A stretch of DNA of 64,000 bases from Mobula birostris (lineage: Eukaryota): contig NC_092387.1 of NCBI RefSeq assembly GCF_030028105.1, positions 8,399,305 to 8,463,304 of the forward strand. Reading direction: 5' to 3'. Positions 1 to 64,000 of this stretch are shown here, in pieces (the stretch's first letter is position 1; each line of letters begins with the position of its first letter). The notes beneath the pieces were generated by a model, which saw only the letters and a list, made by a program, of their open reading frames with translations, was not told the DNA's origin and made no database searches. The position numbers and the translations under genes were made by a program.

Positions 1-870
1 TAATAAGAACATAAGAAATAGGAGCAGGAGTAGACTACCTGGCCTGTCAAGCCTGCTCCGCCATTCAATAAGATCAAGGCTGATCTGGCCATGGACTCAT
101 CTCCACCTACCTGCCTTTTCCCCATAACCTTTAATTGCCTTTCTATGCAAAAATCGATCCAACCTTGTCTTAAATATATTTACTGAGGGAGCCTCCACTG
201 CTTCACTGGGCAGAGAATTCCACAGATTCACCACTCTCTAGGAAAAGTAGTTCCTTGCCATCCCTGTCCTAAATCTACTCCCCCAAATCTTGAGGCTAGT
301 TCTAGTTTCTAGTTTCACCTACCAGTGGAAACAACTTTCCTGCCTCTATTTTATCTATCATAATTTTATATATTTCTATAAGATCTTCTCTCATTCTTCT
401 GATTTCCAGTGTGTACAGCCCCAGGCGACTCAATCTCTCCTCATAGTCTAAACTCCTCATCTCTGGAATCAACCTGGTGAACTTCCTCTGCACCGTCTCC
501 AAAGCCAGTATATCCTTCCTCAAGTAAGGAGACCAGAACTGCACACAGTACTCCAGGTGCGGCCTCACCAGTACTCTATACAGTTGCAGCACAACCTCCC
601 TGCTGTTAAATTCAATCCCTCTAGGCCAACATTCCTTTTGCCTTCTTGATAGCCTGCTACACCTGCAAACCAACCTTTTGTGATTCATGCACAAGCGCTC
701 CCAAGTCCCTCTGCACAGCAGCATGCTGCAATCTTTTGCCATTTAAGTAAAAATCTGTTCTTTCAATTTTCCTTCCAAAGTGGACGGCTTTGCATTTACC
801 AACATTGTTCTCCATCTGCCAGACCCTGGCCCACTCACTTAACCTAACTATATCTCTATGCAGACTCTCC
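1..870 (-). mobile_element. CR1 LINE 3' fragment (RT C-terminus and 3' UTR)
   Basis: ORF 302..742 contains LYRVLVRPHLEYCVQFWSPYLRKDI...YEERL..LGLYTLE, the CR1 RT C-terminal signature; the CR1-type tail (ataagaacataagaaatagg) is at the window start. Confidence 0.9.
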
Positions 871-929
871 TTATCTTGTAATAACCGTTCCTGAACCTAA
901 GGATCCTGAATATCCTTCCTGATGGCAGC

Positions 930-1300
930 AGCCATCATGTCACGTTGCAACTTCACCAAACATTGTTTAGGCCACACTTGGAGTATTTTGAAAAGATGTG
1001 ACTTCTGTGGAGAGAGCGCAGAGGAGATTCACAGGCGATTGCCTGAACTGAAGGATGGTAGTTACAGGGTAAAATTAGATAGGCTGGATTGTTTTCCCAG
1101 GAGCAAAGGTAACTGATGTACCTGACAGAAGATTATGTGAGGCAGAGATAGTATTGGTGGACAAAATCTTTTTTCCATAGTTTTAAGGTGAGAGGCAGGA
1201 GATTTGGAGAGAATCTTGCAGGTAAGTTTTTACGTGGTGGCTGATATCTTGAACGCACTACTGAAGGAGGTGGTGGAATCTGATGCCATCCCCGTATTTA
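930..1300 (+). mobile_element. Degraded CR1 LINE 3' fragment
   Basis: Decayed match to the CR1 RT C-terminal region (aggccacacttggagtat...gagagcgcagaggagattcacagg); boundaries approximate. Confidence 0.6.
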
Positions 1301-2829
1301 AGAACATAGAACAGTAGAGCACAGTACAGATCCTTCAGTTCACAATGTTGTGCCGACCTTTTCACCTACTCTAACCCCTCCCTCCCACCCTTCTCGTCCT
1401 ACGTTTTTCTTTCAACCATGTGCCAAAGTCTATAGTTCCCTGAAAGTAGCAAAACAAGTGGATAGGGTGGTGAAGGTATATGGCATGCTTGCCTTCGTAG
1501 CTCAGGGCATAGAGTGTAAGAGCTGAAATGTTCTGTTTAGGCCTCACGGTGTATTGCAGTCACCACACTAGAGCACATGTTTAAGGGACGTTTAGACAGC
1601 AAGATATAGGAAATGACCGTATGTAGGTAAATAGGGTTTATGTTGCTGAGCAAAGAAGATAGGATCTAGAGAGCCAAGACCCTGTTTCTGTGCTGTATAA
1701 CACTCTGATACTCCACTGGTGATAGATACCTTGGCTGTAAGCTCTGATATTTCTGAGCATTTCCTCTTTGCTCCTTGCTTGTTGGCTGACCTGAAACCCC
1801 ATGAAGAAATGTGAAATAAAATTTGATTTGGGATGTTTTGTAGTTTCAATGTCCAAAATGCCTTCCAACCACAAATTTTGAATTATAATTACTTCCGTAA
1901 TGTACATTGTTTGCGAGCCAGCTAGTCCAGGTCTTTCATAGTCCAGTATCTTTAGTCAAACACTGACCCTCACCCTGGAGGCAAAGTGTCCTGGGAAGGA
2001 ATTCTAATTGTGTTTGCAATATTTGGGAACCAACAAGGTGAGATTAAAGGATTGAAAGATTTGGTTTATTTGTCACATGAACAACAAACCATACAGTGAT
2101 ATGTATTGTTTGCATCAACAACCACCACAGACAGAGGGTGTGGTGGGGGCAGCCTGCAAGTGTCACCATGCTTCTGGTGCCAACGTAGTATGCCCACAAC
2201 TCACTAACCCCAACCTGTACATCTGGGAGGAAACTGGAGCACCTGGATGAAACCCACACGGTCACGGGAAGAACTCCTTACATACAGCAGTGAGAATTGA
2301 ATCCCAATCAGTGATCGCTGGTACTGTGCTACCATGCCACCTCTTTCCTCTGCTATGCACGCTGTACCATGGAACATGGAACATGGCTGTCTCATGTGGA
2401 ACTCTTTGCAGAAGTTGAGAGGAGAGAGTTAGGAGAGAGGATTGGCAAGGTGTTGTTTATAACAGAAATTACAGAGAGTTTGGGTGGCAGCTAACACACC
2501 TTCTCATTGGTGTATTGTGCTTGAACCACTGGACCAGCCGCTGATTTTGAGTTAAAACCGTACATGCTACATTTTTTTCTTTACATACAAATCACAATGC
2601 AAGAATTAAAATCCTGCAGTAGCTTTCTTGACCAGATATTCACGAATCAGTTGACTGGATGACACAGTAAATGGGTCATTGGTTTTAATTTTATTCACAG
2701 ATTCTTTATGTTCCTCGCCTCCTACCCTAAAGGTGTATCAAGAGCAGCAACTGTGTGCATTTTGCCATTTACACACACCCTTCCACCCTCTCCCACTCTA
2801 CCCTTTAGTGGAAGACAAACATCAATAAT

Positions 2830-3140
2830 TAAGAGGTTTTGCAGATGCTGGAAATCCAGTGCGCCACACACAAAATGTTGAAGGAACTTAGCAGGTTGGG
2901 CAGGATCTATGGAAAGGAACAAACGGTCAACGTTTCAGGCGGAGACCCTTCCATCAGGACTGGAACTGAAGGGGGAAGGGGGAGGTGATAGGTGAGACCA
3001 TGTGAGGGGGAAATTGGTGGGTGGGGGTGGATGAAGTGAGAAACTGGGATGTGATAGGTGGAGGAGGTTGAAGAAGGAAACTGATGGGACAGGAGGGTGG
3101 ACCATGGGAGAAAGGGAAGGAAGCACCAGAGGAAAGCACG
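2830..3140 (-). mobile_element. Penelope-like element 3' repeat (pLTR) fragment with degenerate hammerhead motif
   Basis: Same sequence as the 3' end of the GIY-YIG-bearing element at 39481-40498; minus strand reads CAGTC-CTGATGGA-AGGGTCTCCGCCT-GAAACGTTGACC. Confidence 0.7.
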
Positions 3141-3883
3141 TGAAGTCACAGTTTTTTTTTATTTAGCGATACAGCGTGGAGTTGGCCCTCCTGGCCCTTC
3201 GAGTCGCGTGGCCAGCAACCCTACAACCTGATTAACTCTAGCCTAATCACAGGACAATTCACAATGACCAATTAACCTACCCAGTATGTCTTTGGACTGT
3301 GGGAAGAAACGAGAACACTTGGGGAATACACACAGATTCCACAGGGAGGACGTACAGAGACTCCTTGCAGAACGGCGCTGGAATTGAACTCCAAACTCTA
3401 GCCCCGAGCTGTAATAGCATCACGCTAACCACTGTGACACTGTGGCACCTTCTTATAGAACAGTACTGTCAAAAGTCATATATACAGTATATGTATATAG
3501 CTAGGGTGCTTAAGATTTTTGAACAGTACTGTAGTAATTTTCTTTATTGCAATGTATTGCTGCAAAAGAGAAGAAAATTCTTGACATAAATGAGTGATGG
3601 TAAAACCGATTCTGATATGAGAAGGGGGCAGGGAGAGGCGAATCATGGTTGGGGAGAGGTGAGGGAATGGGAAACACCAGAGAGACATTCTATAAACCAA
3701 TTGTTTGGAATCAAATGACCTTGCCTGGTGTCTCGGGGCTGGGTGTGTCTGCACCCGTGCCACCCTGGCCCTTCTCTACCACCTGTCCCACATCCCTCCT
3801 GCGGCACTCTGCCTGCATCATCCCAAACATCTTTTGCTCCTGCCAGATTTACAAACCCATTCTCTGCTGCATGTTGACAAATA

Positions 3884-3946
3884 CAGTACTGTGCAAAAGT
3901 CTTAGGCACCTTAGCTGTATGTATGTTCCTAAGACTTTTGCACAGT
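3884..3946. mobile_element. Tiny palindromic Tc1-type MITE
   Basis: Inverted arms ctgtgcaaaagtcttagg / cctaagacttttgcacag following TA; a related decayed copy lies at about 3461-3530. Confidence 0.55.
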
Positions 3947-5189
3947 GAAGATAGTTCATCTTCAATGCACAAAATCATTCTTTACAAACAGTTGGACTAC
4001 ACCTATCTTCAATATTACAGAAATGTACAAACTGATGGGAAGAATTTTTATGGCTATTTCAAAAAGAAAAACATTGAGTGTTGGTCCCATAGAAAGTAAC
4101 ACTGGAAATTAGTATTGGAATAATAGAAATGAGTTGGCAGGTGAAGTAAACAGATGATACGATATTATGCTTCACTGTGGAGGTTATTTACCCCTGTTGT
4201 CTTTGCTATAACAACAGGGGAAATTACACTTATTGCCTGAATTTTAATTCCATATATTAAAGAAGGGTGCAATAGATTGGAAAATAGCAAAGGCAGCAGA
4301 GGAAATGACCCTCCATAGTGAAGAGTGATATAGAACCTATGGAGAGGAATAAATAGTCGATATTTCAGGACAAGACCCTTCCTCAGGTCTGGAAAGGAAG
4401 GGGGAAGAAGAAACATTAAAAATTGTTATTCGGTGTTATCTGAGCTTCTACTTTCCAGTTAGTGTGTGATGGTAGGCTGTTCAGTGATTTGTGGTCAATG
4501 TATAAACAATGCTGCTGAATCAAGAGAAGGAACCCTGAACCATTTTATCATCCCAGAGGCATTAAAGCCAATTGTACCTTCATTTATGCTGTTAACCAAT
4601 TATACATTGTTCAGTAGATTACCTTGTAACCTGTCCATGTAAAGATTCGAGATTGTTTAATATTGTTCTTCAGTACACGAGTGTAAAGGAAAACAAAATG
4701 ATTGTTACTCTCGATGTAGCATAAAAACACACAATAAAAATAATTTTAAAAGCACAATAATTAACATGATTGAAGTCTCCTGCAATTATGCAGAGACTGT
4801 ACAGATGCTGTTTTGTAGAGAACTGATGATATTATAAAGCTCTCCCAGTGTGTCCTTGATGTTAGCGCTCGGGAGGGGGGTGCAGATGGGGGAAAAGAAT
4901 GTAGACAGTGATAATGAAACACTTTAAAAATAGTGCAATGAGCTGTTGTGTTTAAGAAAGAGTTTATCTTGGTTTTGGGGTTGTGGGCGGGTGGGTAATG
5001 AGACGAAAAGGTCTTAATACGGCCAAGTAGAAATAGTGTAAATGGCTGAAATTGTCGACATGTTGGTGATGGTTGCAAGACAATGCTGTTTGACTCTGTG
5101 ACTATAACAAATATTTCAAAGCCTTGCTGGAGTTGGTGAGAAAGCTGTCTTTTCCTCGTCTCCTCACTTAACATCTGTTACCTCCACAG

Positions 5190-5378
5190 ACGGGAGCAGT
5201 ACGAAAACCAGCAGTCAGCCTGGCTCCAACAAGTGGAAAAGTATGAGAAGGAACACCTGGGAGGTTTCCGTTTGATTTATCCGCTGTCAGACTCCAAGAA
5301 ATATGATGACTTTTTTAATCAAAGTGGATCGCTTTTTCAGGAGACAGTGGCTTCCAGAGCAAGGGAAGAATGTGCCAG
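5190..5378 (+). CDS. TTLL13: TTLL13-like tubulin polyglutamylase, internal exon
   Basis: cag|A...GCCAG|gt; encodes REQYENQQSAWLQQVEKYEKEHLGGFRLIYP...SLFQETVASRAREECAR, matching the TTLL6/TTLL13 post-catalytic motif (GGFRLIYP, SLFQET, AREECAR). Proximity to NGRN supports TTLL13. Confidence 0.88.
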
Positions 5379-5418
5379 GTACTCCCAGCGCTTTCGAGGG
5401 CAAGACAATTGTGAGCAT

Positions 5419-5651
5419 ACAACAGGAATTCTGCAGATGCTGGAAATTCAAGCAACACACATAAAAGTTGCTGGTGAACGCAGCAGGCCAGGCAGCATCT
5501 CTAGGAAACGGTACAGTCGATGTTTCAGGCCGAGACCCTTCGTCAGGACTAACTGAAGGAAGAGTAACTGAAGCTCTTCCTTCAGTTAGTCCTGAGGAAG
5601 GGTCTCGGCCTGAAACGTCGACTGCACCTCTTCCTAGAGATGCTGCCTGAC
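5419..5651. mobile_element. Palindromic Penelope-derived mini-element with two opposed hammerhead motifs
   Basis: Inverted pLTR halves; 13-bp target-site duplication caattgtgagcat (5406-5418) / caattgtgggcat (5652-5664). Confidence 0.8.
5588..5623 (+). ncRNA. Minimal type I hammerhead ribozyme motif (Penelope pLTR)
   Basis: AGTC-CTGAGGA-AGGGTCTCGGCCT-GAAA-CGTC|GACT: stem I AGTC/GACT, CUGANGA and GAAA cores, stem II, palindromic ACGU stem III, GUC cleavage triplet. Confidence 0.7.
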
Positions 5652-6855
5652 CAATTGTGGGCATGGAGGCATTTGGGTTAATTGTTGATAATAGCTGGAA
5701 ATATGGAGGGGTTTAGTTCTTGCTTGGCAACAATAATGTTATTTATTTGTATTTAATTTTAATTGAAGTACTATAACTTCTGGGCATTGGCTACAGATGT
5801 TTAATAATTAATACAAAGACTCTCCAACCCAGTAGCCTTACAGGGTTTAGCGGTCTTCATCATTGCTACCCAGCCAAGTACAGATACTTATCCAGTCCAC
5901 GGATTCTCTAGAAATGGCTTATTTCCCTTATTATAATGCCCATCAAATTAAACATCTATATGTGAAATTTGGTACCAGTGCCGTTTATAGGACAAAATAC
6001 TTCTTGTAACTAATAAAAATATCTGCAGATCTTGGAAATCTGAAATAAAATCTCAAAATGCTGGAAATATTTAACAGGTCAGGGCAACATCGCTGGTGAG
6101 AGAACCAGAGAGAACACCTCAGGCTGATAAACTTTCATCAATACTGCCCTTTCTGCTTGTTCCTTTGGCTGTCTTACTCTGTTCTCCCCCTGGAGTGGTT
6201 CCTTTTGTCCACAGTGTCACTGAGCTGTCTGTTCAGCTGTGAAGCAAGATCCTAGAGCCCAGTCCTGCCCTTGAATGATATCTGTGGAGGTCCATATTTC
6301 CATACATAGGATCAGAAGCAGGCGTCTTGGTTGTACTTCTAATCATAATCTCCAATTGTCAATTTTAACTCAAAGTCGAAGTAAATTGATTATCCAAGTA
6401 TACATATGTCACCATGAACTACCTTGAGATTCATTTTCTTGTGGGCATTTACAGGAAAATAAAGAAATACAATATAATTTATGAAAAAACTATACATAAA
6501 GATTGACAAACAAGTAATGTGCAAAAAAAAAGTCAAATTGTGCAAATAAGACATAAGTAATACTGAGAAAATGGGTTGTCATTGAAAGTGAGACTGTAGG
6601 TCGTGGAGTCAGGTCAGTGTTGAGGTCAGTTGATGGTTACCCTGTGGCCATCAGGCTCCTGAACCAGTGTGGTAACTAATCCTGATGGTTGCAGGGTAAT
6701 AATTTTTCCTGAACCTGGTGGTGTGGGACCTAAGGCTCTGCTCAGTCTGGCTGGGGCCAGTGACTGTAACATAGAGCTGGTTGTGGCAATGTGTGGCATG
6801 CAAACTGTGGAACAGAATACGTCACAGAATTAGTTACCGGGTTCTTTGTGCTCAG

Positions 6856-7024
6856 GCAGCAGCTTGAAGAGATTCGACAGAAGAACGAACCAAGGGAGCT
6901 GGCAAAAGGAAGGAAAGTGAAGGAGCTAAAGGACGTCCATCTGCACGGCGAGTCAGGGGGTGAGGCTCCCGTACTGGACCGAGGCTTCAGGAAGTACAAT
7001 CATTGCTTATCCGTAAAGAAAGAG
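6856..7024 (+). CDS. TTLL13: TTLL13-like internal exon
   Basis: ctcag|G...AAAGAG|gtacc; phase 2 to 0 continues the previous exon; encodes (R)QQLEEIRQK...HGESGGE, as in TTLL13 RQQLEEIR...QGESAGE. Confidence 0.85.
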
Positions 7025-7299
7025 GTACCATTCTTTCTGTTTCTGTTTTCTGTTTTCCATTCTCAATTATCACAGTTTATTTCTTGTTTCCTCAATTGCT
7101 GAAGTTCAAGTTTATTGTCAGTCAGCCGCACACATGTATACAGCTGAACGAAACAACATTCTCCTGGGACCAAGGTGCACAACACAGTACATATATCATA
7201 TACAACACTCAAAATAATATTAACACAATAACATTAACAGATAGTAAAAATAATACATATTCTGTACATGTACAAGTTGACATAAAGTGCATATGTTAC

Positions 7300-8160
7300 A
7301 TATAGTTCAGAATCACAGTTATTTCCACCGGCACATGTTGCGAAATTTGTTAACTTAGCAGCAGCAGTTCAATGCAATACGTAATTTAGAAATAATAATA
7401 ATAGTAATAAATCAATCAAATACAGTATACATATATTGAATAGATTAAAATCATACAAAAACTGAAATATATATTAAAGTGAGGTAGCGTACATGGGTTC
7501 AATGTCCATTTAGAAATCAGATGGCAGAGGGGAAGAAGCTGTTCCTGAATCGCTGAGTGTGTGCCTCAGGCTTCTGTACCTCCTACCTGATGGTAACAGT
7601 GAGAAAAGGGCATGCCCTGGGTGCTGGGGGTCCTTAATAATGGACACTGCCTTTCTGAGACACTGTTCCCTGAAGATGTCCTGGGCACTTTGTAGGCTAG
7701 TGCCCAAGATGGAGCCGACTAAATTTACGACCCTCTACAGCTTCTTTCGGTCCTGTGTAGTAGCCCCCCAACCCCCATTCCAGACCGTGATGCAGCCTGT
7801 CAGAATGCTCTCCTCAGTACATCTATAGAAGTTTGTGAGTGTTTTTGTTGACATTCCAAATCTCTTCAAACTTCATAGTCGCTGTTTTGCCTTCTTTATA
7901 GCTGCATTGATATTTTGGGACCAGGTTAGATCCTCAGAGATCTTGACACCCAGGAACTTGAAACTGCTCACTTTCTCCACTTCTGATCCCTCTATGAGGA
8001 TTGGTACGTGTTCCTTTGTCTTACCCTTCCTGAAGTCCACAATCAGCTCTTCCATCTTACTAACGCTGGGTGCCAGGTTGTTGCTGTGACACCTCTCCAC
8101 TAGTCGGCATATCTCACTTCTGTACGCCCCCTCATTTCCACCTGAGATTCTAGCAACAGT
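7300..8160 (-). mobile_element. Rex1/Babar (L2-group) LINE 3' fragment
   Basis: ORF 7873..8223 AYRSEI..LV..C..NNL..VSK.EELIVDFRK...FKFLGV.ISEDLTWS and ORF 7510..7707 IIKDPQHPGHALFSLLPSGRRYRSL. Confidence 0.8.
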
Positions 8161-8789
8161 GGTTAATATACGACAGTATAATGCTACTGACATTACACCT
8201 TGCAAGTCCGGGTTTACTGTCATTCAATCGTACACATGAATACAGCCAAACGAAACAGCATTCCTCCGGGGCCACGGTGTAAAACACAGTACCAACAGTC
8301 ACACAGCACACAGCACATATAGGACATGTAGTTATGATATCAGAAAAATATACAAGTGTAGCTTATGTTCCTGAGTGTTATGACCTGTATATTGCTGGTG
8401 TATGCATGTTGTCCTGGAGCCATGTTCCTGCAAGACAGCCCACAGCATTTCCTTGTATCACACAGTGCAGCCACAGATGAACAAAATCCAGCTTGTCTTC
8501 CACTTGACTTTATTCACAGGAAATTCAGTCTCACTAATTTGATTTAAGTCTCTGAAGAAGTAACTAACTATATTGATGAGGACAGTGTCCTCTACATGGC
8601 CTTTAGTAATCTCTTTGGCAAGGTTCTGCATTGTAGGCTGATCCAAATGGCTCGAGTCCATGTGATCCACGGTAGGCTGATAAACTGAATCCTAAGTTGG
8701 CTTGGTGATAGGAGGCAGGGTGTGCAACCATCGGTGTAACCCAAAATTGGTGCTGGGACCCTTTACTTCTGTGATAGGCTGTACATTTG

Positions 8790-9050
8790 CAGCACTATTA
8801 CTCCAGAGTTTGGAGTTCAATTCCACCACCATCTGTAAGGAGTTTGTATATTCTCCCCATGAATGCATGTGTTTCCTTTGGGTGCTCCAGTTTCCTCCCA
8901 CAGTCCAAGGACGTACTGGTTAGTAGATGAACTGGTCATTGTAAATTGTCCTGTGAGTAGGCTGGTGGTAACTAGGTGGGTTGATAGGTGGTACAGTTCA
9001 TTGGGCTGGAACAACCTGTTCCACGCTGTGTCTCTGAATAAATAAAAATA
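8790..9050 (+). mobile_element. V-SINE-type tRNA-derived SINE inserted in a CR1 fragment
   Basis: Central ctgtaaggagtttgta...gggtgctccagtttcctcccacagtccaa domain and A-rich tail; CR1 RT remnants on both sides. Similar copies at about 21690, 35560, 37420, 41630, 53355 and 56565. Confidence 0.7.
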
Positions 9051-11592
9051 AAATTACACAACTTGGACGCGAATGTAGGCGGTATGATTAGCAAGTTTGC
9101 ATATGACACGTAAACCACAAGAACAGGGACATCATATTAGAACTTTATAAAGCATTGGTTATGCCACGCCTAGAGAATTGTGCCCAAACAGCCTGGTGAT
9201 ATTGTGTAGGAGAGTAAAGTCATCACCAATTAACTGGACTCCCATTTGTTCCTCAATCACACTTTATTTTACTTGTGCATGAAGAGAAGAGCATGCCTTT
9301 GTCACCACATAGTTCTGAATTCTGAACAGAGAAATACCATTTTTATACAGCAGGGTCAGAGTTTGACCACTTGGTAAACTATATGTTTGAATTCCTTATC
9401 TGCAAGATCAATGGCCATTCACAACACATGTTAAAAGCCAATACTACAAGCGGATATCGATGATACCTTGAAGTTAATAAAGCAATTGCCCTTTAGTTGG
9501 TGTGCGTGTTTTCATATCCTTCTGTTTCATTCTTATCTTGTCTGCAGTAAGCCAAATGGCTCTGGGAATCTGCTGTGCAAAGGGAAGCTATGCTCTTCTA
9601 AGTCCTTTCTTGCCTGGGTTGTCTGCATTCTGTCTCCACTCTATTCTTGCCTGGATATTACGTTAACCCTTGCCTTAGCACAATTTTCACATAAACAGAT
9701 ACCATAATGTTATTGTGTTAAATCGAGTTGCATTAGAAGGAAGTAGTTGAATATATGAAACAAACACTGGAGTTTATAGCTAACATTTGATCTATCCTTG
9801 CTGAGTTAGTGCAAGTATTCACATCCACAAACTTGTCAATGAATTCCCAAAAAGTGACTATCATGAATGTCTGCAATTCATGTCTGTTGCTGTTGAGGCT
9901 AATGTTATCTGATTTTAGTTAATTAACCTGACATTTTAATATTTTCCAGTCCTGAAATCTGTATTAGTGATAAGGGATATGTGAGCATTCCATATTGAAA
10001 CAGTATTTATGAATGCTGCTGGTGTATAGGCTATCTATCTAACACTAGAAAAGGCATGACCTGTAATTTTACCTTGGTGTTTACCTGGATTGAGATCTTA
10101 AAGGCTTTACTTATTACATGTAGATTGAAACATACAGTGAAATGCATCTTTTGCATCAATGGCCAGCACAGTCTGATTATGTGCTGGGGGCAGCCTGCAA
10201 GTGTTGCCACGCTTCTGGCGCCAACATGGCATGCCCACAACTCACTAATCCTAACCCGTACATCTTTTGGAATATTGGAAGACCCAGAGGAGACCTGCAT
10301 GGTGTGGTGGAGAATGTAGAAACCCCTTACTGATAGCGGTGGGAATCGAACCCCAATTACTGATCACTAAAGCATTGCACCCACTACTAGGCTACTGTGC
10401 TGCCCTGAATCCATAGTCTAAGCTGACTCTCCAGTACACCACTGAAGGAGTTCTACAACGTGCCAGCTTTTTAACGTTGAATTAGTTAAGGGACCATTTA
10501 CCCTCTCTGATTCAACTATATCAGAAAAGATCATGAGATACCTCCTGATGTTCTGATCAATAATCAGCCCCTAATCACCATCACTACTCTTAACCATGAC
10601 TTTGCTGCTGTCTGTGAGACTTTGCTGTGTGAAAATTGGTTGCAGCATGTCCAGCTTAATGCAGTGACCACATTTCAAAAATACCTGTACAGCTGGAACG
10701 TCCCGGAGTAGTGAAAGGCAGCACTGTGACTATAAGATAATACTTGCTACCTTTATTCTGATTCTCTCTGGCACCCGGATCGTGATCTCTGTGCTCTTGA
10801 TGTGTTAATATGTTTTGTAACCATTCTGTTAGTCCCATGGGATTTACCTTGTCTATTTGGTTTGAGAATGATAGTTGGTGGGAGAGTGGTGTCATGAGCC
10901 ATCTGCATTCAGTCATACCTGTCTCTCACCAGCCACATTGAAGGAAGGGTTTTTAACTGGGGAGACGGATTCTCTTCAGTTGTTGCTCTGCACTTTCTGG
11001 CAGGAATTGTTAGTACTGTACTGATCAAAACCGAGGATCCTGAAGTCTTTTTACTTTTCTTTCTTACTCAGTCAACTGCAGTGGCCCAATTGAAACACCT
11101 CACTTGGAACAAATTGGCTAGATGATAAAGTACATTTGCTCCCAGGATAGGTAGATCTGAGCTTTGTTTCATTAAGAATAAACAATAAAGCCTTCCAAAC
11201 TGCACAAACGTTTTAAATCTATGTTTGCATGATCTCGCTGCAGATATTAACATATCATGTTCTGACAATGGACCTATCCAGTGAGTAAGAATCAAGTTAG
11301 CCATAGGGTTCTAGCATTAAGCGCAGATGATTGTGATGACCTTGGTCAATCTCTTCATTACACCAGCAATAACTTGCAGTACCATGTGTTTGATGTATTC
11401 AGTTTCCAGAACCAATATAGATTGATAGGAAGATTATCTCCATGAGTAGCAGAGATAATCTTCCTATTAGAATGAACTTTTTCAAAGCAAGTTCTAATTT
11501 GGCCCTAAATTAGATGGTATTACATGGCCAGCGTGGGATAGATTTAACTGCTTGTCAGAAGACATGAAGGATAAAACATGGTTAAATATCTA

Positions 11593-12108
11593 CACTTAGT
11601 GACCACTGTATTAGGCACAGGAGTGGAACCTGGTGCGGTCTCCTGCTGCTGTAGCCCATCCACTTCAAGATTCAATGTGTTGTGTGTTCAGAGATGCTCT
11701 TCTGTTGTAACGCATGATTATTTGAGTCACTGTTACGTTCCTAACAGCTTGAACCAGTCTGGCCATTCTCCTCTGATCTCTCTCATTAACAAGGCATTTT
11801 TTGCCCACTGAAAGCCACTCACTGGATGTTTTTTGTTTTTCGCCCCAGTCTGTGTAAACTGTAGAGACTGTTGTGCATGAAATTATCAGGAAATCTGCAG
11901 TTTCTGAGATACTCAAACCACCCCGTTTGGTTCCAACAATCATTCCATGGTCAAAGTCACTTAGATCACATTGCTTTCCCATTCTGATATTTGATCTGAA
12001 CAACAACTGAACCTCTAGACCAAGTCTGCATGCTTTTATGCATCGAGTTGCTGAAACATGATTAACGAGCAGGTGTACAAGTGCACCCAATCAAGTGACC
12101 ACTGGGTG
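11593..12108 (-). mobile_element. Internally deleted Tc1 DNA transposon
   Basis: TA-flanked TIRs cacttagtgaccact / agtgaccactgggtg; ORF 11665..12090 has a Tc1 N-terminal HTH (MGKQCDLSDFDHGMIVG...SISETA...TTVSTVY). Confidence 0.85.
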
Positions 12109-12988
12109 TAAATGTGCCTTCGGGGTATTTATGGCTGCCATCTGTGTTCTGAATCGTATCCAATAACCTCACCCACTATGGGTAAAATAATTGCTGGAAA
12201 ACTCCATAAAAGGAACATCAGGAATAGATTTCTTCAGTGAAAGATGTTAAATGATACCTTTTTAATTCTGTTGTAGGTCACACAGCAATGGTTGCCAATA
12301 CGTGCTCATCTCGTTCACCTCTGTCGACTGACTTTTCAGGATCTCTCTCAAGCCTGACCAATCTAAGTACATGTGCTCCTAGCCCTCCATAATAAAGATG
12401 TTTAATAAAGAACACAATCAGTATTAGTTCTCTTTTAAATTGTTCTGTCCTTCACATTGACCAAAATGTCAGCAAACACTTGGAAACAACCTAATATGAT
12501 ACCTGGGTTACTATGTCCAAGTTGAATTGTATTTCAACATTTTGCTTAACATCAACTACGTTTGTAGGAGACTACCTCCATTGGTACCACATACTGTTTC
12601 CCATAAAAAAGTTGTATGTTAGGATTCACACCAGAACTTTCTGAACAATTATCAGCAGGTCATTCGGAAGTAAATGTCTCAAGGCATTTGAAAAGGAACT
12701 GAGTAGACTAGGTTTCTGTTCTCCAGAGTCTCGAAGGATGGGAGGTGACATTGTGGAAATTCTTGGAGTATTCTTGTATTCTTGGAGGGTCAATGGGGGA
12801 GAATGTTTCTCTTGCTGAAAGAGTCAGAGTCTGGGTCCAGCACATTTTCCATGGAGAGGGGGGCAAATCTTTAGAATTCTGTGTCCTGGAGCACTGTGGA
12901 TGCTTGGCCACTGAGTGCATTCATAACTAGGATCAAAGGATTATGAATATTGGAGGAAACCAAGAATATTGGGATGAGACAGATGGTA

Positions 12989-13647
12989 CAGTGGATTCTG
13001 GTTAATGGGCAGCCGCTTATTTGGGACAACTCTTAAAGGACAAAAACTAATTGAGAAAATAACTGCAATTATCTTAATTTGTTTGGGACACTATGCTGCT
13101 TAATTAGGCAGGAAACTGTTGCCGAATAAGTTCTAACTAGTATTAGTCTTGTGTACTTGTGTGGCTGTTAACACTATGCCGTGCTTAGTTTTTAAATAGT
13201 ATCAGTTGTGTGTGTTTGTGTTCAAAAAGTAGTGATTTTTTTGTCACTGATAGTTGGTGAGAAATAAGCAGTAAGTCGATTCAAAGCTGCTTCAACAGGT
13301 TAGGAACTACAAAGATTTTGAAGGTATCTACAATCATCTTGAATGTTACAATGAAAATGAAGATTGGAGGATGCAGTCGTCAATAGCATTGTATGAAGAC
13401 AGTCCTTTAACTGCACTTGATGTCTGGGCTGATTTTATTCATTGAGTACACTGGATGAATTTCTCTGTCAATAACTACCAAGTGTTCTAATTTATTCTCT
13501 ATTTCATTGCAATACATAATTTGTTACTTAGCTTGGCCTTTTTAATACCTTTTTAACTATTTTTATGAAACCTCGACCAGTTGGGCCTCCACTTAATTCA
13601 GCCAAAATGTACTTGTCTCGATATGTCCTAATTAACCAAATCCACTG
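12989..13647. mobile_element. Tigger/pogo-like non-autonomous DNA transposon
   Basis: TA|cagtggattctggttaat ... attaaccaaatccactg|TA terminal inverted repeats; interrupts a CR1 3' end. Confidence 0.7.
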
Positions 13648-13858
13648 TATTTGAGAGAGAAGATTGGCCACGATCTTTTTGAATAGCAGAACAGGAATGA
13701 GGGGCTGAATGGCTTCTTCCTGCTCTTATTCTGACCCGTTCATGAACTGTTCTAAATGTGCAGGCTATTGATACCTTTTCTCTAACTGAACCCCTAGTGA
13801 CTTGTTGCACCTTGTTTGGTAACGTAATGTTCTATTTTGTTGCATGTTGTTTTTACAG

Positions 13859-14053
13859 GAGGCCATAGACAGTATGAAGCCACTGGAAATCATCGACAAG
13901 GAGGAGCTGCAGCGACTCAGTGGCCTGCTGCGCCGGGAGAACCTTCTCCGGGCTCTGGGTGTCATCGAGCAAGTTTACCGGGTTCTGCGGAACCCTTCAG
14001 GTGTTAGTGGAACCGTTCAGACTGCCCCTTCAGATGGTACTAACCAGAATAAC
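13859..14053 (+). CDS. TTLL13: TTLL13-like internal exon
   Basis: ttttacag|GAG...AAC|gtgagt, phase 0-0; encodes DSMKPLEIIDKEELQRLSGLLRRENLLRALGVIEQV, the conserved C-terminal helix of TTLL13-type proteins. Confidence 0.85.
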
Positions 14054-14175
14054 GTGAGTTGCACTGTGTGAAAGAGTTAGCGGCTAACCTTTCAACTTGC
14101 TGACCTTGTGGTGCCACGAGTTTTGGGAATGAGGGTCTGCGTGTGACTGCATTATTTCACACTTTATTTATGTTA

Positions 14176-14805
14176 ACTTGCAGGTTGAGTCGGTGGTTAG
14201 CATTCATTTTGAGAGGGGTGGAATGCTAAGCTGAGCACTGGTGAGGCCCCACTTGGAGTATTGTGAGCAGTTTTGGGCCCCTATCTAAGTACGGTTGTTC
14301 TGGCGTTGGAGAGAGTTAAGAGGAGGTTCACGAGAATGATTCCAGGAATCATTCTGAATTAACATTTACGTATGAGGAGCATTTGATGGCTCAGGGCCTG
14401 TACTCGCTGGAGTTTAAAAAAATGAGGGGGAACTCATTGGAACTTATTCAATATTGAAAGGCCTTGATAGAGTTGACGTGGAAAAGATGATTCGTATAGC
14501 GGGGGAGTCTAGCATCAGGGGACACACCCTTAGTAAAAAAAGAATGTCCCTTTAGAACAAGGATGAGGAGGAATTTCTTTAGCCAGTGGTGAATCTGTGG
14601 AATTCATTGCCATAGACAGCTGTGGGGGCCCAAGTCACTGAGTATATTTAAAGTGGAGGTTGATAGGTTGATTAGTAAGGTTAGGGGAGAAAGGAAGGAG
14701 AATGGGTTTGAGAGGTATAATAAATCAGCCATGATGGAACAGTGGAGCAGGCTCGATGGGTTGAATGGCCTAATTCTGTTCCTAGGTCTTATGGTCTTAT
14801 GGTGA
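14176..14805 (+). mobile_element. CR1 LINE 3' fragment
   Basis: gtgaggccccacttggagtattgtgagcagttttggg... ending in the tcttatggtcttatgg tail. Confidence 0.8.
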
Positions 14806-15489
14806 TAGTACCCACCAGTGGTGCAAAGATGGAAAATAGATTTATTTGACGTTAGTTGTGTTACTGCAGGTAAAGCTAATTCTAGTTCCCTGCCTCCACA
14901 CTAAGTGTCATGGTGTGACTGCAGACCAGGTTTTAACTGGTTCTTAAGGATGCTGACAAGATTCATACCATGCTCAATCCTAGTCCCTTTTGAAGATGAT
15001 TGAGGACATTTCCCACTTTCTGCTATCTAGTGTTCCAGGCTCCAGCCTCAGTTAAAATGAGCACCCATACCCTGAGCCTGTCACTGCTAAAATCGATTCT
15101 GCCCGTTGATAGAGAAAAAGCAAGCAAAGGGGAATTTCTCTTTTCTTTCACGGTGCAAAACTCTTCATACTTCTTTTCAGGAACATCCTAATATAATGCT
15201 CCAAGGGGATCATAATCTTGTCGCTAGGTTTGGAGGCTTGTGTGCCTCCATGATCTGGAGAGCTACATTGGCTAGAGTCAGGGCCAACCAAAGTACCAGA
15301 CCATGACACAATTAGTCAGGATGCTTTCAACAGTACATCTGTAGAAGTTTGAGTATTTGGTGACAAAGGAAGTAATTTGTAAATAGCACCTTGGATAATT
15401 ACAGGTAGCTGTATCCATCCGGTATGGAGGGCCCACTACACAGGATTGGAAAAAGCTGCAGAAAGTTGTAAACTCAGCCAGCTCCATCA

Positions 15490-16080
15490 TGAGTGCAAGG
15501 ATGTAATGTTGAAGGCACTGGTGAGGCCTCACTTGGAGTACTGTGAACAGTTTTGGGCCTCTTATCTAAGAAACGACGTGCTGATGTTGGAGAGAGTTCA
15601 AAGGATGTTAACAAAATGTTTCCGATTGATAGGCTTCTCAAATGAGGAGCATTGGATGGCTCTGGGCCTGTACTCACCGGACTTCAGGAGAATCTCATTG
15701 AAACCTATTGAATATTGTAAGGCCTTGACAGAGTGGATGTGGAGAGGATGTTTTCTACGGTGGGAGAGTCTAGGACCAGAGGACACAGCCTCAGAATAGA
15801 GGGACATCCTTGCAGAATGTTGTTGAGGAAGAATTTCTTTATCCAAAGTGGTGAATCTGTAGAATTTGTTGCCACAGGTGGCTGTGAGGGCCAAGTCATT
15901 ACATATACTTAAGGCAGAGCTTGATAGGTTCTTGATTAGTCAGGTCATGAAGAGATACAGAGAGGATGTAGGAGATTGGGGTTGAGAGGGAAAATCAATT
16001 AGCCATGATGAAATGGCAGAGCACGCTCAATGGGCCAAATGGCTTAATTCAGCTCCTATATTTTATGGTCTTCTGGTCTT
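15490..16080 (+). mobile_element. CR1 LINE 3' fragment nested in a Rex1-like fragment
   Basis: ORF 15446..15799 ALVRPHLEYCEQFWASYLRND; Rex1-like sequence on both sides (about 15400-15490 and 16080-16440). Confidence 0.75.
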
Positions 16081-16516
16081 CTCATTGCTACCATTAAGGA
16101 GGTACTACAGTTTGAAGACACACACTCAATGTTTCAAGAACAACTTCTTCCCCTCCACCGTCAGATTTCAGAATGGACAATGAATCCATGTATATTACCT
16201 CAGTATTTTTTCCTCTTTTTGCACTACTGATTTAATTTAATGATATATATAAAAATTAAATTCTATTAAATCAGTAGTGCAAAAAGAGAGGAAAAAGTAC
16301 TGAGGGAGTGTTCATTGTCCATTCAGTAATATATAATATACTCATTGTAATTTATCATTATTACTATGTATTGCAGTGTACTGCTGCCGCAAAACATCTA
16401 ATTTCATGACATAAGCCAGTGATATTAAACCTGATTCTGATTCTAGCTTTGGTTTGTCTGCAGAGTTAGTTTGTTTATTGATTTTGCTCATTCTACATGT
16501 TTCTTTAATTTTTCAG

Positions 16517-16901
16517 TCTTTAATTTGCCCGAGCACACTTCGATCCAACCAGATGATGGAAGAGCTGGAGTACGTCGGCTCCTGTGCCTTGACAGGAAGG
16601 AACAGCACAACAGAGCTGGGAGTTCCCAATCCCACGACAGTTAACTGGCCGTCACCGCTGTCTCCCCAAGGCCAGGCTCCTGGGAGCAACAACCGGAAAG
16701 GGACCCCGAATCCTGGAAATGGATTCCCGTTCCACCGCTTCCAGAATCGCTTTCCCGTCCGTAGGGGTCTGACGTGGGTGGGTGGAAATCAGTTACCAGT
16801 GTCACTTGAAGCCATTGCAGTGAGGACTGCTAGCTCCTCGGAGTTACGGCTCAATGCAGTTTCAGCCTATCCCCGTTCAGTGAGTGCCAAGCTAGTACCT
16901 G
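16517..16901 (+). CDS. TTLL13: Putative TTLL13-like C-terminal exon
   Basis: ttttcag acceptor in frame with ORF 16454..16936; CCTG|gtgaga donor (phase 1) fits the next exon; non-repetitive, GC-richer, Ser/Pro-rich. No recognisable homology. Confidence 0.6.
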
Positions 16902-18362
16902 GTGAGAAAGTGATGCCTTTGTCTGTTTTCATATGAGATTGTTGCATAGACTGATAGAAAATTTATGACTCAGTCCATTCAGCCCATCATCTCCACACTG
17001 GTTGGAAAAGAGCTCCCAGTCTGATCTCAACTCCATGCTTGGTCTGTGGCACTGAAAGTCATAGGTTTTTGAATAGGTTATGGGCTCGAGAATAAATCAG
17101 CCATGATGGAATGGCACACAGACCTAATGGGACCATCGTTCCTATGTCTTATGGTTTTAAGTTCACAATTTCTGCCACCTTCCTGTTTTAATATTTCAAA
17201 AGGATAATATTTTCTTTGTGACTCTGTCTTCTTCTGCGATTTTCCTTCTCACAGCACTTCCCAGAATATGCAACATCCAACCTTTCACCTCTTCCATTTC
17301 CACTGTTCTCAACCCAAACTTCACTATGATGCACTTTGCCTCAGTTATCTGAGACCACTAACCATTCCCTGACCATACTGATCTTAGCTGGAGTGACAAA
17401 AAGCACTAAGACCCTTATTCCTGATGCTTCGTTAGTGACACTGCATTGAAAAACATGTACACACCTAAGGTGCGATGCCAGCTATAGTCAAATAGCCTGC
17501 GACTGTCTTTACACCAGGTACATGGGGAGGATGTGTGAGCTACGTGCTGGATATTTGGTACTTCAAAGAGCATGGAAAACTGAGAAATGTTCTAGGTCTG
17601 ACAATTAACCAATGGTACAGGACACTGATCCAGATAGTGGTCTCTGTGCAGATTCAGTGTGGAACTGGAAAGTAGTTTCTTTAAGGTTGTTCATGTCATT
17701 GACTCTTTCTAGTTGGGTGAAACGAGTGCAACTGAAAAGTTTATCCTTGGTGACGTACACGGAACATTAAATACAATAAAACTCCAATAATCTGTTATCC
17801 AACTGTTCAGAAATCCAGATGGTTCGGCACTGAAATCACCAGGCAGGATTTCTGCGCTCCCTTTAAACCTACCCTGGGTGGTGGGGTGGAGATGCGTCTC
17901 TGCCAAAGGAGGTTCTCCTTCCCTCCTCTAGCCTACAAGTCACCCTTGTGCAACATGTAGCAATTACCTAGCACCCTCTGCCCCCAAAGCAGGGTCACGT
18001 GAAGCCACGGGGGCAGGTGGTGGATGGTTGTATGAGTAGCTAGTGCAGATCATAAGTGCTGGTTATGTGACCACTGACGCCAGGCAGACAATCCCTGAAG
18101 AGTATTGATAATGTCTGGGGTCACCCATCTTGCAAAGACACTGCCCAGATGAAGGCAATGGCAAACCACTTCTGTAGAAAAATGAGAACATGATTGCCTA
18201 TGTCATACAATATAATGATGATGATTTGAACTTACTGGTTTCACTGGCAAATTTATTATACTACTACAATGCATTTTTAAAAAAAATTCATTTTATTTAA
18301 ATAGTGCATTCAAAATGTGTAGGAGTATTAATTGGAATAGCATTGATTAGTGCAAAAATCCA

Positions 18363-18612
18363 AAGCATCACATGCAAAATGCTGGAGGAACTCAGCAGCT
18401 CAGGCAGCATCCATGGAAATGAATAAACAGTTGACGTTTCAGGCTGAGACCCTTCTTCAGGACTAGATGAAGGGCAGGCCAGTCCCAGTGAAGGATCTCG
18501 GCCTGAAACGTCAACTGTTTATTAATTTTCATAGATGCTACCAGACCTGCTGAGTTCCTCCAGCATTTTGTGTGTGTGTTGCTCTGGATTTCCAGTGTCT
18601 CCAGAATCTCGT
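18363..18612. mobile_element. Palindromic Penelope-derived mini-element
   Basis: Inverted pLTR halves (aaatgctggaggaactcagc / gctgagttcctccagcatttt) with degenerate hammerhead motifs; imperfect flanking direct repeat gtgcaaaaatcca / gtgcagaaaccca. Confidence 0.7.
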
Positions 18613-19784
18613 GTGCAGAAACCCAGCCTGTTCGGCACCATTGAAGTCCTGAGGGTGCCAGATTTCATTGTGTACCAACAGCTGTATTTGGCAAAGGCAC
18701 TGAGCTTTGGAAGTGGAGTACATTGCTCAAGTAATTTTCTCATCCCCCACCACCACTGTTCTCCCACCCTCCAACTTTTCTACCATTTCTATGAAGGTTT
18801 CTATCTTGTTGGGTGCAATGGCATCTGATATTTTATGAGTATTAATTTATTTCAACCAATTTCCAAGCAGGAATGAGATTAATATGGTTTGCATCCAGGC
18901 CACAATTTTATTGTAGATTAACCTGGGTTCAGTTGCACCACTGTCTGTAAGGAGTATGTATGTTCACCACGTGACCACTTGGGTTTCCCCTGGATGCTCC
19001 GGTGTCAGTGTTCAAAGTAAATCTATTATCAAAGTATATACATCCCCGTACACAATCCTGAGATTCACTTTCTTGTGGGCATGCTCAGTGAATCCAAGAA
19101 CCACAACAGAATCAAGGAAGACCACACCCAATGGGACGGACAAACAACCAGAGTGCAAAAGAAAACAAACTGTGCAAATACAAAAAAAAATTAAAAATAA
19201 ATAAACTATAAATATTGAGAACGTGTTTCCTCCCACATTCCAAAGATGAATGTATTGGTAGGTTAATTGGTCACATGGTGTAATTGGGCAACACAGTCTC
19301 ATTGGGCTAGAAATACCTGTTACCATGCTGTCTGTAAATCTAAATTCTTGTATTTACAAATCCAAGTACTACTTGTCTTATTTATTTATTCACTTGGTTG
19401 TTTTATTGAGCTACAGCATGAAATAGATCATTCCAGCCCTTCGAGCCACACCCCCACCTACCCCAGCAACTCCGATTTAACCCTATTCTAATCATGGGAC
19501 AACTTACAATGACGAATTAACCTACTAATCCGTATGTCTTTGGACTTTGTGAGGAAAACTTGAGCACCCGGAGAAAACCCACACTTGTCATGGGGAGGGC
19601 GTACAGACTCCTTACAGATGATGTTGGAATTGACCTCTGAACTCCGATGCCCCAAGCAATACCTTTCAACTGAAGAGCAATCAATTTCCTGCAAACTGCA
19701 GGACCAAAACAGAGGCAGAAGGAGGGATGAGGTGTGGATAGAGGTGAAAGAGGATTCCACTGATTACAATATGCTTTTGTACAG

Positions 19785-20043
19785 AAAACTCCCTTTTGCA
19801 ATCAAAAGCCTTGCGAGGGAGCGCCATGTTATTGGACTCAGGAAGCAGCCACAGTAGTGCGGTGAATGCAATGCCAGTGAACGGCATGGGCAGGGGTACC
19901 GGTGTGTGCCATATGAAGATGAATGCAGCCAGTCCTTCTAGCCCAGAGCTGACGGTGGTCTCAGCCCAAGCTCCCATGAACCAGCGAGCTCACCTGACAA
20001 GAAGGGCAAATCTCCTGAGCTTGTTCCAGTCTGATAGCAGAAG
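19785..20043 (+). CDS. TTLL13: Putative TTLL13-like C-terminal exon
   Basis: ttttgtacag| phase-1 acceptor joins ORF 19796..20047 in frame; AG|gtaaat donor at 20043, with a TAA at 20045-20047 if unspliced. Confidence 0.55.
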
Positions 20044-22399
20044 GTAAATCTAAATGGTTTCAGATCCAGATTCATTTATCAAATGTATATGGAAACATAC
20101 AGTAAAATGTTGTCAACAACCAACATAAACAAGGGTGTGCTGGAAGCAGCCCACAGGTGTCCCCATGCATTCTGGTGCCAACATAGCCTGCCCACAGTGT
20201 TTCACAGAACAACATACAACAACAAGCAGCCCCTTTTCACCCCACCCACCCACCCACTGAACCCCAGCCCTGGCCACCCCCGGGCCTCCAAAGTGCAGCA
20301 AGGTGCAGAGTGGTACTTGGTATAGACTGCCTTGCAGCTCTTTGATAGCTATGTTGGTTTATGTTTCTGTTGTTTAGAAACATAGAAAACCTACAGCACA
20401 ATACAGGCTTTTTGGCCCACGATGCTGTGCCGAACATGTATGGAGGTGAATCTTGGCTCTGTGTGGAAAAGCAAACATGGAACAATGACCACAACATTCA
20501 GTTAATTCCAAGTTAGGTATATATGTGTATTCTCATAATGGTATTTAAAGTGATAGAGAATATTAATAGAAAGATGGGGAAGGTATTGTCTAAGGTTAAA
20601 GCTGAAACAGTCATCTCCCCCACATATTGACAAATAGAAATTAATCAGAAATATTGCTTAAGTAAAGGTACAAAACAACAAAAATAAGCACCTGCATTTT
20701 GTGTGCTTCAGGTTTCCAGCATCTACAGAATCTCTTGTGTTTATTAGAAGCAAGGGTGCTGCTTTTTCTCCCCCTGGTAACGAGAACCATAACCAGGGTC
20801 ATAGTCTTAAAGCAAAGGCATGGCTTTTCAGGGTTGAAATGAGAAGAAATGTCTTTACCCAGAGTGTGGTGAATGTTTGGAATTCTCTATTCAAGGGCCT
20901 CAGTAACTTAAAGGAAGACTTTATAGATTTTTTTGATATTTGAGGAATCCAGGGATATAGAGTAGAAAAGGTGAAAGATGAGCCGTGATGTTTTGAATGG
21001 TGAAGCTGGGATAAGGGACTGAAGAAACTACATTTTTTAATTTCTCTCTTCTAAACTAGAAAAAAAACGTGAAATAATGGATCAGCTGGAGGTTTTACAG
21101 AGTAGATCATCAACAATTGTACTTGAAAATGAGTCTGACAAAGAGTAGGGGACCATCAAAACCCAGGGGAGACAGTAGAGGCTGATACATTAGGGATATT
21201 TAAGGAACTCTTAGAAAGTCACATGGATGATAGAAAGATGAACAGTTGTGAAGGAAGAATTAGGTTGATAGTAGGTTAAAAGGTTGGCAGAACATTGTGA
21301 GCCAAAGTGTCTGTACTGTGCTGTAATTCTATGCCCTGTGTACTTTAGGGCATTGGTTGGTGGGTCACTGACAGATGGGTAAGGAGAGGTAATGAAGGAT
21401 CTTTATTTCAGGAAAGAAATGTCACAGATCCAAAAGCTGGTAGAATTAAATCGCCTTGTTTACTGTAACTATTGTTAAAAAGTAAATACGTTGGATTATA
21501 TTAGCAACCAGAGTTCCACACCATTGATCTGGAGACTTGAGACCCCTTGTTGCAATCCCATAGAACCCTGACGATATTACTGCTGAAATATTCTTTTTAG
21601 AGGTTTCTGCTCCCAATCCAAGGAATGATTATATTATACACACACCCACAAAATGCTGGAGGAACTCAGCAAGTAGAGGTTAGCATTCTAGTGTAGTAGT
21701 TACTATAATGCTTTACAGCACCACCTATTCTGGTTCAATTCCCACATTTTGTACACTCTCTCTGTAACAGCCTCCGGGTGTTCCCATTTCCTCCCACATT
21801 CTAAATATGTACGGGTTAAGGTTAGTAAGATGTGAGCACGCTATGTTACCTGCCAGTTGCCCCCAGTACATCCTTGGATTCTGTTGGTTCATGATTCAAA
21901 AGAATGCATTTCACTCTACGTTTCAATGTACATGTGACAAATAAAACTAATAATTAAAATTACCTGCAAGAAAATTCTTTAATCAGGTAGCTCTATGAAA
22001 GGAAATAAGTAGATGGCATTTTAGGCTGAGACCCCAGTGCTGCTCAAGGTTTCCAGCATCTGCAGAGCCTCCTGTGCCACGAAGGATGTAGCTGGGATAG
22101 AGGGAGGACAGCAGAGGTTCTCTGATTCCTGGATGGCAGATTGGTCGTATAAAGAGAGATGAAGCTTGTACCCTCTCGAGGTGGCTACACCATTCGTGAA
22201 GGTGATGCGGAGTTGATATTTCCTCTGGGTGTGACGTACAGAATCAGAGGTTTCTGTCTCAAAATAAGGAGTCAGCCATCCAGCAGAGGACAGTGAATCT
22301 TTGGAATACATTCAGAGTACATTTAACTTTGAGATGTGTAGATTTTAGATATTAAAGGAATCAATGAGACTCGGGGCCAGTGCTGTGAGAGGCAAGAGT

Positions 22400-22750
22400 T
22401 GATCTCCCCTGGTACTCCTGTCCTTCCCTTTCTCTCATGGTTCACTCTCCTCTCCTATTAGGTTCCTTCTTCTCCAGTCCTTTGCCTTTTCCACTTACCA
22501 TCTCCCAGCTTCTTACTTCATTCTCCCTCTCCCACCCACCTGGATTCACCCATCACCTTCCAGCTTGTCCTCCTTCCCTTGCCCATTTTAGCATCTATCC
22601 CCCTTCCATTCCTGTCCTGACAAAGGGTCTCAGCTCAAAACGTGGACTATTTATTCATTTCCATAGATGTTGCCTGACCTGTTGAGTTCCTCCAGCATTC
22701 TGTATCTGCTGCTCTAGATTTGCAGCATCTGCAGGATCTCTTGTGTTTCT
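22400..22750 (+). mobile_element. Penelope-like 3' repeat fragment
   Basis: Pyrimidine-rich pLTR, degenerate hammerhead at 22614-22650 and tail gcatctgcaggatctcttgtgt; homologous to 54130-54539. Confidence 0.7.
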
Positions 22751-22851
22751 GAGGTAAGAGATCAGCCATTGTTCTGTCTGACACCAGAGTAAATATGAGG
22801 TACAATGTGGCCTACTTCTGTTCTCATTTCTTCTGCTGTTGTGAACTTTAG

Positions 22852-22930
22852 CTGTGAGTCGATCCGAACATCTCTGACCACCAGCCCCAGTTGTGTTCAC
22901 ACACCACTGAGATCAACTGCTCAGTCGTGA
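22852..22930 (+). CDS. Putative last coding exon of the TTLL13-like gene
   Basis: Polypyrimidine tract then ttag|C; phase 2 from 20043 gives (S)CESIRTSLTTSPSCVHTPLRSTAQS-TGA. Inferred from splice-phase compatibility only. Confidence 0.4.
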
Positions 22931-23394
22931 CTCTGGCAGTGAGCAACTCTTCCAACCTGCACAGCCCACAGGTTTGCTGATCACCAGCGACTCTGAATCT
23001 AGCCCAAAGAGTTTGAGGTATATTAGTCTCCTTACTGGCCTAGAAAACCCAGGGCAAAAAGTGCTGATGAAGGGGCTTGGATTGACAGTTCATTCCTCTC
23101 CATAGATGCTGCCTGACTTACTGAGTTCCTCCAGCATGTTGTGTGTGTTGGTGGGTTTGGGTCTGTTTGGTCACTTGTAGCATCTTATAGGGATCAGCAA
23201 TTTCACTTTCATGCATGTTTTCTTCTTGTTTGTGTAAGAATCTATGACGAACAAGGTGCGGTTTTTCAATCCTCCAAGTCTATTCTAATCTTCAACATAC
23301 AGATTGGTTTCACAGACTTCAGTAGCCTCACATATCACACTTGCAGATAAAAAATGAGGTTTCTGAATGATTAAAGTCCCCATAAGGTATAGGA

Positions 23395-23615
23395 GGTGTG
23401 GGCACATGGCCAAGTGGTTAAGGCATTGGACTAGCGACCTGAAGGTCGTAAGTTCGAGCCCCAGCCGAGGCAGCGTGTTGTGTCCTTGAGCAAGGCACTT
23501 AATCACACATTGCTCTGTGACGACACTGGTGCCAAGCTGTATGGGTCCTAATGCCCTTCCCTTGGACAACATCGGTGTCGTGGAGAGGGGAGACTTGCCA
23601 GGCGCAGATCCATGG
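23395..23615 (+). mobile_element. tRNA-derived SINE with CORE-like domain
   Basis: A/B-box head (tggccaagtggttaagg ... gttcgagccc) followed by tgtgtccttgagcaaggcacttaa. Confidence 0.65.
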
Positions 23616-25409
23616 TCTCGCAAGATATAGGAGCAGAATTAGGCCTTTTGACCCATTGGGTCTGCTCCTCCATTCCATCATGGCTGATTTATTAAAGCCT
23701 CATCCTTGCTTTTATATTCTAGTTCTCTTTACGGGACAATTCAGCTGATACAGTGAGTGGTGTTGGAGCTTTGGAAGAATGCTAGAGTTTCCAAGTCAGC
23801 CTCAGCTGTGGCTGTGGAGAAGCTTAGGGCAAACCACAGCCAGTTCCACAGGACTGGACTACTCTTAGAATGTGGCAACTCAATAAGTTGAGTTGTACCC
23901 GGGACATTTGAAACTACACACCAGGTGACTAAGCAATGAGAAAATCATCTGCAGTTTCTAAACTAACCAATCAACAGAAGTGAATAATGACGATCAGAAT
24001 AACCCACCCCCCACCTACTTTTTCATCTCATAAGGGATTACATGGTTTCTGGGTGAGACACTGAGCGAGCGCCCAGTGTTCTGCACTGTTGATCCAAAGA
24101 TAGGGGTTCAAATGCCTTGGTGGGAGCTCAGTAACTAAACCAAGTGATTGAAAAAGTTCCAGTTTTGAAAAAAAACTGGGTTGCTGCCTGCTTTGCAGAG
24201 TTCCTCCAGCATATTGTGTGTGTTGTAAATAATATGTTCAGGGGGTTTTAGATTACCGATGAGAAATTAACTCCTTTTTTATTTGTAAAACAATATGGAT
24301 GCGTCATCATAGTGGTTGTTAATGCCCAGGTAATCCTGAGATCAGTTAGTAATGGAAGTCCTGTGTTCAATTCCACTGCATCTGGCCAATTCAAGTCCAA
24401 GTAAATGTGGAAGAGAAGTCAGAGTAAATTTATTATCAAAGTATGTACATATCACCATGGACTATCCCACGATTCATTTCCTTGCAGGCATTTACAGGAA
24501 AATGAAGAAATAGAATTTATTTAAATAACAAAGACTGACAAACAAGCAGTGTGCAAAAGAATAAAATTTAAGCAAATGATAAAAAAGTAAATAAATAATA
24601 CAGAGCCTGAGTCGTAGAGTCCTTGAGAGTGAAATCTAACATGGTGGAAATTATTTTAAGTTTTTCTGCAAAGCTTTACTTTGCCAATGCTCTGCTGGAA
24701 GTACAGTGGCAAGTTCCCCAGACACCAAACCCAGCCCTGACTGTTGGCAGGTTTTTGTCCAATCTGTCTCACTAATATTCTTCAGGGAAAGAAATCTGCT
24801 CTCTTTACCAATAATCTACTGGAGGAATCCAGTGGCCAAAGCAACATCTGTGGAGGGAAAGGAATTTTTGATGTTTCAGATTAAGATTCTGCCTCAGGAC
24901 TTGACCTCCACATATTAACGATTCTTCCTCCCATCTGCCACAGATATTTACTCAAGCCGCTAATTGTTGCTTCAGGTTCCAGCATCTGCTATCTCTCATG
25001 TCCCCTGCTGTCTTTACCTGGTCTGATCTGCACTTGACTTCAGATCCACACCACATCCTGCTTTAATTTTAATTATCTCAGCTTGTTCTGCAATAGTACC
25101 AAAATGGCCAAATGACATCTACATTCTGTAACTGAATACATTAAACAGAGTGAAAGGTGTTTCTTCTATAGTTTCTCTGTACTGCCATCAGCTTTTTGGG
25201 AAACATTTCAGTGGAGACCTCTTCTATCTAGGCAGTGACTGTGCAACTACAGGGTTAGCAAAGGTGTTTCCAAAGTCGCTAACAGTCAGGGCTGGGTTTG
25301 GTGTCCAGGGAACTTGCTCTAGTTGGTTCGTACTTCCAGCAGAGCAGTGGCAAAGTAAAGCTTTGCAGAGAAACCTAGTCAAAGTAAATATATTATCAAA
25401 GTACATATA

Positions 25410-28063
25410 CAGTACCTATAAAAAGTATACACATGCCCCCCCCCCGGAAGTTTTCATGTTTTATTGTTAAACAACACTGAATCACAGTGGATTTAATTTG
25501 GCTTTTTTTTTGACAGAAAAAGAAAATAGAAAAGCTCTTTCATGTCAAAGTGAAAACAGATCTCTGCAAGGTGATCTAAATTAATTACAAATATAAACTC
25601 AAAATAATTTATTGCATAAGTATACACCCCTTTAATATGACACACCCAAATTATCACTGGTGCAGCCAATTGGTTTTAGAAATCACATAATTAGTTAAAT
25701 GGAGGTCACCTGTGTGTAGTCAAGGTGTTTCAATTGATTGTAGTAAAAGTACACCTGTCTTTGGAAGGTCCAACTGCTGGTGAGCCAGTATCCTGGCAAA
25801 AACTACACCATGAAGATAAAAGAATACTTCAAGCAACTCTGCAAAAAGGTTATTAAAAAGCACAAGTCAGGAGATGGATACAAGAACATTTCCAAGTCAC
25901 TGAATATCCCTTAGAGTACAGTTAAATCAATCATCAAGAAATGGAAAGAATATGGTACAGCTGTAAATCTGCCTAGAGCAGGACATCCTCAAAAACTGAG
26001 TGACTGTGCAAGAAGGGGACTAGTGAGGGAGGCCGCCAAGAGACACATGACAACTGTTACAAGCTTCAGTGGCTGAGATGGGAGAGACTGTGCATGCAAT
26101 AACTTTGCCCGGGTACTTCATCAGTCACAGCTTTATGGGAGAATGGCAAAGAGAAAGCCACTGTTGAAAAAACACAGTGAAATCTCAGCTAGAGTTTGCC
26201 AGAAGGTATGTGGGAGTCTCCAAAGTCAGATGGAAGAAGCTTCTATAGTCTGGTGAAACCAAAATTGAACTTTTTGGCCATCAGTCTAAATGCTGTGTTT
26301 GGTATAAGCCAAACACCTCTGTCACACCTCGTTATCAAGTGGTGGGTAAGCGTGCTCGATGAGGGTCACCAGTTGGGGGAGAAAAACAGATGGTAAGCTG
26401 CAACAGCACATTAGTGCAAGGGGTTTTGTTTAGTGCCAGATGACAAAATGCATGTTGTGAAGAAAATAAGTATTTACAAATAGACAAATGAAAACAAACG
26501 TGTACAAAAATTTACAAATATATAGAAGGTTTCTCCAGGGTACATATATAATTATTCACCAGCTGTCAAATCAACCTCCACACCTCTTTAGCAAAGCCAG
26601 ACTGAGGGTTTAAAGCCAGTCTTGGCCCGAATCGTCAACTGTATTTTTGTTCCATAGATGCTGCCTGGCCTGCTGAGCCCCTCCAGCATTTTGTGTGTGT
26701 GGCTGAGGGTTTAAATTTGCCTCCGCCTGGTCTAGAAGAAACACAAAATTCTACTGTTGGTCTGGGGGGTGGGGTGGGGAAATCACATGACTGGACCATA
26801 ATTGTTTCAGATGCAGAATTAGAACATTTTAAACAGGGATTCTAACATGCTACAGTTTTGTTCCACAACAAATGCTAGTTAAACTCATTCATGAAGTGTC
26901 CACAAATATAAAATGTTAATGCCTCCCCACCAGTGGAGTTGCCTATGTGGGGTGTATTGCGCCTTAAAACATTATTTTAAGATGCCGCAAACTGTCACTC
27001 GGGTCTTTTGGGGCCATTTTGCTGTCTGCAAACCTATGTAATGGCTTGAGTTAAAATAAATGAAACTGTTTGGGATGCCTGTGTCTAGAATCCTTATTTT
27101 TGTGAGTTATAAGCCAGTACAGCATGTTAACTGAAGGGATTAATTTGATTAGCCAAGCTACCGATTGTTTTACCGTTGGAGTGTGTAAATGGTGAACTCA
27201 CAAAAACTGCAGAACGGGAGGGCAAAGTGTGTGAACTACTGGGGGAATTGACAGGGACAGAATGAGGAGGAGTGATTAACCTGCAAAGGGGGGGGGGGTG
27301 GGCAAGGTTAGCGGGAGAACTAACATTGCCAGCCTGTTCTGTCACAACCAGACATCATCAAAAACACACCATCTCTACCGTGAAGCATGATGGTGGCTGC
27401 ATCATGCTGTGGGGATGCTTCACTGCAGCATGCCCTGGAAAGCTTGTGAAAATAGAGGGTAAAATTAATACAGCAAAATACAGGGAAATCCTGGAGGAAA
27501 ACCTGATGCAGTCTGCAAGAGAACTGCGACTTGAGAAGATTTGTTTTCCAGCGAGACAATGACCCTAAGCATAAAACCAAAGCTACACAGGAATGGCTTT
27601 AAACAACAAAGTTAATGTCCTGGAGTGGCCAAGTCAGAGTCCAGACCTGAATGCAATTGAGAATTTGTAGCTACACTTGAAAAGGACTGTTCACTCATGA
27701 TCCCCATGCAATCTGACAAAGCTTGAACAGGTTTTGTAAAGAAGAATGGGGAAAAATTGTGTCCAAATGTGCAAAGCTGATAGAGACCTATCCACACAGA
27801 CTCGAGCTGTAATTGCTGCCAAAGGTGCATCTACTAAATACTGACTTGAAGGGGGGTGACTACATGTGCAATCAATTATTGTTTTATATTTGTAATTTAT
27901 TTATATCACTTTGTAGAGATCTGTTTTCGCTTTGACATGAAAGTCTTTTCTATTGATCAGTGTCAAAAAAGCCAAATTAAATCCAGTGATTCAACGTTGT
28001 AAAACAATAAAACATGAATACTTCCCGGGGGGGGGGGGGATTGAATACTTTTTATAGGCACTG
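25410..28063 (+). mobile_element. Tc1 DNA transposon with long TIRs; transposase decayed
   Basis: TA|cagtacctataaaaagtat ... atactttttataggcactg; TIRs of about 220 bp; transposase remnant from ATG 25810 (MKIKEY...KHKSGDGYKNISKSL) through TVKHDGGCIMLWGCF and WPSQSPDLN-like sequence to TGA 27844. Confidence 0.9.
26320..27346. mobile_element. Solo-LTR-like insertion inside the Tc1
   Basis: TGTCAC...GTCACA ends interrupt the transposase; flanks acctc / accag; it contains a pLTR fragment (26615-26702) with a perfect 13-bp TSD ctgagggtttaaa. Confidence 0.6.
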
Positions 28064-28379
28064 TGTATCACTGTATACAGCCCTGAGATTTATTTTCTCA
28101 TAGGTATATCAGAATCAGGTTTATTATCACCGGCATGTGACATGAAATTTGTTAACTTAGCAGCAGCAGTTCAATGCAATACATAATCTAGCAGAGAGAA
28201 AAAATAATAAATAAAACAATAAATAAACAAGTAAATCAATTATGTATATTGAATAGATGATTAAAAAATGTGCAAAAACAGGAATACTGTATATTAAAAA
28301 AGTGAGGTATTTATAAGAAAATAAAAATTTACAATTGAATTTGTGAGAAAAATCTACATAAACAGTGACAATCAACTAA

Positions 28380-28850
28380 TTTGCAAAAAAAGACAAATTA
28401 CGCAAATTAAAAGTGTGTGTACATATTGAGAGATAGCTAGATAGTACTGAGAACATGAGTTGTAGAGTCCTTGAAAATGAGTATATAGGTTGCAGATTTA
28501 GTTCAGAGTTGTAGTGAGTGAAGTTATCCACACCAGTTCAGAAGCCTGGTGGGTGTAGGGTAATAACTGTTCCTAAACCTTGTGGTGTGGGACCTAAGTC
28601 TCCTGTACCCCCTTCCTGATGGCAGCAACTAGAAGAGAGCATAGCTTGGATGTTAGGGGGTCCTTGATGATGGATACTGCTTTCTTGTGACAGTGCTCCA
28701 TGTAAATATGCTCAATGGTGGGGATGGTTTTGTGGTGATGGACTGGGCTGTATGTGTCACTTTCTGTAGACTTTTCTGTTCCTGGGCATTGATGTTTCTA
28801 TACCAGGCTGTGATGCAACCAGTTAGGATACTCTCCACTGCACATCTATA
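28380..28850 (-). mobile_element. Rex1/L2-group LINE 3' fragment
   Basis: ORF 28653..29009 FYRCAVESILTGCITAWY; boundaries approximate. Confidence 0.7.
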
Positions 28851-29834
28851 GAATAACACTTTGAGATTGTCAGTAACAAGTTTTACCCATTCTTCCTTAT
28901 CAGGCGGCTGAATTAATCTCAAGTAGCAGATCACTGCTGGATTCCCTTTCCACTTTCTTCGAGTCTGAAAACTTTTCTGCCACTTGATGAAGTTTTTGCC
29001 ATTTAACATTGCCTCTCTGCGGGGAGGGTTGAGGAAAATTGCCCTGGGATTTGAGCATGGACTGAGAACAGAATAAAGCCTTTCCAGATGGAGAATACTG
29101 CACTGGGTCTACAATGTATGGCTGATGGGGAGGATGCAGAGTTTGTCTTTTTGTTAAGCAGAATCTATAATTGTTTTTCTAAATGTTGAACAAAAGAAGC
29201 TAAAGAAATAAAAATGGTATGTTTTTTAATTGAAGACTAAATAAAGTACTTGTTCTAGATTTTGGCTGTTTCCAGGCAAAACATGAATTTTACTGCCCTC
29301 ACCATGCAATGTACACAGTCATGCAGCGAGTTAAACAACTTCTCAACAATCACCTGAGATGGAAGCTTTGTTCAGGGTTTTTAATTATATCTTTTTATTG
29401 TGAAAATATTTTAAGATAAAGAATGGATGGAGATGGGTGTCTTTCCACCATTCCTCAAATTTTAAAAAAAACTAACCTATGCAGGAAACTATGCAAAAAC
29501 TGCTTATATGTAGAAGTGATGTCCATAGGAAATGAGTGGCCAGAACACAAATCTTAATTCTGATGTGTGGTAACAATCTCTAGGGGCTGTAGTGAGTTGT
29601 CATGAAGACCCATTCTTTATTCCTCAGGTAGTGGTGTTATCACTGTAACAGGGCCATCATCAAGATGCGAGAAGATTGCAGTTTGATTCTTGCCTGTAAA
29701 TCATAAACCCAAAAGATTCTGTAGATGATTGAAATCCAGAGGGGGAAAAAAAGACAACAAACTGCTGGAGGAGCTCAGCAGGTAAGGCAGCATCTATGGA
29801 GTGGAATAAACAGTCCTTGTGCAGGATTCCCTAA

Positions 29835-30470
29835 AGTTTAATTTGCAGGTTTAATCTGTGGTGAGGAAGGCAAATATAATATTAGCATTAATTTCAAGAG
29901 GACAACGATGTAATGTTGAGACTTTATAAGGTATTGTGAGCAGTTTGGGCCCTTTATCTTAGAAAGGATGTGCTGCCACTGGAGAGGGTTCAAAGGAGGG
30001 TCATGAAAATGATTCCAGGATTGAACGGCTTGTCGTATGAAGAGCATTTGATGGGTCTGGGTCTATATTCACTGCAATTCAGAAGAATGAGGAGTGACCT
30101 AATTGAAACCTATCGAATGGTGAAAGGCAGTGATAGACTGAATGTGGAGAGGATGTTTCCTGTGGTGGGTAAGTCTAAGACCAGAGGGGACAGCCTCAGA
30201 ATAGAGAGCCATTCTTCTAGAACAGAGATGAGGAGGAATTACTTTAGCCAGGGAGTGGTGAATCTGTGGAATTCATTGCCACATGCAGCTGTGGAGGCCA
30301 AGATATTTGGTATATTTAAGGCAGAGGTCGATTAGTCAGGGCATGAAGGGAAATGGGACGAAGGCAGGAGACTGGGGTTGAGAGGGAAAATTGGATCAGC
30401 CATGATGAAATGGTGCAGCAGGCTCAATGGGCCAAATGGCCTAATTCTGCTCCTGTATCTTATGGTCTCA
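29835..30470 (+). mobile_element. CR1 LINE 3' fragment
   Basis: ORF 29970..30335 LERVQRR...LSYEEHL..LGLYSL...DLIETY...RRNYFSQGVVNLWNSLP. Confidence 0.85.
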
Positions 30471-31766
30471 TGGCCTCAAATGCTGGAGAAACTCAGAAGG
30501 TCAGGCAGTATCTATGAAGAGAAATGTACAGTCAATGTTTGGGCTGAGACCCTTCATTGGGTGCCTCAGTAGCATAGCGGTTGTAAGGAGTTTCAGTATG
30601 CCTGTGTTATGTGGGGGGTTTCCCCTGGGCACTCCAGTTTTCCCCTACAGTTCAAAGGGTAGGTCTGTTGGTCATTGTAAATTGTCCTGTGATTGGATTA
30701 GGGTTAAATCAGGGTTGTGGTGTTTCCGGGTGGCTGGGCCCAAAGGGATGGAAGGGCCTATTGTGCTGTCTCATGCGATAAATGAAATAAATGTCAGCAC
30801 TGAAAAGAAAGGGGGAAGACACCAGAATCACAAACAACAAGTCCTGCCCTTGCAGTCCAGATTCAAAATGATCCAACGAGCATTTGTAAACACAAGAAAT
30901 TCTGCACATGATGGAAATCCAGAGTAACACAAACAAAATTCTGGAGGAACTCGGCAGGTCAGGTAGCATCCATGAGAAGGAATGAACAGTCGACATTTTA
31001 GGCTGAGACTTTTCTTTAGAATTGTTTATTCCTTTCCATAGATGCTGCTTGACCTGGTCAGTTCTTCCAGCATCTTGTGTGTGTTCCTCTCTGATTCTCT
31101 ATTTACACTTTATACTTTATTGTTGCCAAACAATTGATACTAGAACGTATAATCATCACAGCGATATTTGATTCTGCGCTTCCCGCTCCCTGGATTACAA
31201 ATCAAGAGTAAATATTTAAAATTTAAATTATAAATCATAAATAGAAAATAGGAAAATAGAAAGTAAGGTAGTGCAAAAAAACCGAGAGGCAGGTCCGGAT
31301 ATTTGGAGGGTATGGCCCAGATCCGGGTCAGGATCCGTTCAGCAGTCTTATCACAGTTGGAAAGAAGCTGTTCCCAAATCTGGCCGTACATATATGAGTA
31401 GCACTGGAGAACTGTAGTTTGGCTCTTGTGGATAACAAGATTGTACTTGGTTGGTGTCACTACTAGAGTACAAACCACTGTAGCTCTCTACTGGAGTTCT
31501 CGCACAATTTAACTGGAGCAATGATAACTGACTGTTCCTTACAGTCACACACAACAAATATTGTGAGAAATATTAGAGCAAAATAAATTAGTTTTGGCTG
31601 ACTTACTGAGTACCCCCAGCATTTTGTGTGTGTTACTCAAGATTTGCAGCATCTACAGGATCTCTTGTGTTTTTGATCAGCCATTGTTCTGTCTGACACC
31701 AGAGTAAACATAAGGTACAATGTGGCCTACTTCTGTTCTCACTTCTTCTGCTGTTGTGAACTTTAG

Positions 31767-31839
31767 CTGTGAGTCGACCCGAACATCTCTGACCACCAGC
31801 CCCAGTTGTGTTCACACACCACTGAGATCAACTGCTTAG
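31767..31839 (+). pseudogene. Duplicate of the putative TTLL13 last exon
   Basis: Near-identical to 22852-22930, same acceptor, CAG->TAG stop two codons earlier. Confidence 0.4.
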
Positions 31840-32683
31840 TCGTGACTCTGGCAGTGAGCAACTCTCCCAGCCTGCACAGCCCACAGATTTGGTGATCACC
31901 AGTGGCTCTGAATCTAGCCCGGAGAGTTTGAGGCATTAATCTCCCCGCTGGACTGAGAAATCGCAGGGGAAAAAGTGCTGATGAAGGTCTCAGCCAGAAA
32001 CGTTGACTCTTTATTCCTCTCCATAGATGCTGCCTGACTTGCTCAGTTCCCCCAGCATTTTGTGTGTGTTGCTCAAGATTGCCAGCATTTGCAGAATCTC
32101 GTGTTTAAGGTCTGTGCTCAATGTAAATATTGTCGGCTGGCCGCCAAATGAACTTGAGCTTGGGAGCAACATCCAATCTACTGGAGCAACTCAGCAGGTC
32201 AAGCAGCATCTGTGGGTGAAATGTACCTGATGCAAGGGATTTTAACTCAAAACATCAACGATTCCTCCACTGCCACCCCCACAGATGCTGAGTTCCTCCG
32301 GCAGATTGTTGTTCCAGATTCCAGCATCTGCCGTCTATGTGTCTCTGGTTTAAACCTGGAGTGATCTCCTCAGCAGCAGTGTTTGGGAAAGGGGCAACTT
32401 CCCGATCAATAAAAATGAATATGGCCCAAACTCTGATCTTTGTTTCTGAACACGTTGACCGGAGCATTTGCTACAATGGAAGTCAGAGTGGTTGGGTTGT
32501 GGGCAATCAGCCAGCTATCTGCTGGTAAATGTAAATATCTAATAACAGCAGGCCAGTGTCTAGCTGTTGTTTAACTGCAATAATATTCCGCATTCATGTT
32601 TTTTTTTCCTTTTTGCCCTACTTGTGTATCGCACGATCTATGTGGATGGCACAAAACAAAAACTTTTCCTTGTATTGTTAATA

Positions 32684-33028
32684 AGACGGGTGATTGATAA
32701 GTTCGTGGCCTAAGGTAGACGGAGTCAATTTTAGAAAACCGAGCACACTGATTTTTCAACATAGTCCCCTCCTACATTTACACACTTAGTCCAGCGATCG
32801 TGGAGCATACGGATCCCTTTTTTGTAGGAGTCGTAGTCTTGGACCTCCAGAAAGTGGTCCACAGCAGGGGTGATTGATAAGTCTGTGGCCTAAGGTAGAA
32901 GGACTTGAGTTATACAGCTCTTGTTACATGCACCTGTAGTTCAACCCTTTGAGTGATAATGCAGAAGGTTTGAAGTTAATAACTCATCTCATTCTACCTT
33001 AGGCCACGAACTTATCAATCGCCCCTCG
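32684..33028. mobile_element. Mariner-derived MITE upstream of NGRN
   Basis: TA-flanked ~34-bp TIRs gggtgattgataagttcgtggcctaaggtaga / tctaccttaggccacgaacttatcaatcgccc, plus a third internal TIR copy at about 32868-32899. Confidence 0.85.
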
Positions 33029-33099
33029 TACATGTAACAATAATAAACTATAGCTAGTGGTGTGATCCCTCCCACCCCCAAATCCAGCTAATGAAGAGT

Positions 33100-33470
33100 G
33101 TCTACCCGGGGGACTGGAACCTCAGCCCGGCGGAGTGCCACGGCAGTGCGGACCAGAGGTTGGGGAAGTGGGTCTGGGACCAATTGAGCGGCGGAACGAA
33201 TGTGCGCAGAGATTTGTTTCCCTTCTCTGGGCGGCTCAGTTCGAGGATCGGGCCAGAGCCGGTCGGGGCCCAGGGTTGATGATGTTGGGGTGGGCTGCGG
33301 TCCGGTGCGTGGTCCGGGCGGGCATTCCTGCTCCGATTGCCCGGTCCCAGCCCCGGCCCCAAGCTCAGTTTTCCCCCTCCCCGCGGAGTCTGGTGCCGAG
33401 CCGGGCCTTTAACGACGGGGGAATAGAGGCCGAGCCTGAGGAGCAGGAACTGGAGGAGTTAATCAGGTTA
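33100..33470. promoter_or_regulatory. CpG island / promoter of NGRN
   Basis: Abrupt GC- and CpG-rich segment spanning NGRN exon 1 in otherwise CpG-depleted DNA. Confidence 0.75.
33279..33466 (+). CDS. NGRN: Neugrin exon 1
   Basis: ATG 33279 (or 33282); Arg/Ala/Ser-rich transit-peptide-like N-terminus, then EPEEQELEELIR; ATCAG|gttact donor, phase 2. Confidence 0.8.
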
Positions 33471-35299
33471 CTGTACAGTTGTCCCCAGTGCTGAACTCAC
33501 TAACTACCTAACTAACCCATAACCAAGTTAATAATAACTGCAACCAATATTAACGTAGTAATAATAATTACTGATATTAACTAATGGTGCAAAAACTAAT
33601 TAACCAGTATAATTAACTAATTAATCACTGATTCTTATGTTTTGATGTCTTTGAAATGAGAACATTTAAAAAAAAAACTTATCACTAATAAACTTTTCTC
33701 TGGCTTCCAGCCGGGTACCCAAGAAAAGTTTATTCGTTATATACGCCGAGAAAGCACTAGATTATTTTTCAAAAATGTACTTCTGTTTTGATGTTAAAAA
33801 TTAAGTAGTGTATTAGTCTCCGGGGCTTCTTACCTGTGCATTCTGGATGTGGATGAACTGCAGACACAGTTAAGGGTTGGAGACATTGTTAAGAGTCAGA
33901 TGGATTCAGACAGTCCAAGAACTGCCAGTGCCTTGAACTCATTCACACGATCTCCCTCTCTCTCTTGTATATGTGTGATTATTACAGAGAACACTTCCCA
34001 ACAACGTGCTTAATTGGTTGCTGTAGATTGTCCCCTTATATGGATTAAAAGGCAAAAGGAAAGAGAGGGGAGTTGATGGGTGGATGAGAGGGAATAAGTG
34101 ACAGGAATACAGAGAGAGGAATTGGATTAAATGTTTGCTGTAGGAAGTCAGCTTCTATTGGATTAAGCTGTAGAATTGTTATTTTTCTTGTAGTTTAACT
34201 TTCCTATGTTTGAATTTTTATATAATCACCTATATACATGTCATTGTTCAGTGAATTTTCCAGTAATTGTAGTATAGCAGTTTTTGTACTTTCCTGGAAG
34301 CATCTTAAGTTTTGTTTTCTGTAGCAGGTGTCACCTCAGTTGATTCTGGCTATTTTATAGGTTAATTCATTGAGGCCTCTGTCAGTCAGGGTCGACCATG
34401 GATATTGCATCCCAGCTGCCTAGATACGCAAGGCAGGGCAGTACAATATGGAGAGCAAGCTGTTGTCCATATCTCTACGCATCTGATGAACCCAGAGGAA
34501 TAGCAGGGGCCGATACGGTTTGGCACTAGCAGTGTCGTAGGAGTTGCCAGTCAGTGTTGAACTCAGTGTAGGACTACCTGAGGGACTCCAGCTCTGGATT
34601 TTTCCCTTGGGGTTTACTCCCGTAGCCTTCCCCGTATGTGGGTATGGCTGCAATGGAGGTTTGAGATCAGAGTTTTCCCTCTTCTAGATGAGCTGCCAAC
34701 CACGGTTGACAAGCCCCATCTGCCCGAAGTGACTGGTTTTAAGGCGCCAGTAACCCACCTTCGCCCCTCCTGTCAGTAGAAATGGTTCTGCTTCGCATAG
34801 TAGCCAAGTCAGATGTGAAGGCCAGGAGCTGGACTTGGTTGTCAGAGGCTATTTGAGGCACATGTCATTGGGAGCATTTAATAGGTAGTGGGAGCTTGTT
34901 CCCATAACCACTCTCCCAGCTATAACAACCTTAAGGAACTGGTTTACTGTTATCACAAATTACTTGCGGTAATTTATAGTATACTTTGTGTATTGTAAAA
35001 CAAATTTCATGACATACATCAGTGATAATAAGCCAGATTCTGACCTTTGAAGGGCAGTAGTGAACCAGATACGGTTTTAATGGCACTCTTGTAGTTTCAG
35101 GGTCATTCTCTGAGACTGGCTTTAATCTCTTTCATAAACCCAGTAGTCTGCTCTGAAGTGCCGCACAAAGTGTAACCGGTGGTAACCATGATAGGAGAAT
35201 CATCCAAATGCATTCACTTAATTGCTTGTATAATTTGTAACATCTTGGTAAGTGTATCTTTGAAAATATCATGCTGAACATTTCTCCCTCAACTTGCAG

Positions 35300-35410
35300 G
35301 GCTGAGAAGAATAAACAGAAGGCTATAAAATTCCGCCGGATTCAGGCAGAGTTTGGGTGTCGTGGAGCTCTGCCGAGAACTCTAACAACAGAAGCCCTGC
35401 AGCAAATCAG
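35300..35410 (+). CDS. NGRN: Neugrin exon 2
   Basis: ttgcag|G...ATCAG|gtaaac, 111 nt; encodes KQKAIKFRRIQAEFG..GALPRTLTTEALQQIR, the neugrin motif (PRTLT.EA.EQIR). Confidence 0.92.
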
Positions 35411-37823
35411 GTAAACATGACTTGGCCAGTACCTCTCAGTCAGGTTCTTGGATCTGGTGCAAATGAAAAGAGATTAGATTTATTTGTCACATATCCATCG
35501 AAACATACAATGAAGCACATCGTTTGTGTCAACAACCAACACAAAGGATTTGCGCATGGTACGCGCAGTATGGTAGCGTAGCAGTGTAACGCAAAAGTAT
35601 GTACATGTTCAGCACAGCATTGTGGGCCAAAAGGCCTGTATTGTGCTGTAGGTTTTCTACGTGTCTATGCTATGGGCTTGGGTTCATTTCCTGCCACTGT
35701 CTGTGAGGAGGTTTGTACCTTCTCCCTGTGACTGGGTGCTCTGGTTTCCACCACATTCCAAAGATGTACGGGTTAGCAGGTCAGTTGGTCACATGGGTGT
35801 AACTGGGCAGCGCCAGCTCGCTGGGCTGGAAGGGCCTGTCACTGTGCTGTACCTCCAAATAAATAAGTGATGGGGGGGGCAGCCCACAAGTGTCGCCACT
35901 CCCGGCACCAACACAGCACGTCCACAACTTACTAGCCCCAACCTGCACGTATTTGGAATGTGGGAGGAAACCAGAGCACCTGGAGGTAACCCATGCAGTC
36001 ATGAGGAGAATGTACTAATCCCTTACGGACAGTGGCAGAAGTTATCGGGGTCGCTTGGGTGCTGTAATAGCGCTATGCTGACTGTGCCTTGGCCAGTGTC
36101 TCTCAGAAAAGTGCAAGTGATACTTTGAGACTTCTTGACTAAAGCGAGGAAACATCCTGCTTGTTATTTTAGTGCATTATGTCTGATAAATTTTGAGGGG
36201 TTTCTTTAGGTCTAAATGGGAAGGAGTAACTAGTGGGGAGAGGAAAAACAGTAAAGATTTGCATGGACAATGGCTGGGTTCAATTCTGACCTCAGGTGCT
36301 CTCTGTGTGGAGTTTGCAGGTTCTCCCTGTGACTCAGTGGGTTTTCCCCAGGTCCCATAACCAATCAACTTGTGAGTTGGTGGGTTAATTGGTTGCTGTC
36401 GATTGTCCCGTTATATGGATTAAAAGGCAAAAGGAAAGAGGGGAGAGTTGATGGGTGTGTGAGAGGAAATGTGTGACAGGGATACAGAGAGATGTTTGTT
36501 GTACAGAAGCCTGCAAGACTCCATGGCTCCAATCTTCCCCTTTTGTGTGGTAGTAAGTGGGAAGAATGGGCTGTCTGCAGTAATAGAATATTGTTGACAG
36601 ATACATCTGCCCATTAATCAATCCCTACCACTTAATCCCTTTATTTACATGAGACCATTCAATCCATCATGTTCATGCTAGCTCCCAGCACAGCTGTCCC
36701 TTGTCCAGTTTTCCCCTCCGTTTTCAAGTTTAGTTGTCATTCAGCCATGAATACAGCCAAAATGAAATGGATCTCCTCCGGAGCCAACGTGCAAAACATA
36801 GAATCAATAGTCACACACAGCACACAGCACGTATAATTATGATAGCAGGAAAACATAGTTACTAAAAAGAAATTAAAAAGTAATGATATAGATCAAGTCC
36901 ATGAGTGTCATAGCCTGTAAATTGCTGGTGCCTGGATTTTGCCCTGGAGCCATGTTTCTGCAAGAGCACCCCACAGCAGTCCCTCATATTGTGCAGTGCA
37001 GCTGCACACAAAGTCTTCTTGTCTCCCACTGAGCCAACACTGGAGGGTAGCACAGACGGAAGAGGCCAGCCTCCAATGCAGCGTGGAATCCAGCAACCCA
37101 CAGCTAGTTCCAGTGTCTCCGTCGTCGGCAGCCGGAGCCTACTGCCTCTCGTGCCTATCAGCTCCCCTCATTCTTCTTGCCACTTGGGGTTAATTTACAG
37201 CAAGAAATTAATCTACCTCTAACACGCCTTCAGGATGTGGAGGAAACCAGAGCACCTGTGGAAAATCCTTGTGATCACGGGGATAACCTGCAAACTCCAC
37301 ACAGAGTGCACAGAAGATCATGTTTGAACTGTGGCTGCTGGAGGTAGCAGCACTGCCTGCCGCATTACCACAGGGTCCCACATCCACCTTTTACTCACCA
37401 GGTAACAGAGGCAACAGGCGGCATGTTAGCGTAGCGTTTAGTGCAATCGCTTTATAGCGTCAGTGATCAGGGTTTGATTCCCACTGCTGTCTACAAGGAG
37501 TTTGTATGTTCTCCCCATGACTGTGAGGGTTTCTTCCAGATGCTGTGGTTTCCTCCCACATTTCAAAGGTGTACAGTTAGAATTATTAAGTTGTAAGCAT
37601 GTTATGTTGGTGCCACTTGTAGGCTGCCCCCGGCAAATCCTCAGGCCGTGTTAGTCGTTGACAGAAATAACACATTTTGATGTACGTGACAAATACAGCT
37701 AATATTTTATAATCTTTACTAGTGATTAAGTGACGTATGAGCTGATGAACTGATTGTTATGCATGCTGTCTGTGAGCAGTGTTAGTTTTCAGCGGGTGTA
37801 GATTACCTTCTGATGTATTTCAG

Positions 37824-38454
37824 GTTTTTGAAGGCGAGGTTCCCAGAGGAGTGGACTGTGTCTCAGCTGGCCGAGGGCTTCTCGGTCAGCGAGGATGTTA
37901 TCCGTAGAGTACTGAGGAGCAAGTTTATCCCTTCACCAGAAAGGAGGAGGAAACAGGACGCAAAAGTAGCAGCAGTGATGCTGTCCCTCTCTCACAGAAC
38001 AGAACAACCCACTGTCAGTTTACCAGGCCCATCGGACCCAGGCAGATCCAAACTAGTCACGGATCAGCCACCTGTGCCCAGACTCTCTCAGGGGGCAGTC
38101 ACACTTCCCGTACTCCCTGACACCAGAACCAGGGAGGAGGAGGTGGGAGAAAGCAAACCCATTCAGCAGAGATCTTGTACTGACCTCACTGATCAGGGCG
38201 TCATGAAGGTCAAAAGGCAGAGGAGGGAAGCTGCTCGCAAGGAGAGGGATGGGTTCAGGGAAACCAGTGACATGTCTGATGTGGAGCAGCTTCCAGCTGG
38301 TGGAAACCTGGATGAAGAATTGGAGAAATTCACTGCTGGAAGGTGGGGAAATCAAATGAACATTGTACAGAGGGGCCATGAATTTTATGACCAGGAAGGC
38401 AATTTCCTTTACAGAATTAATGAACACCTGACCAATCCCAAACAGGAATCCTGA
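37824..38454 (+). CDS. NGRN: Neugrin exon 3 (last coding exon)
   Basis: tttcag| acceptor; FPEEWTVSQLAEGFSVSEDVIRRVLRSKF and C-terminal VQRGHEFYDQEGNFLYRI. Spliced CDS 930 nt = 309 aa; AATAAA at 39137 and 39183. Confidence 0.95.
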
Positions 38455-39480
38455 CGTGCACTTGGGGTACATTTGAAAGGGAGACCTGCTTGCCCATGGG
38501 GATGTTCCCAAGTGGTTAACGGCCAGTCATGTGATTTTTAAATTAATCATGGCTGTTCTATAGGAAACAAAACCACCAGTCTGCATTCAGCGAGATCCCA
38601 CCGCAGCAGCAGCATGGTAGTGAGCAGGCTATTTGTTAGTGATATTGTGTAAGGGGTAGAATTTCAGGACACCAATGAAAACCACTATGGGATTGTAATG
38701 ATGGAGCTTTATTTAGGTCTCATTAGAAGGACTACCTGTGTGCCATAGACGTTTGGACCCACAGCAGCCTTGATTAGGAGTTCTAATGCACAAAGGCATC
38801 ATGGAGTGACTGCTGTTTCTTCCCGATTCCCCCACTGGAGCAGCTGTCCACTCAGTTGTGACCAGCTCCATAGTCGAGTTGAATGGACGGACATTTTGTC
38901 ACAGGTGCCTGGTCAGGACAGACCCAATTAAAAGGATGGCCCCCACGAGGATGGATCTGTGGGGCTCAGCCCTATTCTGGGAATGATTGCACTGATTGAG
39001 ATGGCGGGAGTTTGAACTGGCAAAGCAACAAAGGTGCTGGGTATAAGGTGTGGAGACTTGGGTAATGATATTGTGTGCTGTTTTCACTGTGAACAACTGC
39101 CTCACCCTGCACGTATCTGTAAGCAAGATCGTCTGCAATAAAACCCCTTGAAATGTTTCTGCTAATGTTCTCAGGTGAGTGTAATAAACTGAAATGAAAA
39201 CCAATTCTTCAACAGTGTGGGCTCGTATTGTACAGGTTCTGTCAGAGAGGAGTTAGAGGAAAAAAGTTGTACTGTCTTGTGCTGTTCTCTCCCGTAAGCA
39301 GGTCGCCGGACTCTGCTGGAGCAAACTGGAAGGTACATGGAGTTGGTGTTTGAAATACCAGGCGGTTTATTAAAAACTGGTCTGCAACAGGAGACCAGTC
39401 AAAGCTGCTGTTACCTTAGCATGAACTTGGCATAGCTTTTACACTCTCATCTGACGAGTAAAACTACATTTTGATAACAA

Positions 39481-40498
39481 ACACAAAATACTCTGCAGAT
39501 GCTGGGATCAAAGCAACACTCACAACACGCTGGAGGAACTCAGCAGGTTGGGCAGCATCCATGGAAAAGATCGCTCGACGTTTCAGGCTGGACCCCTTCG
39601 TCAGGACTGAAGAGGGAAGGGGCAGAGGCCCTGTAAAGAAGGTGGGGGGAGGGTGGGAAGGAGAAGGCTGGTAGGTTCCAGGTGAAAAACCAGTAAGGGG
39701 AAGGATAAAGGGGTGGGGGAGGGGAGGCAGGGAGGTGATAGGTAGGAAAGGTGAAGAAGGAATAGGGGAAAACACAATGGGTAGTAGAAGGAGATGGAAC
39801 CAAGAGGGAGGTGATAGGCAGCTGGGGGAGGCGGCAGAGTGAAATAGGGATAGGGGAAGGGAATTACCAGAAGTTGGAGAATTCTATGTTCATACCAAGG
39901 GGCTGGAGACTACCTAGACGGTATATGAGGTGTTGCTCCTCCAACCTGAGTTTAGCCTCATCATGGCAGTAAAGGAGGCCATGTATGGACATATCCGAAT
40001 GGGAATGGGAAGCAGAGTTGAAGTGGGTGGCAACTGGGAGATCCTGCCTGTTGTGGACAGAGTGGAGGTGCTCTGCGTCCGGTTTCACCGATGTAGAGGA
40101 GGCCGCACCGGGAGCACTGGATGCAATAGATGACCCCAACAGACTCACAAGTGAAGTGTTGCCTCACCTGGAAGGACTGTTTGGGGCCCTGAATGGTGGC
40201 AAGACAGGAGGTGTAGGGACAGGTGTAGCACTTGCGCTTACAGGGATAAGTGCCGGGTGGGAGATCCGTGGGGATCAGGGAGTCGCGGAGGGACCAAGCC
40301 CTGCGGAAAGTGGAGAGGGAAAGATGTGCTTAGTGGTGGGGTCCTGTTGAAGGTGGTGGAAGTTGGAGAGGATAATGTGCTGGATCCGGAGGCTGATGGG
40401 GTGGTAGGTGAGGATAAGGGGAACTCTACCCCTGTTGTGGTGGCGGGAGGACGGGGTGAGGGCCAAAGTGCGGGAAATGGAGAAGATGCAGGTGAGGG
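39481..40498 (-). mobile_element. 5'-truncated Penelope-like element (RT C-terminus, GIY-YIG endonuclease, pLTR)
   Basis: FTCESVGVIYCIQCSRCGLLYIGETGRR...EH...PVATHFNS...EQHLIYRLGSLQPLGMN (GIY-YIG); RVPLILTYHP; hammerhead core at 39577-39609; perfect 12-bp TSD ttttgataacaa at 39469-39480 and 40499-40510. Confidence 0.9.
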
Positions 40499-41311
40499 TT
40501 TTGATAACAATGCGGCTACAGGAAGACTTAATTCAGTAATAGACTAGATCCTGATTGCAGAATAAAATGATTGCCTACAGATCTAACAGTAAATCCAGTT
40601 TTCTCATACAGAATGGGTGCAAAATGAACAAAACCCCTGAGCCTTAGAAGTCATCAGTGCTGCATCCCATGTCTCCATTTCCAGGCTTTGTCTGTGGTTC
40701 CGTGTTACCACATTAGCACAATCCACATCCCCATTTACTGGTTACTAACTCTCACTATTTTTTCCTCTACAACAGGCTCCCACACTTCCTGCTGCTTTTG
40801 TGGCTTGGGTGAGACAGTGAGCCATGTTTAGTTGGAATGAGGCTGCAACTGCAGTTTGGATATTTGCTCCTAATCTGTGCAGATGGGGGCAAGTCAGTCC
40901 AGTGACCTCCATGTTGGTATTCCCCTGGGTAACAATGTTGAGGGGTCTGTCCAAGCCAAGTTTCTGTTCGTGTCCAGGTGTCCCTGGAGAGGGAGAAGGT
41001 GGGCTCATTGGATCTCTTCCATGCCCAATGCACATGGACAGTTGGGTTAGTGTTAATAAAAAAGAGATTCTGCAGATGGAATTTCAGAGAAACACACACA
41101 CAAAATACTGGAGGAACTCAGCAAGGCAGGCAGCATCTATGGAGAGGAATAAACAGTTGACATTTCAGGCCAAGACCCTCCAATTTGTGGAATGTGTATA
41201 GGAGATGGCAATGGGACTTGCAGTAGTTGAACAGAACGGGTGGGTTGGAACAGGGACACTAGGGTGTCGGATATCCAGTTTATGGAGTGCAGAACAGGTG
41301 AGGGTGGCCAG

Positions 41312-41436
41312 CAACAGGAATACTGCAGATGCTGGAAATTCAAGCAACACACATAAAAGTTGCTGGTGAACGCAGCAGGCCAGGCGGCATCTCTAGGAAG
41401 AGGTATAGTCGACGTTTCAGGCTGAGACCCTTCGTC
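41312..41436 (-). mobile_element. Penelope pLTR fragment with hammerhead core
   Basis: Minus strand CTGACGA-AGGGTCTCAGCCT-GAAA-CGTC-GACT; flanking direct repeat agggtggccag (41301-41311 and 41437-41447). Confidence 0.75.
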
Positions 41437-41786
41437 AGGGTGGCCAGGAATGTGCTGGAGCTGCCAGGTTTGGAGGAAGAGGCTCAGATGGGGGTTCAGC
41501 AGCAAATGAGGTATGGGATGTGTTGGGGTTGTCAATGTTAATGTTAGTATGCTTCTTTTTGTGTTATGCATTGACACATGGAGTATCTTTGCAGGTACAA
41601 AATAGCAGATTCAAGTTGCTTGGGAGCAGTACATTGCATAACAGTTAACACGACAGTTTACAGCACCAGCGATCACCAATCAGGGTCAGGGTTCCATTGC
41701 TGCTAATGTCTGTAAGGAGTTTGTACGCTCTCCCCCTGACCATGTGGGTTTCCTCCAGGAGCAAAAGTTTCCTCCTGCATTCCACA

Positions 41787-42339
41787 TGTAACTCTCGGTT
41801 CGGCTAGCGGCTTAATCTAGGGGAAGACAGCCCTTGAGCTGGTGAAACTTAAGAAATCTTGTTTGGGTGGATGCTGTGCAATGTGTTCGCTGTTACAAAT
41901 CAGTACCCTGAAATAACAAACAGTACACAGTATGCGATTAAACAATTGAGCTTTATAACTCTTAATTTGACTATATCATTAGTAAAGAAACAAAAAAAAA
42001 GAAAAGGGCCCGTTTTCATGAAACAGTCCAATGAGCAATGTTGGAGCTCACGGTTCAGTCCACTGGTTCCCCATCGACCTCCTCCGAGTGTAGCCGACCC
42101 TCGGACCCTCACTCCGGTTCTCCCCATCCAGCGGTCTACCAACTCTCTCCATTCATGTCTTCTCTCATCTCTCCGGCAAAAAGACCACAAAATCCCTGCT
42201 CCCAGACCCACAAGAAAAAACAACATCCCTCTCATTGGATTGCCCACATTCCAAAGCCCCGTTATCTCTTGTCATAACCCAAACATTGCTGCTACAGAGA
42301 AACCATTACATTAGCAATGAAACCTTACAGCGCGTTACA
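41787..42339. mobile_element. Solo LTR inserted in a V-SINE
   Basis: TGTAAC...GTTACA ends; 4-bp TSD caca/caaa; splits the SINE motif cattcc|aaagatgtac. Confidence 0.75.
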
Positions 42340-43574
42340 CAAAGATGTACAGTCAGGATCAGAGTTGTGGGCACCCTATTTTGGCACAGGAAGCGTGGCA
42401 ACATTTGCGAGCTGCCTTCAGCACAATCCTCACTGACAAGATTTGAGGCAAACAGCGCACTTCACTGTATGTTTCAATGTACAGGTGATAAAGCTAACCT
42501 TTAACTCTGGCCTGCCATTCAGCAAGTCCATTCCTAATCTGGTCTTGGCCACAGCTCAGTTTCCCTGCCTGCTTCTGCAACTCTCCAAAAGAATAAACAC
42601 AAGAGATGCTGGGATCCAGAGTGGGGCACACAAAATGCTGCAGAAACTCAGCAGGTCAGGACTTGATGAAGGGTCTTGGCCCTCTCCACCGATGCTGCCT
42701 GACCTGCTGAATTCCTCCGGCATATTGTGTGTGTCACTGAAACAGAGAATGTGGGAGATCCTCAGCAGGTCAGACAACAGAAATGGAGAGAGTTAAAATT
42801 TTAGGTTGACTTTTCATCTGAACTGGAAAGTCAGAAATGTTTTAAGTTGTAGAGGATCAGAGAGAGCAATGGGAATTCACCTAGGAGGGTTCTTGAAATA
42901 TTAATATCGTTTCTCTCCAAAGACACTACTCTCAAAGATACTACTTCTCTCCAAAGATGGAGCATCTGCATTTTTTGAATTAACCACCCCGATTTCTCAG
43001 CTCTTTGGAGAATTGGAGTGATTCACGACCCTCACTGCAGAAATATCACCACATCCACGTTTTGATTAGGTGATACATTATCCAAAAATTTTCAAGTTTG
43101 TAGTCACGGGCGCTGGGTATACTGTAAATGTCAATTAAAAGTATCTTTTCGCTGCCGCAACACTAGGTAAATTACATAGACTTAATTAAGCATAATGTAC
43201 ATGTCAAATTGAACAATTTAAAATCATAACTTCACCTACGTTGCCAGCTACTCCCACGGGGGAACATCGGCCTGTTTCAGTAACATTATTTAGCACGGAA
43301 ACAGGCTAGCAGCCTAACCTGTCCAAACAGTCCATGTGAATAGACCTGGTCCTGTTTATGTTTGAACAGAACCACTCTTCTAGACGGGAGTATTTGGCTT
43401 TGCGGCTGCCCAATTTGCCGTCTCTTGTCCCACAAATGCTGAATTGGCCGGGGTGCCGGTTAAGGAACAGAAAGGAAATGTGCTGAGCGACGGTGCGGGA
43501 GTGACAGGCTGGCCGCTCTGCCTTGCGGTTCCCTGCACCGGACAGGATAGCGGATACCACCGGCTCTTTGCTCC

Positions 43575-44234
43575 CCATTGGCTTTTTCGGCGTCAAATTC
43601 CAGAAATCTGGCTTTTCCCCAGTTTGGTTGGCGTCAGAAAATTCATTTGGCTTTTTCCTATGCTAAAATTATCTGCACGAAAATTACATACCATCCTTTT
43701 TCTAAAATATTTTCCTTTAAGAAAAATGTTTTTGGTCAGGTACATTTGGCAATATTTCTGCCGCCAAGAGTCTGGGCAAGAAGGCGCCACACGGGACAGT
43801 CACGTCCGGGTCCAGTTTCTCTCGGACCTCCGAAGTGTTTGGATGTGATTTATAATCATACAAATCCACCGTGAAGTGTACTTTCTATACGTAATAACGT
43901 TTTGTGTTGAACGTTTCGGCTGTTTCAATAAATCATTTGTTATCAACACCCATGGCCAAGTCGTCAAAGAAATGGAAAGCTTCTTACGATAGCAATCGTT
44001 AAGTACAATAGCAAATGGGGAGAAACATTTGTATGAGTCCAAAAAGCTGCTGATGGATCGAAGGCAGCTTATTGTAAATTGTGCCACTGCACCATTGTAC
44101 CAAGAATTAGCAACCTTTCAAATCATGAAAAATCGGAGACACACAGGCGGAGAGCGCCATCAAAAGGCCAGTCATGTCAGACAGACTGCTAGGCAAGATG
44201 GATAAAGTTAAGGCAGCAGAGCTGCAAATCGCTG
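43575..44234 (+). mobile_element. 5' fragment of a hAT transposon (subterminal repeats and BED-finger start) directly upstream of HDDC3
   Basis: Repeated tggctttt subterminal motifs; ATG 43952 MAKSSKKWK...; BED finger YCKLCHC...NHE; 43789-44234 is an inverted copy of 60321-60758. Left boundary approximate. Confidence 0.8.
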
Positions 44235-44251
44235 GCGCTGGGCTGGGCGCC

Positions 44252-44363
44252 ATGGCCTCGGACGTACACCGAATCCTCGATACCGCCGATTTCGCGGCGA
44301 GAAAACACAGAAACCAGCGGCGGAAAGACCCGGAACGAACTCCATACATCAATCACCCTCTGG
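44252..44363 (+). CDS. HDDC3: HDDC3/MESH1 exon 1
   Basis: gccATGG Kozak context; MASDVHRILDTADFAARKHRNQRRKDPERTPYINHPL(G); G|gtaagg donor. Confidence 0.95.
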
Positions 44364-45240
44364 GTAAGGAAAGCGGGGCGGGCTCCGGCCCTTTGCAGAC
44401 TCACGGCTCTCGGCCAATCCAATCTCTAGTCGTCGTTCACCCACTGTGGCTACGCTTCATTTCCTCTTCCCCTTCCTCAAACACGGAGACGAGGCCCCCT
44501 GAGATGAAAATGCGTACATTACTATAGCGCCTGTTTGGAAATCCTGCGATGATTTCCTGGCTAGTCATTGAGTTATACAATACGGAAACAGGTCATTAGG
44601 CCCAATTCGTCCAAGTCAAAGCTATCTGCCATTGAGGCCCAAATCATTTAAAACTTTTTCTAAGCCGTATACTTGTTCAAATTTTCTTTTAAACGTAATT
44701 GCACCTGCTTCAACCACTTCCTCTGCAGCTCGTTTCAGATTCTCGCCACGCAACACCTAATAAAAACTAAAAATATAAACACTTAATAAAAGATGCACTT
44801 TGGGTACCGTTTAACTATTTCTCCTTTAAGCTCTGAAGTTATCCCCCAGCAAGGAAAAAAAGTCCCAGCCCTAAGGAAATTGCTGGAGAAAATTCTTAGG
44901 GATAGGATAGACGAGCATTTGGAAACCCACGGCTTAATTAGGGAGAGCCAGCATGACTTTTTGCATGGCAGGTCGTGCCTTACCAAAAGATTGAGTTTTT
45001 TGACAAGAGAGACGGCCTAGCCCTTGCTTCCCTAACTTTGGGGAAAAGTTCTGTCTGTCTGTATCTTGTTTTACGGCGGTTGGCATCCAGCTTAATGGTG
45101 CATTACCGCCACCCTCTGCTCCAGAATGTGCACTAGACACACATTCTAAATCCCTTCACCCAATCACACACACACACACACAAACCTACACTTCACCCTC
45201 CCATCTTTGACCATCCTAGTATCCTATTCCTGTTTATTCG

Positions 45241-48200
45241 TCATATTCTATAAAAAACCCCTGTACCCCTTAAAAACGCTAAAAATGCCTGGACTTGTGC
45301 TCTCTCACCCATGTCCAGCAACCCTTTTAATGTGAATTCCTGCATCCACAACTCCCTTAATTTATTTCTCATCATCTCTCTCTGTATCCCATACTTCCTG
45401 CAACACAAAACTACATGTTCTACTGACTCCTCTTCCTGACATTCCTCACACAATCCTGTCTGGTGTTTCCCTATCATTTTCAATGTTTTGTTTAATGCAC
45501 AATGCCCCAGCCTTAACCTAGTCTACACAATTTCCTCTCTCCTGTTTCCATTACCTACCCTAGTAACTGCAACACTGTTTTGTATTTGATATAAATGCCT
45601 CCCTTTCCCCTCCCTGTCCCATCTTTCTTGCCACATTCGGTTGACTTTTTCCCAGATTACACGCTTAACCTCTGCTTTACTGATACTAATGTGCATTTCC
45701 ACATTTTCTTTCTTTAATGCCCTCTTTGCCAACTCATCCACCCTCTCATTCCCCTTCACCCCTACATGTGCTGGAACCCATAGAAATTTTACCTGACCGC
45801 CCTGATTTGCAATTCTTGTAACTAACTGAAGGACTTCATAAAGTACATCTTGCCGACTGTTTGTGTGAAAAGACCTTAAACTTGCTAGAACTGAGGATGA
45901 ATCTGAACATATCAATGCTTTGACTTGTCTGGCTTTCTGCACCCATTGCAACGCAACCAATACCGCCAGCATCTCCACTGTAAACACTCCTAACTTATTA
46001 GATGTCCTTCTGCTGATTCCAATTTCTTTTGCTGGTATGACCACCCCAAACCCTGTCACTCCTGTTGCAGGTTCCTTCGCACCATCCGTATAAATGTGAG
46101 TATAATCACTATACTTTTCCATCACATGACAGTTAAATACATTTACCAAATCTGTTTTATATCTTTCTTCCCTTTTTACCTCTAACAAATGCCAGTCTAT
46201 GTCAGGCCATCCAAGCTTCCATGGAGCTACAACCGGATAAACTACTGAAGGACTTATCCGCAGATCAAATACTCCACATTCTTTCGCGATATCATTCCCC
46301 ACCCGACTAAAGGTATCCCTCTGAAACCTCCCATTTTCCCAGCACTCCTGCAACACTCCTTTAGTAGGGTGAGAATCATTGTGCCCCTGCAAGTTAGCCC
46401 AGTAGTTTGCCATCAGTTGCATCCTTCTTAGTTCCAAAGGCATTATTCCCATTTCTACCTGTAGGGCTGACACTGGTGACGTTTTAAAAGCCCCACTGCA
46501 CACTCTCAAGGCCTGAGCCTGAATCACATCCAGTTTCCTTATAAGAGACCTAGCTGCTGATCCATATACTATATTTCCATAATCCAATACAGATCTTACT
46601 AAAGCCACATACATTCTCTTCAAAGCTGAACAACTTGCTCCCCATTCCCTACCAGTCAAACATCTCATCACATTTATTACTTTTTTACATTTCTCCTCAA
46701 CTTTCCTGATATGGTCTGCCCATGTTAATCGTGAATCAAATATAACTCCCAGAAATTTAAATGATGCAACCCTTTCTAATTCAACCCCATACATCCTTAA
46801 CTTCTTCCCTACCTCAAACCTTTTCCTGGTAAAAAATACAGTTTGAGTTTAATCTACTGAAAATCTACATCCCCAATCATAACCCCACTCCACCACTTCA
46901 TCAATTGCTTCTTGTAGTTTCCTGATTATATGGTCCATGTTCCTGCCTCTTTTCCACAAGGCCCCATCATCCGCAAACAGTGACCTACCTATATCCACTG
47001 GTACCTTTGTGAAGACATCATTGATCATAATCATGAAAAGTAATGGGCTAATCACACTACCTTGAGGTGTGCCATTTTCCACTATGTACTGTTTTGATAA
47101 TTCTGATCCAATCCGAACTTGAATTTTTCTACCAAACAAAAAATCTTTAATCCAATTAAAAACTCTCCCACCAACACCCATCTTGTGCAGTTTAATTAAT
47201 AATCCTTCCTTCCACATCATATCAGAGGCTTTTTCAATGTCAAAGAACACTGCCACTACTGACTCTCTATTTGCCTGGATCTTCCTTACTTCAGTCTCTA
47301 ACATAATCACTGAGTCCATGGAATTCCTTCCCTTTCTAAAACCACTCTGATAACTTGCCAGCATTCCTCTTTTCTCAAGCTCATATGATAACCTTTCTGT
47401 TATCATCCTTTCCATTATCTTACATGATGTTAATGCAATTGGTCTGTAGCTAGTGGGTTTTGACAGATCCTTGCCAGGCTTCCTTATTGGAATTACTACT
47501 GCTTCTTTCCATGCACTTGGTAATCTTCCCTCCTCCCACACTCTGTTATAAAAATGCAGCAACTTCAAGAGCGCTCCTTCTCCTAGATTTTTTTAGCATC
47601 ACAGAGCATATCAGATCTTTCCCTGGGGAGGTTGGTCTCGATCTCTTTATTGCTCTCACCATTTCTGCTAATGTAAATGGATCATCAATTATATCATCTG
47701 TTCCTTCCCTCCTGCTTAACACACCTGGGTGTTGGCTCATTATTCTTTCCCTTCTTCAGACAAATTTTCTGAACTGTGTATCAGTACAAATGACTTGGCC
47801 ATGACCTCAGCCTTATCCCTACTGGAGACTGCAGTTTCCTCCTCAGATATCATTACTGGATATTCCCATTCCCTTCTATCTCCTCCCATCCTCTTAATCA
47901 TTCCCCATATCTCTCCCACAGGTGTTGTTCTTCCTACCTTGTCGCAAAAACTCCTCCAACTTGCCCTTTTAGCTTGACGTATAGTTCTTCTCACCACTGC
48001 CTGTGCTTTCTTATATTGAACCAAATGCTGCATATTATGGGTTCTTTTAACTAGCCTGAATGCTCTATTTCTGTTTTTTACAGCCTGACAACATTCCTCT
48101 GTCCACCATGGTACCAGTTTTCTATTCATCCTATTTTTACTCCTAGGTATAGATCCTTCTGCTGCCATGATAATTGCTGAAGTCACCTGACTGTTTAATT

Positions 48201-48999
48201 CATCTACATTTCCAGAAATATCAATCTTTGTCAACCCTTCTTCACTCAACTTCTGGAACTTACCCCAATCAGCTTTTTCAAACACCCACTTTGGGGTTCC
48301 GCCACCTGGTCTTACTTCAACTCTTTCACCCACTGAACACAAAACTGGGTAGTGATCACTGCCTACTGTTGAAGCAGTCCAAACTCCCCAGTTACTAATG
48401 CCAGCCAAGGTATTAGACACTAACGTAATATCTAACACTGACTCAGTTCCTGTTGTTATATCTATCCTTGTGCCGCTACCATCATTCACACACACCAAAT
48501 CCCTTTCTTCCATCAAATCTTCAATTACCTTTCCATTTGGATCTGTAATCTGATCCCCCCATATTGTGCTATGAGCATTGAAATCTGCACACCACACTAC
48601 TTTATGTCTGTTTTGTCCTTGTATCTTTAATAGGCTGTCCAAATCCAACCTTTTACATGGATTGTAGTAGTTAATTATAACCACTCCCTCCCCTCTCTCC
48701 CACACTTCCACCACTATGTATTCCTGATCATCTCCTTTTTCCAGTACCCTATATGGTATACCTTGCTTGATTAACATAGCACAACCCCCTCCTCCCCCTA
48801 GATTTCTATCTTTCCTTATCATTGTATACCCATATACCACAAAGTCTAAAGTTGGTTTCAACCAAGTTTCCTGAATACACACTACATCTGGTTTTACAAC
48901 CATTTCTTTAATAAAGTGCTTGAATTCCTGGCTATTGGCCAGTAAGCTCTTTGCATTCCATTGTAAAAGAATCACCATAATTAGTATTAACCAACACAT
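45241..48999 (-). pseudogene. LINE ORF2 (endonuclease, reverse transcriptase, RNase H), disrupted
   Basis: APE: LQWNAKSL, IQETWLK, DFNAH, SDHYPV. RT: YRPIAL, QSGFRKGR, GTPQGSVISP, FADDGAL. RNase H: IYTDG, EMLAV, SDS, WVPAHVGVKGNERVD. C-terminal CEEC...H...C. About three frameshifts and one stop. Confidence 0.92.
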
Positions 49000-50180
49000 G
49001 ACACTTCCTGGCTTGACTGATTACTGAGGTTCTCCCTCACTTCCTCCCATGTCAGTCCTACTAACCCTAAATGGTTTACTGCTGCTTTTACCACCAGCTG
49101 AATTTTGTCACTTTTTGACTTTACCTCAGCAGTACTATTAATCACTCCTGCAATGAATGTTACTAGAGCCTTTTTGTCTACATAAATCCTGTCATTTGTT
49201 CTTTGTTGCATCTCTCGTATCCCTATTGCTCCCTGTTCATTAGGAACATTATTCTGTTCTCTTGACATTCTTACAGCTTCTGCATAAGTGATCTTTCTTT
49301 TCACTCTTATTTCTTGAATTTTAGTCTCCTGTCTCACAACCTCACACCCACTATATGCAACATTATGAGCTCCTCCACAATTGCAGCATTTTGGTTGAAC
49401 TCCTGTTCCGCACTTTCCACATTCATGATCATCCCCACATCTAGCACATCTCCTCTGCCTTTTACAGTTTTTAGCCACGTGTCCAAACCTTTGACAATTA
49501 TAGCACCTCAGTGGCTTTGGCACATACACCCTTACTGGGTAACTCATGAAACCCAGGAACACCTTCCTTGGCACTCTTTCTTCTTCAAATTCAATCAATA
49601 CAGATTCACTTTCCTTTTTCACTCCCTCCTTTGTTGTTTTAAGTCTTTGAACATTCATTACTTTCCCTCCTTTGATATTCCTCTTTATCTCCTCCATATT
49701 TATACTCATTGGTATCCCCATGATCACTCCTTTACAACCACTGTTTTGTGCTCCCACCTTCCTAGTGTATTCCACCTTGCATTTTCCTATCTCTTTTAGC
49801 TTGAGTGCTTTCTCAAGTTGTTCCTCATTTGCACATCTTACCAATAAGTTGCCATCATTAAGGACTTTTGCAAATACTATTTCCCCTATCTTATTTGTCA
49901 GAGTTGTTGTTAGCACAAACGGGTTAATTTTCTTCATATGTCCCTGAGCCTTCTCATTAAACCTAATTATGACAACACCTCCTCTCTGAGCTTGTTCATC
50001 TTCCTCACTTTCAGAGCTTTCTCCACTATCATTTCTTATTCTTTTATTCCCTTTGTCTTGGTTTTTATTCATCCGACCCCTCACTACCTCCTCATTCCCT
50101 TTATTTTTCCCTTCACAATAATCCACCTCTCCCCAGCTGCCTACCTCTGGTCCCAAGTCTCTATCCCTCTCCTTCTCCAC
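48987..50180 (-). CDS. LINE ORF1, gag-like nucleic-acid-binding protein (397 aa, intact)
   Basis: Three zinc knuckles: CYNCQRFGHVAKNC, CARCGDDHECGKC, CCNCGGAHNVAYSGC. Confidence 0.9.
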   Translation of the reverse strand: MEKERDRDLGPEVGSWGEVDYCEGKNKGNEEVVRGRMNKNQDKGNKRIRNDSGESSESEEDEQAQRGGVVIIRFNEKAQGHMKKINPFVLTTTLTNKIGEIVFAKVLNDGNLLVRCANEEQLEKALKLKEIGKCKVEYTRKVGAQNSGCKGVIMGIPMSINMEEIKRNIKGGKVMNVQRLKTTKEGVKKESESVLIEFEEERVPRKVFLGFMSYPVRVYVPKPLRCYNCQRFGHVAKNCKRQRRCARCGDDHECGKCGTGVQPKCCNCGGAHNVAYSGCEVVRQETKIQEIRVKRKITYAEAVRMSREQNNVPNEQGAIGIREMQQRTNDRIYVDKKALVTFIAGVINSTAEVKSKSDKIQLVVKAAVNHLGLVGLTWEEVRENLSNQSSQEVSCVG

Positions 50181-52159
50181 TTTCTTTCCCTCAATCCCAC
50201 CTCTTGTCCGCCATTACCGGACCCACACGACCCCCTCCCAGCAATTTCCGTTCCTTCCCCACTCTCTTTCCCTCAACAGGTTCCAAAACACATCAAGCAA
50301 AACACAGCCGGCTTCCAGTCAAGCCAACTCCCAACCAACCTAAGTTCTGGGGAAAAGTTTGTGTGCATTCATCCTATTTATGTCTCTCATAATTGTATGC
50401 ACCTGAGATCATTCTCAGCCTCCCATGCTCTAAGCAATAAATTAATAGCCATCCCAACCTCTCCTTTGACCTAATCCCTCAAGACCTAGCAACATCCATG
50501 TAAGTATTTTCTGCATTCTTTCTGGCTTAATGGAATCTTTCCTATAGCAGGGTGACCAAAACTGAACACAAGCCTCACCAACATCTTGTACACTTGCACT
50601 ATAACATCCTAACTTCTCTACTCAGTGTCCTAACCAATGAAGAACAGTGCGCCAAAATCAGTTGGCGAGCAGATAGTGAAGTTTCTCTGGAAATACTCTT
50701 TTTTTTTCTTCTTAAAAATAATGTACTGGGAACTGAAAAGATTCAGTATAAAGAGTGTAGCCTTTCCACATTATTATTCTTTGAAGAGGAGCTTGAACCT
50801 GCCTCAAGAGGGTAGCATTAGTGAACTGCTTTAGAAGAGCCGTTGATGTCATAAGAATGCAGTAAAGTTGTGAAGATCCCAGCGAGTGAAAGCCAGGTGA
50901 TCTATTTTGGCCACAGGGGTGATAAGTTGAGGGGCTCTCAGCAGTAACTCCTGCTAGAGAGGGAACTTAATGTGTCTGGGTCAAGCACCTTCACAGCATT
51001 GGGCTAGAACTGTGATAGCTCTCCTGATTGAAAAAACAGTTATTGCTAGCTCTTTAGACTCGAACTGTGAGGGTGACAATTTGAGGGAAATTCCCAGAAA
51101 AATACACGTGATTGTGAAATGGTACACAAACTTTTTCTATCAGGAGGATAAGTTTTGATGAAGGATTTTTGGCCTAAAGTGTTAACTGTTTTTTCTTTGC
51201 CATAGATGCTGTGTGTTACTCTGGACTTCTGGCATCTGCAGAATATCTTGTGTTTAAGGGATTGAGAATTTTTGTAACTCCCTGCTTCAAAAGGCAATGG
51301 AAATAAAGTCTTTACATAATTTTAAGACTGAGGTAGATAAATACCTGGTGAGGAAAGATTACTGAAGGTAGGTGGAATTCAGTGCTGATGTTACAGTCAG
51401 ATCAGCCAAGATCTTATAAAATGGTGGAGCAGGCTTGAGGGACCAATTGTTTGTTTATGTTTTGGAAAACAGTAAGTTTGGAGCTGTAGCAGATGAGATG
51501 GAGACTTTCTGAAGTGATATGCAGTTAAATTTTCCCTACTGTATAGATTAGAGATAAAGGTTAGCTTTGTTTGTCACTTGTACAGAGAAACTTAAGAGTG
51601 AAATGTGTCATTTATGTCAATGACCAACAGAGTCTGAGGATGTGCTGGAGCAGCCTTTAAGTGTCACCATGTTTCCTGTGCCAACAGAGCGTGACCACAA
51701 TTTTTAACCCTTACCAATCCATATATGGGAGGAAACACACGCAATCACTAGAAGAATGAAAAAAATTCCTTACATTGAGCGGCAGAATCTTTCAGCTGGT
51801 GCTGTAAAGCGTAAACCCTACGTTAACCACTACACTTCTGTGCCTCCTATACATTTGTCATATACTGTACATACAGAATGTTTACTTCAAGCAGTGAGAT
51901 GTTAGCCCAGGCGGCGAGGTGTTAGCCCAGGCAATGCAGGTCTCTTAGACAGACATGGATTAATCTAGCTCATTTATCTCATTAAGTGAATCCCAGCTCA
52001 TTGAAAAACCTCTCCAATCAAAGGATTTCAAAGTACATTTATTATCAAAGAATGTATAAATTATACAACCTTGAGATTTGTTTGCTTACAGGCAGCCGCG
52101 AAACCCTCCATATTTGCAATTCTTTCTCCTTCACACATCCAGACTGATCATGTCAAAGA

Positions 52160-52780
52160 TTTGGCATGTTATCTAGAACACTGACAAAGTCCTATGGATG
52201 TGTGGTAGAGAGTATATTGACTGGCTGCATCACAGTCTGGTATGGAAGCACCAGTGACCTTGTATGGAAAAGCTTAGAAACAGTCGTGGATACAGCCCAG
52301 TCCATCATGGGTAAAGCCCTTTCCACCATTGAGCACATCTACATGGAACACTACATCTGTCTTCAAGGAACCCCACTATTCAAGCCATGCACTTTTTTGC
52401 TGCTGCCATCAGGAAGAAGATACAGGAGCCTCAGGACCCATACCACCAGGTTCAAGAACATATATTACCCCTCAACCATCAGGCTCTTGAACCAGAGGGT
52501 ATAATAACTTCACTCACCCCAACACTGAACTGTTCCCACAACCTATGTTCTCACTTTCAATGACTCTTCACCTCATTATCTCAATATTTATTGCTTATTT
52601 ATTATTATTTTTCTTCTTTTTGTATTTGCAGAAGGTTGTCTTTTACTCGTTGGTTGTTTGTTCTGGGAGTGGTGTTTCATTGATTCTTTGTGTTTCTTAT
52701 ATTTACTGTAAATACCCACAAGAGAATGAACGTCAGAGTTGTGTATGGTGAAATATATGTATTTTGAACTTTTGAATGTT
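52160..52780 (+). mobile_element. Rex1/L2-group LINE 3' fragment
   Basis: ORF 52166..52504 VESILTGCITVWYG...LLPSGRRYRSLRTHTTRFKN; a similar fragment lies at about 56850-57270. Confidence 0.75.
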
Positions 52781-52948
52781 CCTTGCTTCCATTGCTCTTT
52801 CTGAGTCCCAACCCACAATCTCTGTGTGAAGTACACTGCATAGGTTGAATAGAAAATGTCTTCTACAATGATACTTTTAACCTCTCTGATTGTAATTTGA
52901 ATGTTTGCCAGTGGGATTGCTGGGATTTATTTTTCTATCTGTCTGAAG

Positions 52949-53004
52949 GTGTTTCCCGAATCCTGTCACATGAAGCTGGAGTTACAGATGTGGTCGTCTT
53001 GCAG
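52949..53004 (+). CDS. HDDC3: HDDC3/MESH1 exon 2
   Basis: aag|GT...CAG|gtaaat, 56 nt; (G)VSRILSHEAGVTDVVVLQ. Confidence 0.92.
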
Positions 53005-53741
53005 GTAAATGTATTGCAAATCTTTTTTTACTCCCACTGAGCCCATCTTGGCTGCTTAAAGAATTTTGGAGGACTGTTGTCCAGCATTGACAAACAGCTC
53101 CCTTTATATATTACAGAGACATTTAAGCAGAGTAACAGGCCATTCACTCCAGAGGGCTCTGTTGTGCACTTGCAAGTTGTGCCCCACACAAACTTCCCCT
53201 CTGAGCCTAAAGATCCTTTAAGATTTGTGATTAACTTGGTAGAAACTACTTTATTTCATGGTGCTGAGTTGTTTGGTAACATTTTATTGTAAGACTCAAT
53301 CCTGGGAAATTAGAGTCAATCGCATCACAATTGCCTCGAACTTCAGTATCATGATACCGTAGCAGCTGGTGTAGCACTATTTCAGCACCAGCGACCCAAG
53401 ATCAGTTCAGCTGCTGCCTGTAAGGAGCTTGTATGTTCTGTCCATGACCATATGGGATTCCTCCAGGTGCTTTGGTTTCCTCCCACATCCCAAAATGTAT
53501 GGGTAAGTAGGGTCAGATGGGTGTAATTACGTGGCGCAGGCTCATTGGGCCAGAAGGGCCTGTAACTGTGCTGTATCTCTAAATAAAATAAAAATAATGC
53601 AAGACATCACAGGATAAACAAATGACAGTGTTTGAACCTGATATCAGAGCTGCATGTGTTACCAACCATGTACTAACCAGGTTGCTAGTCATTGACTGAC
53701 GATAATTCAGCTGCCAGGATCTTCTTGTGCTCTTCCTCAAG

Positions 53742-53982
53742 GCGGCACTTCTCCATGACACTGTTGAGGATACTGACACCACACTAGAGGAGATCGAGGA
53801 GAAGTTTGGAGAGAAGGTTCGGAGTATCGTTGCTGAGGTGACGGACGATAAATCACTTTCAAAGGCGGCACGGAAGAAGCTTCAGATCCAGCACGCACCT
53901 CACTGCAGCCGTGAAGCCAAACTGGTGAAACTGGCGGACAAACTGTACAATCTGCGGGATCTCAAACGTTGCACACCCAAAG
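53742..53982 (+). CDS. HDDC3: HDDC3/MESH1 exon 3 (HD motif)
   Basis: caag|GCG...AAAG|gtcagt; AALLHDTVEDTDTT...EVTDDK...AKLVKLADKLYNLRDL. Confidence 0.95.
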
Positions 53983-54042
53983 GTCAGTGCCACTCTAACA
54001 CGGTCTGGGTATAAGCCCGGATCGCTGTCTCTGAGCATGTCT

Positions 54043-54539
54043 TAATGAGGCCACTCTCAGGTTGGAGGATCAACACCTCATATTCCATCTGGGTAGCGCC
54101 CAACCTCACAGCATGAACATTGATTTCTGCCCCGTCCTCCTTTTTCCACTCCCCTCTTATCCCTTCTCTTTTCCTCAGCTGCCCATCAACTCTGGTTCGC
54201 TGTCTCCCATGCTCCACTCTCCTATCAGATTCCTTCTCCTTCAGTCCTTTACCTCTTTCACCTATCAGATTCCAGGTTCTCATTTCAACCCCTCCCCCAT
54301 GCACCTACCTTCCCCCTTGCTTGGTCTCCTGTTTCACCTTCCAGCTTGTACCCTATTCCCACCCTGCCCCACCTTCTTATTCTGTCTTCTTCCCCCTTCT
54401 TTTCCAGTCCTGATGAAGGGTCTTGGCCCGAAACATCGACTGTTTATTCCCCTCCATAGATGCTGCCTGACCTGCTGTGTTCCTCCAGCATTTTGTGTGT
54501 GTTGCTCTGGATTTCCAGCATCTGCAGAATCTCTTGTGT
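54043..54539 (+). mobile_element. Penelope-like element 3' fragment in HDDC3 intron 3
   Basis: GIY-YIG tail (RLEDQHLIFHLGSAQPHSMNIDF) followed by pLTR with a hammerhead motif. Confidence 0.8.
54405..54442 (+). ncRNA. Minimal type I hammerhead ribozyme motif
   Basis: CAGTC-CTGATGA-AGGGTCTTGGCCC-GAAA-CATC|GACTG; 5-bp stem I; the stem III palindrome is broken by a CpG-type G->A change. Confidence 0.6.
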
Positions 54540-54703
54540 ATAAGCAAAACAGGTTGGATTTGTCCACAAAAGTGTCCCTGCAGCAAAATGTCTAGCACAG
54601 AGCAGTGTGATAATATGGCAGGGGGTCATTCTGAAAGGAATGGATTGTACCAGAGGGTTAAGGAACCTCTATCTCACCTGACTTCTGTTGAATCATCATT
54701 CAG

Positions 54704-54837
54704 GGTGGACGGAGAAAAGAGTTGAAGAATATTTTGTCTGGGCTTCCAAAGTAATTGCTGGACTCCGAGGAACCAGTCAAGCCTTAGAAAACAGCTTGGA
54801 CGCACTGTTCAAAGAAAGAAACATTTTCACTCAGTAA
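54704..54837 (+). CDS. HDDC3: HDDC3/MESH1 exon 4 (last coding exon)
   Basis: ttcag|GG; (G)WTEKRVEEYFVWASKVIAGLRGTSQALENSLDALFKERNIFTQ-TAA. Spliced CDS 543 nt = 180 aa; AATAAA at 55013 and 55092. Confidence 0.93.
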
Positions 54838-55419
54838 TGGGCACTGCTGTCTTTTTCAATGAACATAAAATAAGGATTGTTTACTGTAAAATGAACAAAT
54901 TAAAATATCTATCTTGTCCTGAGGTAAAACTAAATATTTCTTTCTTCCTAATGTTCGTCCTTAAGGCTGAGTAAAGTGGTACTTGAGTTCTTCTCTGCTT
55001 ATATCTATTTGAAATAAATGTTGGTTATTTAGTTTGACTCACTGTGTTGTATCGTTTCACTGAAATGATTCTTCATAATTTGATTGTAAAGAATAAATAA
55101 GTGGCCCCTCTTCAAAGTTTATCTTTCATTTTTCACCATCAAAGATCTTAGGTAGGTGTTATTTGATTGGAGGGCTTTTCAGAAGCTATTTCTGTAAAGC
55201 TTTAAACCCTCTCCGAGTTTGATCTTTCACGCAGTCAATTTTCACACAAAAAAATCAGAACATTGAAGTTTCTTAACAGTTTTTTTTTTGCTTTATGTGG
55301 AATGCATTGTCTACTTAAAGAAACAATCCACCCACCCACGTACAGTTGGCTGTGCCTCCTGATGCTCCTGTCTGCCCATGGTGACAGGTTGGCGGAATGT
55401 AGTTCAACAAGGTTAGAGT

Positions 55420-55730
55420 GGTAGTTATCATCTATGTCAACTTTGGGCAAGCTGCCACGTGATAGGTTAGATCATGTGGGATAAAAATTAGCTTGGTGGT
55501 GGGAGTTAGAGTGGTGGTGAAGGACTGGAGATCTGTGAGCAGTAGCGTGTTGCAGGGACTGGTGATGGGCCCACTGTTGTTTGTCATCCACATTAATAAT
55601 TTGGTTGGAAATGTAGCTGACATGGTTAGTAAGTTTTGCAGATGATGCCAAAATTGGTGTTATAGTGAAGAAGGTTTGCTAAGATTCCAACAGGATCTAG
55701 ATCAATTATAAAAATGGGCTAAGGAACAGC
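55420..55730 (+). mobile_element. CR1 LINE RT fragment
   Basis: gcagggactggtgatgggcccactgttgtttgtcatcc...tttgcagatgatgccaaaattgg (QG..GP and FADD motifs). Confidence 0.65.
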
Positions 55731-58596
55731 AGATGTCCTTCTGTTCTGAGGCTGCCTCTCCTACTATTGGAAATAAATAGATTTACAGTGCAAATTAATA
55801 AAATCATTCTAGGCATTCCTAGAGTATGGTCGGCACAACATTGTGGGCCGAAGGGTCTGTAATGTGCTGTAGATTTCTATGTTCTATGTGCACTGGAATA
55901 TTAACTGTGTGTGCATGTCTATCGCTCTCTCTCTCTCCTCAGTTGCTGCCGTGTCCACTGAGCTTTTTGGCATTTTCAAATTTTATATGATTTCCAGCAT
56001 CTGCAGTTTTTCTGATAAATGTTGGTGACAGGGTGGAAAAAAAAAAGAAAAATTAAAGATCTGGATTCTCTGGCATCATTCCCACTCCTTTTCAGACATC
56101 CTGAAGTCTTTACATCCAATTAAGTACAGTAGTTCTAACATGTAATCACTGACGTGAAGAATTAAATGAAATGACAATGTTTTAGGGTGATTGAGGGATA
56201 AATACTGGCTGTTCACACAGATATCTCTGTGAGAGATTGACTGGAAGTGTTGACTGTGCTCCTCTCTCTACAGTTGCTGCCTGACCTGCTGAGAATTTCC
56301 AGTGTTTTTTTCAGTCAGATTTCCAGTATTTGCAACACACACAAAATGCTGGAGGAACTCAGCAGGTCAGGAAGCATCAATGGAGGGAAATGGTCAGTCG
56401 ATGTTTCGGGCCAAGACCTTTCTTCATGATTGGAGAAGAGGAAGAAAACTTTCCTTAGGGAAGGCAGAGCTTGAAGAGACTTTGCAGTGCAGCAACAAAA
56501 CTCCTGTCCAGTCCTGATGAGATGTTGACTGTCAATTTCCTGCCATAGACGCTGAGTTCAAGAGTGCATGTTAGCATAGTGGTTTGCATAACGTCTTGCT
56601 GCACCAGCAACCCAGGTTCAATTACCACCACTGTCTGTATGTTCTTCCTGTGACTGTGTGGGCTTACTCCAAGTGCTCAGGTTTCCACACAGTCCAAAGA
56701 CATATGGGTTAGGGTTAGTGAGATGTGGGCATGCTACGCTGGCGCCAGAAGAATGGCGACACTTGCAGGCTGCCCCCAGCACATCCTTGGCATCAGTTGG
56801 GCATTGATGCAATGACATGTTTCAATGTACATGTGACATATGCAGCTAATCTCCACACTCCAGCGGATTGTCGGCACCCAATTGCCCACCATTGAGAACA
56901 TCTATCATAAACGCTGCCTGGGCAGGGTGAAAAGCATTATCAAGGACGCATCTCACCGTAACCATGGACCTTTTTACTCTCCTCCCATTCGGTAGGCGCT
57001 ACAGGAGCCTCCGCTCCTGCACCAGCAGGCACAGGAAAAGCTTCTTCCCTGAGGCTGTGACCCTACTGAACCTCTCATCACAGTGCTAAGCAGTATTGCA
57101 CCCATATTGTACTGTCTCAGTACTTTTATATTTGTGTGCTGTAGCACTTTTTTTATTTGCAGTTATTTTGTAAGTAACATTATTCTTTGCATTTCTGGTC
57201 AGATGCTAAATGCATTTCATTGGCTTTGTATCTGTACTCGGCATAATGACAATAAAGTTGAATCTAATCTAACCTCTTTCTCCAGCATTGCGTGTGTGTT
57301 GTTCAGGAGTTTTGGATTTGCAGTTTTTTTGCTCAAAACCTGAATGTGCTGCATTCAGTGGTGGCGAGGTAATTTTGTTCTTCCTCCACAGAGGCTGTCT
57401 GACCTGCTGAATGTGAGGGACGGCATGAACGGCGGGAGAGCAGTCACTGAAGATGAGCCTGAGCCCCAGGTGTATGTGCGGTGGGAGCAGTCCATCCCAG
57501 CATGGTGGTTTACACTGGACCTAGGAGACAGGGTTGCCAGATTGAACTTTTAATTTAAAGCCAAACAATACTAGAAAAAACCAGAAAATAGCCAAACAAA
57601 TTTCAGTATATTTTTCATACTCACATCACATGAAAAGCAGGTCATTACTATCCTCTTCGCTGGAATGAGTGGAACATACGGCATAAACCTTGTCTGATGT
57701 GAAGTTTTTTAGCATTTCTGGAGATGCAGTGAAGTCTTTGCAACATTTGCTTTGAAAGCAATAGTTCTGCCCTGGTTCTCACAGTAGCATCAGAAGGTTC
57801 AGCTGCATTCTGTCTCTTACCTTCGTTTTAACGGAGGATACAAGAGGAAATATCCTCTCAACTACAGCATTGCTGACAGGGGTTATTAGGCAAGTAAGGG
57901 CAAAGGTAGAGACCTCTTTAAATGCCTGATGCTGAAGTACACCAGTCCAAAACACTTCAGTGTCTGTAGGGAGTCCATCTTTCTTAAATGCACCTTCTTC
58001 TTTCCAATCCACAAAAGGCATCTTTCTGTATTGTTCTTCAATAGTGCTGACGTTGTTTCCGGCAGGGTGTATAAAGGGTAACTCGGAAAACATGGGCCTT
58101 GAAACTTGATTTAAAATTATCACAGGGCTTGGTTTTAATAAACCTTCAAATGTATCTCTCACCGACGGAAGTCTACAGGTAACTTGACTGAGAGCTTCTT
58201 CTAGCATAGATATACATCTTTCTTTGACATTTTTTATTTCTAGATGGGCCTCAGCACTGTTGTTCTGCTGTAGGAACTTATCACTTGCTGTTAAGAATTT
58301 GATACCAAAATCAACTTCATGAATTTTTTTTCTGTCTTTTGGCATCATACAGTCTGTTCTGAAGACCCTTCTGGTGTAAGAATATTTGTTGCTACAATTC
58401 ATGAAGATCAGCTTTGGTTTGCTGAAAAAGGCCATTCAGTCTTTCAAATCCCTGCACAACAGGTGTTGCAAACTGAAAGAACAAGTAGTTTTTGTAGTCT
58501 GACAACATTTCCTTTAGGAGTCTTGCTTTGAATTTTGTATCAAACTTTGATTGGGCTAGTTCAGCAGAAATGAAATAAGCCTTTAGCTCTTCCCAG

Positions 58597-59226
58597 TGTT
58601 ACGAAATGTAACATTTCAGAAATAATCCAACAGCAAGAGATTTCACACTGTCGGGTTTTAATGTTAAAACCACTATCTTTATTAGTATCTACTTACAATA
58701 TCGTAACTTAACCAAGATAAACAAATGTTAACAGTGTTATTTGTGTAATATAGCTCCCAAACTAAGTTAAACTTGGGGAAACAAAGCTTAGAGTCTTGAG
58801 ATGGTAAAGTAGGAAAGTTCAGTTCATCCACGGAATGAATGATAGCAGAGAGATATTTGTAATCCAGGGTGAAACGTAGAGAAGAGGTAATTATGAAGTA
58901 TTCTACGGATTCCACGATGGTAAAACGAGATAACAGTCGCTGTAGATCTTGTCCGTCATCGTTCCAAATCCACATACAAGTTATCACCGAAAGTGATCTG
59001 TCACAGGGATATCGTCTTCAAGGGATTACCACACAACATACCCAGGCAAGAGTTAACACATAAGTAGTCTCTACAGGATATCCCAAACAAAATCCACTCC
59101 TTTGGATTATACGAAGTGACAGTCCCACATTCGTTGTGCACCATGTGCCGATATTTAACCCAATCTTTTGGGCTTGAAAGAGTTTGAAACCATCGCAGTG
59201 ACCAGTTGAAGTTTCAGCAGCTGATC

Positions 59227-59264
<38 letters not shown>

Positions 59265-59396
59265 ACTGACTGACTGTGTCCTTGTTTTAAAGTTAACAAG
59301 CTGCAAGTCAGTCAGTGAACAACATCATAGTCCCGCCTTATTTAGGCGCTCTTAAAGAGACAATCCACAGTAAACGAAACCTGTGGGTTCGTAACA
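58597..59396. mobile_element. Solo LTR inserted in the hAT transposase
   Basis: TGTTACGA...TCGTAACA perfect 8-bp inverted ends; 4-bp TSD ccag/ctag; removing it restores N-W-EELKAYF. Confidence 0.8.
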
Positions 59397-59539
59397 CTAG
59401 TTCATCAAAATATTAATCATAACCTATCCACACACAAGCCACCGAGTAAACGAAGGGTTTTCAAAGGGGAGGGGGGCAGTTTGGGTTAGCTCAAATTCTG
59501 TAGCTGTGTCCATCACTCCAAACAATTCTTTGTATGCTT

Positions 59540-59735
59540 GCAACACACACAAAAATTGCTGGTGAGTGCAGCAGGCCAGGCAGCATCTATAGGAAGAGGT
59601 ACAGTCGACGTTTTGGGCCGAGACCCTTTGTCAGTCTTGTACCTCTTCCTATAGATGCTGCCTGGCCTGCTGCGTTCACCAGCAATTTTCGTGTGTGTTG
59701 CTTGAAATTCCAGCATCTGCAGATCTCCTCGTGTC
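59540..59735. mobile_element. Palindromic Penelope-derived mini-element in the hAT transposase
   Basis: Inverted pLTR arms; flanking repeat tgtatgctt / tatatgctt. Confidence 0.75.
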
Positions 59736-60795
59736 TATATGCTTCTTGTCTTAATTCACTATGGCAAAACCAATTGGGTATTCTGATAGCAAAAATCCAA
59801 TACCCTGTATTTGATGGTAGCTTGAATACTGCATATTGAATGCACAGTGCCAAAGAATGACAGAGCCATTTGAGTTGCAAACAGAAAGGAGACACATCTT
59901 TTAGTCTGGGCCACACAGAGTTGTTGCACCCAACCATGTTTGATGCACGAGCCGATGCAAAACCAATGTAATTTGCAAGACTCTGGCCACATCGTTTGAT
60001 CTCATCAATCAAATTGAATATGTTATCTAAACCTAGAAATCCAGTTACAATTTCCTTTGTCCTATCGCTTAAAAATCGAACTAAAATACACAAGTGTTTT
60101 TGTGTTGAAATGTCAGTAGATTCATCTATAATGATGACATATTTCTTGTTCTGAAAGTCATCAATGAGATCAGTTTTCAGTGCAGGAGAAATGATGTTTT
60201 TGATTAAGCATGCACATTTAGTTTTATGTAACTTAATGTGCTCCAGTATACTCCAATGCCTATGCGCTATCATGATGTCACTCAGAACTGTATGTATCGC
60301 ACAATAGCAGGTCATGCTTACAGCGATTTGCAGCTCTGCTGCCTTAACTTTATCCATCTTGCCTAGCAGTCTGTCTTACATGACTGGCCTTTTGATGGCG
60401 CTCTCCGCCTGTGTGTCTCCGATTTTTCATGATTTGAAAGGTTGCTAATTCTTGGTACAATGGTGCAGTGGCACAATTTACAATAAGCTGCCTCCGATCC
60501 ATCAGCAGCTTTTTGGACTCATACAAATGTTTGTCCCCATTTGCTATTGTACTTAACGATTGCTATCGTAAGAAGCTTTCCATTTCTTTGACGACTTGGC
60601 CATGGGTGTTGATAACAAATGATTTATTGAAACAGCCGAAGGCGTCACAGTTTCACCACAAGAAAGTACACTTCCCGGTCGATTTGTATGATTATAAATC
60701 ACATCCAAACACTCCGGAGGTCCGAGACAAACCGCACCCGGCCGTGACCGTCCCGTGTCGCCAACTCGCCGGTTGGCGCCGGGTGAAACCTGTTG

Positions 60796-60860
60796 CTAGG
60801 AGACAGGCGGCCGGAAGCGACTGTCGTTACCCGGAAGCGGTTTTGCGGAAGGATGGCGGC
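60796..60860 (+). promoter_or_regulatory. VPS33B core promoter: tandem ETS/GABPA sites and YY1-like motif
   Basis: CCGGAAG at 60811 and 60831, GCGGAAG at 60845, GATGGCGGC over the ATG; CpG-rich. Confidence 0.6.
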
Positions 60861-60942
60861 CCGCCGCGATGCCCCTGACCTGCCGGACTTAGACATCTTG
60901 AAACGTCTCGCCCGGGACCAGTTGATCTACTTGTTGGAGCAG
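60853..60942 (+). CDS. VPS33B: VPS33B exon 1
   Basis: [30 protein letters not shown]; CAG|gtgggt donor. Confidence 0.93.
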
Positions 60943-61080
60943 GTGGGTGGGGGGAGAGCGCAGCCGTCTCAGGGGCCTCGTCCGACACCGGCTGAGCCCT
61001 GATTAAGTGTATCGGGGGGAGTATGGACGGGTAAAGGTGGGGAAGTGACAGGTACCGATCGGTCTGCGGTTAACAGGAGA

Positions 61081-61319
61081 GACGGATAATGGAGGTGGGT
61101 GGGGGGGGAGGTTGACGGATAATGGAGGTGGGTGGGGGGGGAGGTTGACGGATAATGGAGGTGGGTGGGGGGGGAGGTTGACGGATAATGGAGGTGGGTG
61201 GGGGGGAGGTTGACGGATAATGGAGGTGGGTGGGGGGGGAGGTTGACGGATAATGGAGGTGGGTGGGGGGGGAGGTTGACGGATAATGGAGGTGGGTGGG
61301 GGGGGAGGTTGACGGATAA
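61081..61319 (+). repeat. G-rich minisatellite, 32-33-bp unit x ~7.3
   Basis: Unit gacggataatggaggtgggtg(7-8)aggtt, starting at 61081, 61114, 61147, 61180, 61212, 61245, 61278 and 61311. Confidence 0.95.
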
Positions 61320-61601
61320 AGTCGTGCTGGTGTAACGGTGCGAGATGGGGTGATGATTAACGTGGGATGTAGATTATGGGGTAGATTGACGGCAGCGAGA
61401 TGGGTGAAGGGCATGGTGGTGGAAGGGAGATGGGTTGACTGGGAGAGAAAGGCGGGCTGGTGTAATGAAGGGAGGGAGAGTAACGGGTACTGATTTGGGC
61501 AGACTCTTGAAATTATTCACAGAGATAGAATTTTGTTTTCTTTGTTTGAATATCGGAATCACTCACTGAGTTTCTTTTCTCACGAATCTGCTTACTGTCA
61601 G

Positions 61602-61682
61602 TTACCGGGAAAGAAGGATTTGTTCATTGAACCTGATCTGATGAGCCCACTGGACCGGATTGCAAATGTCTCCATTCTGAAG
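61602..61682 (+). CDS. VPS33B: VPS33B exon 2
   Basis: tgtcag|TTA...AAG|gtagga, 81 nt; [27 protein letters not shown]. The gene continues beyond the window. Confidence 0.95.
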
Positions 61683-61866
61683 GTAGGATGAAACCAAGTC
61701 TGAGACCCATTTGTCATCTCTGTCCAAGAACATCGTTTGTGACTACGACCCCATTCCTTCCATGACCCATTACAACCAATCGCACCATCATCTTCACCTG
61801 GGATCCATCTATTTCAGTTTCACATCTTCTCCATTCCTCTCCACCATTGCTATGCATTTGGCTGCC

Positions 61867-62345
61867 CAGACATACCACCCTGCAAAAACTCATTTCAGGG
61901 AGGTAGCACCATCAATTTGCAGGAGACTCCTGGAACTTCCAGGAGAGGTGGGATGTCTGCAATAGAGTAGCTCCTTAGCAGCTAGCCACCAGTTTAAATA
62001 ACGTTAGCTATGCTAAGGAACGAATGACACCTGTTAAACTCACCTCAACATGTCTTTTCCAGTCTTAACCCACCATGGGCAACAGAAAAGTCACTGTTGC
62101 AAACAGTGCAGCGAGCAACACTGTCATTATTTCTGACCCCTATCAGGCAGGGGTACACTTTAGTGTAGTCTGGGGTGACATACGTTATATATTTTTCTTT
62201 TTTTGAAACACTCTGCCATGGTGCGTGCTCTCTCGCTCGCAAAAAAACTCAATTTCCGGGATATTGTATATAATTTGGGGGCATCAGGGAGCCACTATCA
62301 ATATGTGGGAGACTCCCGGAACTTCCAGGAGAGGTGGGATGTCTG
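61867..62345 (-). mobile_element. Non-autonomous hAT-like element with BED-finger remnant
   Basis: TIRs cagacataccacc / ggtgggatgtctg; internal ~48-bp direct repeat; ORF 62045..62242 ARCTVCNSDFSVAHGG. Confidence 0.65.
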
Positions 62346-62679
62346 ACTGCCTCTCTAGTACACCACTGGGACAATAATCCTTTCCTCTGTTGCTCTGTTG
62401 TCTGAGCTGGTCACCCAGTAAGTTGTGTATTAAATACTGTGAAAGCATCCAGTGTGACGACAGCATGGAACAAATAGATCATCTGGCAATTGAACGCTCA
62501 GAAGCACGTAGATATTACTGCTTAACATTTGCCTTCCCGTCAACAGTTATGATTTGTTAGTTAGAGATGCAGCGCGGAACGAGCACTTTCGGCCCAATGA
62601 TCAGCACTGTTTAGCAACCCACTTATTTAACCCAAGCCTAGTCACTCTGGAGAATTTAGAATGACCAGTTAACCTACGA

Positions 62680-62880
62680 GTCGGCCGGTGGTGTAGTAGC
62701 ATCTGCACTCGACTTTGAGGTGAATGGTCCTGGGTTCGAATCTGGCCGGCTCCTTGAACGCTTTCCGTCCCTGCTGGGTTGAGTGTCAAGCTGGCAACTT
62801 GGCCTTGTAAAAACAGACAAAATTGCTACAGAAACGGCAAAGTTGTTGCTCGATGCGCCACAAGGTTCAGAAAAGAACAA
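62680..62880 (+). mobile_element. tRNA-derived SINE
   Basis: ggtggtgtagtag A-box and ggttcgaatc B-box followed by a non-tRNA body. Confidence 0.55.
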
Positions 62881-63339
62881 TGGTTAACCTACTAACTGGT
62901 ATGATTTTGGACTGTGGGAGGAAACCTTAGTACCCGGAGGAAAACAATAGGCTTCACAGGGAGAACATAAAACCCCCCTACAGGACACATTGGAATTGAA
63001 CTCCGAACTGTGACCCCGAGTTGTAATAGCTTTACACTAACCGCTACTCTACCATGGCTAATCCATGGTAAGAGACACTTTGAGTGGTGCTGACCTGACA
63101 GGGTGGCAGCTGAATGCATAGATTGATTTGTTGGATTGATTTAATATTTCAGACATCAGAAAATGTCTGCGATCATTGTTGAATCATTCCTTGCGTTTGG
63201 ATTTCCAGGGTTTTCTAAAAGCAAAATATTACAGGTGCTGAAAATGTCAAATAAAATCAGGAAGTGTTAGAATTACTCAACATTTTAGGGGCAGAAAGAA
63301 TTAATGTTTCAGGATGATGATTTTTTATTTGATCTGGGT

Positions 63340-64000
63340 AAGATCTAGGAGCAGAATTAGACCATTCGGCAACTCGAGCCTGCTCCGCCATTCCATCATT
63401 AGTGATTTATTATCCCTCTCAACTCTAGTCTCCTGCCTTCTCCCAGTAGCCTTTGATGTCCTGATTAATCAAGAACCTATTAGGCTCTGCTTTAAAGATA
63501 CTCAGTGACTTACCCTGTTCAGCTGTCTGTGGCAAAGAATTTTGCAGATTCACCACCCTCTGCCTAAAGAAATTTTCCTCATTTCTGTTCTAAATGGGCA
63601 TCCCTCCATTCTGAAGCTGTGCTGTCTGGTCTTAGACTCCCCCACTATAGGAGGCATCCTCTCCACATGCACTCTGTCCAGACCTTTCATAGGTTTCAAT
63701 GAGATCCCCCCTGATTTTTCTAAATTTCCTGTGAGTACAGGCACAGAGCCATCAAATGCTCCTCATACAATAATCCTTACTTTCCTGGGATATCTGATCC
63801 TATATGTTATTCCTGAGAGCATTCTCGAGAACCTCTTCTGGACTCTGCCAATGCTAGCACACATTCTTGCTTAGATAAGGGGCCCAAAACTGTTCACAGT
63901 ACTACAAGTGTGGTCTGAGTAATACCTTATAAAGCTTCAGCATTATATCCTTGCTTTTGTATTCTGGTCCTTTAGAAAAGAATGCCAACATTGCATTTTC
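63340..64000 (-). mobile_element. CR1 LINE 3' fragment
   Basis: Reverse complement of the CR1 copies at 14176 and 29835; ORF 63550..63744 GLDRVHVERM...ESKTRQHS. Confidence 0.8.

Follow-up and report, generated by a model that had tools for sequence, protein, structure and literature searches.

How an intact HDDC3 (MESH1) gene came to start immediately behind a dead hAT transposon, with an inverted copy of the same transposon piece lying before the neighboring VPS33B gene, is the question raised by this locus of Mobula birostris. The DNA studied, referred to as the window, was a 64,000-nt stretch of contig NC_092387.1 (positions 8,399,305-8,463,304, forward strand), in which NGRN, HDDC3 and VPS33B all lie on the + strand. 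The claim that HDDC3 is intact was borne out by four exons with GT-AG introns, a frame devoid of internal stops and an HD_4 domain (E=2e-12). The gene downstream is taken to be VPS33B, with putative ETS and YY1-like sites in its promoter; its short exons gave no match in PDB, Pfam or Atlas. A TTLL-like exon was also noticed near 5.2 kb, for which profile and database searches with short pieces gave no confirmation. Overall, an inversion of HDDC3 at the hAT repeat pair, by whichever route, was judged likely, and a transcription start of HDDC3 within hAT DNA rather probable. The features are collected in Table 1.

Table 1. Features of the HDDC3-VPS33B region, in window coordinates
Feature	Position	Strand	Description
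T1	43376..43383	+	TCTTCTAG; agrees at 7/8 positions with the 8-mer flanking the right TIR; candidate left target-site duplication (TSD) of a once continuous hAT
U	43384..43576	+	GC-rich, CpG-rich stretch; probable hAT left end with badly decayed TIR, alternatively native promoter remnant
Left subterminal block	43577..43760	+	TTGGCTTT repeats
Copy A	43789..44234	+	Outer part, transposase 5′ UTR/promoter region to 43914; inner part, dead BED coding piece, ATG 43952
HDDC3 in-frame extension, 18 codons	44198..44251	+	12 transposase codons and 6 codons through the 17-nt stub
Native 5′ UTR stub, 17 nt	44235..44251	+	CGCTG repeated across the junction
HDDC3/MESH1, intact	44252..54837	+	Exons 44252-44363, 52949-53004, 53742-53982, 54704-54837
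x	57411..57520		GC-rich, CpG-depleted stretch by the right end; possibly decayed piece of old promoter
T2	57521..57528	-	8-mer outside the right TIR; CTAGGAGA on +
Rest of dead hAT	57529..60320	-	Transposase body, right subterminal repeats, right TIR 57529-57543
Copy B of the duplicated 5′ piece	60321..60758	-	Keeps the family state in the block rearranged in A
37-nt stretch	60759..60795	-	Native promoter, or hAT homologous to 43750-43788 (anchored alignment)
T3	60796..60803	-	Exact direct copy of T2; 12-nt match counting the following CAGG
VPS33B core promoter and exon 1	60804..60943	+	Two CCGGAAG ETS sites, YY1-like site at the ATG

The inverted pair named in the original prediction is real, since self-comparison of the window ranked it first among off-diagonal matches (43786-44234 on + against 60761-60321 on -; 450 nt, 93.8% identity, 677 bits). 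Copy A indeed ends 17 nt before the HDDC3 ATG and copy B starts 94 nt from the VPS33B ATG (60853), and the DNA flanking each copy is unique within the window. In a global alignment of the two copies, 27 of 447 columns differed, and these differences were unevenly spread (Fisher p=6e-4; max-chi permutation, 4/3000). The inner part (43915-44234) differed at 3 of 320 sites, close to the approximately four differences counted earlier by hand, and the outer part (43789-43885) at 8 of 97, a divergence ~9-fold higher; between them, a middle block (43886-43914) had 10 gap columns and, among its 20 aligned columns, six mismatches. In this block copy A is rearranged, with a duplicated AACGTTT, and reads LNVSAV where copy B and the related protein P0164, which starts there, read VTPSAV. 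Copy B carried G at all eight outer differences. Attempts to polarize these eight by family proteins reaching further 5′ found only P0164 useful, over three codons, and an AID/APOBEC motif was rejected because the differences shared no single sequence context. The two copies also complement each other: the left subterminal block is found with A, whereas the body and the right end are found with B, and a single event can explain both truncations.

The assignment to hAT holds through a BED finger, a DDE core and a C-terminal dimerization region, with window matches just below the Pfam cut-offs (20.6 vs 21.4 bits, E=3.8e-4, for Dimer_Tnp_hAT; 17.4 vs 20.6), the zf-BED match of copy A (E=0.0044) being likewise below its curated cut-off. 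A full-length relative, P0001 of Argiope bruennichi, annotated as ZNF862-like, passed the Pfam cut-off (37.1 bits) and aligned along copy B; its identity to a 205-aa query was 60%, and P0164 was 80% identical over the matched stretch. As had been claimed, copy B runs on into the rest of a transposase, full-length but dead, and reaches a right TIR at 57529, where the end CAGGGTTGCCAGATT is similar to the right end of a further relative, L001, whose end anatomy is that of the window element. This remainder of the hAT is broken up at 58598-59397 by a solo-LTR-like insert and at about 59540-59735 by a palindromic repeat. Compared with these three relatives, the window copies are dead and fragmented, and a domesticated ZBED-type gene was ruled out by a reading frame broken throughout. 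From a crude family consensus 28 of 191 residues differed, from which a hAT age of ~5% was estimated by an assumed conversion of residues to DNA.

The two disabling lesions described before, a +1 frameshift (44001 in A, 60554 in B) and an in-frame TGA (44034 and 60521), were found in both copies together with two more shared linker frameshifts, whose exact place varies with gap penalties. All four are absent from P0164, which rules out that they are the family consensus; a dead but mobile subfamily may carry them. The original prediction had read the shared lesions as an argument for duplication of one dead copy. A one-step duplication of a long-dead copy was not established, given the uneven divergence: later conversion could have spread the lesions, and therefore they do not date the duplication.

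A second question is where the element ends on the left. Repeats of TTGGCT[TA]T occur at 43577-43655 and at the right end, with the same direction at both ends as in L001, although direct alignment of the left block with L001 was not significant (29/300 shuffles). No intact left TIR within three mismatches of the right one was found in the window, and a word search of papers for the TIR gave no match; a decayed candidate lies at 43384, immediately after T1. Among 44 matches of at least 7/8 to the 8-mer outside the right TIR, T1 alone had TGGCT[TA]T 4-26 nt after it. It ranked 3/3331 when TSD, TIR and motif were scored together and 66/3331 without the motif, and the TIR after it is far more decayed than the right one. 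T1 and T2 are inverted relative to each other, as an inversion predicts. The position of T1 thus probably moves the left end of the hAT to about 43384: the additional left-end subterminal repeats previously attributed to copy A stand, but the left boundary at 43575 probably does not. The intervening stretch U (GC 0.60; 13 CpG in 193 nt, a count reached by 0/2320 background windows) is probably the hAT left end, to judge from T1; it showed no significant homology to the subterminal block, x or the VPS33B promoter (27-302/400 shuffles).

The hAT DNA may also reach into the gene itself. The ATG at 44198 has a strong Kozak context, and HDDC3 extended from it was identical at 197 of 198 residues to a Mobula hypostoma model (P0012, a predicted model in a cluster of five members), the one among 126 HDDC3 matches that opens with the transposase-derived peptide. 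For this reason, the hAT sequence that adjoins HDDC3 probably forms its 5′ end, and the transposon remnant may lengthen the enzyme by a few residues. The CGCTG repeat across the junction would be consistent with microhomology of the end-joining type.

In zebrafish, vps33b (-, chr7:51833084-51852383) and hddc3 (+, chr7:51852843-51854956) stand head-to-head, 460 bp apart, and both are entries in the table of CAGE promoters of PMC6954239 (suppl. file 5). This teleost was the only outgroup, and its far neighbor is mfap1, not ngrn. It had been proposed that flipping 44235-60320, a putatively inverted segment of 16,086 nt that contains HDDC3, rebuilds one hAT and a head-to-head pair by a staggered break. 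The inversion is indeed probable, owing to the zebrafish order and to the 7/8 partner T1 followed by the subterminal motif, and the flip restores a hAT of 2,647 nt, later inserts excluded; a single staggered break, however, was not established. Alternatively, HDDC3 may already have been in tandem in cartilaginous fishes, copy B being an insertion at T2/T3 and copy A a local hop or pasted copy in the HDDC3 promoter, with conversion having equalized the inner parts. The direct T2/T3 repeat, the shared + orientation of the three genes and the CpG richness of U and of the flank 43000-43375 (o/e 0.66, reached by 1.6% of 2288 windows), as a native island would have, agree with it. Nevertheless, it is quite improbable, as it requires two complementary truncations and a coincidence estimated at about 1 in 1000 for T1 and its motif, and the repeats lie exactly where a flip restores the zebrafish layout.

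From the anatomy, lesions, divergence pattern, zebrafish orientation and Mobula model, all read directly, we infer the lineage, order of events, repair route and promoter use as follows, a specific route to which somewhat less than an even chance is given. In the ancestor, HDDC3 would have stood head-to-head with VPS33B over one promoter, as in zebrafish. A hAT would then have inserted beyond the 3′ end of HDDC3, with T1/T2 as its TSD pair. In a subsequent break-and-rejoin event, either a staggered break or a template switch, with breakpoints inside the hAT and 17 nt upstream of the HDDC3 ATG, the segment between them, 16 kb long at present, would have been turned round and ~450 nt from the hAT 5′ region copied. 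The native core promoter would have stayed with VPS33B, and HDDC3 would have been set behind the transposase's own 5′ region, its transcription most likely starting in hAT DNA and its translation possibly at ATG 44198. Since a one-time duplicate is expected to diverge evenly and this pair did not, break-and-rejoin needs either later gene conversion between the inverted copies, which would make the near-identity of the inner 320 nt secondary, or mutation of the outer part of A in error-prone repair, with which the rearranged block of A and the G in B at all eight differences are consistent. Further points against break-and-rejoin are that a plain flip leaves 111 nt between the ATGs, compared with 460 bp between the annotated zebrafish gene ends, that x has an unusually high GC content and the flank 43000-43375 is raised in CpG, that the one outgroup is a teleost with a different far neighbor, that the 37-nt stretch aligns weakly to A, that the TIR after T1 is much decayed, and that T3 must be a chance match, about 1 in 1000.

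This third 8-mer, absent from the original prediction, gives T2 two competing TSD partners, one inverted (7/8 at 43376) and one direct (8/8 at 60796). T2 and T3 bracket copy B like an ordinary target-site duplication; such a match was reached in 22/20000 and 1/5000 shuffles of the 94-nt gap, and 55 of the 63898 8-mers of the window occur in that gap. A putative RFX-type site (60792-60804) overlaps T3. The 8-mer fits a primary insertion in the promoter and favors a rival route, in which HDDC3 was flipped between two full hAT copies. Either the hAT would first have inserted into the shared promoter, with T2/T3 as TSD pair and x as the displaced HDDC3-side half of that promoter, or a local hop or hybrid-element insertion would have produced two copies in inverted orientation; the 3′ part of A and the left end of B would have been deleted later, and the inner 320 nt converted. 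Several observations agree with this, beginning with the exactness of the T2/T3 repeat. The 37-nt stretch ends exactly at T3, its homology to A being weak (score reached by 44-125/2000 shuffles and 21-36/766 promoter-like controls under five scoring schemes), and x, noticed after the fact, resembles a decayed CpG island (GC 0.59, a value attained in 1.6% of 2332 background windows; 4 CpG vs 8.9 expected; TG/CA excess). At 8%, the outer divergence is roughly double the estimated hAT age. Passages on Galileo (PMC2775673) describe how inverted copies are left at the ends of an inversion by hybrid insertion as well as by ectopic recombination, and Ac prefers hypomethylated genic DNA in the sections consulted on maize (PMC8225341).

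Despite this, two full copies were considered unlikely, if less so than an ancestral tandem order, as two extra complementary deletions are needed, one of them flush with T3. If TSDs were exchanged, T1 pairs with T2, which fits, but no second pair is present and T3 would once more equal T2 by chance. If T1 was instead copied from T3, the duplication would have to stop at the outer edge of the TSD; no homology was found beyond T1/T3 (score reached by 141-750/1000 shuffles). The intact RFX-type site across T3 would also be simpler if native. No repeat divided between the flanks of T1 and of T2, which would be empty-site proof, was found.

It is very unlikely that the orientation shown reflects misassembly or a flip, whether polymorphic or recent, through the inner 320 nt, which are 99% identical; the true or alternative state would then have HDDC3 and VPS33B head-to-head with a hAT fragment of 450 nt between them. 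That the inner repeat is nearly identical speaks for it, as does the fact that the Mobula model has only inner-repeat sequence by HDDC3, which is the same in both orientations; against it, the flanks of the copies are unique in the window, and a 450-nt repeat should not mislead long-read assembly.

A shared promoter is generally considered to keep head-to-head gene pairs together. The locus looks like such a pair being broken with both genes intact and the transposon 5′ region as the likely replacement promoter. It would be a small, testable case of the splitting of a shared promoter, with ~850 nt of hAT DNA and the native core promoter nearby as control, and a candidate transposase-derived N-terminal extension on the conserved enzyme HDDC3. 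The boldest form, in which devil-ray HDDC3 lost its half of the shared promoter, gained the promoter of the dead transposase and 12 N-terminal transposase residues, and can lie behind either this or the native VPS33B promoter because the 99%-identical inverted repeats still recombine, is a long shot; if true, a housekeeping gene of a vertebrate would switch promoters naturally. A milder variant, with a candidate hAT promoter and N-terminal extension but without flipping, is possible, though held with some doubt.

Among the matches listed in a literature search reaching only a minor part of the subscription journals, no publication on this locus appeared. Events of this kind, in which a transposon fragment at an inversion breakpoint is the candidate promoter, have been described in Drosophila and maize, and the ray locus would be a new vertebrate case. 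In the excerpts used on Drosophila mojavensis (PMC3355041), inversion 2r placed a Galileo fragment 3 bp from the Hsp68a start codon and inversion 2s left a BuT5 footprint at CG10375; as is proposed for the ray, the breakpoint removes the upstream region and a DNA-transposon fragment by the ATG is the suspected promoter. As far as those excerpts go, the ray case differs in that it concerns a vertebrate, the enzyme gene is intact and single-copy, a head-to-head pair would have been split, both genes adjoin the same hAT piece, and a transposase peptide is in frame. According to the sections consulted of Ranz et al. 2007 (PMC1885836), staggered-break inversions carry inverted duplicates of 46 bp-1.9 kb at both segment ends, duplication at one breakpoint being allowed, and the ray duplicate of 446 nt lies within this range; those duplicates are non-repetitive sequence, whereas that of the ray is transposon DNA with uneven divergence and a third TSD-like 8-mer. 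Galileo-flanked inversions (PMC2775673) and Ac/fAc alternative transposition in maize (PMC8225341), which alters gene expression, likewise present inverted cut-and-paste copies at both breakpoints in the passages drawn on, and T1/T2 resemble their exchanged TSD pair; relative to those passages, neither ray copy is complete, the second TSD pair is unseen and the identity of T3 to T2 is unpredicted. Finally, in the parts of the reports used on hAT exaptation at sablefish gsdf (PMC8327909) and Xenopus dm-W (PMC9250109), both of which mention hAT often, transposon DNA was recruited into host gene regulation or a coding region, as may hold for the ray, although both are sex-determining genes, unlike HDDC3.

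Comparison of the window with itself returned copies A and B, two inverted pieces of a dead hAT 5′ end at the HDDC3 and VPS33B starts, as the strongest off-diagonal match (450 nt, 93.8% identity; 27/447 columns differ end to end), so that the inverted pair is a real feature. The gaps from copy to ATG, 17 nt for HDDC3 and 94 nt for VPS33B, were the values originally predicted. Read from 44198, the intact HDDC3 shares 197/198 residues with the Mobula hypostoma model P0012, which makes a devil ray the most probable source of the window. The other gene we take to be VPS33B from its N-terminal sequence; library searches with its short exons brought no confirmation of the name.

Features of the locus and of a related contig
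Feature	Position	Strand	Remarks
Copy A	43789-44234	+	
Copy B	60321-60758	-	
TTLL-like exon	~5140-5400	+	upstream of HDDC3; name tentative, library search without match
NGRN	33066-38449	+	upstream of HDDC3; Neugrin E=8.7e-33; zebrafish ngrn located on another chromosome
LINE, young-looking	~45051-50348	-	HDDC3 intron 1
CpG-rich insert, 800 nt	58598-59397		within copy B element; TGTTACG...CGTAACA ends; four-base direct repeat (3/4); solo-LTR-like
Palindromic short repeat	~59540-59735		in copy B transposase; abundant across the window
G-rich 33-nt minisatellite	61081-61319		VPS33B intron 1
RFX-type site, presumed from its motif	60792-60804	-	CCTAGCAACAG; overlaps T3
RFX look-alike, weaker	44185-44197		inner repeat, adjoining the 44198 ATG
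hAT with nested palindromic insert (1243-1988)	L001:1232-4658		eukaryote-like contig assigned to a bacterial MAG, probably host contamination

HDDC3 and VPS33B adjoin one another in the window, but in tandem. In zebrafish, the only outgroup for orientation, entries of PMC6954239 supplementary file 5 place vps33b (-, chr7:51833084-51852383) head-to-head with hddc3 (+, chr7:51852843-51854956), with 460 bp between them, and the vps33b strand also appears in a supplementary entry of PMC5570503. The repeats lie at both gene starts, where the predicted flip of 44235-60320 gives back this layout. T1 (43376-43383) also has the orientation expected from a flip: it agrees at 7/8 positions with T2 (57521-57528), the 8-mer flanking the right TIR on its outer side, and no other of the 44 matches this good is followed by the subterminal motif. 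T1 places the left end of the element at about 43384, which makes the rebuilt element 2,647 nt long. Against this, T1 is followed by a badly decayed TIR (rank 66/3331 without the motif), the far neighbour of the zebrafish pair is mfap1, not ngrn, and the searches found no orientation for any cartilaginous fish. An inversion of HDDC3 at this repeat pair is judged likely, and the absence of any inversion here improbable. The LINE in intron 1 retains ORF1 with a zinc knuckle, and its endonuclease, reverse transcriptase and RNase H remnants are split among three frames; the direct repeat TGGGGAAAAGTT at both of its ends may be its target duplication; had it arrived after the flip, the inverted segment would then have measured ~10.8 kb.

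As predicted, the sequence goes on from copy B through a full-length dead transposase (176/284 and 186/315 residues identical to the Argiope relative P0001), with additional stops and frameshifts and two later insertions, up to a right TIR at 57529. Beyond the duplicate, 28/191 residues differ from a crude 17-protein consensus (19/160 in well-supported columns), which would convert to roughly 5% distance at the DNA level. The predicted left subterminal repeats (43577-43760) are supported by the end design of L001, a relative found by pattern search (2/25 matches encoded relatives) that carries TTTGGC repeats in a single direction at both ends, but not by direct alignment with it, whose score was reached in 29/300 shuffles and is not significant. 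The frameshift and TGA common to both copies are not family consensus, because the relative P0164, 80% identical, is open across the entire BED region.

These shared lesions had been taken to argue for duplication of one dead copy, a view that the divergence of the pair weakens. The inner part (43915-44234) carries 3/320 differences, where about four had been counted, and the outer part (43789-43885) 8/97, the two being separated by a rearranged block (Fisher p=6e-4; max-chi permutation 4/3000, block in or out). The outer 8% is about that expected for two copies of the element's age, and the inner part, at 0.9%, is about a tenth as old; therefore, the common lesions may be products of later conversion, and hence give no proof that the element was dead at duplication. 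Another reading is that copy A was hit by error-prone repair during the event. Copy A is derived in the rearranged block, since the first residues of P0164 agree there with copy B, and it contains a duplicated AACGTTT. At all 8 outer substitutions (43798-43872 versus 60675-60749) it is copy B that carries the G, as read on the sense strand of the element (one-way orientation p ~0.008), and the polarised inner change in copy A is also a G loss; no common or deaminase motif was found in the flanks of the eight.

An exact, direct copy of the T2 8-mer (T3, 60796-60803) and T2 itself bracket copy B like an ordinary insertion, with a chance of ~1 in 1000 (22/20000 and 1/5000 shuffles; 55/63898 window 8-mers). 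From the duplicate to T3, a 37-nt stretch shows weak similarity to copy A that ends at T3 (44-125 of 2000 shuffles). T1 and T3 are each non-random to about the same degree, and every model must call one of them chance or add events. By our judgement, not computation, the greatest weight among four explanations, still short of even, goes to a break within one continuous hAT, which would yield the inversion and the complementary truncations with the fewest events. The predicted one-step staggered-break duplication is weakened by the uneven divergence and by T3. Inversion via two full hAT copies with deletions afterwards requires more events and is rather unlikely, although it accounts better for T3 and for the flank beside the right end (57411-57520), GC-rich, CpG-depleted and resembling an old promoter piece.

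If T1 is correct, hAT DNA makes up the whole 851 nt that precede the 17-nt native stub (44235-44251), and the CpG-rich zone upstream of HDDC3 would be mostly transposon; ETS, RFX, E2F and YY1 patterns occur on the VPS33B side only. The transposase frame is open into the HDDC3 ATG from 44174 and from 44198, the latter an ATG in strong Kozak context, at whose codon P0012 begins. At 44178 copy A reads ATG TCA versus ATG TAA in copy B (60377), which in this genome opens an extension of 26 codons starting at 44174. Between 43660 and 44125 lie nine ATGs that are out of frame or closed; they favour a TSS towards the end of the inner repeat, or splicing from further upstream, for which an AG stands ahead of 44198. 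The transposase-derived peptide was present in 1/126 stored HDDC3 matches and absent from the entries representing ten further named cartilaginous fishes, Hypanus and Narcine included (nine of 180 aa, Scyliorhinus with an unrelated 5-residue extension; Stegostoma scored by length and by peptide search of the stored matches). The junction thus appears lineage-restricted, although species without the extension could still carry the hAT. As read from a gene model, not a mapped transcript, it also occurs in a second genome, that of M. hypostoma. Of the four explanations, mis-assembly or polymorphic flipping of the locus is given the least weight.

Altogether, a lineage-specific inversion probably split a head-to-head pair, leaving HDDC3 with a transposon-derived 5′ end. 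Among the papers listed by our literature searches, none was on this HDDC3/VPS33B hAT locus. The locus resembles staggered-break inversions, as outlined in PMC1885836, and transposon-flanked inversions, as outlined in PMC2775673 and PMC8225341. Unlike a clean staggered-break inversion, for which even divergence is defining, the HDDC3 pair diverged unevenly, so the locus is not firmly classed as one. The kind of event is already known, and this locus is a further case: for the breakpoints 2r and 2s of D. mojavensis, PMC3355041 describes a transposon fragment by a start codon as a suspected new promoter, and the HDDC3 start likewise adjoins a transposon fragment that is a candidate promoter.
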